Positions 1 through 64,000 of a DNA stretch of 64,000 nt are shown here, piece after piece. Numbering within the stretch: position 1 is the stretch's first letter; every line of letters starts with the position of its first letter. Source of the DNA: a candidate division WS6 bacterium GW2011_GWF2_39_15 (GTDB lineage: Bacteria > Patescibacteriota > Dojkabacteria > SC72). The notes below the pieces were generated by a model, which did not search any database, was not told where the DNA came from, and saw nothing but the letters and a program-made list of their open reading frames with translations. Location of the stretch: positions 4,695 to 68,694 of the forward strand of contig LBWK01000001.1 in NCBI GenBank assembly GCA_000993565.1, written 5' to 3'. The position numbers and the translations under genes are program-made.

Positions 1-1
1 T

Positions 2-1000
2 CCTGAGCTTATGAAATCTGTTAATGAACAGGTTATTCAAATGGCTGATCAGAAGTTGGGAGCAGAGAAGAAGGAAATTAGGGCTGATATGGAGGGAAAA
101 AGGAATGAAATTGAAAGACTTATCAAAATGATTCGTGAGGATCTGAATGAAAGCAAAACTAAGCTTTCCGATACAGAAAAGGAGCGGGCTAATATGTTCG
201 GCTCTCTTAAAAACTCCCTTGATGAATATAAAAAGATCACAGATCAGCTGGCTGTCAGTACAGAAAGCCTTAAAAAGGTCCTTTCTAATAACCAACTTAG
301 AGGTCAATTCGGGGAACAGGTTGCGGATGAGCTTCTTAAGATGGCGGGATTTGTGAGAGGGGTAGATTATGAGTTCAATAAGGAACAAGCAGGTTCAGAA
401 ACAAGACCTGATTTCTGTGTCTTTCTTCCGGATGGAACTAGGATCAATGTTGATTCGAAGTTCCCGTATTCAAACCTTCAGAAGAGTAGTGAAGCGACAA
501 GCGATACTGAGAAAAGAGAGTTTCTCAGACTTTTTGAGAGAGATGTGAGGGAGAAAATTAAACAAGTTACAACAAGAGATTATATTAACCCTGAGGATAA
601 AACAGTTGACTTTGTTATTCTCTTCATCCCAAATGAAATGATTTTTTCATATATTTATGATCAGTTAAATAGTGTATGGAAAGAAGCTATGGAAAAGAAA
701 GTAATTCTGGCTGGACCGTTTAGCTTCTCAGCCCTTCTTCGTATGATTAAGCAGTCTTATGATAACTTTAGAGTACAGGAGAACATCCAGAAGATTGTTG
801 GATATGTAAGAGGGTTGGAAAAGGAGTTTGTTAAATTCAGCGAAGAGTTTGGGAAGTTTGGAGATAGAATACAGCAATTAAACAGTCAGTATGAAGTTGT
901 AAGCAGAACGAGGGTTAACCAGATGAATAAAGCAATGGAAAAAGTCAGGCTGGAAGGGCCGGATGATTCAGCAGATAATCAACCGAGGTTGTTAAACTAA
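2..1000 (+). CDS. rmuC: DNA recombination protein RmuC, C-terminal part; the ORF is open to the window edge and is probably 5'-truncated
   Basis: Motif RPDFCVFLPDG...VDSKFP and a coiled-coil N-terminal part, typical of the RmuC family. The reading frame stays open back to nt 2. Confidence 0.6.
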   Translation, partial: PELMKSVNEQVIQMADQKLGAEKKEIRADMEGKRNEIERLIKMIREDLNESKTKLSDTEKERANMFGSLKNSLDEYKKITDQLAVSTESLKKVLSNNQLRGQFGEQVADELLKMAGFVRGVDYEFNKEQAGSETRPDFCVFLPDGTRINVDSKFPYSNLQKSSEATSDTEKREFLRLFERDVREKIKQVTTRDYINPEDKTVDFVILFIPNEMIFSYIYDQLNSVWKEAMEKKVILAGPFSFSALLRMIKQSYDNFRVQENIQKIVGYVRGLEKEFVKFSEEFGKFGDRIQQLNSQYEVVSRTRVNQMNKAMEKVRLEGPDDSADNQPRLLN

Positions 1001-1013
1001 ATGAGGATTCGTT

Positions 1014-1541
1014 ATGGCAGACTTAAAAGTTTTCACGGATGGACATGAACCTAAAACAATTTGCTACCTAATTCGTAAAAATAAAAGTGGGCAGAATGAA
1101 ATCCTTTTAGCGAAACATAGGAAACAGGGAAAGAGGAATGGAGTTGGAGGGAAAGTCGGGGACAAAGAAGCATGGAAGGATGAAACGATAGAGGAGGGTG
1201 CTATAAGGGAAGTAAGAGAAGAACTAGGAGTTGAAGTTAAGGATATGGTAGAAAGAGGTATCGTCAACTTCATTTTTGAAATGAACGGCAAGCTAGAAAA
1301 AGTTTGCGGGCATATATTTTTTATTACAAAATGGGAGGGTGAGCCTCAAGGTATAGAAGTAGATGACCCCCAATGGTTCAGCATTGATAGTATACCTTGG
1401 GAAGAACTATGGGAGAATGATAAGGAATGGTTGCAACCTTTACTTGATAATGAATTTGGTTTTTTGGAAGCTGAGTACGATTTTGGTAGAACCAGTGATG
1501 AGAAAGTTGCCGCCGTAAACTACTTTAAATGGAGAGTCTAA
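1014..1541 (+). CDS. Nudix hydrolase (MutT-like)
   Basis: Nudix box GGKVGDKEAWKDETIEEGAIREVREELGV (Gx5Ex7REUxEExGU). Confidence 0.75.
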   Translation: MADLKVFTDGHEPKTICYLIRKNKSGQNEILLAKHRKQGKRNGVGGKVGDKEAWKDETIEEGAIREVREELGVEVKDMVERGIVNFIFEMNGKLEKVCGHIFFITKWEGEPQGIEVDDPQWFSIDSIPWEELWENDKEWLQPLLDNEFGFLEAEYDFGRTSDEKVAAVNYFKWRV

Positions 1542-2635
1542 ATCTTCAGGTTTATATCGTATTGATATGTGTCAATATATTTTTTTGCCCTCTCAAGTAG
1601 TATTTCACATCTGTCCCCCCATTGCTGGGCTTGTGGTTTTAAACCTTTAAGTGCGTAGTACCAGTCTCTTCTTCTTACTATTTCTTGGTAACTGGCAATT
1701 GATACTATTTCATCATTGGTAATTGCCTCCTTTGCCATGTTTACACCCATATCTGTGGGGGATTTGTAGGTAGCTAAGAAATTATTCTTATCAACGATTC
1801 TGGATATGATTTCCCGCACTATTATAAATGCGGCTACATCACGATTGTAATTTACGGCAGAAATATTGTAGGCATATAGATGATGTTTATCGACCATATT
1901 AAAATCTCCTATATCAACAGTCGCAGCTTCATACGCTATGTTGATAGGGTGATTAACGGGAAGATTCCAAATTGGGAAAGTCTCATACTTAGCGTATCCC
2001 GAGTCTTCACCGTTGAGTTTGTCATGGTATATCTGACCCAAGCATGTGGACATTTTTCCGCTGTTTGATGCGGGTCCAACAACTAATACAAGTTTATTCA
2101 AGTGTTGCAGATACTCATCAGCACCGTACCCGTTTTCTGTTACAACGGAATTTGCGTCAGGGTATCCATTTATAAAGTAGCGGTTAATAACCTTGTAGCC
2201 CTCAGATTCCTTTTTGGTTCTGTATGCTGAAGCGGCCTCTTTATTCTCGGGGTTTATTAGATTAATGGAAATGTAGGGCTTTACTTTGATGATAGACTCA
2301 TATTCTGTAATCATAGAGTCAATAAAATCAGCGTAAGGGGTTGTATCGCTCTTAATATACCGATTCTCCTTTATATCCTGTGCGTTCACACAGTATATTA
2401 TGTCAAAAGGCACGTTGAACCCCTTAAATATTTCTATTTTGATTTTTGGATCAAAACCCGGAAGGACTCTTGAAGCATGTGCATCAAAAAGAAATTTACC
2501 CCCTATTTCAAGATACAACCTTCCTTTAGAAAATTTCGAGATACGATCTTGAAGTGCAGCAGATTGCTTTTGCTTATAAATCTCATTATCAAAGCCCTGG
2601 AGTGTGTATTTTAATGTATCTGTGCTTGTCATCAT
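1538..2635 (-). CDS. DUF1846/UPF0371 family protein (short form, lacking the usual C-terminal ~130 aa)
   Basis: Blocks LYLEIGGKFLFDAHASRVLPGF, GPASNSGKMSTCLGQIYHD, GYAKYETFPIWNLPVNHPINIAYEAATVD and NYNRD match the Firmicute UPF0371 family. Confidence 0.55.
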   Translation of the reverse strand: MMTSTDTLKYTLQGFDNEIYKQKQSAALQDRISKFSKGRLYLEIGGKFLFDAHASRVLPGFDPKIKIEIFKGFNVPFDIIYCVNAQDIKENRYIKSDTTPYADFIDSMITEYESIIKVKPYISINLINPENKEAASAYRTKKESEGYKVINRYFINGYPDANSVVTENGYGADEYLQHLNKLVLVVGPASNSGKMSTCLGQIYHDKLNGEDSGYAKYETFPIWNLPVNHPINIAYEAATVDIGDFNMVDKHHLYAYNISAVNYNRDVAAFIIVREIISRIVDKNNFLATYKSPTDMGVNMAKEAITNDEIVSIASYQEIVRRRDWYYALKGLKPQAQQWGDRCEILLERAKKYIDTYQYDINLKI

Positions 2636-2646
2636 TACATCCTACA

Positions 2647-2677
2647 TAAAAAAGACCGCTCAGTAAATGAGCGGTCT
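2647..2677 (-). terminator. Rho-independent terminator for the 2702..3316 gene
   Basis: Stem AGACCGCTCA / TGAGCGGTCT with a 5-nt loop. An A-run on the + strand gives a U-run on the transcribed - strand. Confidence 0.55.
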
Positions 2678-2701
2678 CTAACAATTTATAGGTAAATCGT
2701 T

Positions 2702-3316
2702 TTACGCACTCTTCTTAGGTTCTGCCCATGCAAGATACCCTGGAAGAATAATATTAGCGATAGGCACTAACATAAGTAATCCAAGCCAGCTCTGAAAACC
2801 TCTTCTCTCTGCAATCTTCATGTAAATGTAGATAGCATATCCTAGATTTACTAACGGTACGAGGAAAAGAAGAAAAGTCCAGGCTCTTTGGTCTGCACAT
2901 TTAATTGCTAGAAATACATTTGCAATTGGAACCCATGCCATCCATGTATTTGGGACATTAAGTTTCTTTGCGGTTACCATAAGTGTTAACGAGTAGTAGA
3001 TGTAACCTGCCAAAGCAAATACAAGACTGATAACTAACATGGCGCCTCCAAACATTGTTGCGAAGACCCCTAATGCGGCGGCTTCTTCATCTGTTAGATC
3101 CGTAGTTGTTTCGGTATTGTTGAGGTCGTTCCATGTTGTATTCCATTCTGTCTCCCAGTCGTAGTTATAGCTGTCATCTGTTGATGTGGTGGTGTCGTCT
3201 TGAGTATTGTATAGAACAGCATCATCAACTACATCTTCAGCATACACAGTCATAGGGGAAAACAATCCTAATGCAAACAGACCAATTACTGCTGCACATA
3301 GCATTTTCTTTAGCAT
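2702..3316 (-). CDS. Secreted/membrane protein: signal peptide, Thr/Asp/Asn-rich acidic spacer, then 3-4 TM helices carrying a repeated VPIANxxL motif
   Basis: N-terminal signal peptide (AxA ...TVYA|ED), a low-complexity DDTTTSTDD/NTTWN region, and a hydrophobic C-terminal half. Confidence 0.5.
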   Translation of the reverse strand: MLKKMLCAAVIGLFALGLFSPMTVYAEDVVDDAVLYNTQDDTTTSTDDSYNYDWETEWNTTWNDLNNTETTTDLTDEEAAALGVFATMFGGAMLVISLVFALAGYIYYSLTLMVTAKKLNVPNTWMAWVPIANVFLAIKCADQRAWTFLLFLVPLVNLGYAIYIYMKIAERRGFQSWLGLLMLVPIANIILPGYLAWAEPKKSA

Positions 3317-3389
3317 TAAATATTCTCTTATAATTTATACACTTACATTATTATGGTAAATCCTCTCGGTTTGCAAGACGGTAGAAGAA

Positions 3390-3980
3390 ATGATAGTTTA
3401 TATTATGTTTTCAGTAATCGATGGTAAAACTCCGGTTCTTCTTTCTGCTCCTCATGTATATAATCACTACAGAAAAAATTTGAATGGGGTTGTCAAACAG
3501 GGTGAGCTATGGACAGACAGCATTGTCAAAGAGACAGTTTCATTATCTGGGTGCAATGGGATAATTGTAGACAAGGATGTCGATTATGACCCTAACTACG
3601 ATAAGTTGGAGAATAATGAGTATAAGCAGAAGGTTGATAAGATCATCAAAGATAAGAAAATCAAATATTTCTTTGATATACATGGATTAAGTGATTCCCA
3701 TTGTTATGATTTCGGAATATTCTTTCCTTTTAGGTATCTTAAGTCTCAGAAACTTGCATATACACTTGCCCAGGAACTTTTAAAAGGCCCCCTGCGAGAT
3801 TCAATAGTCATTGTTCTTAATATGTGTGATGACAATCAAGAGACACTTACGGAGTACGTAGCTAAAAAGAAGAAAATCCCCGCAGTACAACTGGAGATTG
3901 CAAGGTATATCAGAGAGGATGATGCTTTGCGTGAAGCCCTCATTTCAACCCTTTCGAAGGTCATTTTAACTCTTAATTAA
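3390..3980 (+). CDS. Hypothetical protein, possibly N-formylglutamate-amidohydrolase-like
   Basis: Motifs LLSAPHV and FFDIHGLSD resemble the FGase family PHxG / DlHS blocks; the match is weak. Confidence 0.3.
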   Translation: MIVYIMFSVIDGKTPVLLSAPHVYNHYRKNLNGVVKQGELWTDSIVKETVSLSGCNGIIVDKDVDYDPNYDKLENNEYKQKVDKIIKDKKIKYFFDIHGLSDSHCYDFGIFFPFRYLKSQKLAYTLAQELLKGPLRDSIVIVLNMCDDNQETLTEYVAKKKKIPAVQLEIARYIREDDALREALISTLSKVILTLN

Positions 3981-4073
3981 AAAGTCAGGTATACCCCTTT
4001 GACCTACCGTATACTATCTGATATCTTAAAGGTACAGACATAAGATTTATATATAAATTAATCCACTATTTAT

Positions 4074-5111
4074 ATGACACCACAAGCAAAAAAGGATGAT
4101 GTGAAGGATAAAAAGGTTGAGAGTACTGAGAATGTAGCAAGGAGGAAAGCCATTGATATGGCAGTGGCTCAAATTGAAAAGCAGTTCGGTCAGGGATCAA
4201 TTATGAAACTTGGAAGCCGTCAGAGGGTGGATGTTGCAGTTATTCCGACAGGAGCAATATCATTAGATCTTGCTTTAGGTATTGGAGGCATTCCAAGGGG
4301 AAGGATTATTGAGATCTATGGCCCTGAGTCTTCAGGTAAGACGACTTTGGCAATGCATATCCTTGCTGAAGCCCAAAAACAGGGTGAAACAGTCGCCTTT
4401 ATTGATGCAGAACACGCTTTTGACCCGACATACGGTAAAATAATAGGAATAAATATTGACGAAATGTTTATTTCTCAGCCTGATTTTGGAGAACAGGCAC
4501 TGGAAATACTTGAAACATTAGTTAGATCTTCAGGTTTTGGTGTTATTGTCATTGACTCAGTTGCCGCTTTAACTCCTAGAGCCGAAATTGAAGGAGAAAT
4601 GGGCGATAGTCATATGGGTCTACAGGCAAGGTTAATGTCTCAAGCTTTGAGAAAAATAACCGCAATTGCGAGTAAGGCGGGAACTACGGTTATATTCCTT
4701 AATCAGCTTAGAATGAAAATAGGGGTTATGTTTGGTAATCCTGAAACTACAACAGGTGGAAATGCATTAAAGTTCTATGCTTCTATCCGTATGGATATAA
4801 GGCAGAAAGAAAAGATTATGAAGGGTGATCAGGTTGTTGGGCATATTAGAGTTGTTAAAGTTGTAAAGAATAAGCTTGCTCCTCCATTTAGAGAAGCATC
4901 GTTTAGTATTATCTATCCAACTGGAATTGATAAAGAAAGCAGCTTGCTTGATGCTGCAATCAGCCGAGGTATTATACAAAAAGCTGGTGCGTGGTTAAGA
5001 TATGGAGATATACAGCTTGCACAGGGAAGGGAGTCTGCAATTGAGACATTAAAAACAGATAAAGCTCTTGCCGGAAAAATTGAAAAAGAGGTACGGGCAA
5101 CTTTGAAATAG
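4074..5111 (+). CDS. recA: Recombinase RecA
   Basis: Walker [12 protein letters not shown] and full-length RecA signature blocks ([58 protein letters not shown]). Confidence 0.95.
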
Positions 5112-5114
5112 GTA

Positions 5115-5768
5115 GTGAAAGTCACAGATATCACTCCACAACAGAAGAAAACAGGGAGATTTAATCTTTATGTAGATGGTGTTTTTACACTCGGACTTGG
5201 TAGTAGCACTATTGCTCTTTTTAATCTGTACAAAGGGAAAGACCTTTCTGACGAAGATTTAGATGAAATTATTAAATCAGAAATATATTCTAAGTTCTAT
5301 GATAGGGCTTTCACATACACAACAGGTGCTGTAAAAAGTGAGAAAACCGTAAGGCAGTATCTTAAAAGGGTATATTTAAAAAAGAAAAAAGTCTGGATAG
5401 GAGATAATCTGGATTATGATCTTGAAGAGACTATTTCTAAAGTTATCTCTAAATTGAAAGAATATGGATTATTAAACGATAAAGAATATGCACAACTATT
5501 TGTTTCTTCAAGGGAAAGAAGTAAACCGAGATCTAAGACGGCTATTGCCAATGAATTGCGCTTAAAAGGTATTTCCAATGAGGATATTGAAACTGCACTG
5601 GAATCAGTCTCAGATGATGATATGATCTATAATGTCTATGTTAAAAAGTATGGTGAAAAGCCATTTGATGCTAACGAGCAGCCAAAAGTAGTTGCATTTC
5701 TGGCAAGGAAAGGTTTTAGCTGGGATTTGATATCTAAATTGGAAAGAAGATTAAAAGGTGACATATGA
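5115..5768 (+). CDS. recX: RecA regulator RecX (GTG start)
   Basis: Lies directly downstream of recA. Tandem helical repeats with the YAQLFVSSR-type RecX motif. Confidence 0.65.
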   Translation: MKVTDITPQQKKTGRFNLYVDGVFTLGLGSSTIALFNLYKGKDLSDEDLDEIIKSEIYSKFYDRAFTYTTGAVKSEKTVRQYLKRVYLKKKKVWIGDNLDYDLEETISKVISKLKEYGLLNDKEYAQLFVSSRERSKPRSKTAIANELRLKGISNEDIETALESVSDDDMIYNVYVKKYGEKPFDANEQPKVVAFLARKGFSWDLISKLERRLKGDI

Positions 5769-7458
5769 GAGTAGTAAAAAATGGATAATACCTGAAAATA
5801 TATCGAGCAAAGATGGTATTGTTGAAGAGATCCTTACGAAGAGAGGTTTGAATAAAGACGAGTTCAATGATTATCTTAACCCCTCACTCTCATCAATTCC
5901 AACTTGGGAAAAACTATATGGAGCAAATAATGCAGCCGAAAAAATTATTAAGGCAGTAAATGAAAACAAAAGAATATTTATACATGGGGATTTTGATGTT
6001 GACGGTATATCCGCAACCGCAATAATGTGGGATTTTCTCTATAGAGAAGTATCCGATAAACTTGGCAAGAAAGTTCATGTTCTCCCATATATTCCTGACC
6101 GGGTTGATGAAGGGTATGGGCTCTCAAAATCATCGGTTGATGCCATGATTAAAGAGGGAGGCAATCTGATTGTAACTGTAGACTGTGGAGTTAGAGATCG
6201 TGTGTTGATTGAGGAATATATGCAGAACTCAGCGTGTGAGTTTATCGTAACTGATCATCATGCGCTTCCTGAAAATATTGAAGACATTAAATATACGCTC
6301 GTTCATCAGATGTTTCCACAAAGCGAGTATCCTGAACAAAGGATATCAGGAACATTTGTTGCGTTTCTTCTCACTCAGGCAATAAGGTCACAGCTTGAAA
6401 TTGATAGTGAGTTGAGTATTAATAGCCGTGGTCTAGATCTGGTCGCACTTTCTACTGTCACAGACATGATGCCGCTTGTGGGTATAAACAGAACCATAGT
6501 TAAGTATGGTCTGGAGCAGATTAGAATGGGGAGTAGATACGGTCTCAAATATATTATGGAACTGTCAGGAGTAGAGATTGCCGATACAGATTCATACCAT
6601 TTGGGATTTGTGATAGGCCCGCGTTTAAATGCTGCGGGTAGAATAGGATCTGCAATGGATGCTTTGAAGCTTCTAGTGACCAAAGATAAAATGAAAGCTA
6701 GGGAATATGCGGCTAAACTCCATAACCTGAATGTCCAGAGGCAGGAAACGACTCAGTCCATAATCAAAGAAGCAGAACAGATATTGAATATAGAAGACAC
6801 GCTCCTTTTTATAAGCGGGGAAGAGTGGCATGAGGGTATTATTGGTCTTGTAGCAGGGAAGTTGATGGAAAAGTATGGAAAGCCGGTTATTGTTGCTACG
6901 AAAACGGATAATGGCTCCTATAAAGGGTCTGCTAGAAGCATAGCTTCTTTTAACATTACGAAAGCGGTATCTAACTTCGGAGATTATCTGGAAAGGTATG
7001 GGGGACATGCTCAGGCGGCTGGTTTTACAGTTAAGCCAAATGAGCTAGAGAGATTTAAAAAGAAGCTTATTAAATACGCAAATGAAAACATTTCTACTGA
7101 TGTGTTAGAGAGAACGTTGGAGATCGATGCTATTATTGAGCCGACGGATGTTACACAGGATATGTATGGAGAGATTGATAAATTGAAACCGTTTGGATAC
7201 GGTAATTCAAAACCCCTCATTATGTTAAAAGGAGTTGAAATAAATGAGAAATATCTCATGAAAGGTGGTGAACATATTAAATTAAGATTACGTAGCGGTA
7301 TGAAGGATGTTATTGCTTTAATGTTTAACTGTAGAGAGGATGGAGAGAAACTAAATGAAGGAGATACAATTGATATTGCAGGTTCTCTGACGGAGAACAC
7401 CTGGAATGGTTTCAGAAGCATAGAGGTACAGGTGAAGGAATGGAGAAGTACTAATTAA
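5758..7458 (+). CDS. recJ: Single-stranded-DNA-specific exonuclease RecJ
   Basis: DHH motifs (HGDFDVDGISATAIM; VTDHHALP) and DHHA1 (GGHAQAAGFTV). Overlaps the recX stop. Confidence 0.85.
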   Translation: MTYESSKKWIIPENISSKDGIVEEILTKRGLNKDEFNDYLNPSLSSIPTWEKLYGANNAAEKIIKAVNENKRIFIHGDFDVDGISATAIMWDFLYREVSDKLGKKVHVLPYIPDRVDEGYGLSKSSVDAMIKEGGNLIVTVDCGVRDRVLIEEYMQNSACEFIVTDHHALPENIEDIKYTLVHQMFPQSEYPEQRISGTFVAFLLTQAIRSQLEIDSELSINSRGLDLVALSTVTDMMPLVGINRTIVKYGLEQIRMGSRYGLKYIMELSGVEIADTDSYHLGFVIGPRLNAAGRIGSAMDALKLLVTKDKMKAREYAAKLHNLNVQRQETTQSIIKEAEQILNIEDTLLFISGEEWHEGIIGLVAGKLMEKYGKPVIVATKTDNGSYKGSARSIASFNITKAVSNFGDYLERYGGHAQAAGFTVKPNELERFKKKLIKYANENISTDVLERTLEIDAIIEPTDVTQDMYGEIDKLKPFGYGNSKPLIMLKGVEINEKYLMKGGEHIKLRLRSGMKDVIALMFNCREDGEKLNEGDTIDIAGSLTENTWNGFRSIEVQVKEWRSTN

Positions 7459-7475
7459 TATTATTTAAGACGAAC

Positions 7476-8000
7476 ATGCTTGAAGTTGAGAGACGATTTC
7501 TACTTAAGTATATTCCTGATAATGTGCGGGAGGTCGAAGGGACTTTAATGGAAGATTATATGATATTGACGGGAGAGATTCATCCTCATCTTAGGTTAAG
7601 AAGAAAGGGAAATCATTATGAGCTAACCAAGAAATATCAAAGAGATGTTAATGAGAAAAAGTTAGAAATGATTGAAGAAACTATTATTCTAGATCAAAGG
7701 GAGTTTGAAGCCCTCAGGCACCTGCAAACAAAAAGTCAGAAAAAATTCAGATACAGATTTGCTCAAGGTAAATATACTGCAGAGCTTGATTTATGGACTG
7801 AAGATTTAAATGGTTTAGGGATTGTAGAATTTGAATTTGACTCTAAAGAAGAAGCTTTAGCATTTCATCCACCTGATTACTGCTTAGTTGAGGTTACTGA
7901 CATGGAGTGGTTGGCCGGTGGGATGATTTCTGGAAGGAGATACAGTGAGCTTGAAAACCAACTTTCCAAGTTAGATTATAATCCCGTATTTCTCACCTAA
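7476..8000 (+). CDS. CYTH-domain protein (triphosphate tunnel metalloenzyme family)
   Basis: N-terminal EVERRFLL (the CYTH ExExK-type motif) and the matching size. Confidence 0.55.
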   Translation: MLEVERRFLLKYIPDNVREVEGTLMEDYMILTGEIHPHLRLRRKGNHYELTKKYQRDVNEKKLEMIEETIILDQREFEALRHLQTKSQKKFRYRFAQGKYTAELDLWTEDLNGLGIVEFEFDSKEEALAFHPPDYCLVEVTDMEWLAGGMISGRRYSELENQLSKLDYNPVFLT

Positions 8001-8034
8001 TATTGTCCTTATAATTAATTAATGCTATCATTAC

Positions 8035-8185
8035 CACAAGCGACCAAGGAGAGTGTGAGCTTGGAAATTATGTGACACTAAACAATTATATAACCTACAA
8101 GTGTTCAATATTAGTAATATTGAAAACTGGGGTGGCACCACGGTAATATTATCGTCCCCTTTCTGAGGGGATTTTTTATTTTTAC
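8035..8185 (+). promoter_or_regulatory. T-box riboswitch leader of aspS (specifier candidate GAC, Asp)
   Basis: T-box motif AACTGGGGTGGCACCACGG at 8124-8143. Terminator CCCCT-ttctg-AGGGG followed by TTTTTTATTTTT at 8156-8183. GAC followed by A at 8074-8077 in the upstream stem region. Confidence 0.65.
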
Positions 8186-8206
8186 ATAACCTTATATACT
8201 TTAAAT

Positions 8207-10090
8207 ATGGAAAGAACCAAAATTATTGAAACGAAAGAAAAAGCAGGAAAGAAAGTCTCTATTTCGGGATGGGTAACCACTGTACGTGATCACGGTCAGA
8301 TAGCATTCATAATGCTTAAAGATAGGAGTGCCTATGTTCAATGTGTTTTAAACGGAGGGTTAAAAGAGCCTGTCGGTGAGGGTTATGTCTTGGAAATAGT
8401 CGGGGAAGTCAAAGAAAGGCCTGAAAAGATGAGAAACGATAAGATTCCGACAGGAAATGTTGAGATTGAGGTAGAGAGCTATAAGGTTTTAAACATGTCA
8501 AAGGATCTCCCGATGCCTCTAAATACGGATGGGAAAAATATAAATGAAGAGGTTCGATTAAAATACAGATATTTGGATTTACGACGAGATAGGATGCAGA
8601 AAATTTTGAAACTCAGATCTGATTATATTGCTGCAGTTAGGGAGGAGCTCAAAAAGAGAGAGTTTATTGAGATTGAGACTCCCATGCTGACCAAAGCAAC
8701 AAAAGAGGGTGCCAGAGACTTTATTGTCCCTTCAAGGTTTAATCCCGGAAAGTTCTATGCATTACCTCAAAGTCCTCAGCAGTATAAGCAGTTGATGATG
8801 ACTGCTGGTATAGAAAGGTATTTTCAGTTTGCAAGGTGCATTAGAGATGAAGATTTGAGGGCAGATAGAGGGTATGAACATACACAGATCGACCTAGAAA
8901 TGAGCTTTATGAACCAGAAGGAAGTGATGCAAACGGTTGAAGACATTATAAAAGGAGCTGTCAGTGCCGTTGGCGGACGAATAAAGGAAGATCCGTTCCC
9001 TGTAATTAATTATAAAGAGGCAATGGAGAAGTACGGAGCAGATAAGTTTGATTTAAGAACTGAGGAGGAGAAGAAAAATAATGTTCTTGCATTCGCATGG
9101 GTTGTAAATTTCCCTTTTTTTAAAAAGGTTGATGCTGGTGATGAGGCCGAAAAGAGAGATGGAAAAAGCGGTTGGGTCTTCACACACAATCCGTTTAGCA
9201 GTCCAATTCCTGAGCATTTAGAATGGCATATGAAAGGGGAGAATATCGGGGAGATAGTTACAGCTCAGTATGACCTTGTTTGTAATGGTCTTGAGGCCGG
9301 AGGAGGGAGTATTAGAGCTCATAATCCTGAAGTTCTTAAACAAACATTTAGGATAATGGGATATAGCGAAGAGGAAATTCAGGAGAGTGTGGGTCATATG
9401 CTTGAAGCTTTTGAACTCGGTACTCCTCCACATGGTGGAATCGGGATGGGTCTAGATAGACAAATAATGCTACTTGCCGGTGAAGATTCTTTAAAAGAAA
9501 CTATTGCCTTTCCGATGACTGCTACGGGGAAAACAGCTGTGATGGATGCACCAAGTCCAATTGGTAAAAAAGATTTAGAAACACTGCATTTGGATGTTAC
9601 AGATAAGGGAGGCAGTATGGTAGACAGAATTAAAGAGACTCTAGACAGTTTAGGTATGGTCTATAAGTACATGGAGCATGAAGAGGTTCGAACTTCCGAG
9701 GAAGCGGCAAAGATCAGAGGGGTAGACTTATCAACTGGTGCTAAGGCTATGGTTATTAAATCTAAGGAATATGAGGGTAAGTACATCATGGTTGTTATTC
9801 CTGCTGACAGGCAGCTTGATCTTGAAAAAGTGAAAAACCAGCTTGAGGAGGAGTTTGAAATTGCCCCTGCCAAGGAAGTGGAGCAATATACCGGATTAAA
9901 GCTCGGTTCTATTCCACCATTTGCCAGGCTACTTAAGATGGATTTGTACTTTGATAAGGCGATGTATGACAAAGAGACCGTTGCGTTTAACTGTGGTTTA
10001 AGAACCGCATCAATAATCATGAAGGGATCAGACCTTATAAAAGCTGCAAATCCGGACAAAAAGTCAGAGAAATTAGAATTTGCACAATAG
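8207..10090 (+). CDS. aspS: Aspartyl-tRNA synthetase (short form without the GAD insertion) fused to a C-terminal YbaK/ProX-like aminoacyl-tRNA deacylase domain
   Basis: Class IIb motifs: ALPQSPQQYKQLMM, FRCIRDEDLRADR, GGGSIRAHNPEV, GTPPHGGIGMGLDRQIML. The C-terminal ~150 aa (HEEVRTSEEAAKIRG...KAMVIK...GSIPPFA...VAFNCG) match the YbaK/ProX fold pattern. Confidence 0.8.
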   Translation: MERTKIIETKEKAGKKVSISGWVTTVRDHGQIAFIMLKDRSAYVQCVLNGGLKEPVGEGYVLEIVGEVKERPEKMRNDKIPTGNVEIEVESYKVLNMSKDLPMPLNTDGKNINEEVRLKYRYLDLRRDRMQKILKLRSDYIAAVREELKKREFIEIETPMLTKATKEGARDFIVPSRFNPGKFYALPQSPQQYKQLMMTAGIERYFQFARCIRDEDLRADRGYEHTQIDLEMSFMNQKEVMQTVEDIIKGAVSAVGGRIKEDPFPVINYKEAMEKYGADKFDLRTEEEKKNNVLAFAWVVNFPFFKKVDAGDEAEKRDGKSGWVFTHNPFSSPIPEHLEWHMKGENIGEIVTAQYDLVCNGLEAGGGSIRAHNPEVLKQTFRIMGYSEEEIQESVGHMLEAFELGTPPHGGIGMGLDRQIMLLAGEDSLKETIAFPMTATGKTAVMDAPSPIGKKDLETLHLDVTDKGGSMVDRIKETLDSLGMVYKYMEHEEVRTSEEAAKIRGVDLSTGAKAMVIKSKEYEGKYIMVVIPADRQLDLEKVKNQLEEEFEIAPAKEVEQYTGLKLGSIPPFARLLKMDLYFDKAMYDKETVAFNCGLRTASIIMKGSDLIKAANPDKKSEKLEFAQ

Positions 10091-11425
10091 TTATTGACCC
10101 TGTAAAAGAGTACCCGTGTCTACATCTTTTTCTGTAGGTTCTGTAAGGATGATTTTGTCGCCGACATTATTGTAGTCTACTGCGGGTACATAATAGTGGA
10201 AATTACCAACAATCCCTGAATCAAGGGTCGCTTCACCAGAGATGATGTAAACTGGTTGTAAATATTTTTGTTCCCCTGTTGATTCATAATATCCCAGTGT
10301 TACTGTGTAGATAGTAAATTTACGAACTTTTTTAGGGGTGTATGCTACTACGTCGTCTCCATTCTTTTCATTGAGATAAACAAGACTGCCTTTACCTTGC
10401 TGAACAATGTCCAGAGCTGTTGCCGGGGGGATTAAGTTATAAGTACCGCATGGTAAAGTATCAAGAGGCCAGTATGTATATCGGGCACCATAGATCGACT
10501 TGTTTCCGGTATCCGAAGACTTGTCCTGCTTATTTATTGGCCCTATGTAGACAGTAATATTCGGCTCGTTAGGATTTTGAAATGTGACTAAGGTATCAAA
10601 GTTATATATATCAATCCTACCTTTATCTGTAAGCATTGACTCCGTGGTCGACTGGAATAACTTCTTTTCAAGATCCGTTTTCATTGTCTCAGCCCCTTCA
10701 ATGTTAGATCTAATAGATATCATCGAAGCTTTTCGATAGAAATCCACTCTAATAAGTTCTGCATCAACTTTGGATCTTGCCTGGGTTAAGCTCCCGTTTG
10801 GCAGGATATTAATATAAGTTACTTGAGGAGTCTGTTTTATATAGTCATCTTGAAGCAGGCTTTTTCCCTTTAAGTAGTTAGTAGCAATGGTTACCGCTTC
10901 GTTATCTGAGGGGAGTGTAACTCCATGTTCAATTGCGGTAGGTTTAGTAAAGTCGGTTGTTAAAGTAAAGTTAAGGTTTCTAGCCTGTACTACCAGTGTC
11001 CTATATGTCAAAGAATCAAACCAGAGGTATTCTGCTGTTCCTCTACGTTGTATTGTATCCGGATTAAATCCTAGTTTCCCGGCTAAAATCTTAGCCTCAC
11101 CTTGAGAATTGAGAGACTGTCCTACATTATTAAACTTGTGAACATTAATAATCCTTGGAAGCGAGTCAACTTTTCCTGTTACAGTCTCAATTTCAAATAC
11201 TAAATCTGATCCTGCCGCCAGGCTTAACGAGGGAATATTTAGTTTATTTGTTAGAAACTCCTCTTTTTTCTCCGTACATGCATAGTTTGCCTGGAGATAC
11301 TCTGACGGAGCATTATTTTTAGGGATACTTAAGATTATTAGTGTCCCGATAATAAATATCGCAACACCAACAATTATCACCACTCCGAATTTTCTGGTCC
11401 AGTATGCAGCCTGAGTTAATGTCAT
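10091..11425 (-). CDS. Hypothetical extracytoplasmic protein with a single N-terminal TM anchor
   Basis: One N-terminal TM helix (VVIIVGVAIFIIGTLIILSI) followed by a ~400-aa soluble region with no recognisable motifs. Confidence 0.5.
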   Translation of the reverse strand: MTLTQAAYWTRKFGVVIIVGVAIFIIGTLIILSIPKNNAPSEYLQANYACTEKKEEFLTNKLNIPSLSLAAGSDLVFEIETVTGKVDSLPRIINVHKFNNVGQSLNSQGEAKILAGKLGFNPDTIQRRGTAEYLWFDSLTYRTLVVQARNLNFTLTTDFTKPTAIEHGVTLPSDNEAVTIATNYLKGKSLLQDDYIKQTPQVTYINILPNGSLTQARSKVDAELIRVDFYRKASMISIRSNIEGAETMKTDLEKKLFQSTTESMLTDKGRIDIYNFDTLVTFQNPNEPNITVYIGPINKQDKSSDTGNKSIYGARYTYWPLDTLPCGTYNLIPPATALDIVQQGKGSLVYLNEKNGDDVVAYTPKKVRKFTIYTVTLGYYESTGEQKYLQPVYIISGEATLDSGIVGNFHYYVPAVDYNNVGDKIILTEPTEKDVDTGTLLQGQ

Positions 11426-11465
11426 GCTATAATCATAACAGTTGTAAACTAGATCATCAATAAAT

Positions 11466-13025
11466 ATGAATGAGTTTCGTTATAGGGCAGCTCCAAGTCC
11501 TACTGGGAAAGTGCACATTGGTACAATTAGAGCATATCTTCCCAACTATTTGCTTGCCAAAAAGTATGGTGGGAAAAACATTTTGCGTGTTGAGGATACA
11601 GATCAGACCAGATTAGTACCCAATGGTGTGGAAGCAATGATAGAGGCTTATGAAAATGTCGGAATAGAGTTTGATGAAGGTCCTCACAAACCGGGTAAAT
11701 ATGGCCCCTATGTCCAGTCAGAAAGGCTTGATATATACAAGAAATATGCCGATGAGCTTGTAGAAAAAGGTCATGCATACTACTGTTTCTGTTCAAAAGA
11801 AAGACTTGAGAAACTAAGAGAAGATCAGAAGGCAAATAAACTAAAGCCGATGTATGACGGACTTTGTAGGGATATACCTGTTGAAGAAGCCAAAAAAAAG
11901 GTTGCAAATGGTGAGAGCCATGTAATAAGAATGCGCTTTCCTAACGAAGGGGTGACAGTAAGTGAAGATATTGTATATGGAAAGGTAAGTGTGAAGAATA
12001 GTGATGTTGAGGATCAAATTCTGATGAAAGCCGATGGATTCCCAACATATCATCTTGCAGTAGTTGTCGATGATCATCTGATGGAGATCACAACCGCAAT
12101 TCGAGGAGACGACTGGCTTCCAAGCTATCCAAAGCACGTTAAACTTTATGAAATGTTTGGCTGGAAACCTCCAAAGTTTGCTCATCTTCCAATGATTCTT
12201 AATCCGGATGGCAGGAAAAAACTGAGTAAAAGGCATGGAGCTTTTCCGGTCAGCCAGATTCTTCGCAAAGGTTATCTAAAAGAAGCCATTATGAACTATG
12301 CCCTTTTATGCGGATGGGCACCGAGACCTGAAATGGCACATCAGGATGAGATCTATATGCCTGATGAGCTTATCCAGCTATTTGACCTGGATAGAGTTCA
12401 TAGGACTGCAGCCCGATACGACCAAAAGAAATTTGATTATATTAATTCCAAACATATTAGAAGGCTAAGTATTGAGGAGTTGGTGGAAAGAGTTTTCGTA
12501 TGGGCCCAAAAGTATGTATTGGGAGAGTTTATTAGCGATTCATATACAGAGCCTGCACAGTGGGAATCAAGTCTGAAAGTGATTATCAATAGGTATTTGT
12601 CTAAATGGAAGGATAATATAGACCTATTCAAAAAGGCTCTATTATTAGAACAGGACCGTATTGTTACTCTTTCCGATATTCCTTATGCATTGGACTTTTT
12701 CTATGAAGACGAAGTGAGCTGGGAAGAGAGTGATTGGAACACCAAAAACCATGATAAAAAGGAATTGGCTAGTGCTTTGGAAAACATACTTCCCAAGCTA
12801 GAAGAGATATTTAAGGAGGATAATTTCGATCATGATGAATGGGAAAAAGTTGTTAGAGGGCATGCAGATGAACTAGGTTGGAAGCATGGGGATCTGTTTT
12901 TAGCAATTAGATCGGCAACAACTGGCAGACTCCAAAGTCCTCCGTTGCTTGAATGTTATGAGATTATGGGATGGGAAAAAGTAAAAGTATTTATATTGCA
13001 AGCCATTAACTGGTTAAGGCTATAA
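11466..13025 (+). CDS. gltX: Glutamyl-tRNA synthetase
   Basis: HIGH-region APSPTGKVHIGTIR and KMSKS-type KLSKRHG. Characteristic of class I GluRS. Confidence 0.85.
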   Translation: MNEFRYRAAPSPTGKVHIGTIRAYLPNYLLAKKYGGKNILRVEDTDQTRLVPNGVEAMIEAYENVGIEFDEGPHKPGKYGPYVQSERLDIYKKYADELVEKGHAYYCFCSKERLEKLREDQKANKLKPMYDGLCRDIPVEEAKKKVANGESHVIRMRFPNEGVTVSEDIVYGKVSVKNSDVEDQILMKADGFPTYHLAVVVDDHLMEITTAIRGDDWLPSYPKHVKLYEMFGWKPPKFAHLPMILNPDGRKKLSKRHGAFPVSQILRKGYLKEAIMNYALLCGWAPRPEMAHQDEIYMPDELIQLFDLDRVHRTAARYDQKKFDYINSKHIRRLSIEELVERVFVWAQKYVLGEFISDSYTEPAQWESSLKVIINRYLSKWKDNIDLFKKALLLEQDRIVTLSDIPYALDFFYEDEVSWEESDWNTKNHDKKELASALENILPKLEEIFKEDNFDHDEWEKVVRGHADELGWKHGDLFLAIRSATTGRLQSPPLLECYEIMGWEKVKVFILQAINWLRL

Positions 13026-13027
13026 AA

Positions 13028-13372
13028 ATGAATTATCCGTGGTATTTGAAAATCCTTACTGTTTTAATAGTTACCGTATTTGTAGTCATTGGCGATGTGT
13101 TGCTTAAAAACTCTATTTCTGCTGTAGGGACAAAGAAAGTTCTATATATTCTTGGTGGTATTATTATCTATATTATTAGTGCTTTCGGTTTTCAGAGGAT
13201 GTACAAGGTAATGGAGTTTTCAAACTCAGGAGTTATTTATGCAGTGATTTCTGTTGTCCTCTTTACTGCAATCGGTTTGTTCTTGTACCACGAGAAAGTT
13301 ACACCATATGAAGTACTTGGTATTGTATTAGCCTTAATCTCTGTTTACCTCATGTCTAGATTCGCAAATTAG
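13028..13372 (+). CDS. Small 4-TM membrane protein (SMR/EamA-like, DMT superfamily)
   Basis: 114 aa, four hydrophobic helices, with the size and pattern of EmrE/ArnE-like proteins. Confidence 0.5.
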   Translation: MNYPWYLKILTVLIVTVFVVIGDVLLKNSISAVGTKKVLYILGGIIIYIISAFGFQRMYKVMEFSNSGVIYAVISVVLFTAIGLFLYHEKVTPYEVLGIVLALISVYLMSRFAN

Positions 13373-13401
13373 CGGCAGATTTTGTATAATCCCTATGTTA
13401 T

Positions 13402-13475
13402 TGCCGGATCGTCTAAAGGTAGGACGACTGCCTCTGGAGCAGTTAATCTTGGTTCGAGTCCAGGTCCGGCAACCA
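13402..13475 (+). tRNA. tRNA-Gln (anticodon CTG), CCA encoded
   Basis: Hand-folded cloverleaf. Acceptor TGCCGGA/TCCGGCA, U8, D-stem GTCT/GGAC with a GG-containing loop, anticodon stem ACTGC/GCAGT with loop CTCTGGA, T-arm CTTGG-TTCGAGT-CCAGG, discriminator A then CCA. An extended -10 TGTATAAT lies at 13383-13390. Confidence 0.8.
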
Positions 13476-13479
13476 GCTT

Positions 13480-15828
13480 TTATTCCGCAACAGCCTGTAC
13501 GACAACATCCGCATTTTGCTGTGTTCCGCATGTTGTTGAGGTTGGGGTTGTAAGTCTGAGATCAAACGTTTTTGTCCCAGTTTGTGCGATTCCAGTTCCT
13601 AATGTCTGATATGAGGTTGTGAGTGCTGTCCAGTTTGCCCCCGCGTTAGTAGAAAATTCATGCTTATACTGATCCGTTCCTGTTGTACCCGCTAGTGTCC
13701 ATGGACAGCTGGTGTTTTGCCCTTTAATATTAGCCGTTACATTAACATTCCCAGCGTTAGTAACCGTTTGGGTATCATTTAAATCTCCTGCGGTGGTATT
13801 TTTCGAAGCATTGGCTGAGAGTAGTCCGTAGGCGACGATTCCGTCACTTACAGTTATTGATACTACAATACTTTTTACCCAAACTGCATATTGATACGCA
13901 AAAGTATTTTCGTTTGCCGCGACCTGATTTCCAACGCTGAAACCGGTTGTTAAGATAGATGTTATAGCTCCCGTCTCGGTTGGAGCGTTTCTAAACGGTT
14001 GTGCTGCATCTCCGCTTTGAGCACTTGTTCTGAGTATTGCACCCCGTGCTGTTCCGCCGGTTTCTTTCTTAACCCATATGAAGTCAGGTTGCCATGTTGA
14101 GCTTGTCACATTTTGAGAAGTACCATTCCCAGTATAATTTCCGACAGCAAATTTGTTTCCTGTTTTAAACATGAAATAGAAGAATGTTCTGCCGGCAAAG
14201 TTCACTATACTATTTGTTCCCCTTTGAAACCCATCGGAATTGATTTGCTGTATATAATCGGCACCGGCCGTTAGAGCATTAAAAAAGATCGAGGAATCCC
14301 CAGTTATATTTGAAGTCCTCCAAGCTCCTACATTCCCCCCGTTTCCCTTAACAGCAACCAGATTGGGCTGAATAGGAAGACGGTATATATCACGATTATC
14401 AGTACCATCTCCAATATATGAACCTATTAAAAAGTCGGATGAGCCCCCAGACTTATCTGGTTTCATTGCATTACCAAATGCAGTCCAATAGTAGGTGTCT
14501 CCGGAGGTATTAACTGTTGCATGAGTGCCTACAGTAAAACCGTCAGAGTTTAGTGATGTAATCGCGCCGGCAAAGTTTGAAGCACCGTTGGCAAAGTATC
14601 CGGTAGCATCGCCGATCATTAATGATGTTTTAAAGACAGCATCCTGGTCTGTGGTTTGATCGTTGTGTTTTATAATTACAAGATCAGGTTTATAGCTAAG
14701 AGATGTTACAGAGAGCGATGATCCTGTCCCGGTATATGATCCGTTGTCCATGAGGAAGGTTCCTGTCCCAGCCGTCTTTGTTGATGCTCCACCGAAGGCT
14801 GCGTAGTAATAGGTTGATGCGTTAATATTAGTCTCGTTTGAAGTCCCTATTTGAAATCCTCCTGTGGAAAGTAGCTGCTGTATGTTATTTGGTGCACTAC
14901 CTGTGTCTGTTGAGAAAAAAGATCTGTCGCCATAGTGTTCTGAGATACTATGTACAGCTTGTCTGTTTGTTGTATTTGTTTTGTTTTTCACAAATACATA
15001 GTTTGGTCTGAATGTAAGGCCGGAGTCTATAGAGGTATCTATATCTCGATTATCCGTAGCATTCCCTGTATATGTTCCCACATCCATGGCACCTGAGACT
15101 TCTTTAAAAGCTATAAACCAGAAATTTATACTGTTTTCATTAACTACATTGTTATTTCCCACAGTAAATCCTGATGCATCTAGAGTTTGAATTCTCTGCC
15201 CAGTGCTATCCTCGTTATTGAGCCCGAAGAAATTAGAAGTATTGGTGCCCATAGGGGTAGATTTCCACATCGCAAGACTTGTATTGGAAGATTTAACTAT
15301 GGCAAGATCAGGCTGAAAGCCTGTATTTACAGATTGAGACGTCCCATTCCCAGTATAACTTCCAACACAAAATGTCCCTGACGACGTACAGTCGGAACCT
15401 CCGAATGCAATCCAGAAATACATCACCGCAGAAGTATTTACATCTGCATTTGTCCCAATTGTAAATCCATCGCTGTCAATCGATTGTATTGTATCAGAAG
15501 TTATATCTACATCCTGATCTGCTAACCTTGCCGTTGTTTCCCCTGACATGGCAGAAGTCTTAAACAGTGTTCCATCTACGCCTGCATTGGAGTCATCTTT
15601 AATGAGTATGAGGTCAGGTTGAAAGCCAAGTCCTGTGATAGTTCGGTTATCCGTTCCATCGCCCAAATAGTAACCAGTTTGTATTGAAAAGGTTGCTGCC
15701 TGAACATCCTGCTCAAAGTAGGGGAGAGAGTGTGAAATAATAAAGTATAAAAAATACGTGGTACTTAAAGCCGTAGCAAAATAGGATAAGAGAGTTGCTA
15801 AACTTTTCGATAAAGGACGGTGTGTCAT
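13480..15828 (-). CDS. Large repeat-containing cell-surface protein: N-terminal TM/signal anchor, six ~100-aa internal repeats, C-terminal ~130-aa domain paralogous to the 15969..16478 product
   Basis: Repeats each carry YxGNGT(D/S)NR...GFQPDL(V/I)xIK and (S)DGFTVG...VN...Y(Y/F)WxAFG. C-terminal domain: ITVSDGIVAYG...PWTLAG...ALTTSYQTLGT...GTKTFDL...VVVQAVAE. Confidence 0.7.
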   Translation of the reverse strand: MTHRPLSKSLATLLSYFATALSTTYFLYFIISHSLPYFEQDVQAATFSIQTGYYLGDGTDNRTITGLGFQPDLILIKDDSNAGVDGTLFKTSAMSGETTARLADQDVDITSDTIQSIDSDGFTIGTNADVNTSAVMYFWIAFGGSDCTSSGTFCVGSYTGNGTSQSVNTGFQPDLAIVKSSNTSLAMWKSTPMGTNTSNFFGLNNEDSTGQRIQTLDASGFTVGNNNVVNENSINFWFIAFKEVSGAMDVGTYTGNATDNRDIDTSIDSGLTFRPNYVFVKNKTNTTNRQAVHSISEHYGDRSFFSTDTGSAPNNIQQLLSTGGFQIGTSNETNINASTYYYAAFGGASTKTAGTGTFLMDNGSYTGTGSSLSVTSLSYKPDLVIIKHNDQTTDQDAVFKTSLMIGDATGYFANGASNFAGAITSLNSDGFTVGTHATVNTSGDTYYWTAFGNAMKPDKSGGSSDFLIGSYIGDGTDNRDIYRLPIQPNLVAVKGNGGNVGAWRTSNITGDSSIFFNALTAGADYIQQINSDGFQRGTNSIVNFAGRTFFYFMFKTGNKFAVGNYTGNGTSQNVTSSTWQPDFIWVKKETGGTARGAILRTSAQSGDAAQPFRNAPTETGAITSILTTGFSVGNQVAANENTFAYQYAVWVKSIVVSITVSDGIVAYGLLSANASKNTTAGDLNDTQTVTNAGNVNVTANIKGQNTSCPWTLAGTTGTDQYKHEFSTNAGANWTALTTSYQTLGTGIAQTGTKTFDLRLTTPTSTTCGTQQNADVVVQAVAE

Positions 15829-15968
15829 TTCTACTTCATTGTACTCAGGTATTATTGTATTTGTCTATTCCAATATACAAATATAGACTACAGGATGGGG
15901 CGTATTGTTGACATACTACAGAGGCTCATGTAATGTTTATTAATATTTAATCTTTTGAATATTCTACT

Positions 15969-16478
15969 ATGGGAATAGGTAAAGTACTCACTATTGTAGG
16001 GGTAACTTCATTTGGTTTTCTATTTGGGTTTAAAGTGTTAGCAGCAGATACTGCCACTGTGGCAGCTACTGTAACAGTGCAAAATATCTCCGTTACTGTA
16101 TCAGATGGTACGGTTGCCTATGGTACCCTTGCTGTGAATACAACAAAGTCGACCATTGCAGCGGATTTAAATGATCTCCAAACTGCAACCAATAATGGGA
16201 ATATCACTGAAGATTTTAATATCAGAGGGCAGAACAGCACAGCTTGGACACTTGGAGCCACAGCTGCTGCCGACCAGTATATACATAGGTTCTGTACTGC
16301 CACCTGTGGAACACCTCCTACCAACTACACTGCATTAACAACTTCTTATCAAACGCTGGGGACTGCTGTTGCAACCAGTGGAACGAAAACCTTTGATTTG
16401 CAGATTAATACGCCTACATCATCTTCTTCATTTGCATCACAAGCTGTTGATGTGATTGTACAAGCAGTAGCGAACTAG
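15969..16478 (+). CDS. Small secreted protein paralogous to the C-terminal domain of the 782-aa repeat protein
   Basis: Signal peptide (VLAADT). Then ISVTVSDGTVAYG...AWTLGA...ALTTSYQTLGT...SGTKTFDL...VIVQAVAN, with an identical ALTTSYQTLGT 11-mer shared with the large protein. Confidence 0.7.
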   Translation: MGIGKVLTIVGVTSFGFLFGFKVLAADTATVAATVTVQNISVTVSDGTVAYGTLAVNTTKSTIAADLNDLQTATNNGNITEDFNIRGQNSTAWTLGATAAADQYIHRFCTATCGTPPTNYTALTTSYQTLGTAVATSGTKTFDLQINTPTSSSSFASQAVDVIVQAVAN

Positions 16479-16493
16479 TTTAAAAATAGGAAT

Positions 16494-17108
16494 ATGCAAA
16501 AATACATAAAACTTCTGCTTGTAACTGTAATTCTCCTGAGCATTACAAGCCCGGTCCTTGCAAGTATTGGAGTAGGGGTAGGGACAGGAAAGATAATAGT
16601 CGATGATAAGTTGAAACCGGGTCAGATTTATAGGCTTCCCAGCATTACAGTGCTAAATACCGGGGACGAGGAGGCTGAATATGGGCTGAGTATTGCCTAT
16701 CACGAAAAGCAGCCGGAAAGAAAACCTGCTATGGTATGGTTCAGATTTGACCCTGAAAGGTTTCCACTTAAACCTGGAGAATCTAAAGTAGTATCAATCA
16801 TTCTCGATCTGCCTGTTAATACTAAGCCGGGTGATTATTTCGCATATGTAGAAGCCTCCCCCAAAAAGAAGGCAGTGCAGGGTAATGGTGCTTCTATCGG
16901 GGTAGCAGCTGCTTCAAAATTGTACTTTACAGTAGTACCCGCAAATTTCATCGCGGGTGTATATTATAAACTTCTGTCTTTATGGCAGTTGTATATGCCA
17001 TGGTCCGAGAGGGTCGCTTTTACATTAGCCGTTATTGTTTTGTTTCTGGTTTTTAGAAAGTATTTCAAAATTGAACTTAAGTCCAAAAAATCAAATGTTT
17101 CAAGATAA
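16494..17108 (+). CDS. Secreted beta-sandwich protein with a C-terminal TM anchor (DUF916/DUF11/CARDB-like architecture)
   Basis: Signal peptide, an Ig-like pattern (ITVLNTGDEEAEYGL...PGESKVVSIILDLP...PGDYFAYVEA), then a C-terminal hydrophobic helix and basic tail. Confidence 0.5.
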   Translation: MQKYIKLLLVTVILLSITSPVLASIGVGVGTGKIIVDDKLKPGQIYRLPSITVLNTGDEEAEYGLSIAYHEKQPERKPAMVWFRFDPERFPLKPGESKVVSIILDLPVNTKPGDYFAYVEASPKKKAVQGNGASIGVAAASKLYFTVVPANFIAGVYYKLLSLWQLYMPWSERVAFTLAVIVLFLVFRKYFKIELKSKKSNVSR

Positions 17109-17113
17109 AATGA

Positions 17114-17659
17114 ATGGTTTGGAACTTAGAAAAACAACTTAAAACTGTTTTTTTGGGACTCGGAGTCCTAACCATTGCACTAGCTTCTCTTCCGGTGGTA
17201 AAAACATACGCAGCCCAATCTGATTCTGTTGGTGCAACGGTTAGAATTAGTGTCTGCGGTGATGGAGTAGTTGAATATCCTGAAGAGTGTGAGATACTGC
17301 AAGATGTTGTTAAGTCATGCACGGATTTCGGGTTTAGCTCGGGGAGTGTAAGATGTGATAATAGCTGTGAGTTTGATGTATTGAACTGCTTTACAACTAC
17401 TGTGCCAAACCTGCGACCCGGAGCTGGATTTACACCTTTTTCAACCTCATCATTGCCTAGTTTTCTTATCCCTTTTGATATAAATGGAGATGATGTCATC
17501 AAAGATCAGGAGTTTCTGACACTAATAACGAAATGGGTTGCCGGTTGGAAAATATTTATATTTGACTATACTCCTAGTACAGCTACATCATGTGATCTAG
17601 ATGGGAACCGGGTATGTGATTTAGTAGACTTATCAATATTACTATACTACTCAAAATAA
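17114..17659 (+). CDS. Secreted Cys-rich protein with a C-terminal dockerin-like domain
   Basis: Signal peptide. Cys-rich segment CGDGVVEYPEECE...C...C, resembling Myxococcus-type cysteine-rich repeats. Two EF-hand-like Ca loops, DINGDDVIKDQE and DLDGNRVCDLVD, each followed by a helix (type I dockerin pattern). Confidence 0.5.
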   Translation: MVWNLEKQLKTVFLGLGVLTIALASLPVVKTYAAQSDSVGATVRISVCGDGVVEYPEECEILQDVVKSCTDFGFSSGSVRCDNSCEFDVLNCFTTTVPNLRPGAGFTPFSTSSLPSFLIPFDINGDDVIKDQEFLTLITKWVAGWKIFIFDYTPSTATSCDLDGNRVCDLVDLSILLYYSK

Positions 17660-18723
17660 TGAATGAACTGATAAAATTGAATCCATTGCTGATATTGGTT
17701 AAAGTCCTTTTGTATGTTATCTCATGCTGGGTTTTTATACACTTCTTTGCAATACTCGGAGTCTTTATTCTCGTTGCTTATCCTGTCTGGTGGATGTTTT
17801 TCCCAAAGCAGTCAATATGTTTCTCCTGTAGTACAAGAAAGGATGGAGACTACTGCCCGCTTTGCAAAGATACTGTAGATAGAAAAAATGGAGTAATGCC
17901 TAAATCTTCCCGATCCGTTGCTCTAAACTCCGTGAATGTATTGTTAGTTACTATAATTTCTCTTTCACTTGTATATTTGGAGCACACTTTGCTTGATAGA
18001 TTGGGCTTTTTTGTCGTTGAAACTGATAAAACGGTTTCGTTTGTGATCCCTTCAAAAGGCCAGTACAGGTTAGGGGAAATATTTCCTTTGAAGATAGAGA
18101 TATCTGGAGTTAAGGTTCCCGTAAATGTTGTACAGGCGGATTTAGGGTTTGATTTTGAGAAATTGGAGGTAGTGGAAGTTTCAATACAGGAGTCTTTTGC
18201 AAAGGTCTTTTTACAGAAAGAGATTAATAATGATATCGGATATGTGAGGCTGACGGGAGGTCTCCCAAATCCGGGATTGACTCAGAATAGGGGTATATTA
18301 GGGACAGTATACTTTAAAACTCGGGTAGCAGGACTTGCTCAAGTAAAGTTTCTTCCTACGTCACTTGTTCTTGCCAATGACGGACGGGGAACTAATGTAA
18401 TCAAGGAGTTTCCCGAAATCTCATATTTGGTGTTGCCTGAGAGAATATCTGTTGAGGAGGAAAAGTTACAGGAAGGGCTCATAAAGAAAGATGTTTTAGG
18501 AGCGACAGAAGAGGACGACAAGCTAGTTTTTTTTGATAATAGTTCGAGTGTTCTTGGAGCAAAGGATGAAACAGTAACAAGCGAAAGAACATTACAGGAA
18601 CACTTCAAAGATCATGGGGTCTTCGGCGTAATTTTCTACTACTTGGAGAGATTAGACCATCTTGTTTTAAAGATATATGTAGATGTTTTAGAGAAGCTAA
18701 AAATAAACATTCCGCTTCCTTAG
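17659..18723 (+). CDS. Polytopic membrane protein with a Cys4 zinc-ribbon-like motif and an extracytoplasmic cohesin-like domain
   Basis: 2-3 TM helices; CFSCS...CPLC; then a segment (VSFVIPS...VQADLGFDFEKLEVVEVS...GYVRLTGG...GILGTVYFKTRVAGLAQVKF) matching the cohesin beta-sandwich sequence pattern. Confidence 0.45.
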   Translation: MNELIKLNPLLILVKVLLYVISCWVFIHFFAILGVFILVAYPVWWMFFPKQSICFSCSTRKDGDYCPLCKDTVDRKNGVMPKSSRSVALNSVNVLLVTIISLSLVYLEHTLLDRLGFFVVETDKTVSFVIPSKGQYRLGEIFPLKIEISGVKVPVNVVQADLGFDFEKLEVVEVSIQESFAKVFLQKEINNDIGYVRLTGGLPNPGLTQNRGILGTVYFKTRVAGLAQVKFLPTSLVLANDGRGTNVIKEFPEISYLVLPERISVEEEKLQEGLIKKDVLGATEEDDKLVFFDNSSSVLGAKDETVTSERTLQEHFKDHGVFGVIFYYLERLDHLVLKIYVDVLEKLKINIPLP

Positions 18724-18757
18724 CTTTTTTAGGTGTTTTTCTGCTATAATTAACGTC

Positions 18758-20656
18758 ATGTCTCAACCAATTTTACAGGATAAAATTAGAAACGTTGCTA
18801 TCATAGCCCATGTAGATCATGGGAAGACGACTCTTGTTGACGCAATTATGAAGCAGTGCCACCTTTTCAGAGATAATCAGGAAGAGATGGGACAGACTCA
18901 GATACTTGATTCAAATGATTTAGAAAGAGAGAAGGGTATAACAATTCTTGCCAAGAATATTTCAGTTAGGTATCAGGGATATAAAATAAATGTTATAGAT
19001 ACCCCGGGTCATGCTGATTTTGGTGGGGAGGTTGAAAGAACATTGAATATGGCTGAAGGATGTATTTTGCTTGTTGATGCTAGGGAAGGTGTGATGGCTC
19101 AAACCAAAGTGGTTTTAAAGAAAGCTTTGGAGTTAGGGCTAAAAGTTATTGTATTGATAAACAAGATAGATCAGAAGCTGGCAAATGTTAAAGACTCAGA
19201 AAATGAAGTGCAAAATTTGGTTCTAGATCTTGCAACAAGAGATGACCAGCTGGATTTTCCTGTCCTTTACGCTATAAGTCGAGAAGGCAAGGTTTTCACA
19301 CAGATGCCAGAAGGAGATTTAACCGTTCCTAATGTAACAACAGGGAATGTAACTCCACTTCTTGATGCTATTATAAACATTGTTCCTGCCCATGTAGGAG
19401 ATGATAAAGCTCCTTTTCAGATGCAGATAAATGCTATGGAATATGATAGTCATAACGGTAGGTATTTAATAGGGAAGATTAACAGGGGGACTGTAAAACA
19501 GGGACAACCCGTTGTTCTTGTTACGAGTGACGAGGAGAAAGCACAAAAAGTACAAGGCAGAACAAAAAGAATTCTTACCAGAGAAGGCATGGAATGGATT
19601 GATGTTAACGAAGCAAGTGCCGGTGAGATAGTTGCGGTTGCAGGTATAGACTCCACTGCTATTGGAGGAACTCTTTGTGATATCAACAATGTTGAAGCAA
19701 TGCCTGCACTTAAGATCTCTCCCCCTTCAGTATCGATAAAGTTTGAAGCAAATACATCACCATTAGTTGGTAAAGAAGGACAGTTTGTTACGGCATCGCT
19801 TCTTCAAAAAAGGTTAGATCAGGAAAAAGAGAATAACGCAACACTGGAAATTAAGTCAGGAGATGGTGGATCTTATGTTGTTGCAGGTAGAGGAGAGCTT
19901 CAGCTTTCAATACTTATTGAAACCTTAAGACGAGAAGGTTTTGAGTTTCAGGTGAGAAAACCGGAAGTAATTTTGAGAGAAATTGATGGTAAGCTTCACG
20001 AACCGCTTGAAACCTTGTTTATTGAGGTTCCGTCTGAATATCTAAGTGTTGTGACGCAAGCTCTGAGCGATAGAAACGGTCAGATGATTGATATGCGAAA
20101 TATCGGTGGACAAACAAAGTTCGAATACGAAATCTTAACCAGAAATCTTTTTGGACTGAGGAATGACTTAATAACGGCAACTAAAGGTAACCTTATTTTT
20201 GGAAGTTCATTCAAGGAGTATGTACCCAAGCAGGGTGAGAGTAACGTTTATAGAAAGGGAGTTATTATTTCCATGGATAACGGTGAGGCCAGAGCATACG
20301 CCTTAAACATGATTCAAGAGAGAGGACAGTTATTTATCAAGCCAGGTGATGCCGTTTATGAGGGCATGATAATGGGTATGAACAAATATGATGAGGATAT
20401 GGAAGCTAATCCAACTAAAGAAAGGCATAAAACGAGTGTGAGAATGAGTCATGCAGAGGTTACTCAGATTAGTCTTAAACAGTATATGGCTTTAACGTTG
20501 GAATTTGCACTGGCCTTTTTAAAGGAAGATGAAATTCTGGAAGTTACACCAAAAAGCTTGAGATTAAGAAAAGTTCATCTCTCCAAAACCGAAAGAGATT
20601 GGATGAAAAGAAGGAATCTAAGTGAGTTTGCAAAAAAACAGCTTGGGGTTAATTAG
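18758..20656 (+). CDS. typA: Translational GTPase TypA/BipA
   Basis: AIIAHVDHGKTTLVD, DTPGHADFGGEVER, NKID. Near-collinear with BipA over its full length. Confidence 0.9.
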   Translation: MSQPILQDKIRNVAIIAHVDHGKTTLVDAIMKQCHLFRDNQEEMGQTQILDSNDLEREKGITILAKNISVRYQGYKINVIDTPGHADFGGEVERTLNMAEGCILLVDAREGVMAQTKVVLKKALELGLKVIVLINKIDQKLANVKDSENEVQNLVLDLATRDDQLDFPVLYAISREGKVFTQMPEGDLTVPNVTTGNVTPLLDAIINIVPAHVGDDKAPFQMQINAMEYDSHNGRYLIGKINRGTVKQGQPVVLVTSDEEKAQKVQGRTKRILTREGMEWIDVNEASAGEIVAVAGIDSTAIGGTLCDINNVEAMPALKISPPSVSIKFEANTSPLVGKEGQFVTASLLQKRLDQEKENNATLEIKSGDGGSYVVAGRGELQLSILIETLRREGFEFQVRKPEVILREIDGKLHEPLETLFIEVPSEYLSVVTQALSDRNGQMIDMRNIGGQTKFEYEILTRNLFGLRNDLITATKGNLIFGSSFKEYVPKQGESNVYRKGVIISMDNGEARAYALNMIQERGQLFIKPGDAVYEGMIMGMNKYDEDMEANPTKERHKTSVRMSHAEVTQISLKQYMALTLEFALAFLKEDEILEVTPKSLRLRKVHLSKTERDWMKRRNLSEFAKKQLGVN

Positions 20657-21542
20657 AATTCTTTTTTAGAAAACCTTTTGTCTTTTCTATTCTATTTCTA
20701 GTGTTTAAAAGCAGAAAAGTGATTGTTGATAGTGTTAAACCCGCAACTAGAATACCTGCCATCATTGGAGCTTTTACTCGGCTTCTTTCTTTGACTTCAT
20801 ACAGTTTTCTTAAGCGGTCTTCTTCAACCTCAACGGCTTGTTTAACATAACCTTTAACTCCTGTTACTTTGTGAATATCATGGAGCATCCCTTTCCACCT
20901 CAGGAGCGCTGTAATGAGTGATTGCTTCTTTTGTGATTGGTAGAGAGAGAGTAACTTGGGAGCCCTAATAGTTCTTATTCTTTTATTCATATTAATATAG
21001 GCAGTATTAAGCATTACCTCTAACCCATATCTTTCGTCACCGTCAAAATGTATCTTCTCGAAATCTTTTTTCCAAATTGCACGCTCTCCTCCCAGGGGTC
21101 TGGAAACAATAAAATTTGACCACCCGATCGGACTGATATCATCACTTTCCTTGCTAAGAATTGCCATATCTATTTCACCTTTTAAGACAGGTGTAATGAG
21201 CCTATCTAGATGATCGTGAGTTAAAGTTAAGAGATCTGCGTCTATAAAAACAAGAAGTTGACCCTTTGAGTTTGCAACGCCTTTTATTATGGCATTCGTT
21301 TTACCATTATTCGTTTCATTACTTATAACTCTTATTTTTGGATATTCTGTTTCATACTTCATGAAAATATCTCGTGTTTGATCTTTTGAGCCATCATTTA
21401 CGAGTATGATTTCAGAAAAGGGTGAGTAAGAAGAGATTATTTTGAGAACATTCTCAACTGTTTCGCCCTCATTATATGCAGGTATAATACATGAGATTTT
21501 TATATTCTTTTGTGTTAAGAGGTCATTTATTTCATTCTCCAT
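20649..21542 (-). CDS. Family-2 glycosyltransferase (dolichyl-phosphate hexosyltransferase-like) with a C-terminal TM
   Basis: ISCIIPAYNEGETV...VNDGSKD...FIDADL (GT-A DxD). C-terminal hydrophobic helix. Confidence 0.75.
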   Translation of the reverse strand: MENEINDLLTQKNIKISCIIPAYNEGETVENVLKIISSYSPFSEIILVNDGSKDQTRDIFMKYETEYPKIRVISNETNNGKTNAIIKGVANSKGQLLVFIDADLLTLTHDHLDRLITPVLKGEIDMAILSKESDDISPIGWSNFIVSRPLGGERAIWKKDFEKIHFDGDERYGLEVMLNTAYINMNKRIRTIRAPKLLSLYQSQKKQSLITALLRWKGMLHDIHKVTGVKGYVKQAVEVEEDRLRKLYEVKERSRVKAPMMAGILVAGLTLSTITFLLLNTRNRIEKTKGFLKKNSN

Positions 21543-21543
21543 G

Positions 21544-22206
21544 TTACCAGTTTATTGGATTCAGTTTGTGTTTAGTTAAATATTCGTTAGTCTTGCTAAA
21601 TGGCTTACTTCCAAAGAATCCTCTGTCAGCAGAGAAAGGTGATGGATGAGGAGAATTGAGAATTAAGTGCTTTGATTCATCTATCACGGCCCCTTTCTTT
21701 TGTGCATATGAACCCCAGAGAATAAAGACAACGTGTTCTTTTTGCTCTGAAACAACTTTTACTATAGCATCAGTGAATTCTTCCCACCCATATCCCTGAT
21801 GTGAGTTTGCTATTCCTGCTTGTACTGTTAAGGTGGCATTCAAGAGCAGCACTCCCTGTTTGGCCCATCTTTGGAGATTTCCGCTTTTGGGAACTGTTAC
21901 TCCTATGTCACTTTTTATTTCCTTATAGATGTTTTGTAGGGAAGGTGGAATTGGTATCCCATCATTTACAGAGAAAGAAAGGCCGTTTGCCTGATTGTAA
22001 CCGTGGTAGGGGTCCTGTCCAAGAATCACCACTTTTACATTATCAAAGGAACAGAGATTTAGTGCGTTGAAAATGAGACTGGCAGGAGGATATATTTTCT
22101 TTGTTTTGTATTGTTCTCTGACAAAGGTTGTTAAGTACTTGAAGTATTCTTTATCAAATTCGTCTTTTAGAAGTGTTTTCCAGCTCTCTTCAAGTTTGAC
22201 ATCCAT
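21544..22206 (-). CDS. ung: Uracil-DNA glycosylase (family 1)
   Basis: GQDPYH water-activating motif, LLLN, and HPSP leucine-loop motif. Confidence 0.9.
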   Translation of the reverse strand: MDVKLEESWKTLLKDEFDKEYFKYLTTFVREQYKTKKIYPPASLIFNALNLCSFDNVKVVILGQDPYHGYNQANGLSFSVNDGIPIPPSLQNIYKEIKSDIGVTVPKSGNLQRWAKQGVLLLNATLTVQAGIANSHQGYGWEEFTDAIVKVVSEQKEHVVFILWGSYAQKKGAVIDESKHLILNSPHPSPFSADRGFFGSKPFSKTNEYLTKHKLNPINW

Positions 22207-22208
22207 AG

Positions 22209-24008
22209 TTATATCTTACCAAGTTTTTTGGCTAATGACTCTACTTCATTAAGTAGGGCTTCAATCTGATCCAGCCCTTTATTCCAGAATGCTTTATCGG
22301 TTATATCAATCCCCATTGTTTTAAAGATATCTTTTGGCGATCGCCTTTGCCCTTCAGAAAGAAAAGACTTAACACTTTGTATAAATGTAGGGTCTCTTTT
22401 CACGAAATTCTGTAGAGATTTGGATATAAGTAGTCCGCTTGCATAGGAGTATACGTAAAAGAAATTTCGAATATGGCTCCAATATACCCACCAGTTTTCG
22501 CTACCCTTGTCCTTTGAAACAGAGCTACCCATGTAGGCGAACATATGCTTCGAGAATAAATTACCAATTTCTATTTTAGATAGGTAACCTTTCTCTCTAT
22601 ATTGTTTATGAAGTTCCTGCTCAAACTTGTAAAGAGCGACCTGCCTGAAGATTGATGAGATATCACCGTTCAATTTTTCGAGTTTAAGAATTAGACGCTC
22701 TTTGTCGGAAAGGGTTAAGCTGATCTCGTTAATTATAAAATCCTCAAAAAAGGTGCTAGCTACTTCAGCAGTGCTTGTTGGAGCTCCATAATTAATTTCA
22801 GAGAGGGATTTTTTCATTAGTTCGTTATTTATTCCGTGACCGAATTCATGAGCAATTGTTGTAACATCAGAGATTTTGTCATTATGGTTGAGCAGAATAT
22901 ATGTCGGTAAAGTTGTTTTGTAACCGATGCAGAAAGCACCGCCAATTTTGCCTTTCTTAGGGTTTACATCAACTAAACGTCGATCAAAAAAAAGTTTGGC
23001 AAGATGAAAAAGCTCACTATCAAGTTTTTCAAATGTTCTAAGGACAAGCTTTTTACTTTCATCGAATTTAAACTCAGTTTTTAATTCGCCAATCGGTACG
23101 TTCCTTTCGTGGTATTTAAGCTTCTTTAGCTTAAGAAGTTTCGCTTTCAATTTATAGTATCGCTGAGAGATATCAAATCTGCTTGAGACTGATTTGATGA
23201 GTGAATCAACCACTTCTGAGTCTATATCATCAGAAATATGTCTGCTAACATCAGGCCTCTCTATTTTTCTTAGGTCATCAAGGACCTTTTTATATTCTAG
23301 AATTGAGTTGATCTCTTCTGTGGCTACATCCGCAAATTGAGCATTTATCTCGTGGAGATATTTTCCAGCAAGATCTCGGATTTTTTTATTTGTGGAATTT
23401 GTGGACCCTACTATCTGGTTAAAGGGTTCGATCTGCCTTTTCCCTTTTTCTGTAATCATTTCCCGTTCTTCTTTTGAAAGAAACTCTTCGGTCATTTTAG
23501 TCCAATTTGCATATGCCGGCTTTACCATGAGGTTAAGTATTTTCTCCTCATCATCTGATAGAAGATATTTACCTGATATAAATGTCCTTTCAAGAAAATG
23601 ATTATAGACGGCCAGGTTTTTGTCTTTTAGGAATTTCTTTTGACTGTCAGTAGGAATCCGTGCGATGCTGTTTGTAAAGAATTGGATATCATTTCCCAGT
23701 TTAGTAGCAAAATCTTCAATTTTTGATAACTTGGCTTTGATTTTGGGATCATCCTGTTTTAGCGCCTGTTTAAGCCAGAAGTAGTACATGGGTTTATCAG
23801 CAAGTCCGTAAACAGTGTAAAGATGTTCAAACTCTTTTAAGGCGATGTAAAGAGCTTTGGGATCTTCCAAGTATTTTTTATCTTTTTTCCATTTCTTTAT
23901 GAAACTGTTCCATTCCCTGAGTGTTCCTTCGCAGTCTATTTCTATTTGCGGATCATCGTCTGATTTATATAACAGCCCTAAATCCCATGTGTATTTTTCT
24001 CTTCCCAT
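22209..24008 (-). CDS. pepF: Oligoendopeptidase F (M3B)
   Basis: HEFGHG zinc motif (HExxH) and the length typical of the M3B family. Confidence 0.8.
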   Translation of the reverse strand: MGREKYTWDLGLLYKSDDDPQIEIDCEGTLREWNSFIKKWKKDKKYLEDPKALYIALKEFEHLYTVYGLADKPMYYFWLKQALKQDDPKIKAKLSKIEDFATKLGNDIQFFTNSIARIPTDSQKKFLKDKNLAVYNHFLERTFISGKYLLSDDEEKILNLMVKPAYANWTKMTEEFLSKEEREMITEKGKRQIEPFNQIVGSTNSTNKKIRDLAGKYLHEINAQFADVATEEINSILEYKKVLDDLRKIERPDVSRHISDDIDSEVVDSLIKSVSSRFDISQRYYKLKAKLLKLKKLKYHERNVPIGELKTEFKFDESKKLVLRTFEKLDSELFHLAKLFFDRRLVDVNPKKGKIGGAFCIGYKTTLPTYILLNHNDKISDVTTIAHEFGHGINNELMKKSLSEINYGAPTSTAEVASTFFEDFIINEISLTLSDKERLILKLEKLNGDISSIFRQVALYKFEQELHKQYREKGYLSKIEIGNLFSKHMFAYMGSSVSKDKGSENWWVYWSHIRNFFYVYSYASGLLISKSLQNFVKRDPTFIQSVKSFLSEGQRRSPKDIFKTMGIDITDKAFWNKGLDQIEALLNEVESLAKKLGKI

Positions 24009-24102
24009 TTTTCTGCTTATGAACTAATCCCGTTAATATTATCCTTTTACATAACCTAAATCAATCTATTCAGATATCTGTATTTATATATTAGAATCTA
24101 CG

Positions 24103-24549
24103 ATGAATTTAGAGAGAGAAAGTGTCATCGAATATTTGGAGGGCTGGGAGACCGTATTTGATTTAGACGCCGGATATATTGAAAACTGGATGGATCCATC
24201 GACAGAGGATAGTTTTATTGTCAGCACGGATCCGCAGGGAAGATTTAAGATGGTTAGGATAAATGTGCGTCATATAAGGTCAAATGAAGTCTATACAACT
24301 ACATTTATGTGGGGAGTAGGGGAAGAGAATAATATATATTCGGGTCTTACAAGTGAAAGAAATGACACTAAACTCTATGCTAGCGGATTTGTTAACGGCC
24401 CGGCGACTTTGATTGCACAGTCGGTTCTTAGTGGATTAAAGTTAAATATTGATAGTTTATTGATGAGTTTAAGTCCTCAAGATTTCACAGCTCTCAGCAG
24501 AATGATGAAGTATGAGATGTCTGTTATTAGAGCATCAAAGGATTTTTAG
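24103..24549 (+). CDS. Hypothetical small soluble protein (first of three tandem ~140-aa genes)
   Basis: ORF with its own AT-rich promoter region. Shares with the next two genes a short W-containing motif at about aa 60-70 (YTTTFMW in this one) and the same overall size (148 aa). Confidence 0.45.
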   Translation: MNLERESVIEYLEGWETVFDLDAGYIENWMDPSTEDSFIVSTDPQGRFKMVRINVRHIRSNEVYTTTFMWGVGEENNIYSGLTSERNDTKLYASGFVNGPATLIAQSVLSGLKLNIDSLLMSLSPQDFTALSRMMKYEMSVIRASKDF

Positions 24550-24600
24550 CGTATTAGTGGTATAATGCAGTGATATTTATACGATTATCTGAGATATAAT

Positions 24601-25017
24601 ATGACAATTGAAAATAGTCAAACATTTAGAGAGAGCTTAGAGCAGTTAAAAAAAGAGTTTAAACTTAGTGAGGAATTTCCACTCGGATGGGAAATAGACC
24701 GGGGTTTCAATAATTATTGGTATAGAGCTGTGGGGGATTTAGGAGAAGTAAATGCGTCTCTAATATCTCCTGATGGTAGACCGTATAAAGTGACCATTGA
24801 ATGGAGTCGTAGAGAGAAAGCGAGAAGTGCTATAAGTGTGTACAATAAAAGAAATCACCCTATTTTCCCTAATATTGAGAATAGCCCTGATAAAAGAGAG
24901 GAGGCTGTCATGGCAGCGTTGGCAATGGTTTATATCTGCTTTCCGGCTATGGATCTGCAACTTAATGAAGACGATGTTGCCCCTTTATTTCATACATTAA
25001 GGACCTGCCTTCAGTGA
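24601..25017 (+). CDS. Hypothetical small soluble protein (second of three tandem paralogue candidates)
   Basis: Extended -10 TGGTATAAT upstream. YKVTIEW motif in the same position as the YEVRYTW / YTTTFMW of its neighbours. Confidence 0.45.
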   Translation: MTIENSQTFRESLEQLKKEFKLSEEFPLGWEIDRGFNNYWYRAVGDLGEVNASLISPDGRPYKVTIEWSRREKARSAISVYNKRNHPIFPNIENSPDKREEAVMAALAMVYICFPAMDLQLNEDDVAPLFHTLRTCLQ

Positions 25018-25056
25018 TATAATACTATACAATGTATAAGTTTATAGGACTAAACC

Positions 25057-25479
25057 ATGCCGATTGAAGGATCTACATTTGATGACAAGTATCAGGATTT
25101 AATTTGCGAGATTGGCCTATCTGAAAGCGTGGAATCGATTAAGAGTAGGTATTTAATAGATGACAGAGTGGAAAGGTTTTCATTTGGGCCGGATCCTTAT
25201 GGAGGATCTCTTTTTTATAGAGTAATAGATAATAAAACATCGCATACTTATGAAGTCAGATATACATGGAGTAATGTGAATTTAACTACGAGCCATATTA
25301 AAGTCCTCTCTAAATCAAGTGAAGTTTTAGATCCACAGACACAGGTGGCTATTATTCTTGGAGGATTTTGGGGACTGCAGGACAATCTGGTACGGGTTTT
25401 ATCCTCTGACAAGGCAAGCGAGCTCTTTGATGCTTTTGGGCGGACAATAAGTGCTATTCTCGAACCTAGAAAGGGCTGA
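25057..25479 (+). CDS. Hypothetical small soluble protein (third of three tandem paralogue candidates)
   Basis: GATATAAT -10 upstream; YEVRYTW motif. Confidence 0.45.
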   Translation: MPIEGSTFDDKYQDLICEIGLSESVESIKSRYLIDDRVERFSFGPDPYGGSLFYRVIDNKTSHTYEVRYTWSNVNLTTSHIKVLSKSSEVLDPQTQVAIILGGFWGLQDNLVRVLSSDKASELFDAFGRTISAILEPRKG

Positions 25480-25529
25480 TTTGCCAATCCCGATTATCTT
25501 TTGTATACTTACACCATAATACTTTGATC

Positions 25530-25735
25530 CGGATATCACCGGGGAGTATCAGGGAGAGCTGCTGACACTATAAGTTAGCGGGGTAAAGACTGACGGAGGG
25601 CAACCGTAATCATATGCTAAACCATTGAAAAGTGGTTAAGGAAAAGTGAGGGTGGTACCGTGTACTACCGTGAATTAGTAGTTCACCCCTCTTTGGAGTT
25701 TAAGATCTTTCTTAGGTTCCAAAGAGGGGCTTTTT
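25530..25735 (+). promoter_or_regulatory. T-box riboswitch leader of ileS (specifier candidate AUC, Ile)
   Basis: T-box motif AAAAGTGAGGGTGGTACCGTG at 25641-25661. Terminator CCCCTCTTTGG...CCAAAGAGGGG plus TTTTT at 25685-25735. ATC followed by A at 25548-25551. Confidence 0.7.
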
Positions 25736-25759
25736 ATTAAATTAACATATACTTTTAAT

Positions 25760-28651
25760 ATGGGAAAACTTAGAGACGTAAACCAGAGGCAGGATTTTGT
25801 ACAGATGGAAAATGATCTGCTTAAGTGGTGGGACGAAAAGGGTACTGTCCAAAAGTATATGCACAAGAACAATGGGAAAGAGAAAAGATTCAGTTTTATA
25901 GATGGTCCAATAACCGCAAACAATCCCATGGGACTTCACCATGCATGGGCTAGAACATATAAAGACCTAGTATGTAGGTATAAGGGGATGAAAGGATTTG
26001 ATCAAAGATATCAGATGGGATTTGACTGTCAGGGTTTATGGGTGGAGGTAGAAGTTGAAAAGGCACTAGGATTTAACAGCAAGAAGGATATTTATGATTA
26101 TGGACTTGGAAATTTTACGGATGCATGTGTGGCACGTGTGAATAAGTACTCGGCTATACAGACAGAGCAATCTAAAAGACTTGGTATGTTTATGGACTGG
26201 GAAAACTCATACTACACAATGTCTAAAGAAAACAATCTTTATATATGGAACTTCCTAAAGAAATGTCATGAAAAAGGTCTTCTATATAAGAATCATTCTG
26301 CTACAACCTGGTGTCCGCGGTGCGAGACAGGTCTTTCTGAACATGAGAAGGCCGACGGATATAAAGAGATTGAAGATACCTCTGTTTATGTAAAGTTTAG
26401 GATATTAGGAAGGGAAAATGAGTATCTTCTTGCATGGACCACAACACCTTGGACTCTTTCCGCCAATGTTCTACTAGCCGTTAATCCTAAACTTGAGTAT
26501 GTTAAGGCCATTAAAGAAGGTGTTACTTATTACCTTGCTTCAAAACCATCACGGAAGCTTGGCTTTAGTGAGGCCGAAAAGGTTGATGTAAAAGAGCTTC
26601 TGGATATGAAGTATGAGTCGCTTTATGATATTCCTGCCCAAAAGGGAGTTGACCATTATGTTGTTAAGTGGGAGTTGGTGTCAGAAGACGATGGTACAGG
26701 TATAGTTCATATAGCACCGGGATGTGGACAGGAAGACTACGAATTGGGATTAGAAGTAGGAGCTCCGGCTATATCTCCTCTTGATGAGTCAGGAAAGTAT
26801 ACTGAGGGCTATGGCGATTTAACTGGTAAATACGCTCATGATGTGAAAGATGAGGTCTTTGAGTATTTGAAGTCAAAGGACCTTCTCTTTAAAACGGAGA
26901 ACTTTAAACATGTTTATCCTCACTGTTGGAGGTGTAAAACAAAGTGTCTCTTTAGACTTGAGAATAACTGGTTTATAAATCTGGATAAGATAAGAGAGGA
27001 ACTGAAAAAGGAGGCTGAAAAAGCCGATTGGGTGCCTGATTATGCAGGTAAGAGGATGCAGGACTGGTTGAAGAATATGGGGGACTGGATGATATCACGA
27101 AAAAGGTTCTATGGACTTTCGCTACCTTTCTATGAATGTGACTGCGGTGAACTTACCGTAGTAGGAGGGCTTGAAGATCTCAAGAAAGTGGCAGTAGACC
27201 CTTCAAAAGTGGATAATCTTAAAAGTATCCATAGACCATGGGTTGATGAGATAGAGATCAAGTGTCCAAAGTGCGGAAAGGATGTGTCAAGAGTTTCAGA
27301 TGTGGGTGACTGCTGGCTTGATGCAGGAGTTGTGCCGTTCTCAACGCTTAAGTATCTGGAAGACAAGAGTTACTGGGAGAAGTGGTTCCCTGCTGATTAT
27401 GTTACTGAGATGATAGAACAGGTCCGCCTCTGGTTCTATTCTATGCTTGTTTTTGGTGTTGTTATGGAAGGAAAAGTCCCATATAAAAAGGTCTTAACTT
27501 TTGCCGAGATGCGGGATGAGAGCAACGATAAGATGAGTAAAACGAAGAAGAACTATATACCGTTTGATGAAGCTGCTGACAAAGTGGGTTCCGATCTTAT
27601 TCGTTGGAACTTTGCCTTATCTCCATATGGAAAGAATGTAAGATTTGGGTGGAGTGTTATAGAAGATGCAAGGAGGCAGTTTATGCTTCCTTTATGGAAC
27701 TCGTATGTATACTTTGTGACATATGCCAAACTGCATAACTGGGAGTATGATAAAAGCTTTGATGAGAATAAGCTTAGCGATCTAATGGATAGATGGGTTG
27801 TTAATGCAACAAAAAATGTCGCAATAGAAGTTAATAGTGCTATGGATAATTACAGCTTCTATACGGCTGCTACAAGGCTTCAGGACTATGTTATGGACCT
27901 TTCCACCTGGTACATACGAAGATCCAGAGATAGATTTAAAGGAGGAAATCCTGATGCACTTAATACCCTGTATTACGCCCTTGTCTCTCTCGTAAAGCTT
28001 CTGGCTCCTTTTATGCCGTTTATCACTGAGGAGATGTATCAAAACCTCGTTATAGGGGCTGATGGAGATAATGCGAAAGAGTCGGTTCATCTTGAGGATT
28101 ACCCAGAGTTTACGGAGGCTGATCTTGATCTCAAAGTTCTGGAAACAATGGAGAAAGTTAGAAAGCTATCCTCCATTGGCCTTAAAATAAGAGATGAGAA
28201 GAAAATAAAATTGAGACAGCCACTTGGTCTTGCCTATACTAATTTGAAAGAAGAACAGTACCTTCCAATTCTTCAGTCTGAGTTGAATGTATCTGAAGTC
28301 AAATATACCGAGAAAGAAGTTGCAGGTGATAACCTTACCACATTGAAAGATGGCCTTGATTTTATAACACTGAGTACTGAGCTCACTAAGGAACTTAAAC
28401 AAGCCGGACTATATAGAGAAGTTGCGAGAGCAGTTCAAAATCTTCGGAAAGAAGCTGGATTGGTTGTAGGGCAGAAAGTTCGTGTTCTGTTAAATACACA
28501 ATCGGATCTTCTCAAATCTGTGGTTTCTGATAATATTGATAAGCTAGCAACTGATGTTGGAGCCACAAGTGTAAAATTGGAGGATAGCTTAGATAACGCA
28601 ATGTTAACTGTTGTGGAGAGTCAGGAGCTGGCTGTTAAATTTGAGAAGTAA
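25760..28651 (+). CDS. ileS: Isoleucyl-tRNA synthetase
   Basis: HIGH-region PITANNPMGLHH, KMSKS as KMSKTKKN, editing (CP1) domain, and Zn-finger cysteines (CWRC...C, CPKCG). Confidence 0.9.
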   Translation: MGKLRDVNQRQDFVQMENDLLKWWDEKGTVQKYMHKNNGKEKRFSFIDGPITANNPMGLHHAWARTYKDLVCRYKGMKGFDQRYQMGFDCQGLWVEVEVEKALGFNSKKDIYDYGLGNFTDACVARVNKYSAIQTEQSKRLGMFMDWENSYYTMSKENNLYIWNFLKKCHEKGLLYKNHSATTWCPRCETGLSEHEKADGYKEIEDTSVYVKFRILGRENEYLLAWTTTPWTLSANVLLAVNPKLEYVKAIKEGVTYYLASKPSRKLGFSEAEKVDVKELLDMKYESLYDIPAQKGVDHYVVKWELVSEDDGTGIVHIAPGCGQEDYELGLEVGAPAISPLDESGKYTEGYGDLTGKYAHDVKDEVFEYLKSKDLLFKTENFKHVYPHCWRCKTKCLFRLENNWFINLDKIREELKKEAEKADWVPDYAGKRMQDWLKNMGDWMISRKRFYGLSLPFYECDCGELTVVGGLEDLKKVAVDPSKVDNLKSIHRPWVDEIEIKCPKCGKDVSRVSDVGDCWLDAGVVPFSTLKYLEDKSYWEKWFPADYVTEMIEQVRLWFYSMLVFGVVMEGKVPYKKVLTFAEMRDESNDKMSKTKKNYIPFDEAADKVGSDLIRWNFALSPYGKNVRFGWSVIEDARRQFMLPLWNSYVYFVTYAKLHNWEYDKSFDENKLSDLMDRWVVNATKNVAIEVNSAMDNYSFYTAATRLQDYVMDLSTWYIRRSRDRFKGGNPDALNTLYYALVSLVKLLAPFMPFITEEMYQNLVIGADGDNAKESVHLEDYPEFTEADLDLKVLETMEKVRKLSSIGLKIRDEKKIKLRQPLGLAYTNLKEEQYLPILQSELNVSEVKYTEKEVAGDNLTTLKDGLDFITLSTELTKELKQAGLYREVARAVQNLRKEAGLVVGQKVRVLLNTQSDLLKSVVSDNIDKLATDVGATSVKLEDSLDNAMLTVVESQELAVKFEK

Positions 28652-28656
28652 CTTAA

Positions 28657-28935
28657 ATGCAAAGAGGAGTGTTAAAGCTTAACTTGATTGAGCTTAAAGA
28701 GTTGTTGAATGTTTTTGATGTGAACGTACATAGTGACATGCATCTATCGGATAAACTGTTAGCTGGTTTGAGATCCGGCATGGATCCTGTTGGGATTGAA
28801 GTCTCTGAGGATGAATTGGAAACACTAAGTGATGAGCTTGGAGGGCCTCAGTCTAGTGATACTACTGAAATGAAGGGTGTCAGAGAAAAAATATCTCTAT
28901 TGATGTCTCAGTTCAGGAATACTTTTGGAGTTTAA
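28657..28935 (+). CDS. Hypothetical small acidic protein
   Basis: ORF only; weak RBS; no recognisable motif. Confidence 0.3.
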   Translation: MQRGVLKLNLIELKELLNVFDVNVHSDMHLSDKLLAGLRSGMDPVGIEVSEDELETLSDELGGPQSSDTTEMKGVREKISLLMSQFRNTFGV

Positions 28936-29444
28936 ACTGTTTTCAGACCGGTTGCTTTCTCAAATCGAACCATTGCGTGTGGCATGTCACTATCGGAAGA
29001 AACAGCAAGTTCTGCTACAATATTGTCAATTGAATTCTTGATATGCTTATCAATGCTTACAGGTATTAGTCTACCCTCTGCATCCCTTTGCTTCTTGATA
29101 TTGTTACAATATTGAATGATTTGGACATAAGCATCAATGTCACCTTTAGACTCTAACTCTCCAAGTATTTCCATTAATTCATTGAAATCTTTAGCTTTTG
29201 GCTTAAGGGATTTCTTCTTTTTCAGTATTGAAATCCGCTTGATAATCTCTCTCTCTTTGTGAACCTCTCTTATGCCCAGTTTATCTATGTTCATAATGGG
29301 GGCTGATATTGTTAGAGGGGAGTTAATGAATTGGAATTCGTAATATTCCTTCTGTTCACCACCAAATTCGATTACCTTTTGAGATTTGACCCATCCCGCT
29401 CCATGAGAAGGGTAGAATACTTTTGATTGGAGCTTTAATTCCAT
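28932..29444 (-). CDS. CarD/CdnL family RNA-polymerase-binding transcription factor
   Basis: N-terminal VFYPSHGAGWVKSQKVIEFGGEQKEYYEF matches the CarD_CdnL_TRCF RNAP-interaction domain. Confidence 0.65.
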   Translation of the reverse strand: MELKLQSKVFYPSHGAGWVKSQKVIEFGGEQKEYYEFQFINSPLTISAPIMNIDKLGIREVHKEREIIKRISILKKKKSLKPKAKDFNELMEILGELESKGDIDAYVQIIQYCNNIKKQRDAEGRLIPVSIDKHIKNSIDNIVAELAVSSDSDMPHAMVRFEKATGLKTV

Positions 29445-29491
29445 GAAATATGCTTAAAAGCGTATATTAATTTCTTTTTCATTATACCATT

Positions 29492-30058
29492 TTATACGAC
29501 TAGAGTCGAACGAGCGAACTCAGATTCTGCTTCTACATTTTTATTTACTAGCAAGTGACTATAAATCTCTCCACGAGGTTTTATATTTTCCTTTATAGTT
29601 TTCCCATCAAGTAGGCCGTTTCGACCCGTTTCAACTAAGTCCCAGTGATTTCGCTCTAGGTAAATGATACCAAGAGGTTCGTCTATATTGATTGGTAGAG
29701 ATAGAACAAATTTAGTATTGCCCAAACTAACTCCTAATAATTCAAGTTTACCGAGCTCATCAGAATACTGTTCATAAAAAATTGCCAGAGATGCTTCATT
29801 AAGAGTCTTAGTGTCTGAAAGTTTAAGTAGAGCCCTAAAATTGGGGAATAAACCAGGGTTTCCTTTTCTTGAGGCTAGTGAGAAGAGCTTTTTAAGAAGA
29901 TGCACAGCTGTCCTGTCAGCCTGTCCTTGATTCGTGAGAATTTTCCTTTCATCAGCTCCTTCCATCAACTCTCTAAGTGGTTCCCTAATTAAGTTCAAGG
30001 TAGGGATATTTTGCGATAAGATTTCTTTATCTTTATATACTGTGCTTTGCGGAGCCAT
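29492..30058 (-). CDS. Hypothetical protein
   Basis: ORF only. Confidence 0.35.
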   Translation of the reverse strand: MAPQSTVYKDKEILSQNIPTLNLIREPLRELMEGADERKILTNQGQADRTAVHLLKKLFSLASRKGNPGLFPNFRALLKLSDTKTLNEASLAIFYEQYSDELGKLELLGVSLGNTKFVLSLPINIDEPLGIIYLERNHWDLVETGRNGLLDGKTIKENIKPRGEIYSHLLVNKNVEAESEFARSTLVV

Positions 30059-30069
30059 TTCTATTTTCT

Positions 30070-31125
30070 CTATAAGTTATTTACCCATCTGTACCAAAAA
30101 GAAGATCCCTTTTTCTCTTCACCGTTATTATACCTGAAGCCAACAGTTTCAAAAAGCTCATTAGAAGTTGGTGAATCTCCATCTTTCCAATCAGTAATAT
30201 CATTCATGTACAGCCAGTTCACAAACTCTATGTATGTACTGCTCTTTTCAATAAAAGATTTTAGTATTTTCATATACTCCAGCTGTTCATTTTCTGACCA
30301 GCTGTATCCTTGTTCAGTCAGAGTTTTAAGCTTTCCACCAAACTGTTTTCGTGTCGGCCATGCCGTTTCTGTTATAGCAAAGGATTTATCTGTATACAAA
30401 GCTAAATCTGTGAGATACGAAGAGGGGATGTCTTTCGGGTCTTTATAATCAAAGTATGGGAAAACAGTAAAAGCTACAAAGTCAACATGCTTCTCGACTT
30501 CATGGACAAGTTTTAGGTTGAAACTACGCTTGTCTGAGTCTCCCATTAAATAACCATCACCTCTAAGGGCATCATACTGTATTGTTGTAAAAACTTTAAT
30601 ATCCTTATTCTTTCTCTTTACATATTGAGTCATTTCATCAAGAACAGTGTACAACTCTGATATGTCGTGATCTTCAGAGAGTTGAATAATGTTTATCTCA
30701 TTGCCGATTCCTAAGTATTTGATGTTAGAATGGTCTTTTATAATTAGATCAATCTGTTTTTTCAGGTCATCTTTTTTTCCTATCCAGTCAGAAGGATCCT
30801 GATATCCTAATAGGATTTCTTTGGGTTGTTGTGTAGCATTTGAGAGGTTTGAAATAGTATCTTTGTCCTTCCAGTTAACGTGGATCCCATATAGATTTGC
30901 ATATGAGGGGAGAGTTTCCCAGTATTTCTGAATATCTGCAATGGACTGTTTGGGAAAATTTGGAGGTATGTAACCGGATACTCCGAGGTAATATTTTGGT
31001 TCTTCACTTTTGCGACTATCAGAAGGATCACTCGTTCCTTTTAGGATGTAAAAGATGGAAATGATAATGATAGCAGGAAGAGCAATTAAAAGAACAGTTA
31101 GAGCATTCCTGATAAAGATTTTCAT
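30070..31125 (-). CDS. Membrane-anchored clan GH-A (TIM-barrel) glycoside hydrolase (GH5/GH53-like)
   Basis: N-terminal TM; candidate acid/base LGIGNEIN and nucleophile AITETAWP motifs. Confidence 0.5.
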   Translation of the reverse strand: MKIFIRNALTVLLIALPAIIIISIFYILKGTSDPSDSRKSEEPKYYLGVSGYIPPNFPKQSIADIQKYWETLPSYANLYGIHVNWKDKDTISNLSNATQQPKEILLGYQDPSDWIGKKDDLKKQIDLIIKDHSNIKYLGIGNEINIIQLSEDHDISELYTVLDEMTQYVKRKNKDIKVFTTIQYDALRGDGYLMGDSDKRSFNLKLVHEVEKHVDFVAFTVFPYFDYKDPKDIPSSYLTDLALYTDKSFAITETAWPTRKQFGGKLKTLTEQGYSWSENEQLEYMKILKSFIEKSSTYIEFVNWLYMNDITDWKDGDSPTSNELFETVGFRYNNGEEKKGSSFWYRWVNNL

Positions 31126-31170
31126 AGGTAAAGGATACTCGCTAGTAAAGAGTTGTGCAATACTAAAGGC

Positions 31171-32271
31171 CTACTTCGATTCCCACTTGAAAACTTTAGC
31201 TGTCGCTGCATATACAACAATCATCCAGATGAGTAATACACCGAGTTCGGGGAGTACTTCTGAAAATTTAGCCCCTTCAAATGCAATTGCACGTAGTGCA
31301 TTATTCATATGCGTAAGAGGGAGGATGTTAGCTATCGGTTGAAGCCACTGCGGGAACATCTCAATCGGGAAGAAGGTTCCTGAGAGGAGAAATTGGGGGA
31401 GAGTGAAGAGGTTTGCAATAGTCGGTACAGAATTCTGGTCCTTAGCTACTGAGGAAATAAATAATCCGATACCCAAGAATACGAACAATCCGGAAATGGA
31501 GATAACAAGCATTTGAAGGAAGGTAGGAATCCCGTGTATGAGTGTAAAACCAAAGAAGAAGTATCCAACAGCGATAATGACGGCCGCTTGAACTGTTGAA
31601 TATACGAGCCTGCTGATCCCTTCTGCTACTAGAATATTGGATTTAGCGATTGGAGTTGCGAAGAACCGTTTGAGCACAAGTGTGTCACGGAGTGATATAA
31701 GAGCAAAAGCAGTTCCGAAAACCCCTGCACTTAAGAGAGCAAATCCTAGTTGTCCAGGAAGTATGAAGTCAATTTGTTTATACTTTCTCCCGGATATCTC
31801 ATCCTGTAATACCGATACAGGTAATCGGCTTTTGTCTACACTTTCAAGATTTATCGTATTTGCAATTCCTGTAACCACTGAGGTTAATAACCCTCCTTGC
31901 TCTGGAGATGCTTTGCTCGTTGTAAGGTTAAGTATAAATTGAGAAGCTTTTGTCTTTATATCTAGAATCCCAGCCAAATTGCCCTTCTTAAGATCTTCCT
32001 GAGCTTCTTTATATGAGTCGTATTCTTTCAGCTCAAAACTGTCTATTTTTTCAATAACTTTATAAACTGGGGAACTTTTATCACTATCTCTTGTGATGTA
32101 TATCTCGAGTTTTCCACCGTTTCCGCCGATAAGTCCGAATATAACAATAAATATAAGGGGAAATATTAATCCGAAAACAATGGATTCAGGGGTTTTAAGC
32201 ATGGATGTAAGACTAGCTTTGGTAAGAGCTTTAATTGCTTTTAGTTGTCTTTTCATACTGTAGCTACTCAT
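31171..32271 (-). CDS. ABC-2 family transporter permease
   Basis: Six predicted TM helices and the ABC-2 topology. Adjacent ATPase gene overlaps it. Confidence 0.7.
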   Translation of the reverse strand: MSSYSMKRQLKAIKALTKASLTSMLKTPESIVFGLIFPLIFIVIFGLIGGNGGKLEIYITRDSDKSSPVYKVIEKIDSFELKEYDSYKEAQEDLKKGNLAGILDIKTKASQFILNLTTSKASPEQGGLLTSVVTGIANTINLESVDKSRLPVSVLQDEISGRKYKQIDFILPGQLGFALLSAGVFGTAFALISLRDTLVLKRFFATPIAKSNILVAEGISRLVYSTVQAAVIIAVGYFFFGFTLIHGIPTFLQMLVISISGLFVFLGIGLFISSVAKDQNSVPTIANLFTLPQFLLSGTFFPIEMFPQWLQPIANILPLTHMNNALRAIAFEGAKFSEVLPELGVLLIWMIVVYAATAKVFKWESK

Positions 32272-33028
32272 CTCTAAGTTCTTTTCCTGTTAAGTTAATA
32301 AAGACATCTTCCAAGTTTGCTTCTTTGGTTCTTTTGTGGCCTTTAAATCCAGTTTTCAGAAGCTTTTCGACTAGATTATCGGGAGAATCCAATGCTATGA
32401 TCTTTCCTTCATCCATAATTCCAACCCTATTGCATAGGAACTCTGCTTCTTCCATATAGTGTGTTGTCATGACGATTGTTGTTTCATTTTGGTTGATTTC
32501 TCGGATCAAATCCCACAAGTTTCTTCTTGCCTGCGGATCAAGTCCGGTAGTCGGTTCGTCTAAGAAGATAATTTTGGGCTTGTTAATAAGAGTTGTTGCT
32601 ATTGAAAATCGTTGTTTCTGACCTCCGGATAGCTTTGTAAAAATGGCGTTAGCTTTATCTCCTAGTCCTACCTTTTTGAGTATTGAGAGAGCTTCGATCT
32701 TCACATCATAAAGATCGGCAAATAAGTTCATGATTTGCAGCAGGGTGAGATTAGGGTAAAAGCCGGCTTCTTGCAGCTGGACTCCGATCATCTCTTTTAT
32801 TGCCGAAGGTTCTTTGTTAATGCTTTTTCCTGCTACTATCACATCTCCTTCGGTTTCATCCCTTAAAGTTTCTATTATTTCCAGTGTGGTTGTCTTTCCT
32901 GCTCCGTTTGGACCTAGAAGGCCAAATATCTCTCCCTCGTATACGTCAAAGGAAACCCCTTTTACAGCTTTGAAGCCTTTGTAATCCTTAACTATATTTT
33001 TTACCTCTATTATCTTTTTTCTACCCAT
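32264..33028 (-). CDS. ABC transporter ATP-binding protein
   Basis: Walker A GPNGAGKTT, signature LSGGQKQR, Walker B IIFLDEPT. Confidence 0.85.
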   Translation of the reverse strand: MGRKKIIEVKNIVKDYKGFKAVKGVSFDVYEGEIFGLLGPNGAGKTTTLEIIETLRDETEGDVIVAGKSINKEPSAIKEMIGVQLQEAGFYPNLTLLQIMNLFADLYDVKIEALSILKKVGLGDKANAIFTKLSGGQKQRFSIATTLINKPKIIFLDEPTTGLDPQARRNLWDLIREINQNETTIVMTTHYMEEAEFLCNRVGIMDEGKIIALDSPDNLVEKLLKTGFKGHKRTKEANLEDVFINLTGKELRDE

Positions 33029-33165
33029 ATTCTTTAGTGCGTAATCTTCATAGATTACAAAGGATAAAAAAACAAGTCAACCCTTTATAGCCTGTAACAA
33101 TAATACCTCTTGACTTATGCCTATGGGAGTATATACAGTATACTATATATATAATTAATCGGTAT

Positions 33166-33558
33166 ATGAGAGATAGCATAGTCTTTTTGATGAATGAAAG
33201 TGTCCCTGCAGGCTTTACCAGTATTGTTAGTGAAGCTGTCGGAACTCCTATGGACCTTAATGATTTATGTATTAAGCATCCTGCGGCAACGTTTTTCGTT
33301 CGGGTTGATGGATATTCAATGATTAATGCCGGTATTCATGACGGGGACATGCTTGTAGTTGATAGATCTTTGGAGCCATCAAATAATAGTATTGTTATTG
33401 CTTTATACAACGGGGGTTTTACAGTTAAGCGCCTTCTTAAAAACAGGGGGAACATCTCACTTTTCCCTGAAAATCCTAAGTATTCACCTGTTACTATTAA
33501 ACAGAGTGATGATTTTGAAGTATGGGGTGTTGTAACTTTTGTCATAAAGAAAGTATGA
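33166..33558 (+). CDS. umuD: UmuD-like S24 LexA-type peptidase domain protein (no HTH)
   Basis: Ser-Lys dyad context ([15 protein letters not shown]...FTVKRL). 130 aa. Translationally coupled (ATGA) to a Y-family polymerase gene. Confidence 0.75.
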
Positions 33559-34811
33559 GTAAAGTATATGGATTGGTAGACTGTAACAACTTTTTTGTGT
33601 CGTGCGAACGGGTCTTTGATCCTAAGCTTAGGAATATTCCCACGGTTGTTCTTTCAAATAATGACGGATGTATCGTGGCCAGATCTCAGGAGGCAAAAGC
33701 TTTGGGTGTTAAAATGGGAGAACCTTTGTTTAAAGCCAAAGATTTCTTAAATAAGCATAATGCCGAAGTTCGATCCTCAAACTATTCCCTTTATGCCGAT
33801 ATGTCTCGCAGAGTAATGAGCGTTTTGGAAGAGATGGTGCCTGAAATAGAGATATATTCCATAGATGAAGCCTTTCTGGATTTAACGTCTTTAAGATACC
33901 GTGATCTTACAATGTATGCCAAACAGATTAAAGATAGTGTTTATCGGTGTACAGGAATTCCTGTCTCTATCGGAGTTGCAAAAACAAAAACATTAGCAAA
34001 AATTGGTAATCATATTGCGAAAAAGAACCTTACTCTCAATGGCGTAATGGATATGAATATTATGAGTGTAAAACAAATTGATGGAATTCTCAAAAATATT
34101 CCGGTAGAGGATGTTTGGGGGATAGGTTTTCGATCGTATAATAAGTTGAGAAGTATGGGGGTTGAAAGTGCGTATAATTTCAAAACACTCAATGAATCGT
34201 GGATTCGATCTCAAATGGGTATTAACGGTTGGAAAGTGCAGCAGGAGCTTGGAAACTTAGATTGCAACTTCCATCATAATGATATTCGTAAGAGCCTGGT
34301 AGTATCAAGGAGCTTTTCGGGATATATAGAGCATTTTAATGAGCTTTCGGGAGTTTTGGCTCGATTTTCTCATAGTGCAGGAGAAAGTTTAAGGGAAGAA
34401 GGTGTAGAAGCCAAATATCTGTCTGTATATATAAGGACAAACTACTATAACCAAAATCATAAACAGTATATGAATAGTATAACGGTTGAACTAGAGGAAC
34501 ATACTAACTCATCTTCTGTCATTTTGGCCGGGGTACTGCAGGGTCTAAAGAAGATCTATAAGGATGGGTTTAAATATCGTAAAGCGGGAATTTCCATTTT
34601 TGATATTAAACCGGAAGGTTACCAGCTGGGCATGTTTACCAATGCCAGAAAACTGGATCCAGTTTTTGAGGTTGTAGATTCAGTTAACCGTAAATGGAAA
34701 GGGTCTATAAAACTTGGAAGAGAGCTTTTCTCGCAAAATAAGATAAGTGCAAAAGAACTGGTCTCTCCAAACTATACCTCTAGCTGGACGGAGCTGCTTT
34801 CTGTACATTAA
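33555..34811 (+). CDS. umuC: Y-family DNA polymerase (UmuC/PolV-like); true start is ATG at 33555
   Basis: N-terminal [30 protein letters not shown], and IDEAFLDLT (the catalytic DE). The UmuC-type N-terminus and the umuD pairing argue against DinB. Confidence 0.8.
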
Positions 34812-35844
34812 CAACCTTCTCTGTGTGTGCATATCTGAAAAGAAGAAGCCCGAGGAGTGCTGGAATCCAAAGTACTGCAAGCCGATATATAAGAATTGCC
34901 AAAATGGCTCCTGAACCCGGAATCTGGACAGAAACAGCTGCTGTTTGGGCTAACCCTTCTACAATTCCCAATCCTTGAGGGGTAGGAGATACTACAGTGA
35001 AGAGTGTGATTACACCATAAAGGGTCATGATTTTGGAAATAGGAATCAGGATATCAAAGGCGTAGAAAGAGAGAAAGAGGATTAGTACATTAATTCCATG
35101 GTACGCAAGTGAAATTGGTAATGATTGGAGAAACTTGTATATTGATTTGTCGAAACGGCTGGATAGGGTTCTTGCCTCATTAGTATAATCCTCAATAGTA
35201 CGGTCAGAAAGAAGCTCTCGTCCGATAACAGGCTTTACAATCCTATTTATTATCCTTGCGACTGTATGGGCGACATTCCCGCTGAACTTAGGAAGAATTA
35301 TAAAGAAGGCTAGGGCAAGAATAATCCCAAGTATTATTGCAAATATTACGAAAGCTGCGTACCACTGATATAATTCCAGCCTGTTTGATAAATTTAAGCT
35401 GTAAAGGGTAAATATCAAAATGGAAAGGTATGCTAGGTTTGTTGAGAGGTTTGTGACCAATAACCCGAAAACCGCTTTAATATGCGAGAGTCCTCTCTCA
35501 ACTGCATACTTTACTAAATATGCTGATCCTCCCGTTACTCCGAGAGGGTTGCTGATACTTAAAAAGTGATAAACAATTGTTTTAGTTAAAAGTTTTGGAT
35601 ACTTTGTTTCTTCTGATATTGTTTGAAAACTTTTTTGAAAAATGAAGCTATAAATAACAAAGTTACCTAGACCTAAAAGTATCGTATTTAAAAGCAAAAA
35701 GGGTTTAACCCTCTGTATAGTACTGGCCAGTGTTTGAAAATCTTCTAGATTCTGGTAGATTACCCATAGGAAGAAGATAATTATTATTCCATACATCAAA
35801 CTTTTAATAAGTTTTTTGGCTCTTTTATTCCTTTTGGTGCCCAT
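34780..35844 (-). CDS. Polytopic membrane protein, UPF0104/flippase-like (LPG_synthase_TM-like)
   Basis: Basic N-terminus followed by about 8 TM helices. Confidence 0.4.
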
Positions 35845-35929
35845 CCTTTTGAGTATACGTAACTAGTTAAGATAGTTCAATCTAATATATACCTTATAAA
35901 CTAACTTTGGAAACTCAAGCATCTAAATC

Positions 35930-36955
35930 ATGAAAGTAACTGCAATAGGCGGAGGAACAGGAACTACAGTCGTTTTGAAAGGTCTAAAAGACTATCCCGA
36001 TGTCAGTTTGAGTGTGATAGTTTCAATGACGGACGATGGGGGGAGCAATGCTATTGTAAGGGACGAGTTTGGTCTTCTCCCTCTTAGTGATCTACGGAAA
36101 TCTATAATAGCTCTTTCCAAGAGAAATGGCGGCGATATTTTGAGGGAATTGTTTATGTACAGATTTTCTAAGGGAAAGGGATTAAGCGGTCATACATTAG
36201 GTAATTTGATAATGATTGCTCTGTCGGATATCACGGGTTCAGAAGTAAATGCGGTGAAGGCAAGCAGTGAGCTCTTTGGATTAAGGGGAACAATTATTCC
36301 TGTCACCCTTGATAAGGTAAGGCTGGTTGCAGACTATAGTAACGGAGCAAGAGTTGTTGGGGAGCATTTCATAGATGAAAGCAGTAATAAGAGCCGTCTG
36401 ACCAAGTTGAGTGTTGACGGTAAGGCACAAGCTAATCCTGAGGCTGTAAAAGCAATCTTGGAGTCCGATTATATCGTTGTTGGCCCGGGTGATCTGTATA
36501 CAAGTATTATCGCGAATATTGTGATACCGGGTGTTTCTGAGGCCTTGGAGAAGACCTCCGCAAAAATAGTATACGTTTCCAATCTAATGACTAAGATAGG
36601 AGAAACCAGAGGGTTTGGCCAAACAGATATGATTCAGGAAATTAATAGATATATTGGAAGAGATGTTGATTATGTGATGATAAATAGCGGGAAAATTCCT
36701 CATAAGATATTAAAGATATATAAAGAAGATGGCGAGGATGAGATTAAGGATGATATTAAAGATAAGGCTTTCGACAAAACGAGAGTTTTAAAACTAGATC
36801 TTCTTTCATGTGATCCGGTTCACAAGCAAAAAGGGGATCAGCTCAAAAGAAGTCTGATCCGTCACAGCTCTGAAAAATTGGGTAGAGAGCTCTACTTCCT
36901 ATTTCGTAGAAAAACAATCTCTTTTTTAAGCTGGATAGTGAGAGATATCAATTAA
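35930..36955 (+). CDS. YvcK/CofD family protein (UPF0052, gluconeogenesis factor-like)
   Basis: VTAIGGGTGTTVVLKGL...VIVSMTDDGGSNAIVRDEFG matches the YvcK/CofD N-terminal signature. Confidence 0.7.
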   Translation: MKVTAIGGGTGTTVVLKGLKDYPDVSLSVIVSMTDDGGSNAIVRDEFGLLPLSDLRKSIIALSKRNGGDILRELFMYRFSKGKGLSGHTLGNLIMIALSDITGSEVNAVKASSELFGLRGTIIPVTLDKVRLVADYSNGARVVGEHFIDESSNKSRLTKLSVDGKAQANPEAVKAILESDYIVVGPGDLYTSIIANIVIPGVSEALEKTSAKIVYVSNLMTKIGETRGFGQTDMIQEINRYIGRDVDYVMINSGKIPHKILKIYKEDGEDEIKDDIKDKAFDKTRVLKLDLLSCDPVHKQKGDQLKRSLIRHSSEKLGRELYFLFRRKTISFLSWIVRDIN

Positions 36956-37661
36956 AGGCTTTAACTACAAATAGATTGTTGAGATCCGGCTTTCTGAAGC
37001 TCTTCCCTTCGGAGATATATTCGATGTTGCGATAGTATTTCTGTATTTGTGAGAGGGTCTTTGTAAATTCTTTTTTGTTAACAGGGTGGTATTCAACTAT
37101 GAGGTTTTTGATATCTTTTAACTGCTCTTGTATGTGTTTAATTATCTTTACTTCGTATCCTTCAATATCGAGTTTTAGTAAGTCGATAAACTTATGAGTT
37201 TTTAAGAGATTGTTGACAACTTCCTTTATATCTACCGTTTCGATCTCAACAGTTACATCCTTTTCAGCTCCCTTCCATGTTCCCCGGCTATAGCTGGAAT
37301 TGGAGAACCAGTAGTCATTAAGGTCTATAAAAAGGCTTTTACATCCCGCCTTAGTATCTACAGCCTTTCTATAGACCTTAACATTACTCAGATTATTTAT
37401 ACTTATGTTTTCCTCAAGAAATTTAAAAGCCTCCGGGTTTGGTTCAAAAGCGTGAATTTGAGCATTTGAAAACAGGGTTTTGAAATAAAGAACAGAAAGT
37501 CCTATGTGTGCACCGCAGTCGATGATTACAGGTTCTGCGGTTGAGGTCTCAAAGTCGTATGCATCAGAGTTAAAGATCTCATTCTTAATGATGTGATACT
37601 CCTCAGAATTAGGAAAGCGTATCTCATAGTTCCTTAATTTTGTTTTATATGTAGGCACCAC
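36948..37661 (-). CDS. FkbM-family SAM-dependent methyltransferase
   Basis: IIDCGAHIGLSVLYF...HAFEPNP, the FkbM motif. Confidence 0.65.
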   Translation of the reverse strand: MVPTYKTKLRNYEIRFPNSEEYHIIKNEIFNSDAYDFETSTAEPVIIDCGAHIGLSVLYFKTLFSNAQIHAFEPNPEAFKFLEENISINNLSNVKVYRKAVDTKAGCKSLFIDLNDYWFSNSSYSRGTWKGAEKDVTVEIETVDIKEVVNNLLKTHKFIDLLKLDIEGYEVKIIKHIQEQLKDIKNLIVEYHPVNKKEFTKTLSQIQKYYRNIEYISEGKSFRKPDLNNLFVVKAFN

Positions 37662-37718
37662 TTGTCATTATGAGTAATAAAAGATATCTTTTGAGAGTAT
37701 AAGTCAAATTCAGGAAGT

Positions 37719-39440
37719 ATGACAGTAGTTATTAATGTAAAGGACGATTTTAGAAGAGTTAAATCGAAACGTCAGTGGAGACCTCTTAAAGCACCCTTGC
37801 TCCTTCCTCTGTTTTTGTTTGCCTTTTTTGGTGCTGCTATCGTACATATTATAGTTGATCAATATCCAAGGGTCGATCTTTGGAGAGTGTTTGATCCTTT
37901 TCCCAAGAATATAGTTAGAGAGTATAGAACCTATGATGCTAGGTTTGATTCCTCTGTCGATTCAGAACTTGCGGGAAAAATAAAAACGGATATGAAAGCA
38001 ATGAAGCTTGAAGAGATTCCAAGGTTTTCATTTACCGGTGATGCTGAAACACGAATTGCAGTGACGGGTAAAAGTGATGAATCCTTTCTATTTTCATCCT
38101 ATTTAGTACCTGTAGGGCACCACTATTGGGTGAAGAATGAGCTGAAGAGTTCTGAGCTTCTGAGTAAGGAGATTTTGGTAAGTATGGGTGATGCTGAGTT
38201 TGTGAAAACAATTCTTAATGAGAAATTTGGTGAAAAACAGTGGATAATAAAAGAGAGTGAGGATTTGGTAAGTGCACTTGAAACCGCAAATGAGAAAAAA
38301 AACTTAGGTCTGGTCAAAGTTGAACACCTAAGTTATGAAATGCAGGTATTAAAGCTAGATGGTGCTTATTTCCTGGATAACCCTGTTAAGGGAGGAATCA
38401 ACTATGGAATTGCTATAGTAGGGGAGGTTCCTGAGCATATTACGAAAGCCGTATATAATAATACCGCTGATGTTAGAGTCGGGGAGTTTGGTACTGCTAA
38501 GGTGGCGAAAATAAATATGACTGGGGTTACAGCTATTTCCCGATCTTTAGCTCCTAAGATAACTGCCAGCGGGGATGCAGGATATCCGGCTCAAAAGATC
38601 AAAGAGTTTCTGAAAGACGCTGATCTTACTCACACATCTAATGAAGTATCTTTTGTGGATGGCTGTATTCCCGGTGGCGGGATGAGATTTTGTGCGAAAC
38701 CTGAGTATATAAAAGCACTCCAGGATATAGGGTTGGATATTGTTGAACTAACGGGTAATCACAACAACGATTACGGTGCTTTGGCAAATAAGAGCAGTAT
38801 AGAGAGATATACTAAGCTAGGTATTGATCATTTTGGAGGAGGTCTAGATAGTGAGGATGCTTCTAAAATTTTGGTAAAAGATGTAAAGGGAAGTAAAATA
38901 GCTTTTTTGGGCTATAACTATTACGATACAATTCTCGGTACAGGAGCTTTAGCCGGTGTAGAGAGAGCAGGGGCAAACTCATATTCAGTAAAAAAAATGG
39001 AAAGTGATATTAAAGAGGCCAAGACCCAAGCTGATGTTGTAATTGTGGACTTCCAATTTCAAGAGTGTTACTCATACCCTCCCAGTGATGTAATATATCC
39101 AATCTGTTATAAACCTCTGTCCTCTCCCGACCAAAAGGCAGTATTTAGAAAAGCAATTGATTTAGGTGCTGATATTGTTATAGGGACTCAGGCACACCAG
39201 CCTCAGACATTTGAAATCTACAACGGTAAGCTGATTTATTATGGACTAGGGAATCTATTTTTTGATCAGATTCCATGGATTGGCACCCGGCAGGGGTTAG
39301 TCCTCACACACTATATTTATAATGGTAAGCTCATACAGACAAGGATTACGACAACACTATATGATAGTGATATGAGAACGTATGTCACAACAGGAAGTGA
39401 ACGGGAACTTCTCCTGAACCTCCTTAAGGCTGCGAGATAG
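37719..39440 (+). CDS. Membrane-anchored CapA/PGA_cap-like metallophosphoesterase
   Basis: N-terminal TM. C-terminal region with ELTGNHNNDYG and HQPQ blocks, typical of CapA. Confidence 0.5.
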   Translation: MTVVINVKDDFRRVKSKRQWRPLKAPLLLPLFLFAFFGAAIVHIIVDQYPRVDLWRVFDPFPKNIVREYRTYDARFDSSVDSELAGKIKTDMKAMKLEEIPRFSFTGDAETRIAVTGKSDESFLFSSYLVPVGHHYWVKNELKSSELLSKEILVSMGDAEFVKTILNEKFGEKQWIIKESEDLVSALETANEKKNLGLVKVEHLSYEMQVLKLDGAYFLDNPVKGGINYGIAIVGEVPEHITKAVYNNTADVRVGEFGTAKVAKINMTGVTAISRSLAPKITASGDAGYPAQKIKEFLKDADLTHTSNEVSFVDGCIPGGGMRFCAKPEYIKALQDIGLDIVELTGNHNNDYGALANKSSIERYTKLGIDHFGGGLDSEDASKILVKDVKGSKIAFLGYNYYDTILGTGALAGVERAGANSYSVKKMESDIKEAKTQADVVIVDFQFQECYSYPPSDVIYPICYKPLSSPDQKAVFRKAIDLGADIVIGTQAHQPQTFEIYNGKLIYYGLGNLFFDQIPWIGTRQGLVLTHYIYNGKLIQTRITTTLYDSDMRTYVTTGSERELLLNLLKAAR

Positions 39441-40824
39441 GAAGTTTTGACTGGTATTTATAGTAGTCAGTCTTCTTAAAATCTTTATAGATAGTCTTTT
39501 CATTCAAATCTGATTGTATCCATACCAAATGGGGTGTATCTAAAAAAACTTTTTTTATATAGTTTGTGAGGTCATTGCTTTTTACCTTTAAGACTGCTTT
39601 CTTTAGCTTGGAGTAGTCATATATGTCATACCCCTCGAGGTAATGTGATGCTTTAGATCTTCCGTAATCATCATCGTATTCCATGGTATTTGGAAAGATT
39701 GTTCCACTTATCTGGCTTTCAAGCCAATTTTTTCCTGAGGCAGTCTTAAGAAAATTTTCTGCCCCTTTACTTATTATCTTGAAATATTCATTCAGAGCTT
39801 TAACGAAGTTTTGTTTATTTGTTGAGAAGCAAATCCCTTTGCTATTATATTTCGCTAAAAGACTTGAATTATATATCGCCTCAGATGAGTATACATATCC
39901 CTTCTTCTCTCTAATGATTTCAAAAATAAGGTAGTTAACTAGATTATAAGAGAGAATTCGTGTTACTCGCTGGTTATAATCTATTTTTAAAAGATCTTTT
40001 TCAAAGCAACTTAGTTCTACATAAATGTTTGTAGCTCTTTCGTCAAAGAAATGTTTGTACCTAAATTGATTTTCTATCTTCTCCTCAGGCTTTTTATCTA
40101 TTTTATTCTTGTTTTGAAAAACAATTTCATCAGCGTAATTTAAAAGAGTTTCAGTCTCTTCTGAAATGTCTAAATTTGATTGCAATGAAAGTATTACTGC
40201 GTCCCTATTGAAAATGACTTTGTAAAATTTTTGAAGGTCATTTGTGGCTATACCTTTTATATCCTCTTCTGTTCCCAGTACATATCTCTGGTATTCGGGC
40301 CCAAGATCCTTAAATGCGAATTTCCAAAATTGTAGTACAGAGTTCTTTTGGGGTTTGCTCTTTTCACCAAGTTCAGAAAGAATTATCTTGCGTTCCTTTT
40401 CAATATATTTGTTCATTTTTTCAGGATCAAACTCCATCATAGAAATGATTCTTTTGAGTAGTCTGGTTTCACCTTTATGATGCGATGTTCCATAAAAGAT
40501 GACACCGGCACGGCTTGTCCAGGCATTGGAGTGAATCTTGGGGTATTTTTTAGTACCGAATTCGTAATTATCAATCTGGTTTTTTGTTTTGAAGGTTTTA
40601 TTGGGCCTTCCTCCAAGTATATGTTCGAGAAAGTGTGCAGTTCCACCTTTGACTTCAATGATATCATTGAAGAAAGAACCTATTAGAGATGTTATAGCAA
40701 AAACGCTATCTATTGTTTTTGGGTCTTTTGAATGGAGAAAAAGAGTACCTTTGGGAAGCTGATACACAATGTTTTCCGCTCGGTATCTCTCATCAAACCA
40801 TCTCTTTACTATTTTCATCCTCAT
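39424..40824 (-). CDS. M16 (pitrilysin/insulinase) family zinc peptidase
   Basis: Inverted zinc motif GTAHFLEHIL (HxxEH). Confidence 0.6.
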   Translation of the reverse strand: MRMKIVKRWFDERYRAENIVYQLPKGTLFLHSKDPKTIDSVFAITSLIGSFFNDIIEVKGGTAHFLEHILGGRPNKTFKTKNQIDNYEFGTKKYPKIHSNAWTSRAGVIFYGTSHHKGETRLLKRIISMMEFDPEKMNKYIEKERKIILSELGEKSKPQKNSVLQFWKFAFKDLGPEYQRYVLGTEEDIKGIATNDLQKFYKVIFNRDAVILSLQSNLDISEETETLLNYADEIVFQNKNKIDKKPEEKIENQFRYKHFFDERATNIYVELSCFEKDLLKIDYNQRVTRILSYNLVNYLIFEIIREKKGYVYSSEAIYNSSLLAKYNSKGICFSTNKQNFVKALNEYFKIISKGAENFLKTASGKNWLESQISGTIFPNTMEYDDDYGRSKASHYLEGYDIYDYSKLKKAVLKVKSNDLTNYIKKVFLDTPHLVWIQSDLNEKTIYKDFKKTDYYKYQSKLPISQP

Positions 40825-40908
40825 ATTATACTAAATATCTCTTCCCATTTGTTATATTAAGAGTTAGTATGAATAGGCAGAATAACTTTAGTTCTAGGAT
40901 GCTGGAAT

Positions 40909-41925
40909 ATGAATTTGGATCGAAGGTATTATCCCGAGGTTGACAAGTTAAAAGCTTTTGCAACCATAATTGTTATTTTGACTCATATTCTTGCTGAACA
41001 TAAAGGAGGAGCACCATATTTGAATCTCATATGGGAACTTATTCATTTTAGCGTAGGTATTTTCGTATTCGTATCAGGATTTCTACATGCTACATCTAAA
41101 GACGTGCCGATTACGTACCAGGATATCTGGAGATCTATAGCTAAGAGGGTAATACGAATTGTCAAACCATATTATCTTTATGTTCTTCTATTTATTGTTG
41201 CAATGGCTATTATGGGAAGATTCGGGGAGCTCATCCAAAAAGCTGATTGGAAATATGTTTTTAATACGGTCTTTCTTCTGGGAGGCGTTGGCTATGCATG
41301 GATTCCTCGGCTTTTTCTATCTCTTTATATTGTCATTATATCCTTGCAGCTTCTTTCCAGAGTTCGGGCGTTTAAATATATCATCATCGCTTTTCTGATT
41401 TTGTCTATGATTTTCTCTGCAATTACACAATTTGTGGAAATAGATTTTCTATCCAAGTTTAATTTCGTTTTTGGCTGGTTTATAATATATATTGCAGGCT
41501 TTTTCCTACAGAAGTTTTATAAACATATTAACGTAACATGGGTGTTTGCAATTTCATCGATTGGGACACTAATTCTACTGGGGATCTTACTTCTCTTTGG
41601 CTTAAATACAAGCCTTTTTCATAATGAATATCCGCCTACACCATATTTTATTCTGTATAATCTTGCTGTAATTGCTTTGCTCTGGATGATTGCAACAAAG
41701 GTGAACCTTCTGGGTGTTGTTCATAGTGCTGTTGAGTGGTTATCAAGGCATGCTTATGAAATGTTTTTATATCATTTGCTTTTTCTGTATATCATATTTA
41801 GAAGCGTAAGGATAAATATTGTGGTTGATTTCTTCCTAGTTTTATTCTCTACTGTACTTTTGATTGTTGGGATGGAGAAAATACAGGAAGCTTTAAAGCG
41901 AAGGTTACCACTGAAATCTTTTTAG
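40909..41925 (+). CDS. Acyltransferase family 3 (OafA-like) membrane protein
   Basis: 10 TM helices. N-terminus with the family-typical His (ILTHILAEH) and a lysine-rich loop. Confidence 0.6.
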   Translation: MNLDRRYYPEVDKLKAFATIIVILTHILAEHKGGAPYLNLIWELIHFSVGIFVFVSGFLHATSKDVPITYQDIWRSIAKRVIRIVKPYYLYVLLFIVAMAIMGRFGELIQKADWKYVFNTVFLLGGVGYAWIPRLFLSLYIVIISLQLLSRVRAFKYIIIAFLILSMIFSAITQFVEIDFLSKFNFVFGWFIIYIAGFFLQKFYKHINVTWVFAISSIGTLILLGILLLFGLNTSLFHNEYPPTPYFILYNLAVIALLWMIATKVNLLGVVHSAVEWLSRHAYEMFLYHLLFLYIIFRSVRINIVVDFFLVLFSTVLLIVGMEKIQEALKRRLPLKSF

Positions 41926-42204
41926 GTCTACCTTCATATTTTTAATTAACACACCTTCTGAACGGAGTTTCTCTATCTTGGTTGTAATTCCTTTTCCTCC
42001 TGAATATCCATGCATTTTCCCATCGCTGCCAACTACCCTGTGACACGGGACTACTTTTGTATCAGGGTTTCTTCGCATAGCAGAACCTACCGCTCTGTAA
42101 GCTTTTGAATTGCCTGCAAGCGATGCGATTTGTTTGTATGTAGCGACCCTACCCTTTGGAATTCTGCTCGCGACTTCATATATTTTCTCCAGAAAAGTAT
42201 TCAT
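41905..42204 (-). CDS. ogt: Methylated-DNA-protein-cysteine methyltransferase (MGMT C-terminal domain only); start taken at ATG 42204 rather than the TTG-extended 42222
   Basis: Active-site PCHRVV and helix-turn-helix YKQIASLAG. Confidence 0.75.
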   Translation of the reverse strand: MNTFLEKIYEVASRIPKGRVATYKQIASLAGNSKAYRAVGSAMRRNPDTKVVPCHRVVGSDGKMHGYSGGKGITTKIEKLRSEGVLIKNMKVDLKRFQW

Positions 42205-42253
42205 AGTCCTCAAGTATCGCAAATTAAGAATACAGTTTCAAACGTTTGAACAC

Positions 42254-43387
42254 TTAGAGCGTAATTATAAATTCGGCTCCTGTTGAGTTTGTATCATTGA
42301 GAAATATTTCTCCATCGTGTTTTTTGACAATCTCTTTTGTGATAGATAGGCCTAGTCCACTTCCTCCCGTTTTTCGGGATCGAGATTTGTCTATTCTATA
42401 GAATCTATCAAATATCTTCTCTGCAGAATCTTTTGGTATTCCTTTACCATTATCCCTAATTATAATTTTGATACCTTTCTTTTCCCTTACCGCCTCAATC
42501 ATTACTTTATTACCTCCGGAGTACTTAATAGAGTTTTCAATTATATTCAGGAAAGCTCTTGCTAGAAGAACCTTGTTACCAGCTAATTCATATCCTTTTT
42601 TACAATTGACCTCAATACCAAAGGAGTTGTCTTTTATCAATCCGGCGGCTTGGCTTTTCACTTCTTCAAGCAGATCACAAAGGTCTATCTTTTCCTTCTC
42701 GATCCCATTACCTAGTATAGATAGAAGAAGGAGATCCTCTGTTAATTTATTCATAAATCTTACAGATCTATTACATTCTTGGAGAAGAGGTATTACTTCA
42801 CTTTTTGTTAATCTTTTATCAGCGAGTGCTGTATCAAGGTTTGCCTGTATTATCGCAAGTGGAGTTTTAATTTCGTGAGAAGCATTTTCTACAAATTCCT
42901 TCTGAGACTTAAACGAAAGAGCAAGTCTTTTAGACATAGAGTTGAAGCTTTTTATAAGGGCAGATATCTCATCCCCGGTATCTTCATAGCTGATGTCCTC
43001 TCCCAAATTATCTGACTGCTTTCTAAGCATTTCATCTTTTAGATTCTCGAGCGGGTTTAATGTTTGCTCGGCGATGAAATATCCTCCGATAAAGCTGAAA
43101 ATGGCTAGTGGTAGAATTGAATATAGTGAAAGAAGTCTTATATTATCGAGATCTTTATCTCTAGATTGCTGTATGAGTTCAATCTCTAGAGTATCGAGAT
43201 TTCTAAAGATAATTCCGCCTTTTGGGAAGATGGGCTGGAGCGGGTTAACACTCTTCATGTATTGGGTGAGAAAGATATTGACAACAAGAAGAAACCCGAG
43301 GCTGAATGCCAGAAGTAGGGTAGAACACCACAGTGCCATTTTAAATTTTATTGATTTTGTAAATGTCATCTCCATATTATACTTCAT
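42254..43387 (-). CDS. Two-component sensor histidine kinase
   Basis: 2 TM helices, H-box ASHEIKTPLAII, and HATPase N/G boxes (DNGKGIP, GGSGLGL). Confidence 0.85.
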   Translation of the reverse strand: MKYNMEMTFTKSIKFKMALWCSTLLLAFSLGFLLVVNIFLTQYMKSVNPLQPIFPKGGIIFRNLDTLEIELIQQSRDKDLDNIRLLSLYSILPLAIFSFIGGYFIAEQTLNPLENLKDEMLRKQSDNLGEDISYEDTGDEISALIKSFNSMSKRLALSFKSQKEFVENASHEIKTPLAIIQANLDTALADKRLTKSEVIPLLQECNRSVRFMNKLTEDLLLLSILGNGIEKEKIDLCDLLEEVKSQAAGLIKDNSFGIEVNCKKGYELAGNKVLLARAFLNIIENSIKYSGGNKVMIEAVREKKGIKIIIRDNGKGIPKDSAEKIFDRFYRIDKSRSRKTGGSGLGLSITKEIVKKHDGEIFLNDTNSTGAEFIITL

Positions 43388-45208
43388 TTATTCATTCTTC
43401 ATCGCTTCTACCGGACTTATTTTTGATGCGGTAAAGGAAGGAATGAGAGATACAAAAATTGTAAGTACGAATAGAATTACAGTGTAAAGGAGTATAGACT
43501 GCCAGTTGATAGCAAGGAAGATTGAGCTGTCAGCTATCCTTATAACATCAAAGCTTTGTGAGACGGTCTGGTCGATAAAGCTTTTGAACCATGCGGCAAC
43601 CGCAGAAGAAGCTACGAAATTTAATCCTATGCCAAGACCGATTCCTGAAAGATAACCTATTGAAACATAAAGGAATGATTGAAGTATAAATAGGGTTAGT
43701 ACTGTACTGCTTTTCATACCGATAGCCCTAAAAATACCGATTTCCTTAGTACTTTCTGATACGAATTTACTCATTGTGAATACGATTGTAGCAATTAGAA
43801 GCACAACGAAACTTACAAGTAATCCATTTGATATGGCACCAAGATTGCCCTCCAGCTTTTCGAAAACTTCCAGGTCGCCAAGATCCTGATACGCGTAGCC
43901 CGCTCTGTTTAACGCAGTGATTACTTCTGCCCTTTTATTAATGTCTTCTACAACAAGGCTTAAAACATCTCCGTATTTGTTGGCTTTTTCATATATATCT
44001 GTATCGTTTACCTCTCCAACAACCTCATTGCTATCATTCGTTTCGATAATTAATCCTGGAATCGCGTATGTCTGTATTCCGTCAGGGCTGAAAGAGACGG
44101 ATCCTCCTGCCCGTGGTCCGCCTATCTGAATATTTGTTTCAAGTCTCTTGCCGAGCTGTCCAACAAATCCTCCGAATCCCTGTGATATTTCGTCCCCGTT
44201 ATATGTGAGTCCTGAGAAATCTGAGCTTAAAATATCGTTAGGTAAATCGGCTGATACTCTAGCATTAATTTCATTTGTGGTAAGGTCTTTCATGACCTTT
44301 TGTGCAAATTGAGCAGGAATGTAGTTTGAGACAATTTTTTCGTCTTCGATTATACCTACAACTTTGAATTTGTAGGTGATGGGAGTGGATATCTTCTTGT
44401 AGTCCCAATACTCCGATATTGCATCTTTCCTCTCTTCTACCTTTTCGCTCATTTCAGCATCAGTCATCTTTGTCATCGTTACAACCCCTTCGTTACGGGA
44501 TACAGTATAGTCAGTTATTGACTCTAGACCTCCGAAAGACAGTGTGAACTCAGTTCCTAGTAGATTTCCCTTATTGTAATCCAGTGATTCCGTTTTAAGA
44601 AACGACATTCTTTTGGCCGATTCGCCGCTTCCCGGGGTTATAGAAATCGCTTTGGACATATCAAGCGTTATTGTATTGCCCTCACTCCAATCTTCGTAGG
44701 AGTAGATAAGAGATGATGCATTTAAGATGATAGGTATTGTTTCTCCCTCGGTGTAGCTGAAATCTTCTTCTGTATATAATTTTGCAGCATCAGCATTAAG
44801 AGTGGTTAAATTGTTAAACTTGAGAGTCTTATCGGGAAAAAGGTCTGTGGTCTCCACCAGTCTTACTGGAAGGTTACTTTGCAAATCTGCACTCTTAACT
44901 CCTTCAATTGTGCTGACTGTATTAACATCGGCTTGTGAAAAGCGGTTGTCTTCAATGGATCCGGTATTCTTAAAAAATTGCGATGGATTGAATTCTTCTT
45001 GCTGAGTCTTTACTTCTAGTAGAGTATACTGATCGGCTATTGTGTCAAATACGCTTATATTAAGGGCTGTTTTAATATTCTGTATCTGGCTTGTAATTAT
45101 TACACTTAAAGTTACAAGTGTTAGGACTGGGATGATTAAAAAGAGGGCTTTTTTAGCTCTGGTTTTAAGCTTCTTTACATTAATGGAGAGGATGTCTGTT
45201 ATTCTCAT
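43388..45208 (-). CDS. ABC transporter permease, FtsX/MacB-like with a large extracytoplasmic domain
   Basis: TM1, a ~400-aa extracellular region, then 3 C-terminal TM helices. Confidence 0.75.
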   Translation of the reverse strand: MRITDILSINVKKLKTRAKKALFLIIPVLTLVTLSVIITSQIQNIKTALNISVFDTIADQYTLLEVKTQQEEFNPSQFFKNTGSIEDNRFSQADVNTVSTIEGVKSADLQSNLPVRLVETTDLFPDKTLKFNNLTTLNADAAKLYTEEDFSYTEGETIPIILNASSLIYSYEDWSEGNTITLDMSKAISITPGSGESAKRMSFLKTESLDYNKGNLLGTEFTLSFGGLESITDYTVSRNEGVVTMTKMTDAEMSEKVEERKDAISEYWDYKKISTPITYKFKVVGIIEDEKIVSNYIPAQFAQKVMKDLTTNEINARVSADLPNDILSSDFSGLTYNGDEISQGFGGFVGQLGKRLETNIQIGGPRAGGSVSFSPDGIQTYAIPGLIIETNDSNEVVGEVNDTDIYEKANKYGDVLSLVVEDINKRAEVITALNRAGYAYQDLGDLEVFEKLEGNLGAISNGLLVSFVVLLIATIVFTMSKFVSESTKEIGIFRAIGMKSSTVLTLFILQSFLYVSIGYLSGIGLGIGLNFVASSAVAAWFKSFIDQTVSQSFDVIRIADSSIFLAINWQSILLYTVILFVLTIFVSLIPSFTASKISPVEAMKNE

Positions 45209-45210
45209 GT

Positions 45211-45906
45211 TTATTTAGTATTTAAATTAAAATCTTTTTTTACTTTTCCATTTTCAAGCTTGATTATCCTTGAAAATCTTTTGGCTATATTTTCGTCGTG
45301 GGTAATGATTATGACGCTCATGCCGTTCTCTTTTGAGAGTGATTCAAGTGTTTCAATTACCATTTCAGAGTTCTTTTTATCAAGTTTACCTGTTGGTTCA
45401 TCTGCAAAGATAATTTGAGGATCATTCGCTAATGCCCTAGCTACGGCGACTCGCTGCTGTTCCCCTCCTGAAAGTTGTCGTGGTAGGTGATTAGCTCTAT
45501 GTAAAAGACCGACTTTTTCAAGAAGACTGTCAGCTTTTTCCATTGCTTCTTTTCTTCTTATGCCGGCTACCATCATAGGAAGCATAATATTTTCTTTGGC
45601 GGTGAAATAGTCCTGGAGATAAATCATCTGAAATATAAAGCCCATGGTTTTGTTTCTGAACTCCGAGACTTCTTTATCGCTCATCTTTTTTAGGCTCTGT
45701 CCATTAATAATAACGTCGCCTTCCGTCATTTTATCCAAGCCACCTACAAGCTGCAGCAGGGTGGTTTTACCTGAGCCAGAAGGCCCGAGAATTGCAAGAT
45801 CAAAACCTTTGGGGAGTTTGAAACTCACATTATCGAGTGCGGTTACTTCCGCTCCCGCATCTTTATACCTTTTGGTGAGATTATGTACTTCAATTATATT
45901 CTCCAT
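45211..45906 (-). CDS. ABC transporter ATP-binding protein (MacB/LolD-type)
   Basis: GPSGSGKTTLL, LSGGEQQRVAVARAL, IIFADEPTG. Confidence 0.85.
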   Translation of the reverse strand: MENIIEVHNLTKRYKDAGAEVTALDNVSFKLPKGFDLAILGPSGSGKTTLLQLVGGLDKMTEGDVIINGQSLKKMSDKEVSEFRNKTMGFIFQMIYLQDYFTAKENIMLPMMVAGIRRKEAMEKADSLLEKVGLLHRANHLPRQLSGGEQQRVAVARALANDPQIIFADEPTGKLDKKNSEMVIETLESLSKENGMSVIIITHDENIAKRFSRIIKLENGKVKKDFNLNTK

Positions 45907-45971
45907 AAAATAGTTAGATAATTAATTAGACTGTGATAGTCTAGTTCAGAGATAGTGAAATCTTCGTGAAG

Positions 45972-46652
45972 TTATCTTATTATGTAGCCTTTTCCCTTGA
46001 CAGAAAGAATTAACTCCTTTTGCGTATCAACTTTCTTACGCAGTGTTTTGATATGAGTTTTAACAGTTTGTGTAAATGTATCAACCTCTGTAGACCACAC
46101 ATGCTCGAGGAGTTCTTCGGATGATACGATGCGTCCTTTGTTTCTGAGAAGATATTCAAGTATACCCATCTCTTTGTTGCTAAGCATTATCTCTCTGCTA
46201 TTGCTGCTTATAACAAGATTGCTTTCCGGGTGGATGGTATACTGTCCAAAAATGAGAGCTTCACTCTTGTTTAAGCTGTTTCTCTTTATCACAGCCTTTA
46301 TTCTTGCTACGAGCTCCTCTAAATTGAAGGGTTTTGTCATATAATCATCCGCACCGGTTTCAAAGCCCTCAAGCTTATTGTATATCTGTGATCTGGCCGT
46401 TGCCATGATTATGGGGGTTGTGTTCTTTTCGTCTCTCAGTCTTTTACAGACCTCCACTCCATCTATTTCCGGCAGGTTAAGGTCTAGGATTATACAGTCA
46501 TAATTGCTAATTCTGGCCATCTCTAATCCGATTTTTCCATCTTCAGCTTCATCGACTTCAAAACGCTTATTTTCGAGGAATAAGCGAATTGGCTTTCGCA
46601 AAGCATCTTCATCTTCAATAATTAGGACTTTCATGTGAGTATTATATAACAA
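45972..46652 (-). CDS. OmpR-family response regulator (likely start MKVLII at 46634)
   Basis: Receiver domain (the conserved Asp sits in ILDLNLP) and a winged-helix C-terminus. Confidence 0.85.
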   Translation of the reverse strand: MLYNTHMKVLIIEDEDALRKPIRLFLENKRFEVDEAEDGKIGLEMARISNYDCIILDLNLPEIDGVEVCKRLRDEKNTTPIIMATARSQIYNKLEGFETGADDYMTKPFNLEELVARIKAVIKRNSLNKSEALIFGQYTIHPESNLVISSNSREIMLSNKEMGILEYLLRNKGRIVSSEELLEHVWSTEVDTFTQTVKTHIKTLRKKVDTQKELILSVKGKGYIIR

Positions 46653-46665
46653 AACATCAGGAGGT

Positions 46666-46971
46666 CTATTCCTGTCTCTTTTTCAGCTGCGTTATCTTGG
46701 CGAGCAGTGACGCTTTAAGAAGAAAGGGAATATCAAGTCTTTGTAGCAATTCGGTAGAACTTGTTTCAGTCCCCCGTACTTGATTCATCAGATGACTGGC
46801 TTCTGCTTCAAGGTCAAGTACATTTTTAGGATCAGAGTAGTAGGCGCTTAACTCCTCAACAAGCTTCTCACTTACCCCTTCAGTATTCCCGCCTCTATCA
46901 GATGGAACATGTATTCCCTCGCTATTGGAGCTTTCCATTGAACCGTCTGGAAATGAGGTTTTAGGAGTCAT
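46666..46971 (-). CDS. Hypothetical small soluble protein at the head of the RR-ABC-HK operon
   Basis: ORF with no TM and no recognisable motif. Confidence 0.3.
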   Translation of the reverse strand: MTPKTSFPDGSMESSNSEGIHVPSDRGGNTEGVSEKLVEELSAYYSDPKNVLDLEAEASHLMNQVRGTETSSTELLQRLDIPFLLKASLLAKITQLKKRQE

Positions 46972-47046
46972 ACTTTTGTTTTATACAGAATTTTAAACTG
47001 TCAGAGTATATCAAAAAGGAGTGAGATCTGATACTATAAACGTGAT

Positions 47047-48468
47047 ATGAGAGTTAACCGTAAGAGAATTATTCCCCTTTTAGTACTGCTTTCCCTTTTC
47101 ATCTGGTATTTTAATCCTGAAATACGGCTTGGTCTGGATATTTTAACTCACGGTCTGTATGACGCCTGCATACTACCCTCGAAGCAAGAAAGGAACTGCC
47201 AAGGGGAAGGGGTTCGTTTCCTTGATGAAGAAAGATTTCAGCTTGGCGTGTCTCAGGATGATCCCAACTTTGTTTTTAAAATAAATAGAAGCATTAACGA
47301 AATAGATCTTTCACAATCATCTATTGAGGTTATAGCCAATCAGGGGGCTCTCAAAGAAGATACTAATCAGTACGTTAACTTACTGGTTACTCCGAAAACC
47401 ATTGGTATATATCATCTTGATGATAGTAATGTAGTGTTAATGGAGGATGTAGAGGGGAATACAAAGATCACTTTGTCATTTCCTAAGGAATTTAAAGAAG
47501 GATACACTGTATTCGTTTACTTAGATGTTGTAGATAAAGAAGGAAGAGGGGCTTTTGGTTGGAAATATGCGACCACATCATTGACGATGTTTAACTTCTA
47601 TTTTGGTAACTACTCATACTTGGTTCAGTATCTGATTTGGTATGTAGCGATTTTTGGCCGATCATTCAAGCGAAATGCTTGGTCGACGGTATATAATTCT
47701 CAGACGAAAGAGCCAATACTTGGTGCCGTGGTTAGAATATTTAGAAACAACGCATTAATATCTTCTTTTGTTACAGGTCAAACTGGAGTAATTCAGAGCA
47801 GATTAGAGAAGGGAAGATACAAATTGATGATTACCCACTCGCAGTATACCTTCCCAAGTAGGATACAGCCCCTTACAAGGGATGGCGAGTATAGAAATTT
47901 GTATTATGGAGGATATATTGAAGTAAAGAGAGATAAATCATACATTAATGCAGATATTCCTCTTGACCCAACCGGAAAAGTAGCTCGTAGAAGCTTTATA
48001 GAACAAGGTCTCACGGTTCTTCAATCAACGGTAGATTTTTTCAACCCCACAATGTTAATCTTTGTTGCAGGATTCCAATTAGTCGTCTGGCCTACATATC
48101 TTGAATCGTATGTCTATGCAGCTATTGCAACCCTCTTAATTATCTTACAGAAAAACCTTCAGGGAAAGAACGAGAAGACTCCTGGAATAATTTTGAATAG
48201 TAAAGGTGATAGGCTCCCGAATATCAAAATTAATTTATATGATGGTGACTGGAATAAGGTAGTGGACAGCAAAGTCACAGATGTTAATGGCGAGTATGAG
48301 TTTATAGTCCCAAGTGGAAATTATTTTCTAAAGGTAGACAGTGATTCTTACATTATTCAGGGTCTTAACGGCTCCGGAGAGTATAAAGTACCAGTTAAAG
48401 CTAAAGCTGGGAAAACAATGTATGTAAACGATAAACTTGTCCTTACGGAAAAGGCTGGGGTCACTTAA
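47047..48468 (+). CDS. Membrane protein with two carboxypeptidase-regulatory-like (prealbumin-fold) domains
   Basis: N-terminal TM. Repeated pattern ...VxDxxGNxxxGxYEFxVPSGNYxLKV... and ...VTGQTGVIQS..GRYKLMITH. Confidence 0.5.
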   Translation: MRVNRKRIIPLLVLLSLFIWYFNPEIRLGLDILTHGLYDACILPSKQERNCQGEGVRFLDEERFQLGVSQDDPNFVFKINRSINEIDLSQSSIEVIANQGALKEDTNQYVNLLVTPKTIGIYHLDDSNVVLMEDVEGNTKITLSFPKEFKEGYTVFVYLDVVDKEGRGAFGWKYATTSLTMFNFYFGNYSYLVQYLIWYVAIFGRSFKRNAWSTVYNSQTKEPILGAVVRIFRNNALISSFVTGQTGVIQSRLEKGRYKLMITHSQYTFPSRIQPLTRDGEYRNLYYGGYIEVKRDKSYINADIPLDPTGKVARRSFIEQGLTVLQSTVDFFNPTMLIFVAGFQLVVWPTYLESYVYAAIATLLIILQKNLQGKNEKTPGIILNSKGDRLPNIKINLYDGDWNKVVDSKVTDVNGEYEFIVPSGNYFLKVDSDSYIIQGLNGSGEYKVPVKAKAGKTMYVNDKLVLTEKAGVT

Positions 48469-48533
48469 ACTGCTGTGTAGCAAATATCCCTAATCAACTT
48501 GATTGAATAAAATCAATATTGTATATTTTTATG

Positions 48534-49085
48534 TCAGGGGTGGGAAAGCTCTTCACCTCTGGCACTTTTCAATTTCGCAACCTCTTGGGTGATTTTCTTA
48601 ATTTCGTTTAGAATGATAAGAAAAGCCGGGATGACCACAAGCACGATTACTCCAACCTTTGTTTTAACAAATGAAACAAAGAAACCGATATATGGCGCTC
48701 TGGCAATATACTCTCCCAGTATGTCATTCTTTTGCACCTTATCTATATCATTTGATTGATTAAAATCGCCTTTGGTTGTAATAATGCCTTTTTCATCAAC
48801 ATCAACTATTCTATGTGTAATTGTTCGCTTCGGCGTCTCATTTATTGTAGAAAAGGTGATTATATCTCCCTTTTTGTAATCACTAGATTTCTCTACAATA
48901 ATTAAGTCCCCCATTTCAATTGTAGGGGACATTGAACCACTCTCAACACTAAACATTTTGAAGGGCAGATCATTCATCGCTTCAGACACAATGATCAGAG
49001 ATATAAATATGATAACTAATGTTATGCAGACAGTAACCAAAGCTTTTGATACTATGCTCCATAAGTTTTTATTGGAAGAGTTCAT
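48534..49085 (-). CDS. sipW: SipW-type (archaeal/ER-type, S26B) signal peptidase I
   Basis: N-terminal TM, SGSMSPTIEMGDLIIV (the Ser box), a conserved His (HRIVDV), and a C-terminal TM. Confidence 0.7.
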   Translation of the reverse strand: MNSSNKNLWSIVSKALVTVCITLVIIFISLIIVSEAMNDLPFKMFSVESGSMSPTIEMGDLIIVEKSSDYKKGDIITFSTINETPKRTITHRIVDVDEKGIITTKGDFNQSNDIDKVQKNDILGEYIARAPYIGFFVSFVKTKVGVIVLVVIPAFLIILNEIKKITQEVAKLKSARGEELSHP

Positions 49086-49155
49086 TCTTCTTTGGATTAG
49101 CTTAAATCATACTAAGACTGCACATTTCTGTGCAGTCCCAGTATTGAGGAAACAG

Positions 49156-49752
49156 TTAGTCATTATCCTGTGCAGTGAGAACAATCTCATCGAATGTTAC
49201 ACTTGCATCCATCGCTTCCTCAGGAGCATCTTCAGCAACTCCAACTCTTTGACATATCCTTTCTGTCCACCCAGCTCGGACATTGTCTTCAGGTGTCCCT
49301 GAAGCATCATCCTCATTTGCTAAGTGCCAAAAGTCGATAGTACTGACAAGAGTCTCGTCAGCAAAGTCTGCGATCGGTCCATTGTAGATTGTATTTTCTG
49401 CGAAGTCGTCAGTGTTACAGATCCCGTCTCCGCCTGCTGTTTCAAGCTCAACGACCACTGCATTCCAAAGTGCAGGAGCCCCTGATGTCATATCAAAAGA
49501 CATGTAGGCCTCAAACGGCAGGTCACCGCTATTGAAAATGTCTGCGTATTCCCATTCAGACATTGTCCCTGGAACGGCATTTTCAATTGAGAAGGGCTTT
49601 CCTTCGCTATGATTAAGAGTTAAATCAAGCGTGGAAGTTGCAATTGTATTTCCTGAAATAATTTCAGTATCAGAAAATACTGCCAAGGTACTACTTACCG
49701 CTAAAGCTCCTAGAGCGGCAATTACTACCAGGCTGGATAGTATTCGCTTCAT
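49156..49752 (-). CDS. TasA/CalY/camelysin-family secreted protein carrying a SipW-cognate class signal peptide
   Basis: Signal peptide followed by AVFSDTEIISGNTIATSTLDLTL, the TasA-family N-terminal signature. Sits immediately upstream of sipW. Confidence 0.65.
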   Translation of the reverse strand: MKRILSSLVVIAALGALAVSSTLAVFSDTEIISGNTIATSTLDLTLNHSEGKPFSIENAVPGTMSEWEYADIFNSGDLPFEAYMSFDMTSGAPALWNAVVVELETAGGDGICNTDDFAENTIYNGPIADFADETLVSTIDFWHLANEDDASGTPEDNVRAGWTERICQRVGVAEDAPEEAMDASVTFDEIVLTAQDND

Positions 49753-50330
49753 TTTAGTTAGAGCTAAAATTATTTGCGTTAATTGTTGAGAATGTTTTAC
49801 CTCCTTCCTTTTAATTTAAATAAAGACTTAACTACAAATATTTTAGAGCGATCTATACTATATTTAGGTCATGATAGAGATTTTTTTGCAAGCAAAAAAG
49901 TGCTATAGCTTAGTAATACAAGAGGGCATATAATCCGCTTTTGGGGTCTGAAGTTTAAATGGGAGGTTTAAATTTTGCCTTTATAGGGAGAAATTTCAAG
50001 AAGATTTGTAAGTACTATCCTTTAGAACATATTCGTATAATGGAATATATATAGGACGGGAGATTATATGATGTAAAAGCCGTTATTAATTGAGAATCTG
50101 ACAGGTAGCGGTGAGCTGTATATATGAAAATGGAGTTGGTTATCATCTAAGGAATAAACAGTGAGGCAGAATCACTCCTGCAACCCAGTACTTGCTAAAC
50201 TCATCCTACGTTAACTAGCAAGGTGCTAAGATAACCAACTCCAATATAATAATAGGAGTATTTAATCTAAAGTCAATATATGTGGAAAGCTTATAATAAT
50301 TATATTGGAAATGGCAGTTTCCATTACTAT

Positions 50331-50750
50331 TTAAGCTGTTGCCTTCTTCATACGTATAAATGATGTCTCAATCAGATTTGAAAGGATATCCTCATCTACA
50401 TCCGAAAGTCTTTTAATATATAGACAGCCCACACCTAGTTTGTGTTTACCTAATTTTGCTAGAAGAGTATCTCCCTCCTGGTTTCCCAGCATTAAGTAAA
50501 GGGTTAGATTTTGTTTTCTGGGAGAGAATCCTACAAGCGGCCAATCTCCTTCCTGTCTGCTTCTTTCAGATTTATAATGGTATATTCCGAATCCTACTAT
50601 GCTTGTTCCCCACATAACGGGCTTTTCATCTGTAGCCTTTTGGAATAGCTCAAGAAGTTTGAAGCTGTCAGCTCTTTTCTCTTCCGGTTCCACAGCATTT
50701 AAAAATTCTGTAGGATTCTGGTTTGTGGGTTTTGTTTTGAGTTCAGACAT
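50331..50750 (-). CDS. DUF1801 (YdhG-like) domain protein
   Basis: Size and pattern (KPVMWGTSIVGFGIYHYK...) match PF08818. Confidence 0.5.
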   Translation of the reverse strand: MSELKTKPTNQNPTEFLNAVEPEEKRADSFKLLELFQKATDEKPVMWGTSIVGFGIYHYKSERSRQEGDWPLVGFSPRKQNLTLYLMLGNQEGDTLLAKLGKHKLGVGCLYIKRLSDVDEDILSNLIETSFIRMKKATA

Positions 50751-50761
50751 TGTTATATTGA

Positions 50762-51166
50762 TTAAGTTAAATCGGTAAATGGGTTATATGCAATTTCCCA
50801 GTAGTAGTTATCGGGATCAGCAAAGTATCCGGAATATCCTCCCCAAAACACATCCTGAGGTCTCTTAATGGGTCTGGCTCCGGCCTTGATAGCGTGATTA
50901 AAAACCTTGTCTACTTCCTCTTTTGTTTTGACATTATGAGCAAGAGTAAATCCAGAAAATCCCTTGCCATCACTCGATATGGTTATATCTTCAGCGAGTT
51001 TTTCCTTCGGATATATGGATAACCAGGTTCCATCCATTTCAAAGACTGCAAAATCATCACCGATCTTGTAGTTGTGGGTCTTAAACCCAAGACCCTCGTT
51101 ATAGAACTTAAAGGATTTTTGAAAATTGTTAACTCCTAATGTAACTAGCCCGATTTTGGATTTCAT
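50762..51166 (-). CDS. VOC-family (glyoxalase/bleomycin-resistance fold) protein
   Basis: LVTLGVNNFQKSFKFYNEGLGFK N-terminal beta-alpha-beta-beta-beta module; 134 aa. Confidence 0.6.
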   Translation of the reverse strand: MKSKIGLVTLGVNNFQKSFKFYNEGLGFKTHNYKIGDDFAVFEMDGTWLSIYPKEKLAEDITISSDGKGFSGFTLAHNVKTKEEVDKVFNHAIKAGARPIKRPQDVFWGGYSGYFADPDNYYWEIAYNPFTDLT

Positions 51167-51352
51167 TCTAACATTATAGGAAACTTCAGCTGACTATGAA
51201 ATAGAAGATGATCTGAGGATTGGATTTTGAAAGCACGTATTTTATACTTAAATCATCGAGTACAGATTCAAAATCAGAAAATCGTTTATCACGTGTTCAA
51301 TTTTCATATTAATATATAATATAACAAAATAAATTTTGAAAACAGTGAGGCT

Positions 51353-51562
51353 ATGAATCTCAAAAATGAAGCATACGTCGTATATATGGGTACGAAGAAC
51401 TTTACAGAGAAATATTATAAGGATGAGGATGGGTGGGTAAAGATATCAGCTAAGGGGAGAAAGTTTAGGATGACCGCCGAACAGTTTCTAAATCACTTAC
51501 TTCCCGCAATTTCAGGGATTAAACCTAACTTGATATGGAAAGTGGAGCATAAGGGAGAATAA
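51353..51562 (+). CDS. Hypothetical small protein (69 aa)
   Basis: RBS-like GTGAGG 5 nt upstream of the ATG. Confidence 0.3.
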   Translation: MNLKNEAYVVYMGTKNFTEKYYKDEDGWVKISAKGRKFRMTAEQFLNHLLPAISGIKPNLIWKVEHKGE

Positions 51563-51620
51563 TATATGAGATATTCCTTAACCTGAAATTTAACTTTGAG
51601 GTGGATGTCAGCAAATTATG

Positions 51621-52046
51621 TTACTTGCTAGATTTGAGATAATTCTCAATTATTTCAATATCCTTTTTATCTTTCTCTCTGGGATTTTTGCCACCAACCC
51701 AAATTTTCTTTACGGTTAACAAAAACTCTAACGAGTTATATCTAACTCCATCTATAACAGTAGAATTCTCAAAAATTTCTTCAAAAGAATAAACTTTATT
51801 TATATCAGTCATATTCCAACCTGTTACAATCTCATATATATCATATTGTAAAACATCTAAACCAAGGGGTTGAGAGACAATAAATTGAGGATTTTGTTTT
51901 AATCTGTTGTATGTTTCAGTATCAACGATTACATCTATATCGTGGCTTTCCCTAATATTTAGCGCATTCAGTATTCCTGAGCCAATAACAATTGCGTTTT
52001 CAGAGGTAAGTGATAATTCTGAAAGTTTTTGTTTAATATCTATCAT
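51621..52046 (-). CDS. Minimal nucleotidyltransferase (Pol-beta superfamily) domain protein
   Basis: IVIGSGILNALNIRESHDIDVIVD, i.e. [GS]x9-13 DxD. Confidence 0.5.
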   Translation of the reverse strand: MIDIKQKLSELSLTSENAIVIGSGILNALNIRESHDIDVIVDTETYNRLKQNPQFIVSQPLGLDVLQYDIYEIVTGWNMTDINKVYSFEEIFENSTVIDGVRYNSLEFLLTVKKIWVGGKNPREKDKKDIEIIENYLKSSK

Positions 52047-52069
52047 ACGAGAGGATTATATCAAAAAAA

Positions 52070-52141
52070 CTCCGCGGGAAGGACTCGAACCTTCAACCTA
52101 CTCGTTAACAGCGAGCCGCTCCACCATTGAGCTACCGCGGA
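52070..52141 (-). tRNA. tRNA-Asn (anticodon GTT), CCA not encoded
   Basis: The reverse complement folds as a cloverleaf: acceptor TCCGCGG/CCGCGGA, D-arm GCTC-AATGGTG-GAGC, anticodon stem GCTCG/CGAGT with loop CTGTTAA, T-arm GAAGG-TTCGAGT-CCTTC, discriminator G. Confidence 0.8.
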
Positions 52142-52233
52142 ATAACTCACACATTATATAGATCGATTCCTAATTATTCAAGGTCTTGAGTGGTATGATA
52201 CAATAGTTGGATATAATATTGAGAACTTTGAAT

Positions 52234-52689
52234 ATGAAAAGAGTCTTAGCATTTATTATTGGAATCTTTTTCCTCTCTGTAACACCTTTATTGGCTGTTG
52301 ATGAGCTTCCTTTAAAAATGTATGTAAGACAAGGATGTACCCACTGTGCCAAAGTTAAAGAGTTTTTAAACACTAATAACTTGAAGGATAAAGTAACCGA
52401 GTTAGAAACGTATAACAACACTGAGAATCAAAAGATGCTGGATGAAGAGTTTAAGAAATATGATGTACCAAATGAACAAAGGGGCGTCCCTTTTATGGTT
52501 GTCAGCGATACGGAGTATCTGGTTGGTGATCAGCCGATAATCCAATATTTCGCAGATAAGTATAATATAAAGGTTGAAGATCAGAGCTACCAGTCTTCAC
52601 CATCCGATACCATCTTTTTGGTTCTTGGAGGGACAGTTCTGTTTGCAGTTCTGGGTTACGGACTGTATTCTGTATTTAAGAAGAACTAA
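52234..52689 (+). CDS. Secreted glutaredoxin/thioredoxin-fold protein with a C-terminal TM anchor
   Basis: Signal peptide, CTHC (CxxC) motif and a C-terminal hydrophobic helix. Start chosen at ATG 52234 because TATAAT at 52212-52217 lies inside the TTG-extended ORF. Confidence 0.55.
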   Translation: MKRVLAFIIGIFFLSVTPLLAVDELPLKMYVRQGCTHCAKVKEFLNTNNLKDKVTELETYNNTENQKMLDEEFKKYDVPNEQRGVPFMVVSDTEYLVGDQPIIQYFADKYNIKVEDQSYQSSPSDTIFLVLGGTVLFAVLGYGLYSVFKKN

Positions 52690-52708
52690 CTTTTTATATT
52701 TCAATTGA

Positions 52709-53302
52709 ATGAATATTAATATCTCATTTGTTGGGATGGAGCCTTCTGATCCTGTAAAGAAGTATGCTATTGAAAAGCTAACTAAACACGAGGAGCTTTT
52801 CAGGGACCTAGAAAATATTGAAATAGTACTCAAAGAAAACGTCTCAACAAGAGGGGTTGATAAGGATTTTAGAATGAATGTTAATATCCCACTTCCAAAG
52901 GCGATGATAAGAGTTGAAGAGTCTGGGAGTGATATGTATGCAATAGTTGATAAAGTGAGTGATATTTTAGTAAGGAGGTTAAGAAGATACTATGATCGTA
53001 AGGAAAACTGGGAAGGTGTGACACCATGGCGCGTTATAGAAGCCGAGGAGGCATTAAACGGCTTTGGAGAGGAAGAAGAAACACTGGATAATTATGTAAA
53101 CTATGCCCCGAAAATAATGAGCCGGAAAAAGCTTGAAGATATGACCCCACTTTCTGAGGGTGAAGCCATTGAAAAGATGGAACTGGCGGGTGAAAAACAG
53201 ATTCTTTTTAAAAACAAAGAGACCTCCAAGATATCTATGATATATGCTCGTGAAAGGGGAGGATATTGCCTTGTAGAACCTTCAGATGCTCTGGAGCTAT
53301 AA
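52709..53302 (+). CDS. hpf: Ribosome hibernation promoting factor, long form
   Basis: N-terminal YfiA/RaiA domain (INISFVGMEPSDPVKKYAIEKL) plus the C-terminal dimerisation domain. Confidence 0.8.
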   Translation: MNINISFVGMEPSDPVKKYAIEKLTKHEELFRDLENIEIVLKENVSTRGVDKDFRMNVNIPLPKAMIRVEESGSDMYAIVDKVSDILVRRLRRYYDRKENWEGVTPWRVIEAEEALNGFGEEEETLDNYVNYAPKIMSRKKLEDMTPLSEGEAIEKMELAGEKQILFKNKETSKISMIYARERGGYCLVEPSDALEL

Positions 53303-53326
53303 AACTACTGGACTACGCAAATAACC

Positions 53327-53354
53327 AAAAAGGGAGTCATATGACTCCCTTTTT
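53327..53354. terminator. Bidirectional rho-independent terminator between the convergent hpf and 53376..54170 genes
   Basis: AAAAA-GGGAGTCAT/ATGACTCCC-TTTTT, a perfect hairpin flanked by an A-run and a T-run. Confidence 0.65.
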
Positions 53355-53375
53355 CATATTTGATGACCTCTCTGG

Positions 53376-54170
53376 TTACTTGTTTTTAGCCTCTTTAACT
53401 AAGTTGCTAACAATATTAGAGACTGTCTTGAAAACTCCGTATGTAGGTTTTCCTGTTACATTATTTTGGATCTTGGCTTTAGATCTCAAACCATCTAGCC
53501 ATGCAGTCTTAGCCTCTTCAACCTTCTGATTAACAAAGCTAGTCTCGACTTCTGCCTTTTTATCCGCATATTTTACATCCTGTCCCTCATAAAGCACCTC
53601 TTTATACTGATCAAAGAAAGCTTCAACATCCTTTTGCTCATACTTTATTGTTGGCTTCAAGATTTTTCCTGTTATAATTTCGAGTTTGATCTGCCTCTCG
53701 ATATCTGACTGTGTTATATTATTAGACTTTAAAGTTTCCTCTAGTACCTTCTGTCCTCCCAATTGATCGGCAATCTCTTTAACACGGTCATCAATCTCTT
53801 TTTGAGTTACAGTGATGTTCTTATTCTCACCTTCCTGCTCGATTAATGATTCATCAATAAGTGTGGAAGTTGCCTGAACGCCGTATGCCTTTGAAAGCCT
53901 ATCATAGTATGTGCCTTTGCTTACTCTATCGCCGTTTACAACTGCAACGCTGTAATCATTATTCAAATACTGTACGAATACATCGATTAGCCCGAAAGCT
54001 AGAACAAAAAGAGCAACATATAATACCCCTTTCAGTAACTTACCTTTGTTAAACTTGATTTCGACCTTCTTAGGTTGAATTGGAGTGGCTTCTTTCGCTG
54101 GAGTAGCTTTGACAGTCTTTTGTTTTACAACCTTTTTACTTGTGGTAGCTTTTGATTTTGTACGTGGCAT
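53376..54170 (-). CDS. Membrane-anchored SurA-N/PpiD-like chaperone-domain protein
   Basis: Lys-rich N-terminus, one TM, then a SurA N-terminal-domain-like helical region. Confidence 0.4.
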   Translation of the reverse strand: MPRTKSKATTSKKVVKQKTVKATPAKEATPIQPKKVEIKFNKGKLLKGVLYVALFVLAFGLIDVFVQYLNNDYSVAVVNGDRVSKGTYYDRLSKAYGVQATSTLIDESLIEQEGENKNITVTQKEIDDRVKEIADQLGGQKVLEETLKSNNITQSDIERQIKLEIITGKILKPTIKYEQKDVEAFFDQYKEVLYEGQDVKYADKKAEVETSFVNQKVEEAKTAWLDGLRSKAKIQNNVTGKPTYGVFKTVSNIVSNLVKEAKNK

Positions 54171-54903
54171 TAATCTTTTTTATTAAAATTATTATCTTTT
54201 GGATTAGTCTATCAGAATATACTAGAAGAATAAAGAGGAGAATGAGACTTAAGAGCTGTAAAGGAGGTTGTCCAGTTGGTGCGAGTTCTTCTGAGGCAGT
54301 GTTTTCTATCCCAAATGTTGGTATCTCAAATATATAGAAATCGTTGTAAGAGTTATCCGTATCAATATGATTTTTCCTCCCAATGCTTTTGCCTGATTCT
54401 GAGGGTGTTGCTGACTCCGCACTGTCTATTATAAGTCCGTTTTCCTTGGTAAGATTGTTTGTATTAGGTGAATCATAAATTACTGTATCTACGACGTTTC
54501 CTTTGCTGTCTAATATTTGCAGTCCATCCGACTCGCTTCCACCGTTTTGTATGGATAGTTTTGCAACATATGAAGTGCAGTTTGGAACCTTGCTTTCACA
54601 GATAGTAATGTATGTATGGGCAGGAATTTCAATGTTTCCCAAGATTGCTGTATCTGAAAAGGTTACCCCAGCTGTTTGTATCTTCCAGTTATTTAGTGAG
54701 ATGGCTATACTAAGTGGATTATATAATTCTATCCATTCGTAACCTGTGTCAGTACCTTGCGGGTCATACATAACCTCGTTGATAACTATGGATGCTGAGG
54801 CGTAGGCTCTTTCCACGATGTTTTCTGCAACAATGAGGAGTAGGAAGACGGAAAGTAAGAAGAGCAATCCGTAGATATTTTTAAGAATTGTATTTTGCAC
54901 CAC
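54136..54903 (-). CDS. Lamin-tail-domain (LTD) protein with signal peptide and C-terminal TM
   Basis: IVINEVMYDPQGTDTGYEWIELYN, the LTD signature. Confidence 0.55.
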   Translation of the reverse strand: MVQNTILKNIYGLLFLLSVFLLLIVAENIVERAYASASIVINEVMYDPQGTDTGYEWIELYNPLSIAISLNNWKIQTAGVTFSDTAILGNIEIPAHTYITICESKVPNCTSYVAKLSIQNGGSESDGLQILDSKGNVVDTVIYDSPNTNNLTKENGLIIDSAESATPSESGKSIGRKNHIDTDNSYNDFYIFEIPTFGIENTASEELAPTGQPPLQLLSLILLFILLVYSDRLIQKIIILIKKINATYKIKSYHK

Positions 54904-54945
54904 AAGTAATATGGTACAAAATTAAAGTGAAATATTTATGAAGGG

Positions 54946-56250
54946 CTATTTTAGGTGAAGATAAAAGGATTCAATTCCACCTGAATGAACAACTTTTGCA
55001 TATTTACCTCCGCATATTGGTTCCGTACCTTTATACAGGGTACCATTCTTAACCGCTCTGACGTAAGTAGCTGTACCATCGCTGCTGGACATATCAACTG
55101 CATATGGTGCACCGCCTGACCAGCCTCTATGATGATCCTGAGTTAGAAAGGCATTTCCGGTTAAAGGAGTAACGAAAGAGCCGGAATGAATGTTATAGTA
55201 CGTCCAGCCCCCGTATATTGCCCAGTAGTCAGGGCCCTTCTTTAGATATCCTCCCCAGGGGTTAATGCTTGCATAACCGATCGGCTGGCTTGTGTACTCT
55301 ATAGTGAAGTGTAGATGTGGTGCTGTTGAACAGCCTGTGCTTCCCATCTGACCAATATATGACCCAGCCACCACGGTGCCCGAGTTCACCATTGTTTCAG
55401 GGTGATCCTGAATGTACTTGATTATAGAAGCCTCTACGCTTGATTCTGCTTTCCTGGCCGCATCGAGCTGAGCAAGAAGAGCTTGTTCACGTCTTCTGGA
55501 TTCTGCATAAAGTGATGCCCTTTCTGATCTTTGTGCTGCCATCTGATCCTTAAGCTTAAACTGCTCAGTCTTTTCTTCCTCAATCTGCTGTCTTTTTCGC
55601 TCAACTGATCTCTGTTTCTCCGAAAGCAGCGTTTCTTCTTGTTTAAGTACTTTTGATTGGTTAGCCATCTGTTCCATTAGTTCCTTGTCTTTTCTTTTTG
55701 TCTCGGAAAGATATTTCAATTTGCGCAAAAGGTTTTCAAAATTGCTATTCTCAAAAAGAATTTCCACTGGTGTAACGAAGGAATACTTATATGAAATTGA
55801 TATTCGCTTCTTAATGCTATTATCCAATTTATTGATCTCCTGAGTAATCGTATTAATATTATTCTCCGTCTCAACAATTTCCTTTCCTAAAATTCTTATC
55901 TCAACATTTTTTGTCTCCATCTCAACTTCCAGGGCATCAATGTCTCTTTCCATTGCACTAATTTGAGAGTCTAGGTAGTTGATCTTTTCCAGCAACGAAA
56001 GCTGTTGGTACTGCTCATTCGATAGATTCTGGCTGAAGTTCTTTTTATCCTTATCTATCATTTCTTTTTGCTTCTGCAAATACACCAAGCATTCGGGAGT
56101 GTTTGCAATCTCCTTGGGACAGGTAGTCGAATATGCTAAAACCATATTTTCCTTTCTATTGCCAAGTCCGATCCATAAACCGTATGTAGCAAGAAGTAGA
56201 AAGGTGAGCAGTATGTGTACAGTTTTAGTCGGATTAAGGGTTTTTCGCAT
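54946..56250 (-). CDS. EnvC-like coiled-coil M23 peptidase-domain protein
   Basis: N-terminal TM, long coiled coil, C-terminal M23/LytM domain (GSTGCSTAPHLHFTIEY). Adjacent to ftsEX. Confidence 0.7.
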   Translation of the reverse strand: MRKTLNPTKTVHILLTFLLLATYGLWIGLGNRKENMVLAYSTTCPKEIANTPECLVYLQKQKEMIDKDKKNFSQNLSNEQYQQLSLLEKINYLDSQISAMERDIDALEVEMETKNVEIRILGKEIVETENNINTITQEINKLDNSIKKRISISYKYSFVTPVEILFENSNFENLLRKLKYLSETKRKDKELMEQMANQSKVLKQEETLLSEKQRSVERKRQQIEEEKTEQFKLKDQMAAQRSERASLYAESRRREQALLAQLDAARKAESSVEASIIKYIQDHPETMVNSGTVVAGSYIGQMGSTGCSTAPHLHFTIEYTSQPIGYASINPWGGYLKKGPDYWAIYGGWTYYNIHSGSFVTPLTGNAFLTQDHHRGWSGGAPYAVDMSSSDGTATYVRAVKNGTLYKGTEPICGGKYAKVVHSGGIESFYLHLK

Positions 56251-56255
56251 TGCTA

Positions 56256-57194
56256 TTACTTAGTCTTTAAATTCAAATATTTAAGTACAGCAAAGTAGCT
56301 ACTCACTGAGCCGAAAAACACTCCGATACCGATTTGGATAAGAAGAAAGACAAGTGTGAAGAGGGGATCAAAACTTTTAAGGTAGGGGAGTGATAAATCG
56401 TTAAGTATCTGGGAAACCCAGTAGTGGAAGTCAGAGCCGTATAAGAAGTGCATTGCCAAATACCACGGAAGAAGTATCAGGGTAGAAGATATTATTCCTC
56501 CGGTTATGCCGTAAAAAGCCCCTTCGAGTATAAAAGGTACTCTAATATATTGATCAGTACTGCCAACGAGGTGCATTATTTCAATTTCGTTCTTGTGAGC
56601 AAGTATATTAAAACCAATTGTAACCATAATTAATGAGAAGGATATCGCGGCCAGCCCCGTGATCAGAATAATTGCTGCATAGCTAATAAACTGTGAAAGG
56701 GCTTTAATATTGTCTAGAACATCCTTGAAGTAAAAGACTTCGTCGACATAAGCATTTCTTTCCTTCTCCTGGTTGATATTTTTGATTATAGTTTGCAGAT
56801 TACCGATTGTTTTAGCACGTATATTTAGACTAGGCGGGAGGGTATCAGCAGTTATCGTTTCAACAAGGTCTGGATCGTCCTCAAAGTCTTGTTTATATAT
56901 CTCCAAGGCCTGTTCCTTGGACACATACTCGATATTTTCTACAATCTCACTATCATTTATTTTATCCCTGAACTTAAAAATTTCAGCTTCGGGAGCTTCC
57001 TTTTTGAAGAAAACAATGACTTGAGCCTTCTTTTCATAATATGAGACCGTTTTCTGGCCAATAATTGCAAGACCAATAAATGAAGCCGATATTGTAAAGA
57101 CAATTGATATTACAAAGATAGTTGATAAGGAAAGCCACTTATTTCTTATGAGATTAGTTTTCGTGGATTTTAGTAATCTGCTTAGTGTTTCCAT
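56256..57194 (-). CDS. ftsX: Cell division permease FtsX
   Basis: 4-TM FtsX topology with a periplasmic domain between TM1 and TM2; directly downstream of ftsE. Confidence 0.75.
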   Translation of the reverse strand: METLSRLLKSTKTNLIRNKWLSLSTIFVISIVFTISASFIGLAIIGQKTVSYYEKKAQVIVFFKKEAPEAEIFKFRDKINDSEIVENIEYVSKEQALEIYKQDFEDDPDLVETITADTLPPSLNIRAKTIGNLQTIIKNINQEKERNAYVDEVFYFKDVLDNIKALSQFISYAAIILITGLAAISFSLIMVTIGFNILAHKNEIEIMHLVGSTDQYIRVPFILEGAFYGITGGIISSTLILLPWYLAMHFLYGSDFHYWVSQILNDLSLPYLKSFDPLFTLVFLLIQIGIGVFFGSVSSYFAVLKYLNLKTK

Positions 57195-58186
57195 TATTCT
57201 TTTAGGTTATTTTTAACTACGTCCTCAAGAACTTCAAGCTGGTCTTTTTTCAGACCCATTCTTTTGAAATCTTCCTCGGTCATATCTAGAAGCTTTTCTA
57301 CTGTGTTCAGATTTTCTTTCTCAAGCCTTCTTGCGAGCTTTTTATCTCTTTTTACAATCTGATTAATAAACTGATTATCTTCCCTTTTGTGAATATCAAT
57401 TTCCCTATCGTTTGTATCATCGTCTGTAGAAGCCTTTTCATTCAATCGTTTGAGAAATGATGGTTTTTTTTCAGTGCTTACCTGCGGTTTATATGAGCCT
57501 CCCTTTTCGTCTCCAACTATTTTCCCCTGATTCATCCGAAGGACCCTTTTCTGCATCTTATCTACAATAACATCATCGTGAGTAATTACAATAACTGTTG
57601 TACCCCATTCGTTAATCGCCTGCAGAATATTCATGATCTCTCGTGCGTTTTCAGGATCCAGATTGCCTGTTGGTTCGTCTGCAATAAATAGTTTAGGATC
57701 ATTGGCCAGTGCTCTTGCAATTGCGACTCTTTGCTTCTCACCACCTGAAAGTTCTTGTGGAAATAGGTGTGCCCTGCCTTTGAGATTTACTATATCAAGA
57801 AGGTAGTTTGTTGTCTCCGCAATTTCACTATCCTTCCTATTAGTAATCTCAAGTGCGAACTCTACATTTTCGCTTACGGTTTTAGATTCAATCAGTTTGA
57901 GATCCTGAAAGACTACCCCAAGCTGCTGCCTGTAAATTGAGAGCAGTTTTCTGGGAATGGATGTTACGTTTATATCCTGAAACTGAATACTTCCCTGTGT
58001 TGGAAACTCCTCTTTAATCAGTAGACGAATAGCAGTAGATTTTCCGGCTCCAGAAGGGCCTACAATGAAGGTGAACTCTCCCGGGTCAACAATAAAAGAG
58101 ACCTCGTCCAATGCTATGATCCCCCCGGGGTATATCTTTGATACTTTATCGAAGTTAATTATTGGCAGATTTTTTTCTTTATCCAT
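57194..58186 (-). CDS. ftsE: Cell division ATP-binding protein FtsE carrying a ~100-aa C-terminal extension with an HhH-like motif
   Basis: GPSGAGKSTAIRLL, LSGGEKQRVAIARAL, LFIADEPTGNLD. C-terminal tail ...NLNTVEKLLDMTEEDFKRMGLKKDQLEVLEDVV. Confidence 0.8.
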   Translation of the reverse strand: MDKEKNLPIINFDKVSKIYPGGIIALDEVSFIVDPGEFTFIVGPSGAGKSTAIRLLIKEEFPTQGSIQFQDINVTSIPRKLLSIYRQQLGVVFQDLKLIESKTVSENVEFALEITNRKDSEIAETTNYLLDIVNLKGRAHLFPQELSGGEKQRVAIARALANDPKLFIADEPTGNLDPENAREIMNILQAINEWGTTVIVITHDDVIVDKMQKRVLRMNQGKIVGDEKGGSYKPQVSTEKKPSFLKRLNEKASTDDDTNDREIDIHKREDNQFINQIVKRDKKLARRLEKENLNTVEKLLDMTEEDFKRMGLKKDQLEVLEDVVKNNLKE

Positions 58187-58196
58187 ACCCTACATC

Positions 58197-59279
58197 TTAC
58201 TGTAATCTGACCTGCGCTTCAACAAAGGCTTCAAGGTCTCCATCAAGCACTTTTTCGGCATTACTTGTCTCTATACCTGTTCTCAGGTCTTTTACTAATT
58301 TATATGGATGAAGAACATAATTTCTGATTTGATTCCCCCATCCAGCAATTTTATGCTCACCTTTGATATCTTTCATTTCATTATCACGCTTTTCCTCCTC
58401 CAACTGCCAGAGCTTTGCTTTAAGTATCGTTAAAGCGGTCTTACGGTTCTGTGACTGATCACGTCTCTCAGAAGAATGTACTGTTATACCTGTTGGTATG
58501 TGTGTTAGTTGAATTGCTGAAGATGTTTTATTCACATGTTGTCCGCCTGCTCCGCCTGCCCTTACGGCTTTGATATCAAGGTCTTCGCTTTTAATTACAA
58601 TGTCAGTGTCATCATCTTCTATTACGGGAATTACCTCTACCCCTGCAAAAGAGGTCTGTCTCAAGTTTTGAGCATTAAAGGGGGAAAGTCGTATTAGCCT
58701 ATGAGTTCCAGCCTCCCTTTTTAGTTTCCCGAAAGCGTATCGTCCTTGAATGTTAAGTGTCGCAGTGCTTATTCCTGCTTCCGTGCCCTGAACCATATGT
58801 ATAATGTCGGCTTTCCATCCCATACGTTCTGCATATCTTATATACATTCGCATTAACATTTGTGCCCAGTCATTTGCTTCTGTACCGCCTTGTCCTGCAT
58901 GAATAGACAGAATTACGTCTGCAGGATCATATTTGCCGCTTAAAAACTTTAAAACCTGGAACTGATTAAATCTGCTTAGCAGGGTTTCATAGAGAGGGAT
59001 CAATTCATTCTGCTCTTCTTCCTTTGAGCCGTCAAACATCTCTATGAAGAGATCTATCTCCTCTTTTATCTTCGCCGCCTCATCAATTTCTGCTTTGATT
59101 GCATCCATTTCAGAAAGAATGATTCTTGCCCTGTTAGTATCTTTCCAGAAATTTTCTTCCATGGATTCGGTTTGAAGCTCTCCGAATCTTGATTTTTTTT
59201 CTTCAAGGTTTAAGCTGGCAATGGTACTATTGATTTCGGTACAAAGGTCTGTTAATTGACTTTTGCTTAATAGGTCCAT
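58197..59279 (-). CDS. prfB: Peptide chain release factor 2 (single uninterrupted ORF, no +1 frameshift)
   Basis: SPF tripeptide (RLSPFN) and GGQ (GGAGGQHVNKT). Confidence 0.85.
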   Translation of the reverse strand: MDLLSKSQLTDLCTEINSTIASLNLEEKKSRFGELQTESMEENFWKDTNRARIILSEMDAIKAEIDEAAKIKEEIDLFIEMFDGSKEEEQNELIPLYETLLSRFNQFQVLKFLSGKYDPADVILSIHAGQGGTEANDWAQMLMRMYIRYAERMGWKADIIHMVQGTEAGISTATLNIQGRYAFGKLKREAGTHRLIRLSPFNAQNLRQTSFAGVEVIPVIEDDDTDIVIKSEDLDIKAVRAGGAGGQHVNKTSSAIQLTHIPTGITVHSSERRDQSQNRKTALTILKAKLWQLEEEKRDNEMKDIKGEHKIAGWGNQIRNYVLHPYKLVKDLRTGIETSNAEKVLDGDLEAFVEAQVRLQ

Positions 59280-59329
59280 GTCAGTGTATTATTATATAAC
59301 CTTAAATTACAGATACTGCTCATTATCTC

Positions 59330-60985
59330 ATGTTTAGCTGGCTTTTCAAGAACACGAAAGAAGGAAAGGATAGAGGAGATACTCAAAAAATCAGGAAAGA
59401 TCTTGTCGTACTTTTAATACTAGACGGACTTGGAGTTCATCCGGATAAGTTGGGTAATGCCGTACTTCAATCTAAGACACCATTTCTCGATACCGCTTGG
59501 ACATATGGGCGTTCCACCCTTTTACACGCCTCAGGAACGCACGTAGGCCTTCCTCAAGATGAACCTGGGAATAGTGAAGTAGGGCATTTGAATATAGGTA
59601 GTGGTCAAGTGATCTATCAAAGTCTTCCGAGAATTAATGATGCAATAGCAAATGGAGATCTGGATGAAAATCCTGTGATCAGGGAGATGTTTGATGAGGT
59701 TAAGAAGCGTAAAAGTGACCTACATCTTTTTGGAATTCTTAGTGCTGGGGGAGTGCATGGTCATATTGAACATCTATTCCACCTTATCGATTTGGCTAAA
59801 AAAGAGGGTATTCAACCATATATTCATGCGATGCTTGACGGTAGAGATACAGGAGCCACTGACGGCTATTTTTATGTGAGTAAGCTAGTTCAGAAGATGA
59901 AGGAGACAGGAGTAGGGCGGCTTGCAACTATAATGGGAAGATTTTACGGGATGGATCGTGATAACAGATGGGAGAGAACTCATAGAGCATATAATGCCCT
60001 TGTAGGGATGGGAGAAAGGAAGGCTACAGATGCATATGCCCTGCTTCAAGAATGCTATAAAAAGGGAGAAAACGATCAGTTCATACTTCCCACTACACTT
60101 GTAGATGATAAGGGTATTCCTGTGGGAGCAATTAAGGATAATGATTCAGTCCTTTTCTATAATTTTCGCGAAGATCGTGCCCGTCAAATCACCAAGGTTT
60201 TCGTTCAATCGGATTTTAACAAGTTTCCCAAAGTGGTATCACCTAAGAACCTCTTTTTTGTGACAATGACTGGTTACGCTGACGATTTGCCAACGCATAT
60301 AGTTTTCCCGCCTAAAAAGATCACTGAAACACTCTCTTCTGCAATATCAAATAACCGCATGAACCAGCTACACATAAGTGAAACAGAAAAGTTCATGCAC
60401 GTGACATACTTTTTCAATGGTGGTGTTGAAGAACCTCATACCGGTGAGGATTTCTTCAATATCCCTTCTCAAAAGGTTTTTGACTATGCCACAGTCCCTG
60501 CTATGAGTGCAGAAATTATCAAAGACGAAGTGATATATAGGTTAAATAACCTTGATAAGAAAAAGTACTCATTTATTATCATTAATTTCGCTAACCCGGA
60601 TATGCTTGGTCATACCGGTAATCTTGAAGCCACAATTAAGGGTAATGGGATTGTTGATCAGTTTGCAAAAGAAATTGCCTTTAAAGTATTAGAGATGAAT
60701 GGGGCACTTATGATGATTGCAGATCACGGTAACTGTGAGACCATGATAGATCGTGTAACAAAAAGAGTTGATACAGCTCATACGAACAACCCTGTTCCAT
60801 TTGTTGTATTAAGCGATATTACAGAGTTGACCCTGGCCGACCCGAAAAAAGTTATCAAGATAGGTACAGGTGATAAGGCAACACCTACAGGAATTCTTGC
60901 TGATGTTGCTCCTACAATTTTAAATATATTAGGAGTTGAACCGCCTCAATCTATGACGGGAATTGATATCCTCTCTGTCGTTTAG
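59330..60985 (+). CDS. gpmI: 2,3-bisphosphoglycerate-independent phosphoglycerate mutase
   Basis: VLLILDGLGV, GNSEVGHLNIGSG, and the metal-binding blocks of iPGM. Confidence 0.9.
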   Translation: MFSWLFKNTKEGKDRGDTQKIRKDLVVLLILDGLGVHPDKLGNAVLQSKTPFLDTAWTYGRSTLLHASGTHVGLPQDEPGNSEVGHLNIGSGQVIYQSLPRINDAIANGDLDENPVIREMFDEVKKRKSDLHLFGILSAGGVHGHIEHLFHLIDLAKKEGIQPYIHAMLDGRDTGATDGYFYVSKLVQKMKETGVGRLATIMGRFYGMDRDNRWERTHRAYNALVGMGERKATDAYALLQECYKKGENDQFILPTTLVDDKGIPVGAIKDNDSVLFYNFREDRARQITKVFVQSDFNKFPKVVSPKNLFFVTMTGYADDLPTHIVFPPKKITETLSSAISNNRMNQLHISETEKFMHVTYFFNGGVEEPHTGEDFFNIPSQKVFDYATVPAMSAEIIKDEVIYRLNNLDKKKYSFIIINFANPDMLGHTGNLEATIKGNGIVDQFAKEIAFKVLEMNGALMMIADHGNCETMIDRVTKRVDTAHTNNPVPFVVLSDITELTLADPKKVIKIGTGDKATPTGILADVAPTILNILGVEPPQSMTGIDILSVV

Positions 60986-60986
60986 T

Positions 60987-61757
60987 TCAAAGGATAAAAA
61001 GGAAGATAATAAGTCCTAAGACTATTCTATATACACCGAAATATCTTAAGAATCTTGATTTGGATATCTTCTCAAGAAGGTACAAAGATAGGTAACCGAC
61101 TACAAATGTTATAAGGATACCTATTAATACTCTTGAATCTGAAAAAATGTTGATGCTATTGACATTCTTTATCATCTCGTAAACGAAGGAGCCAAAGAGC
61201 ACCGGCAGTCCCAATATAAAACTTAACCTTATTGCTGTGTACTGATCTAGGCCGGAAAGCATTCCTCCCAAAGTCGTAATACCTGACCTTGAGACTCCGG
61301 GGATTAAAGCTAGAGCTTGTGAGAGTCCGGAGATAAAGGTTTGTCTAAAGGTGGTATTTTCAATTTCAGATTCTACCTTCCTTTCTTTAAATCTTAAATC
61401 TGCAATGACCATTAACACACCAACAACGATGAGTGAGATTGCTACAACATAAGTCTCATGAAGCTGAGCTTCGATAGCATCACCCCATAGAATCCCTATA
61501 AGTCCTGCTGGTATGGATGCCAAAGCTATGTATATGTACAGTTTGAATTTCGAGGATATATTTGTAAATAGAAATTTCCAGTTGAATAAGACAATAGCTA
61601 GCGTTGTTCCTAAATGAAAGGTTGTAAGGGTAAAATTGGAGAGATTTTCTATATTCAATAACTTTGTTACAAGGATCAAATGTCCAGAACTGGAAATAGG
61701 CAAAAGCTCTGTAATCCCCTGTACTACAGAAAGAAGAATTGTTTGTATTAGATCCAT
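60987..61757 (-). CDS. uppP: Undecaprenyl-diphosphatase
   Basis: ELLPISSSGHL and PGVSRSG motifs; 8 TM. Confidence 0.85.
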   Translation of the reverse strand: MDLIQTILLSVVQGITELLPISSSGHLILVTKLLNIENLSNFTLTTFHLGTTLAIVLFNWKFLFTNISSKFKLYIYIALASIPAGLIGILWGDAIEAQLHETYVVAISLIVVGVLMVIADLRFKERKVESEIENTTFRQTFISGLSQALALIPGVSRSGITTLGGMLSGLDQYTAIRLSFILGLPVLFGSFVYEMIKNVNSINIFSDSRVLIGILITFVVGYLSLYLLEKISKSRFLRYFGVYRIVLGLIIFLFIL

Positions 61758-61781
61758 TATATTGATACTATAAACGTAGAA

Positions 61782-63452
61782 ATGAGAACTGTAAAGATAG
61801 TATACATAATTGGAGCAATTTCTGTAGTTTCACTTTTAGGAGTCTTTTTTCTAAAGAATCCTTTTCAACCACGTGTAGTGAATATTATAAATGATAATAC
61901 TCCGAAAACTGTTGAAAGAATTGGTAGTACACGGATAGTTCCTCCGCACTCAATAACTCTAAGCTTCCAAAAAATTGTCACGACTTTAAAGCCTGCAGCC
62001 GCAACTAAATTTTATACATCGCATGAAGAACATGAGCTTAAGTACGGTAAAGAACCTTTTAATTGGGATGAACCTCTGATTGAAGATAGTACATCAAGGG
62101 TTTTAAGCATCGTTGATCGAAAAATCATGTATACCAACCCTAATAATGACAAGGAAGTTATGGGTTTTCTCCCCTACTGGCAGCTTTCTAAGTACCGTCA
62201 ATTGCAATATGACAAACTTTCATCAATCTCATATTTCTCCCTTACTTGCTACGACAATGGTCAATGGGTGACAGACTCTTCTGATTATATAGGTTTCAAC
62301 TCAGCCTCGTTTACAAATATGGTTACCTTGGCGCATCAAAACAATGTTAAGGTGTATCTGGTGGTTAAGAACTTCCACAATCGCAGTATCCGTGATTTGG
62401 TCGCGAATAAAGGGGGTGCTGGGGAAGTCTTGATTAATAATATTGTTAATGCAGTCAGAACTAAAGGTTTGGATGGCGTTAATGTCGATTTTGAATATAT
62501 CCCTGACAGCTCCTATCCCGTAAATACAACGTTAAGGTCAAACTTTGTTAAATGGCATGATAATCTTGCAGATAGGATTCATGCCGAGTTTCCTGGTGCA
62601 ACCGTTAGCACTGATGTTTTCGGATCTTCTGCCGTTAGCTATTCTGCCTATGACATAGCCAATCTTGGAGCAACCTCATTAGATTATATTATGTTCATGA
62701 CATATGACTACATAACAACTTCTTGTTACGAAGGTAAGAAGGTAGCTCCTGAGTCGCCTCTATATGGAAACAATCTTTATGGTACACCCAACTGGAACGT
62801 CTCTTCGCATTTAACCGCAGCGGCAAGACTTGCGACTGCCAAGAAAGTATTAATGGGTATACCGTATTATGGAATTGATTTCGCTGTTAAACCCAATGAG
62901 TTTTCAAAATACAATGCTCTTGCTAATTATCCCAATTGTGGTGCTGGGACTGAAGTATATAGTTCAATTGTTGATCCTAAGTTTGATAACGTACATAACG
63001 CCTCAACAATAAAGTGGAACGATGTTGAAAAAGCCACCTGGTATGCATATCAGCTCAATGGAGAATACCGCCACGGATACTACGATGACCCTCGTAGCCT
63101 TCGAGCAAAATATGATTTTGTTCGTACCACTAAACTTGGTGGAATTGGAATCTGGGCTTTGGGTTATGATGCAGGGTACTCTGACTTATGGAATGTTCTT
63201 AGGGAGAAGTTTCAAACAGGACCTTTTGTTCTTGCTTTCACTTTGGCGACATCAAATTCTCGAGCAGTGCAAATTATGGATGAACTAAATGTTGATGTTA
63301 TCTCTCAGATCAGTAATAATGTCTGGGAAGTTAAACCGGAATCCGGGCTTACAAGCCTAAGTATTACAGCTGCTAAGAAGTATCCTGAGGTTGTAGTGGC
63401 AGAGTTTGAAAATACGGATTCAGATAGAGACGTAAATTTACATTTTGAATGA
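61782..63452 (+). CDS. Membrane-anchored GH18-family protein (chitinase/YaaH-like)
   Basis: N-terminal TM and the GH18 catalytic motif LDGVNVDFEY (DxxDxDxE). Confidence 0.65.
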   Translation: MRTVKIVYIIGAISVVSLLGVFFLKNPFQPRVVNIINDNTPKTVERIGSTRIVPPHSITLSFQKIVTTLKPAAATKFYTSHEEHELKYGKEPFNWDEPLIEDSTSRVLSIVDRKIMYTNPNNDKEVMGFLPYWQLSKYRQLQYDKLSSISYFSLTCYDNGQWVTDSSDYIGFNSASFTNMVTLAHQNNVKVYLVVKNFHNRSIRDLVANKGGAGEVLINNIVNAVRTKGLDGVNVDFEYIPDSSYPVNTTLRSNFVKWHDNLADRIHAEFPGATVSTDVFGSSAVSYSAYDIANLGATSLDYIMFMTYDYITTSCYEGKKVAPESPLYGNNLYGTPNWNVSSHLTAAARLATAKKVLMGIPYYGIDFAVKPNEFSKYNALANYPNCGAGTEVYSSIVDPKFDNVHNASTIKWNDVEKATWYAYQLNGEYRHGYYDDPRSLRAKYDFVRTTKLGGIGIWALGYDAGYSDLWNVLREKFQTGPFVLAFTLATSNSRAVQIMDELNVDVISQISNNVWEVKPESGLTSLSITAAKKYPEVVVAEFENTDSDRDVNLHFE

Positions 63453-64000
63453 TGAAGAGAGTAATCAAAAATATTTCTATATTGTTTTTTTTAATAATCC
63501 AAATCTCGTCAGCATTACTTCTTCCTGTAAGAACTGCTGCAGCTGAGGCCTTTATTTCTTCTCCAGCACAATATCCTGCCGATAAGGTTGACGATATTGC
63601 TTCTGATATTGTAGAAGGGAACAAGCTTCCACTTAAAGCCACCTTTTTTGCAAGTGGTGATAGTATCGTTGAAGAAAAATTTACAGTCTTTTTAAGAAAA
63701 TCATCCTCAAAAAATACTAGAGGTATCTTGAAAGCAGCTGATAAATACACTCTTGGTGATGAGTTTGGAGAATCTATAGCTATCCCGGTAACAATTGAAA
63801 ATAAGGAGAAAAGGGAAAGTATTCTTAATGAATTAGACGTAAATCCGGAAGTAATTGCGATTACACAAGTTGGAAGAAGGTTTGTAAGTGTTGTAAATGC
63901 TCCTAACGATCCGAAATATCCTCCTGCCGGAAACTTTACTGATACCTACCAATGGAATTTGAATCAACCTGCCTTAGGTAATTATGGAATTGATCTCTTA
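63449..64000 (+). CDS. Secreted subtilisin-like (S8) peptidase, N-terminal part (runs off window)
   Basis: Signal peptide, propeptide-like region, then DPKYPPAGNFTDTYQWNLNQ (a DPxY...QW subtilase N-terminal motif). Not in the ORF track because no stop lies in the window. Confidence 0.4.
   Translation, partial: MMKRVIKNISILFFLIIQISSALLLPVRTAAAEAFISSPAQYPADKVDDIASDIVEGNKLPLKATFFASGDSIVEEKFTVFLRKSSSKNTRGILKAADKYTLGDEFGESIAIPVTIENKEKRESILNELDVNPEVIAITQVGRRFVSVVNAPNDPKYPPAGNFTDTYQWNLNQPALGNYGIDLL

Follow-up and report, generated by a model that had tools for sequence, protein, structure and literature searches.

It has been reported that the LexA motif differs between lineages (PMC8565304), as does the operator type in the case presented here. 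In the Bacteroidetes, a lineage that was once thought to be without canonical LexA, there are non-canonical LexA-like repressors with the operators GGA-N5-TCC and CTAA-N5-TTAG, which are found upstream of umuD and of dinB/umuC; these repressors are S24 proteins with a distinct N-terminal domain, their own genes are preceded by the motif, and the regulon is small and SOS-like (PMC8565304). Minimal SOS-like circuits centred on umuDC are those of UmuDAb in Acinetobacter and of HdiR in Streptococcaceae, in which recA takes part only in some species and the membership varies between close relatives (PMC8565304). UmuDAb itself is a UmuD with an N-terminal DNA-binding extension (PMC8565304).

The promoters considered here belong to one stretch of DNA of 64,000 nucleotides from the candidate division WS6 bacterium GW2011_GWF2_39_15, which was analysed as a whole and is called the window below, and to its surroundings. 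WS6 is Candidatus Dojkabacteria, within the Patescibacteria/CPR. The LexA regulon of Patescibacteria was reportedly the subject of a study by Sanchez-Osuna, Barbe and Erill (Environ Microbiol 2017). In the literature searched, with the Patescibacteria SOS study standing outside the comparison, no account was found of how DNA repair and mutagenesis are regulated in uncultured CPR bacteria with genomes below 1 Mb. What is offered here is a concrete, conserved and testable candidate operator for umuDC, recA and rmuC in one CPR lineage, and the close relatives show recA and rmuC joining or leaving the candidate regulon while umuDC stays. The G+C content of the window is about 38%, and the genes concerned are as follows:

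4074..5111, + strand: recA (Pfam)
5115..5768, + strand: recX (Pfam)
5758..7458, + strand: recJ (Pfam); the block of the three genes runs over 4074..7458
33166..33558, + strand: umuD (Pfam)
33522..34811, + strand: umuC (Pfam); the block of the two genes runs over 33166..34811
11..1000, + strand: 3′ part of rmuC, the window starting within the gene

Given their tight packing, recA, recX and recJ probably form one operon, and the Pfam-annotated reading frames of umuD and umuC overlap. When the upstream regions of the window genes were read, Shine-Dalgarno sequences were found to be absent, and in many genes a −10-like hexamer stands just 6–17 nt ahead of the ATG. This short distance implies that many of the transcripts would be leaderless or would carry very short leaders. 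The commonest promoter form in the window is the extended −10, TGnTAnnnT, mostly without a clear −35.

Several other features of the window were recorded in the same survey. Three consecutive paralogous ORFs of about 140 aa each, which have no Pfam match and each have their own extended −10 promoter, occupy 24103–25479 between a peptidase M3 gene and ileS. Ahead of aspS (8018–8162; 55.7 bits, E = 7e-12) and ileS (25515–25693; 26.7 bits, E = 3e-4) stand T-box leaders, both scoring below the Rfam gathering score of 93 bits; they are divergent CPR T-boxes that standard annotation would miss. A BceRS/AB-like module is found at 42254–46652. On the minus strand at 41905–42222, directly downstream of a histidine kinase gene, a 105-aa protein is encoded that has the DNA-binding domain of O6-methylguanine methyltransferase and nothing else (ATL/Ogt-like). 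In addition, the 15-mer TGATACTATAAACGT stands directly before the start codons of two secreted-protein genes, at ~47025–47046 ahead of the gene at 47047–48468 and at 61760–61781 ahead of the GH18 gene at 61782–63452.

Close relatives for the comparison of promoters were obtained by protein look-ups with UmuD and RecA. The UmuD homologues found are 71–73% identical to the window protein, and the gene order ileS - carD - umuD - umuC - LPG-synthase-like - cofD-like is kept on their contigs; the RecA proteins of the fetched near relatives are 85–90% identical. The DNA of this genome that was examined amounts to ~90 kb of 869 kb, namely the window, ~6 kb beyond its left end (L001) and ~10 kb beyond its right end (L296), and ~200 kb of near-clade DNA was scanned for dyads and hexamer pairs.

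Upstream of umuD, the promoter scan gave TTGACT-N18-TACAGT, and the elements are arranged in the following manner:

33110..33115, + strand: −35 hexamer TTGACT of umuD (promoter scan); TTGAC is invariant in five species
33129..33143, no strand: candidate umuDC operator, the 15-bp dyad GTATA-TACAG-TATAC, perfect in five species at the same position
33134..33139, + strand: predicted −10 hexamer TACAGT of umuD (promoter scan); TATAGT in three relatives

The five species with a perfect dyad are that of the window and those of L084, L085/L086, L087 and L292, and the −35/−10 spacing is 17–18 nt in 5/5. Their umuD intergenic DNA has otherwise diverged, and two invariant islands stand out from it in all five, first TTGAC and then, 12–13 nt on, GTATATA-Y-AGTATAC. 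With its flanks, the window dyad becomes a 17-bp perfect inverted repeat, AGTATA-N5-TATACT (33128–33144). The −10 fills the spacer of the dyad plus the first base of its right half-site, so that part of the conservation of the dyad is conservation of the promoter.

The first-pass annotation had described this element as a pair of 8-bp palindromes and had allowed for an overlap with −10 elements. The element is indeed conserved and does overlap the promoter, the dyad at umuD being centred on the predicted −10 and that at rmuC (see below) overlapping its own, but its unit is the 15-bp dyad. L084, L085 and L292 have a broken left octamer (GTATATAT), the dyad being whole in all three; the bases that flank the dyad are complementary though different, that is, A...T in the window and L084 and C...G in L085; and a second perfect dyad with an unrelated spacer, GTATATGGACTATAC, lies over the ATG in L085 and L292, the dyad at rmuC likewise having a spacer of its own. 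For these reasons, the functional unit at umuD is taken to be the GTATA-N5-TATAC dyad and not two small palindromes.

The product of the gene, UmuD, has 130 aa (122–130 aa in the near-clade orthologues), with the S24 domain over residues 9–123 according to Pfam. The AG of the cleavage motif is retained, as are the Ser of GYSM and the Lys of TVKR; since this motif and both catalytic residues are kept, RecA-dependent processing of UmuD is to be expected.

The recA promoter is built on another plan:

3988..3995, no strand: distal recA hexamer GGTATACC, core GTATAC at 3989–3994, 4 bp upstream of the −35; invariant in five loci within GTATACCCCTTTGAC
3999..4004, + strand: −35 hexamer TTGACC of recA (promoter scan)
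4009..4014, no strand: proximal recA hexamer GTATAC, inside the −35/−10 spacer; invariant in five loci
4019..4027, + strand: extended −10 of recA, TGaTATCTT (promoter scan); 17-nt spacer, TG present

The two hexamers are 20 bp apart, start to start, and bracket the −35, a spacing that is invariant in the five loci carrying them (the window, L006, L293, L294 and L297, which make up four lineages). The promoter pattern common to these loci is GTATACCCCTTTGAC-m-NNNN-GTATAC-ywy-CTG-n-TAT. Between the −35 and the second hexamer lie 4 nt that change freely (tacc, ccca, ttag and tgag, with ccca in both L006 and L297), the flanks have diverged both upstream and downstream, and the recA coding DNA is ~79% identical between hexamer-bearing lineages. 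Twelve invariant hexamer positions beside free positions, in DNA that has diverged to this extent, therefore point to selection.

Almost every recA locus read from Dojkabacteria has a −35 of the TTGAC type, or close to it, and a TAT-type −10 ~17 nt further on. GTATAC is absent from the recA promoters of L295 and about a dozen other Dojkabacteria loci read, despite the similar −35/−10, which argues that the recA hexamers are clade-specific add-ons and not parts of the promoter. L295 is as distant as the hexamer-bearing loci, and the RecA proteins of the other hexamer-less Dojkabacteria are at most 79% identical. Thus the recA elements proposed at first sight are strictly conserved, but they are confined to a subclade and absent from most Dojkabacteria. 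Nor is an N5 dyad formed by the recA hexamers: the best match, GTATACCCCTTTGAC, has 8/10, a level that is met at 16 intergenic places of the window. The outer pentamers read GTATA-N16-TATAC, that is, they stand two helical turns apart.

Two further elements were noticed around this promoter. An ATAAAT(T) element is kept 16–17 nt upstream of the recA start (window 4050–4060, L006, L293, L294 and L295) and may act either as an additional promoter that is not regulated or as an AU-rich element in translation. In almost all Dojkabacteria, an ATTAAT-containing element (window 3972–3980; TTCATTAAT in a distant clade; loci L004, L005 and L208–L214) lies ~25 nt upstream of the recA −35 and extends in part over the stop codon of the preceding 196-aa gene.

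When all Dojkabacteria loci were scanned for the dyad, a third promoter came to light. A perfect dyad, GTATAATGGGTATAC, is located at the rmuC promoter, 137–151 nt to the left of window base 1 (L001 5776–5790), where it overlaps the −10 TATAAT and ends 21 nt ahead of the start codon (L001 5812). At the same place in L293 stands GTATAATCAAAATAC, with 9/10 half-site bases, and in L004, which is more distant, GTATATACAGAATAC follows just after the rmuC −10, also with 9/10 and one base off the umuD operator of the window; the rmuC dyad is absent from L006, L294, L295 and L297. From this distribution rmuC looks like a variable member of the regulon, and with this recombination gene the motif is present at a DNA-damage gene besides recA and umuDC.

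As for the individual palindromes, all four octamers listed earlier upstream of recA and umuD are present, but two coordinates were off by one and one palindrome is imperfect: the distal recA octamer GGTATACC is at 3988–3995, not 3989–3996, the right umuD octamer AGTATACT is at 33137–33144, not 33138–33145, and in CGTATACT (4008–4015), which had been taken for a perfect 8-bp palindrome, only the GTATAC core is palindromic. The hexamer GTATAC is not rare genome-wide, 22 copies being present in the window against 9.4 expected from dinucleotide shuffles and ~21 expected from single-base composition. A chance-like frequency in intergenic DNA had been named as the finding that would speak against an operator; 5 intergenic copies were counted in 4.06 kb, which is above the expectation of 1.27 (P = 0.007), and the probability of any intergenic GTATAC pair ≤30 bp apart is 0.016 by simulation. 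The pairing ahead of recA and umuD also holds, these being the only two places in 64 kb with GTATAC-type palindromes ≤45 bp apart. Of the 15-bp dyad GTATA-N5-TATAC, the window has a single copy, where 0.04 would be expected per 64 kb. In ~200 kb of near-clade DNA, perfect dyads are found only at umuD and rmuC, plus one within a coding region, and hexamer pairs ≤45 bp apart only at recA promoters, plus one at the L084 umuD promoter. Relatives do not keep the lone GTATAC copies that the window has in the promoter of the ileS leader and in the intergenic DNA at cofD. The GTATAC arrangement at the recA and umuD promoters is not due to chance.

When public contigs were scanned with the operator consensus, more than 120 chance matches were obtained in viral contigs, so a 15-mer scan is insufficiently specific. 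No known RNA elements were found by Rfam at the recA and umuD promoters. A longer string was dropped as the unit: TACnGTATACTATnT is common to recA and umuD, and GTATACTATCT is also found upstream of bacA, but L006 reads CCAGTATAC and relatives keep the outer pentamers instead. The copy near bacA (60987–61757, undecaprenyl-diphosphatase) lies at 61799–61809 on the minus strand, ~40 nt upstream of the gene, and is identical to the proximal recA hexamer plus the next five bases. GTATAC(T) as a mere −10 variant fits the ileS leader promoter only, where the copy is not kept in relatives; no −35 at the proper distance for TATACT as −10 was found at recA, umuD or bacA.

The search for the repressor gene gave the following picture. 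It had been claimed that the window holds no lexA, that its UmuD has no HTH and that umuD is its sole S24 match; Pfam bore out the first two points, UmuD having the S24 domain only, but the third fell, as the signal peptidase at 48534–49085 also matches S24 weakly. No lexA or other HTH-S24 gene was found by Pfam, tblastn and the gene table in the ~90 kb of the 869-kb genome (window, L001 and L296) or in any of the Dojkabacteria loci read, and no LexA (wHTH PF01726 + S24 PF00717) in ~200 kb of related loci. With 130 aa and S24 over residues 9–123, UmuD is too short for DNA binding. Several other genes were considered as regulators and set aside, having no Pfam match or not being DNA-binding-like: one of 196 aa ahead of recA, one of 188 aa close to carD, one of 186 aa that diverges from umuD in L085, and a number of small ORFs. 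No regulator gene was found in the flanks, 10 kb to the right (L296) and 6 kb to the left (L001).

In the three genomes readable for both elements, the recA hexamers and the umuD dyad are on one contig in 3/3 (the window, JACPFP010000003.1 and Logan ERR3281024_63096). This co-occurrence on the same contigs, together with the restricted distribution of dyads and hexamer pairs, supports a common factor reading GTATA. That recA and umuDC share one factor is what we infer from a common 5–6-mer in AT-rich DNA.

The reading preferred here, to which a probability of roughly 0.55 is given, is that the GTATAC-containing elements are operators of a dimeric repressor of the DNA-damage type in one Dojkabacteria subclade. 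Each subunit of the repressor would read the pentamer GTATA. At umuDC, two inverted pentamers, 10 bp apart centre to centre, would straddle the −10; since the operator is centred on the umuD −10, a bound dimer would exclude RNA polymerase and repress tightly, and the same type of dyad would act over the −10 of rmuC. At recA, there would be two GTATAC hexamers, each with both pentamer orientations, two helical turns apart around the −35, and the protein bound there would clamp the −35; repression there would in all likelihood be weaker, or else cooperative, as suits a gene needing a basal level. The most likely repressor would be LexA or a LexA-like S24 protein, inactivated by RecA filaments after DNA damage. 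Protein binding, a single protein at all three promoters, the identity of the repressor and the DNA-damage signal are what we infer from these sequences, and the dyad provides a direct handle for identifying the regulator. A more specific proposal is tentative and somewhat doubtful, namely that a non-canonical repressor, either a new S24 fusion or some small DNA-binding protein unrelated to S24, runs the damage response of the subclade. It would read GTATA in two arrangements, as a one-turn dyad over the −10 at umuDC and rmuC and as two-turn hexamers that clamp the −35 of recA, and recA would have been recruited recently. If true, the rewiring of an SOS network could be seen here in a reduced CPR genome.

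It is unlikely that two unrelated elements are involved, of which the dyad of umuD (and rmuC) would be a genuine operator, while the recA pair would be read by another factor, for example a ribbon-helix-helix or tetrameric regulator reading short palindromes two turns apart, or would have another role in promoter architecture, the shared GTATA being coincidental. Such a division would account for the recA hexamers never forming the N5 dyad, GTATA-N16-TATAC being a different geometry, and it agrees with the commonness of the pentamers (200 GTATA/TATAC in 64 kb) and with a conserved CCCC beside the first recA hexamer that has no consistent umuD counterpart. It would leave aside, however, that the two elements share a subclade and are found on the same contigs, that both target classical SOS genes, and that close hexamer pairs keep to the recA promoters, with the one at the L084 umuD promoter, in the near-clade DNA scanned.

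That there is no dedicated regulator, and that the blocks are promoter-intrinsic (−10-like TATAC(T), spacer or UP-type) and selected for promoter strength, is improbable. In the promoter of the ileS T-box leader, TATACT does act as the −10 (TTGCCA-N17-TATACT, the leader beginning 6 nt on), the spacer of the umuD dyad is itself the −10, and the left pentamer at rmuC is G plus the start of TATAAT. But the −35/−10 of recA persists without hexamers in L295 and all more distant Dojkabacteria, the dyad is two-fold symmetric and its flanks change symmetrically, its register relative to the −10 differs among umuD, rmuC and L004, and second dyads lie over the start codon in L085 and L292. Very improbable indeed is that a restriction-modification or methylation system acts on GTATAC, the recognition sequence of a known type II system (BstZ17I/Bst1107I), with promoter copies working via their methylation state. 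L295, the near relative without recA hexamers, does have 0 GTATAC in its 15 kb, where base composition predicts 4.9, so that its lineage may avoid the hexamer. But GTATAC is not depleted in the window (22 against 9.4–21 expected) or in other near-clade loci, the conserved umuD unit is the dyad and not the hexamer, and no methyltransferase or restriction gene was seen adjoining these loci.

The best reading is still that of an SOS-like repressor operator with a new motif. The GTATAC-type SOS operator of the first-pass annotation is supported in outline, being conserved, overlapping promoters and also present at rmuC, but its unit structure had to be revised, and recA is without the dyad of umuD. 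A conserved repeat over core promoters of SOS genes, as an SOS regulon would have it, is found over the umuD −10 and on either side of the recA −35, each in five species or loci, and over the rmuC −10.

Compared with known systems, the two boxes previously reported as missing are indeed so: the Cheo box GAAC-N4-GTTC has zero matches in the window, and the sole window match to the E. coli-type box CTGT-N8-ACAG, at 2378, is in a coding region and not at a promoter. The operator of E. coli NikR is GTATGA-N16-TCATAC. Like the outer pentamers at recA, GTATA-N16-TATAC, operators of the NikR type have inverted half-sites with a 16-bp gap, about two turns; the analogy is one of geometry only, and neither a gene resembling nikR nor a link to nickel nor any ribbon-helix-helix protein was found. 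With the Patescibacteria LexA regulon, the present case shares the superphylum and the kind of question, the motif of that regulon being outside the comparison made here.

The circuits of UmuDAb and HdiR are centred on umuDC, and here too the candidate regulon is centred on umuDC and its membership varies among relatives. Control of the UmuDAb type itself lacks a defining feature here, as UmuD has 130 aa and no N-terminal DNA-binding extension. In other lineages, three UmuD-like S24 proteins, 57–59% identical to the window UmuD, do carry N-terminal extensions (a HTH_17/MerR domain in P0017, a GGxRxGAGR motif in P0068 and P0103), and these could be UmuDAb-like regulators. Upstream of more distant umuDC cassettes stand different repeats, ATTCGG-N5-ATTCGG in L289 (~5950–6000) and ACATGT-N7-ACATGT in L290 (~5900–6000), which would be consistent with lineage-specific operators; the L290 cassette adjoins a tRNA gene and an integrase and is therefore probably mobile.

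The repressors of Bacteroidetes resemble the present case in the short half-sites with an N5 spacer and differ from it in the half-site sequence, and no such regulator gene was seen here; neither GGA-N5-TCC nor CTAA-N5-TTAG occurs in the recA or umuD promoter sequence. From LexA systems the present one differs in that GTATA-N5-TATAC corresponds to none of those that PMC8565304 lists, so that the dyad is distinct from every LexA box compared (the Patescibacteria motif of Sanchez-Osuna et al. 2017 not being among them), in that recA has two half-overlapped hexamers 20 bp apart and not one box, and in that no LexA gene was located in the ~90 kb of the genome. What they have in common is a palindromic element over the core promoter, here of umuDC and recA, with LexA boxes being palindromic and 12–20 bp long and repression by steric hindrance being the presumed mode. 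In its architecture, with a short dyad across the umuDC and recA core promoters, the element is like a LexA-type operator.

Follow-up and report, generated by a model that had tools for sequence, protein, structure and literature searches.

A conserved five-gene cassette of Patescibacteria with a probable role in the surface display of variable adhesins or enzymes

We describe a five-gene cassette that is conserved across the Patescibacteria (CPR), bacteria of ultra-small size. Its most likely function is to present adhesins or enzymes of variable kind at the cell surface, for which it would use a small pilin-like protein (protein A) and a chaperone-like membrane partner (protein B). The remaining genes encode a large cargo protein that ends in a copy of the A domain and two further proteins, C and D, with dockerin-like and cohesin-like domains, respectively. 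Export or membrane signals are present in all five proteins. In the literature on DUF7483, on CPR cohesins and dockerins, and on Patescibacteria pili and adhesins, no description of this five-gene cassette was found.

Layout and conservation of the cassette

The window analyzed is a 64-kb stretch of a WS6/Dojkabacteria genome. In it, the cargo protein (782 aa) is encoded on the minus strand (positions 13480 to 15828), and four genes lie on the plus strand, encoding protein A (15969 to 16478; 169 aa), protein B (16494 to 17108; 204 aa), protein C (17114 to 17659; 181 aa), and protein D (17659 to 18723; 354 aa). A first-pass annotation of this DNA had described the cargo, A, and B genes as a three-gene locus ending at 17108. 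All three open reading frames are present where it had placed them, but the locus extends further, with the conserved, co-directional genes for C and D downstream. The tRNA gene said to abut the locus is tRNA-Gln(CTG) (13402 to 13475, plus strand), with 4 nt separating it from the cargo stop codon. Between the cargo gene and the A operon is a divergent intergenic region (15829 to 15968) containing, on consensus match only, a promoter-like site for the cargo gene (15867 to 15838, minus strand; 10/12) and, for the A operon, a perfect TTGACA (15908 to 15913, plus strand) followed by a weak -10 element. The domains of A, B, C, and D have no extra copies elsewhere in the 64-kb window. The open reading frame upstream of the cassette encodes what we take, from reading its translation by eye, to be a glutamyl-tRNA synthetase, and the one downstream presumably encodes a TypA/BipA-type translational GTPase, judged in the same way. 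The GC content is flat at about 0.40, and this, together with the housekeeping-type flanking genes, makes it unlikely that the cassette is a genomic island.

Conservation was counted over 48 loci carrying a small A gene, made up of the window itself and related genome and metagenome loci. B was present in 47 of these, a large protein ending in an A domain in 38, C in 38, and D in 34, and the cassette genes are mostly co-directional and adjacent. Three features had been overlooked in that annotation: the phylum-wide spread in Patescibacteria, the cohesin-dockerin gene pair, and an N-terminal extension peculiar to the small protein.

The domain shared by protein A and the cargo protein

In BLASTP, residues 656 to 781 of the cargo protein align with residues 40 to 168 of A, with 74 of 130 positions identical (57%; E = 1e-40), and the two sequences have in common the identical run TALTTSYQTLGT and a W-T-L tripeptide. 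The proposal that A is an end-to-end paralogue of the cargo C-terminus therefore holds as to paralogy but not as to extent, since homology begins at I40 and residues 26 to 39 of A have no counterpart in the cargo protein. The A-domain family comprises 1331 clusters at 50% identity, with carriers in Dojkabacteria, WWE3, Microgenomates, and Parcubacteria. The best 150 of the 1331 clusters represent 74 small and 76 large proteins (228 to 1581 aa), and in all 76 of these large proteins the A domain ends 0 to 4 residues from the C-terminus. Neither A nor B, as single sequences or as profiles, gave a significant match in Pfam, NCBIfam, PHROGs, or PDB sequences, and on this sequence evidence neither the two proteins nor the domain that recurs in the cargo protein appear to belong to a described family.

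The open reading frame, its homologues, an AlphaFold2 (AF2) model (pLDDT 85.7), and fold matches all point to A as a small secreted pilin-like subunit. It begins with a signal peptide recognized by hydropathy (aa 1 to 25; 15969 to 16043), with predicted cleavage between VLA and A; in the family alignment, this region is variable and is followed by a conserved AA. The Ig-like core (aa 40 to 169; 16086 to 16475), delimited by alignment, AF2, and fold matches, contains W93-x-L95, with W93 and L95 invariant in 61/61 family members, and Cys109/Cys113. Chaperone-usher pilins dominate the fold matches listed for the A model, with modest to weak scores. Homologues of A at 60 to 79% identity number 799 and are spread over CPR lineages, a degree of conservation unlike that of most pilins.

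Between the signal peptide and the core lies the N-terminal extension of the mature protein, ADTATVAATVTVQN (aa 26 to 39; 16044 to 16085), a candidate donor strand. The extension is nearly invariant, with the consensus TATVxATVTVQN, and is carried only by the small proteins: identity to the consensus is 59% in small proteins and 9% in large paralogues. Its entropy of 0.78 bits, against 0.95 for the A core, makes it as conserved as the folded core, and in the AF2 monomer it has a pLDDT of about 58 to 61 and no secondary structure. A type IV pilin would have a class III signal peptide (G|F/M-xxxE) and, in the mature protein, a hydrophobic N-terminal helix, whereas in A the signal peptide is of the classical AxA type and leads into a beta-type segment rich in Thr and Val, which argues against such a pilin. 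A sortase pilus can likewise be set aside, because the C-termini of A and of the cargo protein, ...VQAVA(N/E), show neither LPxTG nor a transmembrane (TM) segment, and the cassette has no sortase gene.

The cargo protein (13480 to 15828, minus strand) consists of a leader, six DUF7483 tail-fibre-like repeats, and the C-terminal A-like domain. The leader (aa 1 to 46; 15691 to 15828), assigned from the sequence and a comparison of N-termini, has a basic N-terminus, a long hydrophobic stretch, and a candidate cleavage site between VQA and A; homologous cargo proteins carry a GWP...PPEIQxAxA leader, of which this one is a degenerate version. The tandem repeats, each of about 100 aa in the repeat alignment (aa 47 to 652; 13873 to 15690), form a variable, adhesin-like head, and the protein matches DUF7483 in Pfam (E = 2.1e-34) and the tail fibre family phrog_24898 in PHROGs (E = 1.4e-38). 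The A-like domain (aa 653 to 782; 13483 to 13872), defined by BLASTP, an HMM match running to the last residues, and the alignment boundary, lacks the N-terminal extension of its small paralogue. Heads are swapped between genomes and include DUF7483 tail-fibre-like, Gly_rich_2, ConA-like lectin, chitobiase-C, and S8 protease domains, and such interchangeability matches what would be expected of a generic display module. The tail-fibre-like repeats hint that the cargo and phages have receptor-binding modules in common.

The partner proteins B, C, and D

Protein B (16494 to 17108, plus strand) had been described as a signal-peptide beta-sandwich protein with a C-terminal TM anchor, and this description is confirmed, with a model at pLDDT 86.3. 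The signal peptide is followed by one PapD-like Ig domain (aa 24 to 148), modelled as a beta-sandwich over residues 27 to 147, and then by an amphipathic helix (aa 152 to 167) and a TM helix (aa 171 to 191) with a basic tail. Its best bacterial fold matches are WxLIP and pilus chaperones, and PapD_N is weakly matched in 16 of 55 members of the B family in Pfam.

In alignments, protein C (17114 to 17659, plus strand) shows a signal peptide, a Cys-rich domain (CGDG...C...C, DUF4215-like), and a C-terminal pair of dockerin-like EF loops. Protein D (17659 to 18723, plus strand), as judged by hydropathy and alignments, has three TM segments, of which TM2 and TM3 flank a CxxC...CxxC ribbon, and after these an extracellular cohesin-like domain (aa ~128 to 250). 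The C of the window has no Pfam match of its own at E<=1, and its D reaches E = 0.0035 against Cohesin (PF00963), which falls short of the gathering cut-off. At the level of the families, the profiles point to cohesin and dockerin domains in the two partner proteins: Dockerin_1 (PF00404) is found in 17 of 24 C family members (best E = 2.1e-7), DUF4215 in 6 of 24, and cohesin (PF00963) in 19 of 25 D family members (best E = 3.3e-9). That C and D are encoded side by side and carry dockerin-like and cohesin-like domains implies a non-covalent membrane tether, in which C would pair with D. The cohesin-like domain in D and the dockerin-like Ca-binding loop pair in C resemble those of known cohesin-dockerin pairs, but the cassette contains no carbohydrate-active enzymes, D spans the membrane several times and has a zinc-ribbon loop, and the only other domain of C is the small Cys-rich one.

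Proposed assembly and relation to known surface systems

With modest confidence, we favor the interpretation that the five genes encode a Patescibacteria-specific surface display system, either WxL-like or resembling a pilus without an usher, that is assembled by strand complementation, with B as its anchor or cap. The 14-residue extension of A would add a beta-strand to the cargo A domain and, likewise, to further A subunits, as in the donor-strand complementation of chaperone-usher pili, TasA, and archaeal ABP fibres. The polymerization of A in this way would produce a short stalk or a heteromeric complex that may attach the cell to host cells or substrates. B would be the membrane-proximal partner, binding or capping the last A domain and anchoring the assembly, a role likened to that of WxLIP in WxL clusters or of a tethered pilus chaperone, and the membrane cohesin protein D with the secreted Cys-rich dockerin protein C would supply a second tether downstream. 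Several observations count against this proposal. The AF2 monomer of A already has nine strands, so that an open acceptor groove is not evident, and B has a single Ig domain, compared with two in pilus chaperones and in WxLIP. The cassette encodes no usher, sortase, or dedicated peptidase; an S8 protease is an unusual cargo for a pilus tip and suits a static anchoring platform better; and A is far more strongly conserved than most pilins.

The likeness to chaperone-usher pili, particularly those of the archaic Csu type (pilin CsuA/B, chaperone CsuC, and two-domain tip adhesin CsuE), lies in an Ig-like subunit with an N-terminal extension on the mature protein, in a large protein with a variable head and an extension-less C-terminal pilin-like domain (as in FimH, PapG, and CsuE), and in a PapD-like Ig partner with chaperones among its fold matches. 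The fold matches of A lean toward chaperone-usher pilins but are weak, and its conserved, unstructured extension, confined to the small proteins, is a candidate donor strand. Patescibacteria have no outer membrane, and neither the cassette nor the genes conserved beside it include an outer-membrane usher. The cassette also differs from chaperone-usher systems in having no sequence similarity to them, in a cargo that includes enzymes, and in the architecture of B, which in the model is PapD-like, with one domain anchored by a TM helix, rather than a two-domain periplasmic chaperone.

Donor-strand fibres that form independently of an usher, and without an outer membrane, are known from the TasA-TapA fibres of Bacillus and the archaeal bundling pili AbpA/AbpB; in these, the mature N-terminus of the subunit is the donor strand, and nucleation or anchoring of the fibre has been proposed for the accessory Ig-like proteins TapA and AbpB (PMC9245690, PMC10151520). 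The cassette resembles them in the absence of an usher, in the candidate donor strand at the mature N-terminus, and in the accessory Ig-like protein. A itself is not a TasA/camelysin protein (Peptidase_M73), having no PF12389 match in Pfam or NCBIfam, and the cassettes have no SipW signal peptidase gene. It is conceivable, if doubtful, that the system is a true usher-independent donor-strand pilus, in which A polymerizes through its N-terminal strand, the cargo protein sits at the tip like FimH or PapG, and B acts as chaperone, terminator, and anchor. The cassette would then be the monoderm equivalent of chaperone-usher pili and WxL clusters, to both of which it might be related, and it would represent a main attachment organelle of CPR episymbionts.

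Alternatively, the cassette might be a true but very divergent WxL cluster, with the A domain as a non-covalent peptidoglycan binder, the small and large proteins together making up a static platform on the wall, and B as a one-domain WxLIP. We think this unlikely. The first-pass annotation had likened the locus to WxL/Csc clusters, and as a description of gene organization the likeness stands: as in the clusters of Lactobacillales and Bacillales, a small secreted protein made up of little more than one domain stands beside a large protein, which has variable heads (host-binding in WxL) and closes with the domain of the small protein as its very last part, and beside an Ig-like partner whose C-terminal region forms a TM helix; the best bacterial fold match of B is WxLIP. 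In WxL clusters, WxLIP is predicted to bind the shared domain and complete its sandwich with a strand (PMC10599100), and the complex of WxLIP with a long WxL protein has been solved (9i25), which gives the assembly that we favor a published precedent. Membership of the family, in contrast, found no support. None of the window proteins matched Pfam WxL, DUF916, or DUF3324 at E<=1, and no consistent match to these was seen in 61 A and 55 B family members; of the 49 Pfam families matched by the 61 A members at E<=10, WxL (PF13731) fell outside the 25 most matched. Reference WxL and WxLIP genes were drawn from Enterococcus and Lactiplantibacillus plasmids by tblastn, with a consensus sequence as the seed, and hits were checked by annotation and PF13731. 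Profile-profile comparison with real WxL and WxLIP alignments was not significant, hhalign of the shared domain against 14 real WxL proteins giving a probability of 12.6%, and the fold of the solved WxL domain (9i25_A) was absent among the best fold matches listed for A. A WxL domain has 160 to 190 aa and contains the conserved motif W-x-L twice, the second time within a C-terminal YxxxLTWxLxxxP (PMC9772566), whereas the A domain has about 130 aa, one invariant W-x-L, and a C-terminal VDVxVQAVA without Trp. A WxLIP would have two Ig-like domains in tandem, matching both DUF916 (PF06030) and DUF3324 (PF11797), ahead of its TM helix, where B has one Ig domain. [quoted passage not shown]

Less probable still is the idea that A assembles by itself into a matrix, a sheath, or something like an S-layer (compare TasA and Ena), polymerizing independently of B, C, and D, with the large proteins as decorated variants and gene adjacency reflecting co-regulation of unrelated envelope proteins. 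The co-occurrence of B with small A in 47/48 loci, at spacings of a few bases, argues instead for physical partnership; moreover, TasA-like structures score below chaperone-usher pilins, and, as noted above, neither a Peptidase_M73/TasA match nor a SipW gene was found. That there is no system at all, only a recent local duplication beside its parent among unrelated secreted neighbours, would fit mere adjacency in one window but is refuted by the comparative data, the layout recurring in dozens of genomes of different Patescibacteria classes with heads swapped and the C-terminal domain, A, B, C, and D kept.

Much of the diversity of bacteria belongs to the Patescibacteria, most of which are believed to spend their lives attached to other cells. 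Type IV pili aside, little is known about the machinery by which they attach. Given its wide spread, its unusually conserved core, its swappable adhesin, lectin, and protease heads, and its absence from Pfam and NCBIfam, the cassette is a concrete, testable candidate for the display of host-binding proteins on Patescibacteria cells. The display system that we favor would also link WxL clusters, chaperone-usher pili, and TasA/ABP fibres through a common theme, that of Ig-like domains completed by a strand from a partner.

A conserved five-gene cassette

The first-pass annotation described a three-gene surface locus at 13480-17108, and all three ORFs are present: the 782-aa cargo protein (13480-15828, minus strand), the small secreted protein A (169 aa; 15969-16478, plus strand, divergent from the cargo gene), and B (204 aa; 16494-17108, plus strand), which lies 15 nt downstream of A. 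A tRNA-Gln(CTG) gene at 13402-13475 lies next to the locus, as had been noted. The proposed paralogy between the cargo C terminus and A is confirmed, well beyond chance: residues 656-781 of the cargo protein align with residues 40-168 of A at 57% identity (BLASTP, E = 1e-40), and the alignment contains both the identical run TALTTSYQTLGT and the W-T-L common to the two proteins. In the divergent intergenic region, a candidate promoter (15908-15936) ~32 nt before the A start codon has a perfect -35 (TTGACA), a 17-nt spacer, and a weak -10 (TAATGT); no clear Shine-Dalgarno sequence was seen ahead of A.

The conserved unit runs on past 17108, beyond the three genes first described. Neighborhood comparison showed A and B followed by two more conserved genes in one Dojkabacteria and one Daviesbacteria genome, and these align with 17114-17659 (C) and 17659-18723 (D) of the window. 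C carries a signal peptide, a six-Cys domain, and a dockerin-like C terminus; the six-Cys domain is DUF4215-like in 6 of 24 homologues, and Dockerin_1 is matched in 17 of the 24 (best, 2.1e-7). D combines three TM segments and a CxxC...CxxC loop with an ectodomain that is cohesin-like: cohesin is matched in 19 of 25 homologues (best, 3.3e-9; E = 0.0035 for the window copy).

By exact matches, the window belongs to candidate division WS6 (Dojkabacteria) GW2011_GWF2_39_15. Database homologues of A number 799, with 60-79% identity across Dojkabacteria, WWE3, Daviesbacteria, Minisyncoccales, and others, and those of B number 677, many on the same contigs. We scanned six-frame ORFs of 48 loci containing a small A gene (the window, 2 loci from metagenomes, and 45 from a collection of species-representative genomes) with HMMs for A, B, C, and D. 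B was present in 47 of the 48 loci, C in 38, and D in 34, and a large protein with a terminal A-like domain was found in 38, its gene lying upstream on the same strand in 29, divergent as in the window in 4, and downstream in 5. Judged by gene content, the five genes form a cassette that is conserved throughout the Patescibacteria. GC content is flat across the window and the flanking genes are presumably housekeeping genes, by the look of their translations alone, which argues that the cassette is core genome and not an island. A domain scan of the 64-kb window found no further copies of the A, B, C, or D domains.

Two Parcubacteria-type comparison loci encode a tandem B-B fusion of 350 aa (L008:8483-9532) and two adjacent B genes (L015:8494-9735), respectively; both have longer C proteins (330-540 aa), conserved in the Cys-rich N terminus only, and different or multiple cohesin proteins with Big_13 domains. 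The third-party MAG records L006, L008, L009, L010, L017, L021, L028, L033, L037, and L051, which also carry the cassette, are titled Saccharibacteria, Gammaproteobacteria, Pseudomonadales, or Bdellovibrionales; the cassette and its neighbors make these taxon labels look unreliable.

Small and large forms of the A domain

Run with HMMER against 1.84 billion cluster representatives, the A profile matched 1331 clusters at E <= 1e-3, of which 796 also pass E <= 1e-10. The best 150 comprise 74 small proteins (signal peptide plus domain) and 76 large ones of 228-1581 aa; in every large protein, 0-4 residues follow the domain. The paralogy had been called end-to-end, but homology between small and large forms begins exactly at (I/V)SV(S/T)V-xDG. 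Ahead of this point, directly after the AxA signal-peptidase site, small A proteins carry an extension, xTATVxATVTVQN, where large proteins have unrelated sequence. Identity to the consensus is 59% in small versus 9% in large proteins over the extension and 61% versus 53% over the 13 positions that follow it, and in the family alignment the extension equals the folded core in conservation (entropy, 0.78 versus 0.95 bits). Two cysteines at a spacing of four residues are invariant in the small A proteins (FCTATC; Cys109/Cys113, window 16293-16307), whereas the large paralogues have cysteines before W-x-L (SCPWTL; GGGCTWTL elsewhere) and near the C terminus (TTCG, SSCYG), located in the window cargo protein at 13696-13698 and 13501-13503 (minus strand); given this placement, the disulfides probably differ between the two forms.

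As modeled by AlphaFold2 (mean pLDDT, 85.7), A is a beta-sandwich from residue 42, with residues 27-41 lacking secondary structure in the monomer (pLDDT, ~58-61). Foldseek returned no match to this model at E <= 1e-3; the top ranks were mostly chaperone-usher pilins (FimA/F/G, PapE, PapA, CfaB, and CsuA/B), PapE matching with a probability of 0.98 and a TM of 0.49 by target. The signal peptide, beta-sandwich, and C-terminal TM segment described for B were seen in model and hydropathy. In the model (pLDDT, 86.3) the signal peptide is followed by one beta-sandwich, with a low-confidence loop (129-133) just ahead of its last, invariant strand, and then by two helices, the first amphipathic and the second TM, and a basic tail. 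Weak PapD_N, fn3_5, and NPCBM_assoc matches recur in 16-34 of 55 B family members. The cassette components have familiar folds.

Interchangeable cargo heads

The head of the window cargo protein consists of six ~100-aa repeats (13873-15690, minus strand) whose Pfam match is DUF7483 (E = 2e-34). Among the PHROGs, the repeats match a phage tail-fibre family (E = 1.4e-38) and a virion structural protein family (E = 1.6e-25), which suggests that phages and CPR surface proteins have receptor-binding modules in common. The C-terminal A domain is retained in other genomes under different heads; these include a glycine-rich domain, a ConA-like lectin accompanied by DUF2341, chitobiase-C with Fn3_assoc modules, an entire S8 subtilase including its prodomain, and many sequences that lack annotation. 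The subtilase, with a fervidolysin-type prodomain, makes up the A-ended protein in three Patescibacteria loci (L041:8548-10911, L042:7289-9247, and L046:1997-3874), where the genes run in the order A, large protein, B, and neither C nor D was found in the vicinity.

Cassette cargo proteins of many genomes have a distinctive N-terminal leader: a hydrophobic helix ending (F/W)xF(S/T)GWP, ~12 residues, and PPEIQxAxA just ahead of the mature protein (L013:6502-6600, L016:4876-5010, L026:6905-7030, L049:4873-4990, L035:3748-3860, and others). The window copy (15691-15828, minus strand) is degenerate, and the leader occurs in no other ORF of the window. It may serve as a signal dedicated to sorting or processing.

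Assembly and relation to known systems

These observations support a system for surface display, with the A domain as its assembly module: an export or membrane signal is present in every cassette component, cargo proteins with interchangeable heads always end in the A domain, and the TM-anchored, PapD-like B accompanies A almost always. The conserved, exported, unstructured N-terminal strand on small A, missing from the large paralogue, is the same arrangement as in donor-strand systems. FimA and PapA carry a donor strand, and FimH and PapG are without one. TasA and AbpA have an N-terminal donor strand (PMC9245690, PMC10151520). In the mechanism that we consider most likely, the extension of A would pair as a beta-strand with the cargo A domain, and perhaps with further A subunits; B would bind or cap the membrane-proximal A domain via its last hairpin, and C would dock on D. 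Such a role for B would parallel both pilin capping by PapD-like chaperones and the binding of WxL by WxLIP (PMC10599100; complex 9i25).

The assembly would be either a multi-subunit A stalk, favored by the extension, by the likeness of the A fold to pilins, and by the extremely high conservation of A, or a 1:1:1 platform, favored by the protease cargo and by the A monomer, which is already a full sandwich as modeled. The most novel interpretation, which we hold to be less likely than not, is a donor-strand pilus that does without an usher and has a chaperone or anchor tethered to the membrane.

The WxL/Csc likeness proposed in the first-pass annotation holds in how the system works, where the analogy with WxL clusters is good, but not in family membership. 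Pfam WxL, DUF916, and DUF3324 gave no matches to the window proteins at E <= 1 and no consistent matches across the A and B family members scanned, and the A domain is shorter than the WxL domain, with only one W-x-L motif. Against real WxL and WxLIP proteins retrieved as a comparison set, the A-domain profile gave a collinear, non-significant alignment including the first WxL motif (hhalign probability, 12.6%), and B scored 0.6% against a WxLIP in profile comparison. The fold matches listed for A include chaperone-usher pilins but lack the solved WxL domain (9i25_A). On these grounds membership of A and B in the WxL families is not supported. Beside the small WxL and DUF916-DUF3324 proteins, the WxL control cluster on Enterococcus faecalis plasmid pMP8-1 (L053:773-7954) encodes a 1410-aa InlB B-repeat protein and an SpaA-type isopeptide pilin-related protein. 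A chaperone-usher pilus was rejected, there being no usher and the chaperone-like B being one-domain and membrane-anchored, and the TasA operon, sortase pilus, and type IV pilus were each rejected in membership tests.

A search of the accessible literature found no published description of the cassette. Overall, it is a real, widespread, undescribed surface system of the Patescibacteria, whose logic draws on both WxL clusters and donor-strand pili and adds a predicted cohesin-dockerin tether.

Follow-up and report, generated by a model that had tools for sequence, protein, structure and literature searches.

The window, the 64-kb stretch of DNA that was analysed as a whole, contains a minus-strand gene for a 782-aa protein identical to the NCBI entry 'hypothetical protein UT34_C0001G0020' of candidate division WS6 (Dojkabacteria) bacterium GW2011_GWF2_39_15. 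The protein could be divided into a hydrophobic N-terminal sequence, six repeat units and a C-terminal domain, and two further genes, encoding proteins of 169 and 204 aa, lie beside it in divergent orientation (Table 1). The surrounding genes encode AspRS, GluRS, BipA, a glycosyltransferase and UDG, the GC content of the gene is that of its surroundings, and in many Patescibacteria its orthologues occupy chromosomal neighbourhoods that are conserved. The gene is thus cellular, located among housekeeping genes, and is not a prophage gene. A scan for promoters and terminators returned counts not above those of shuffled sequences. Residues 1-45 would represent a Sec signal peptide removed at a signal peptidase I site, as the orthologue consensus over the cleavage region reads AxA↓ATF, with Ala44 almost invariant, and the pLDDT of the full AlphaFold model is low over these residues.

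Table 1. Features of the gene for the 782-aa repeat protein and of its two divergent neighbours (positions within the window)
Feature	Residues	Positions	Strand	Basis
Whole gene, 782-aa ORF		13480..15828	minus	ORF call and protein identity to NCBI entry
Putative signal sequence, hydrophobic, ends VQA↓A	1-45	15694..15828	minus	sequence and orthologue consensus
Unit 1	46-149	15382-15693	minus	
Unit 2	150-244	15097-15381	minus	
Unit 3	245-356	14761-15096	minus	
Unit 4	357-462	14443-14760	minus	
Unit 5	463-556	14161-14442	minus	
Unit 6	557-655	13864-14160	minus	
Triplet module 1, units 1-3		14761..15693	minus	DUF7483 positions 7-326 and AlphaFold
Triplet module 2, units 4-6		13864..14760	minus	unit alignment, profiles and model
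C-terminal beta-sandwich domain (predicted), ~127 aa, unrelated to the repeats	656-782	13483..13863	minus	paralogy, Foldseek
169-aa secreted protein (predicted): signal peptide, conserved 13-aa N-terminal extension, free copy of the C-terminal domain		15969..16478	plus, divergent	
204-aa protein: signal peptide, GVGVGTGKI motif, Ig-like beta domain, C-terminal transmembrane helix, basic tail		16494..17108	plus	

Six homologous units, each of 94-112 aa and anchored on a Y(T/I/L)G(N/D/T)G motif, make up residues 46-655. They share 26-39% pairwise identity, and Smith-Waterman scores for all 15 unit pairs were 72-192 against shuffled means of ~30 (z = 7.2-30.1), while hhalign comparisons between unit-position profiles built from 78 orthologues returned probabilities of 99.6-99.9% with E values of 4e-24 to 7e-37. 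A unit HMM found exactly six domains in the 782-aa ORF and none outside it in the 64-kb window. The internal periodicity is therefore significant at the protein level, and the six ~100-aa units named in a preliminary description of this DNA, which placed them at 13873..15690 (exactly residues 47-652), are borne out, together with the motifs given there for the two ends of each unit, which agree with a 60-sequence unit consensus (xxxFxxGxYTGxGxxxxxITxxGFQPDLVxxK...IQxLxSxGFxVGxxxxVNxxxxxYxxxAF). Tandem Repeats Finder reported no repeat in the DNA, so that the duplications of the units are old. A simple duplication history, with units 1=4, 2=5 and 3=6 or with odd and even units paired, was not recovered, since the profile scores were mixed (195 for units 1 and 4, 186 for units 2 and 6, and 179 for units 2 and 5).

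The units were previously thought to be of an unrecognised type, which does not hold. The protein matches Pfam PF24299 (DUF7483) with 119.6 bits (E=2.1e-34; whole-protein Pfam scan), far above the gathering cut-off of 27, and PHROG 24898 'tail fiber protein' in 6 stretches (E=1.4e-38), as well as PHROG 19943 'virion structural protein'; based on the PF24299 and PHROG 24898 matches, the repeat is an already catalogued one and the 782-aa protein an ordinary member of its family. Pfam PF24060 (DUF7361), probably a related single-unit family, reached 24.5 bits over residues 51-96 only, under its gathering cut-off of 29.5. These two were the only families reported by the Pfam scan at E<=1, with no YD, PKD, Big, cadherin or fn3 domain, in line with the exclusion of these types in the preliminary description, and the matched family is itself a DUF rather than a well-characterised Pfam repeat. 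NCBIfam gave no match for the gene or its neighbours, and a literature search for 'DUF7483' found no paper using the name.

The structural module is predicted to be the triplet, folding into one compact body, instead of six independent beads. This is because the Pfam profile spans three units, the relatives carry 3, 6, 9 or 12 units, and the triplet is modelled with high confidence. Residues 50-345, comprising three consecutive units, align to the DUF7483 profile over 7-326 of its 330 positions, and units taken in isolation align to positions 6-100 or 230-328. Six units were counted in 105 of the 120 best relatives, nine in 4 and twelve in 6; the counting of units covered the best 150 of 21,078 representatives and may carry a ranking bias. 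Among 244 proteins, some of which contain separated triplets, 260 of 291 contiguous runs were of three (47), six (190), nine (5) or twelve (18) units, and 31 were of other lengths. The AlphaFold model of the first triplet (aa 44-356) is one compact body with a pLDDT of 96.4 and a pTM of 0.93, and the full 782-aa model reached a pLDDT of 92.8 and a pTM of 0.86. Each ~100-aa unit is modelled as all-beta, with ~8 strands and one short helix; the folding of the units as compact triplets, with no beta-helix among the Foldseek hits, speaks against the beta-helix rung that had been put forward as one possible form of the unit.

The triplet model could be superposed on 13 independently predicted viral proteins with TMq of 0.66-0.83 and rmsd of 2.7-5.0 A over 287-490 columns (about 305-355 in 11/13), including a 'DUF7483 domain-containing protein [uncultured Caudovirales phage]' and a 290-aa protein consisting of one triplet. 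Matches to the model were also obtained with viral proteins of 110-117 aa that contain one unit (TMt 0.67-0.73). A Foldseek search of the PDB with the triplet model gave nothing above a TM of 0.32, and the PDB yielded no lectin or carbohydrate-binding-module fold. The top PDB match to the full model, 9k09_U of the cyanophage A4 portal-tail complex, is uninformative (E=8.7e-8, but TM 0.10 and rmsd 28 A). In sequence searches of the PDB, the complete protein had a sole, spurious hit (4m0m, E=0.019), and the 60-sequence unit profile hit only NMD3 (E about 0.4). A LamG or SPRY jelly-roll, annotated on two phage hits, was set aside, as the protein has no such Pfam match and no such PDB fold was found; a beta-propeller or beta-helix rung was also rejected, with ~8 strands per ~100-aa unit and neither fold among the Foldseek PDB hits.

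Searching metagenomic protein sets with a unit HMM, as had been proposed, revealed a very large family: in public data from genomes and metagenomes, 21,078 representatives of 50%-identity clusters matched the unit profile at E<=1e-3. The hexad form, searched from a full-length alignment, was found at 73 species-level loci, the majority of which are labelled as Patescibacteria lineages. The conserved residues that the units have in common are Gly, Tyr, Pro, Lys, Ile, Phe and Asn, with a conserved Lys-Asn pair in each unit, and variability is higher outside strands than within them (mean entropy 1.71 bits vs 1.39). Relatives carry Peptidase_M23, PG_binding_1, CHB_HEX_C_1, Ig_Rha78A_N, fn3 and MG2 as fusion partners, and at least four kinds of C-terminal region occur in the closest relatives. 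In tblastn searches, 18 records from Pelagibacter, Synechococcus, Roseobacter and Methylophilales phages matched at 25-32% identity and bear the annotation tail fiber or virion structural protein; the 'tail fiber' labels are mostly computational. The 'tail fiber' gp033 (357 aa) of Synechococcus phage S-CBS2 contains 3 units running to its C-terminus, and a virion structural protein of phage C72C1 contains 6+3.

Given the predicted signal peptide and the company in which the module is found, it is reasonable to suggest that the 782-aa protein is a Sec-secreted surface protein, in which the hexad is a ligand-binding head, for adhesion or targeting, and the C-terminal domain attaches it. We give this reading a probability of about 60%. 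The mature N-terminal 610 residues, which are two DUF7483 modules, would lie on the cell surface, each triplet possibly being the single-chain counterpart of a trimeric fibre tip with a pseudo-threefold geometry. The hexad could bind a cell-envelope component, glycan or cell wall, either of a host cell or of the cell's own envelope, and the C-terminal 130-aa domain could tether the head to a surface structure made with the products of the two conserved neighbour genes. The hexad is read as a ligand-binding head because the triplet is C-terminal, and hence distal, in marine phage fibre and virion proteins, and because the six-unit cassettes of other Patescibacteria are fused to M23 peptidoglycan peptidases, PG_binding_1 and glycan-associated Ig and fn3 domains. 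Judged by these sequence associations, binding is the most likely role of the DUF7483 triplet. Between very distant Patescibacteria lineages, hexads share 40-60% identity, which is unusually high for a determinant of host specificity and would better fit a structural role or a ligand that is itself conserved, such as peptidoglycan. Epibiotic growth of a cultivated Saccharibacterium requires several envelope proteins that carry glycan-binding domains (PMC10633639); no homologue was recognisable by name in the supplementary files of the Tn-seq study of Saccharibacteria.

The C-terminal domain and the two neighbouring genes raise a more specific possibility, that the protein is the tip adhesin of a hitherto undescribed donor-strand, chaperone-usher-like fibre. 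The hexad would then be the receptor-binding head, a polymerising 169-aa subunit would complete the pilin-like C-terminal domain with its N-terminal strand, and the membrane-anchored 204-aa Ig-like protein would be chaperone or base. The C-terminal 130 aa, which have no Pfam match, are 57% identical to the adjoining 169-aa ORF (E=6e-46), so that their earlier description as a paralogue domain is well founded. The mature 13-aa extension of the free paralogue ('..SVTATVTVQN'), with its alternating small hydrophobics, is strongly conserved there and absent from the fused copy. Foldseek hits of the C-terminal domain were FimA, FimG, PapE and type 1 pilus rods (probability 0.38-0.85), with TMt of 0.29-0.47, below 0.5; the hits to FimA, FimG and PapE reached probabilities of 0.77-0.85 with TMt of 0.41-0.47. 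The gene trio is kept in distant lineages at 48-66% identity, and the ~203-aa gene tracks the C-terminal domain, being found at 8/12 distinct loci with the domain, always beside the free paralogue, and at 0/63 loci without it; such conservation hints at a pilus-like assembly. Among orthologues of the 204-aa protein, 1/9 reached 21.9 bits on PapD_N, under the cut-off of 23, and others gave sub-threshold hits to the ASH, HYDIN and fn3_5 Ig-like families, whereas the window's copy had no hit.

Nevertheless, each of these fold and family similarities lies below accepted thresholds (TM <0.5, Pfam under cut-offs), profile searches of the C-terminal domain and 204-aa families against PDB sequences returned nothing, Pfam detected no usher family among the neighbouring ORFs, and the Ig-like sandwich is a very widespread fold. 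Most hexad proteins, moreover, carry other C-terminal domains, so that a tip adhesin of this kind could account for one subfamily at best, and even there we regard it as tentative and rather unlikely. Its fullest form is still more doubtful: a phage-type DUF7483 hexad would head an usher-less, chaperone-usher-like pilus with which an ultrasmall episymbiont recognises its host, and a membrane-tethered PapD/ASH-like Ig protein would assemble or anchor it.

The protein might alternatively be a structural envelope component, a coat or spacer akin to an S-layer and binding no particular ligand, in which the repeats provide a rigid, beta-rich body. The very high conservation of the hexad across Patescibacteria, the rigidity of the predicted body (full-model pTM 0.86) and the abundance of the family would agree with such a role. 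However, neither SLH nor any other domain known to anchor S-layers or form their lattice was matched in Pfam or NCBIfam; the same module is distal in phage fibre proteins, and it is appended as an accessory to M23 peptidases and to peptidoglycan- or glycan-binding domains. Accessory attachment to enzymes and binding domains is typical of targeting domains, and the variety of C-terminal regions argues for a portable functional head. We therefore consider a purely structural role doubtful. Of the 'modular adhesin or S-layer-like fibre' originally proposed, the modular, secreted surface or adhesin role is plausible and the S-layer part found no support in Pfam or NCBIfam. Enzymatic activity of the units, for instance in degrading glycans or cell walls, is improbable: the one hint of it is that fusion proteins pair the units with cell-wall enzymes, and there a separate M23 domain provides the catalysis, while the conserved columns show a pattern typical of fold determinants and no catalytic family was matched in Pfam or NCBIfam. 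Least probable is a phage or prophage tail-fibre gene lying in the genome by chance, which would explain the two PHROG matches and those in 18 phage genomes but not the housekeeping flanks, the absence of PHROG matches in the four neighbouring ORFs (0/4), the predicted signal peptide, the conserved chromosomal contexts of the orthologues or the low identity to the phage proteins.

To our knowledge, how bacteria of the candidate phyla radiation recognise and hold other cells is largely unknown. With a ligand-binding head as the preferred reading, the DUF7483 hexad is a concrete candidate for a head that binds the cell envelope, and its structure would be worth determining; the quantisation in triplets and the conserved three-gene set provide specific, testable predictions. 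In marine phages the tail fibres end in this module, and the family of the 782-aa protein is very common in the candidate phyla radiation. Of the means by which such bacteria recognise and hold other cells, those implicated so far in cultivated Saccharibacteria are type IV pili and a small number of glycan-binding envelope proteins (PMC10633639).

Among known structures, the best PDB Foldseek matches to the triplet were the APC-beta domain of PLP1 (6d7a, 7pln) and the C-terminal domain of PCSK9 (7anq). Both have three homologous beta-rich repeats per chain, but with TM of 0.23-0.32, rmsd >10 A and repeats about half as large, the likeness could at most be an analogy of architecture between different folds. 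FimH-type chaperone-usher tip adhesins have the order proposed for the 782-aa protein, in which a binding head precedes a pilin-like domain at the C-terminus, and the locus, like those systems, encodes a free paralogue of the C-terminal domain and an Ig-like protein; it differs from them in having no usher, in similarities that stay below thresholds and in a putative chaperone that is membrane-anchored. The phage DUF7483 proteins (S-CBS2 gp033, C72C1 and PHROG 24898) share the ~100-aa unit and the three-unit module with the 782-aa protein, whose modelled triplet superposes on predicted phage proteins with TM of 0.70-0.83; in the 782-aa protein, unlike in them, the module is doubled to a hexad and the gene is chromosomal, with a signal peptide and no virion context. 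The Patescibacteria cassette proteins (e.g. P0006, P0037 and P0002) have the same linker pattern between units and the same invariant Cys pair at the unit 1/2 junction, and differ only in the C-terminal region and in occasional N-terminal fusions (M23, Gly_rich_2, MG2), with one subfamily sharing both the C-terminal domain and the neighbouring genes of the 782-aa protein.

The repeat type of the 782-aa protein, unrecognised in the preliminary description, is already catalogued; its family is very large, and the protein is typical of it. Pfam PF24299 (DUF7483) matches at 119.6 bits (cut-off 27), aligning protein residues 50-345 to profile positions 7-326 of 330; PHROG 24898 'tail fiber protein' matches in six stretches (E=1.4e-38), and PHROG 19943 'virion structural protein' is matched as well. 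Since isolated units (single ~100-aa repeats) align to DUF7483 positions 6-100 or 230-328, the Pfam model spans three units; PF24060 (DUF7361, 95 positions), a sub-threshold match, looks like a single-unit relative. A 60-sequence unit profile searched against 1.84 billion cluster representatives matched 21,078 proteins at E<=1e-3, of which 12,783 reach E<=1e-10. With tblastn of a phage collection the repeat was found in 18 records of Pelagibacter, Synechococcus, Roseobacter and Methylophilales phages, annotated as tail fibers or virion structural proteins; save for one short hit, their identity to the 782-aa protein is 25-32%. The literature search returned no paper naming 'DUF7483'.

The six homologous repeats previously proposed for residues 47-652 (exactly 13873..15690) are borne out, and the two repeat motifs described for them agree with the unit consensus. 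Aligned end to end with MAFFT, the units share 26-39% pairwise identity; all 15 Smith-Waterman pairs score 72-192, above all 300 shuffles (z = 7.2-30.1), and per-position profiles from 78 orthologues match mutually at hhalign probabilities of 99.6-99.9%. A unit HMM run over the window found six domains, all in this ORF. Tandem Repeats Finder detected no DNA-level repeats, so the duplications are ancient; profile-profile scores give no clean order for them.

Features of the 782-aa protein and its neighbourhood (nt, window positions; aa, residues of the 782-aa protein; units anchored on Y(T/I/L)G(N/D/T)G)
Feature	Position	Strand	Lys/Asn pair
Class II tRNA synthetase	nt 8207..10090	+	
444-aa ORF	nt 10091..11425	-	
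782-aa ORF	nt 13480..15828	minus	
Unit 1	aa 46-149		Lys77/Asn131
Unit 2	aa 150-244		Lys179/Asn230
Unit 3	aa 245-356		Lys281/Asn334
Unit 4	aa 357-462		Lys387/Asn440
Unit 5	aa 463-556		Lys494/Asn543
Unit 6	aa 557-655		Lys587/Asn639
Cys147...Cys154	nt 15367..15390		
Free paralogue, secreted, ~170 aa (169 aa in window)	nt 15969..16478	+	
~203-aa protein	nt 16494..17108	+	
181-aa ORF	nt 17114..17659	+	
354-aa ORF	nt 17659..18723	+	

Unit counts point to a three-unit module. Among the 120 best relatives, 105 proteins have six units, four have nine and six have twelve, with five others deviating; contiguous runs in 244 proteins comprise 3 (47), 6 (190), 9 (5) or 12 (18) units, other lengths occurring 31 times, and several of these proteins carry three well-separated triplets each. 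Both samples consist of top-ranked matches and are therefore biased, but phage proteins follow the multiples-of-three rule too: the 357-aa Synechococcus phage S-CBS2 'tail fiber' gp033 is made of 35 residues plus three units, and a phage C72C1 virion protein of 6+3 units.

The AlphaFold2 prediction agrees with such a module. The whole protein was modelled from a 78-sequence alignment at pLDDT 92.8 and pTM 0.86, and the first triplet alone (residues 44-356) at pLDDT 96.4 and pTM 0.93. With about eight predicted strands and a single helix of four residues, a unit is not the beta-helix rung that the preliminary description had entertained. As one rigid body, the triplet model can be laid over predicted structures of viral proteins in BFVD, including a 'DUF7483 domain-containing protein', at TMq 0.70-0.83 and rmsd 2.7-5.0 A, mostly over about 305-355 columns with 15-24% identity; a 290-aa viral protein corresponds to a single triplet (TMq 0.66, TMt 0.71), and viral proteins of 110-117 aa match one unit (TMt 0.67-0.73). 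PDB searches gave no solved relative by sequence, for either the whole protein or the 60-sequence unit profile, and none by fold for the triplet, the best matches, to the PLP1 APC-beta and PCSK9 C-terminal domains, reaching TM 0.23-0.32, which is no real match. Each of those domains consists of three beta-rich repeats round a pseudo-threefold axis, and we infer that the triplet could be a single-chain pseudo-trimer.

The YxGxG motif is followed by G(T)DNRxI in odd units and, one residue shorter, by G(T/S)S(Q/L)xV in even ones, so that a two-unit alternation, as read from these motifs, overlies the three-unit module. Every unit has a Lys where strand 3 ends and an Asn in the short helix that follows strand 7, each conserved to at least 90%. 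The two may serve structure alone or be joined by an intramolecular isopeptide bond, and the Lys is not kept in all phage units. Cys147 and Cys154 ('GSDCSxSGTFCVG'), located where units 1 and 2 meet, are invariant in 78/78 orthologues and absent from all other junctions, probably forming a disulfide that locks the two units together.

The 782-aa sequence is that of a hypothetical protein from candidate division WS6 bacterium GW2011_GWF2_39_15 (Dojkabacteria). The six-unit form, the hexad, occurs in 73 species-level genome loci at 37-60% identity. By record labels, taken as given, most belong to Patescibacteria lineages (Saccharibacteria, Parcubacteria, Microgenomates, Dojkabacteria, Peribacteria and Paceibacterota), and some bear other labels. 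The hexad behaves as a cassette, keeping its linker pattern and invariant Cys pair across relatives, with C-terminal regions of at least four kinds and, in some relatives, added Peptidase_M23, MG2, Gly_rich_2, PG_binding_1, CHB_HEX_C_1, Ig_Rha78A_N or fn3 domains. The ORF is a cellular gene, not part of a prophage: to one side lie the genes of GluRS, AspRS and a small membrane protein, to the other those of BipA, a glycosyltransferase and UDG, the neighbouring ORFs have no PHROG matches, and the GC content equals that of the surroundings. Its protein has a hydrophobic N-terminus that closes, right before unit 1, with a motif conserved as AxA|ATF in orthologues, pointing to a probable cleaved Sec signal peptide. 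Nearby, the class II synthetase (tRNA-synt_2, E=3e-108; OB anticodon domain) ends in a PF04073 YbaK-type aminoacyl-tRNA editing domain (E=5e-28), to our knowledge an unusual fusion for an Asp/Asn/Lys-type enzyme, and the 444-aa ORF between two synthetase genes has no Pfam or NCBIfam match.

The repeats are real, and the modular surface protein envisaged in the preliminary description is a sensible reading, although the repeat type is not new. In the best-supported reading, the hexad would be a ligand-binding head aimed at a cell-envelope component, because the module is distal in phage fibre proteins, portable, more variable outside strands (1.71 bits) than in them (1.39 bits), and joined to cell-wall hydrolases and glycan- or peptidoglycan-binding domains. 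That it is so well conserved across Patescibacteria points to a conserved ligand, or to a partly structural role, and away from a fast-evolving host-range determinant. Envelope binding is plausible given that a cultivated Saccharibacterium cannot grow epibiotically without certain envelope proteins that carry glycan-binding domains (PMC10633639), though no homologue was identified there. Our results add to DUF7483 proteins a predicted three-unit structural module lacking any solved relative, a six-unit cassette, a connection of phage fibre tips with a surface protein widely conserved in Patescibacteria, and a conserved three-gene set in one hexad subfamily.

The C-terminal 130 aa after the hexad of the 782-aa protein are, as proposed earlier, paralogous to the adjoining 169-aa ORF (57% identity, E=6e-46). 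In three distant genomes a hexad gene with this C-terminal domain forms a trio with the genes of the secreted free paralogue and of the ~203-aa protein, whose Ig-like domain stands between a signal peptide and a transmembrane helix at the C-terminus, the free paralogues being 57-66% and the ~203-aa proteins 48-51% identical between genomes; the pair lies beside hexad genes carrying the domain at loci L003 (8323-9475), L005 (10137-11291), L006, L016, L017, L035, L044 and L050. Among 76 loci examined, the ~203-aa gene occurs in 8 of 12 distinct loci having the C-terminal domain, always with a free paralogue alongside (8/8), and in none of the 63 loci that lack the domain. Beyond the trio, the 181-aa ORF (no Pfam match) is rich in Cys in its N-terminal part and bears a dockerin-like C-terminal 'DLDGNRVCDLVDLSILL' motif, and the 354-aa ORF, overlapping it by one base, has CxxC pairs and a sub-threshold Cohesin match (E=0.0035); the two may be a cohesin-dockerin-type surface pair.

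The very conserved mature N-terminal extension '..SVTATVTVQN' of the free paralogues is missing from the fused copy, whose Foldseek matches to chaperone-usher pilins are weak (probability up to 0.85, TMt <=0.47). One ~203-aa orthologue reaches 21.9 bits on PapD_N (cut-off 23), others match ASH/HYDIN/fn3_5 Ig-like families below threshold, and profiles of both families found no match among PDB sequences. Although every one of these similarities is below threshold, they suggest a parallel with chaperone-usher pili, in which the trio would act as tip adhesin, subunit and chaperone but with no usher; of the readings considered this is the most novel, though an unlikely one.
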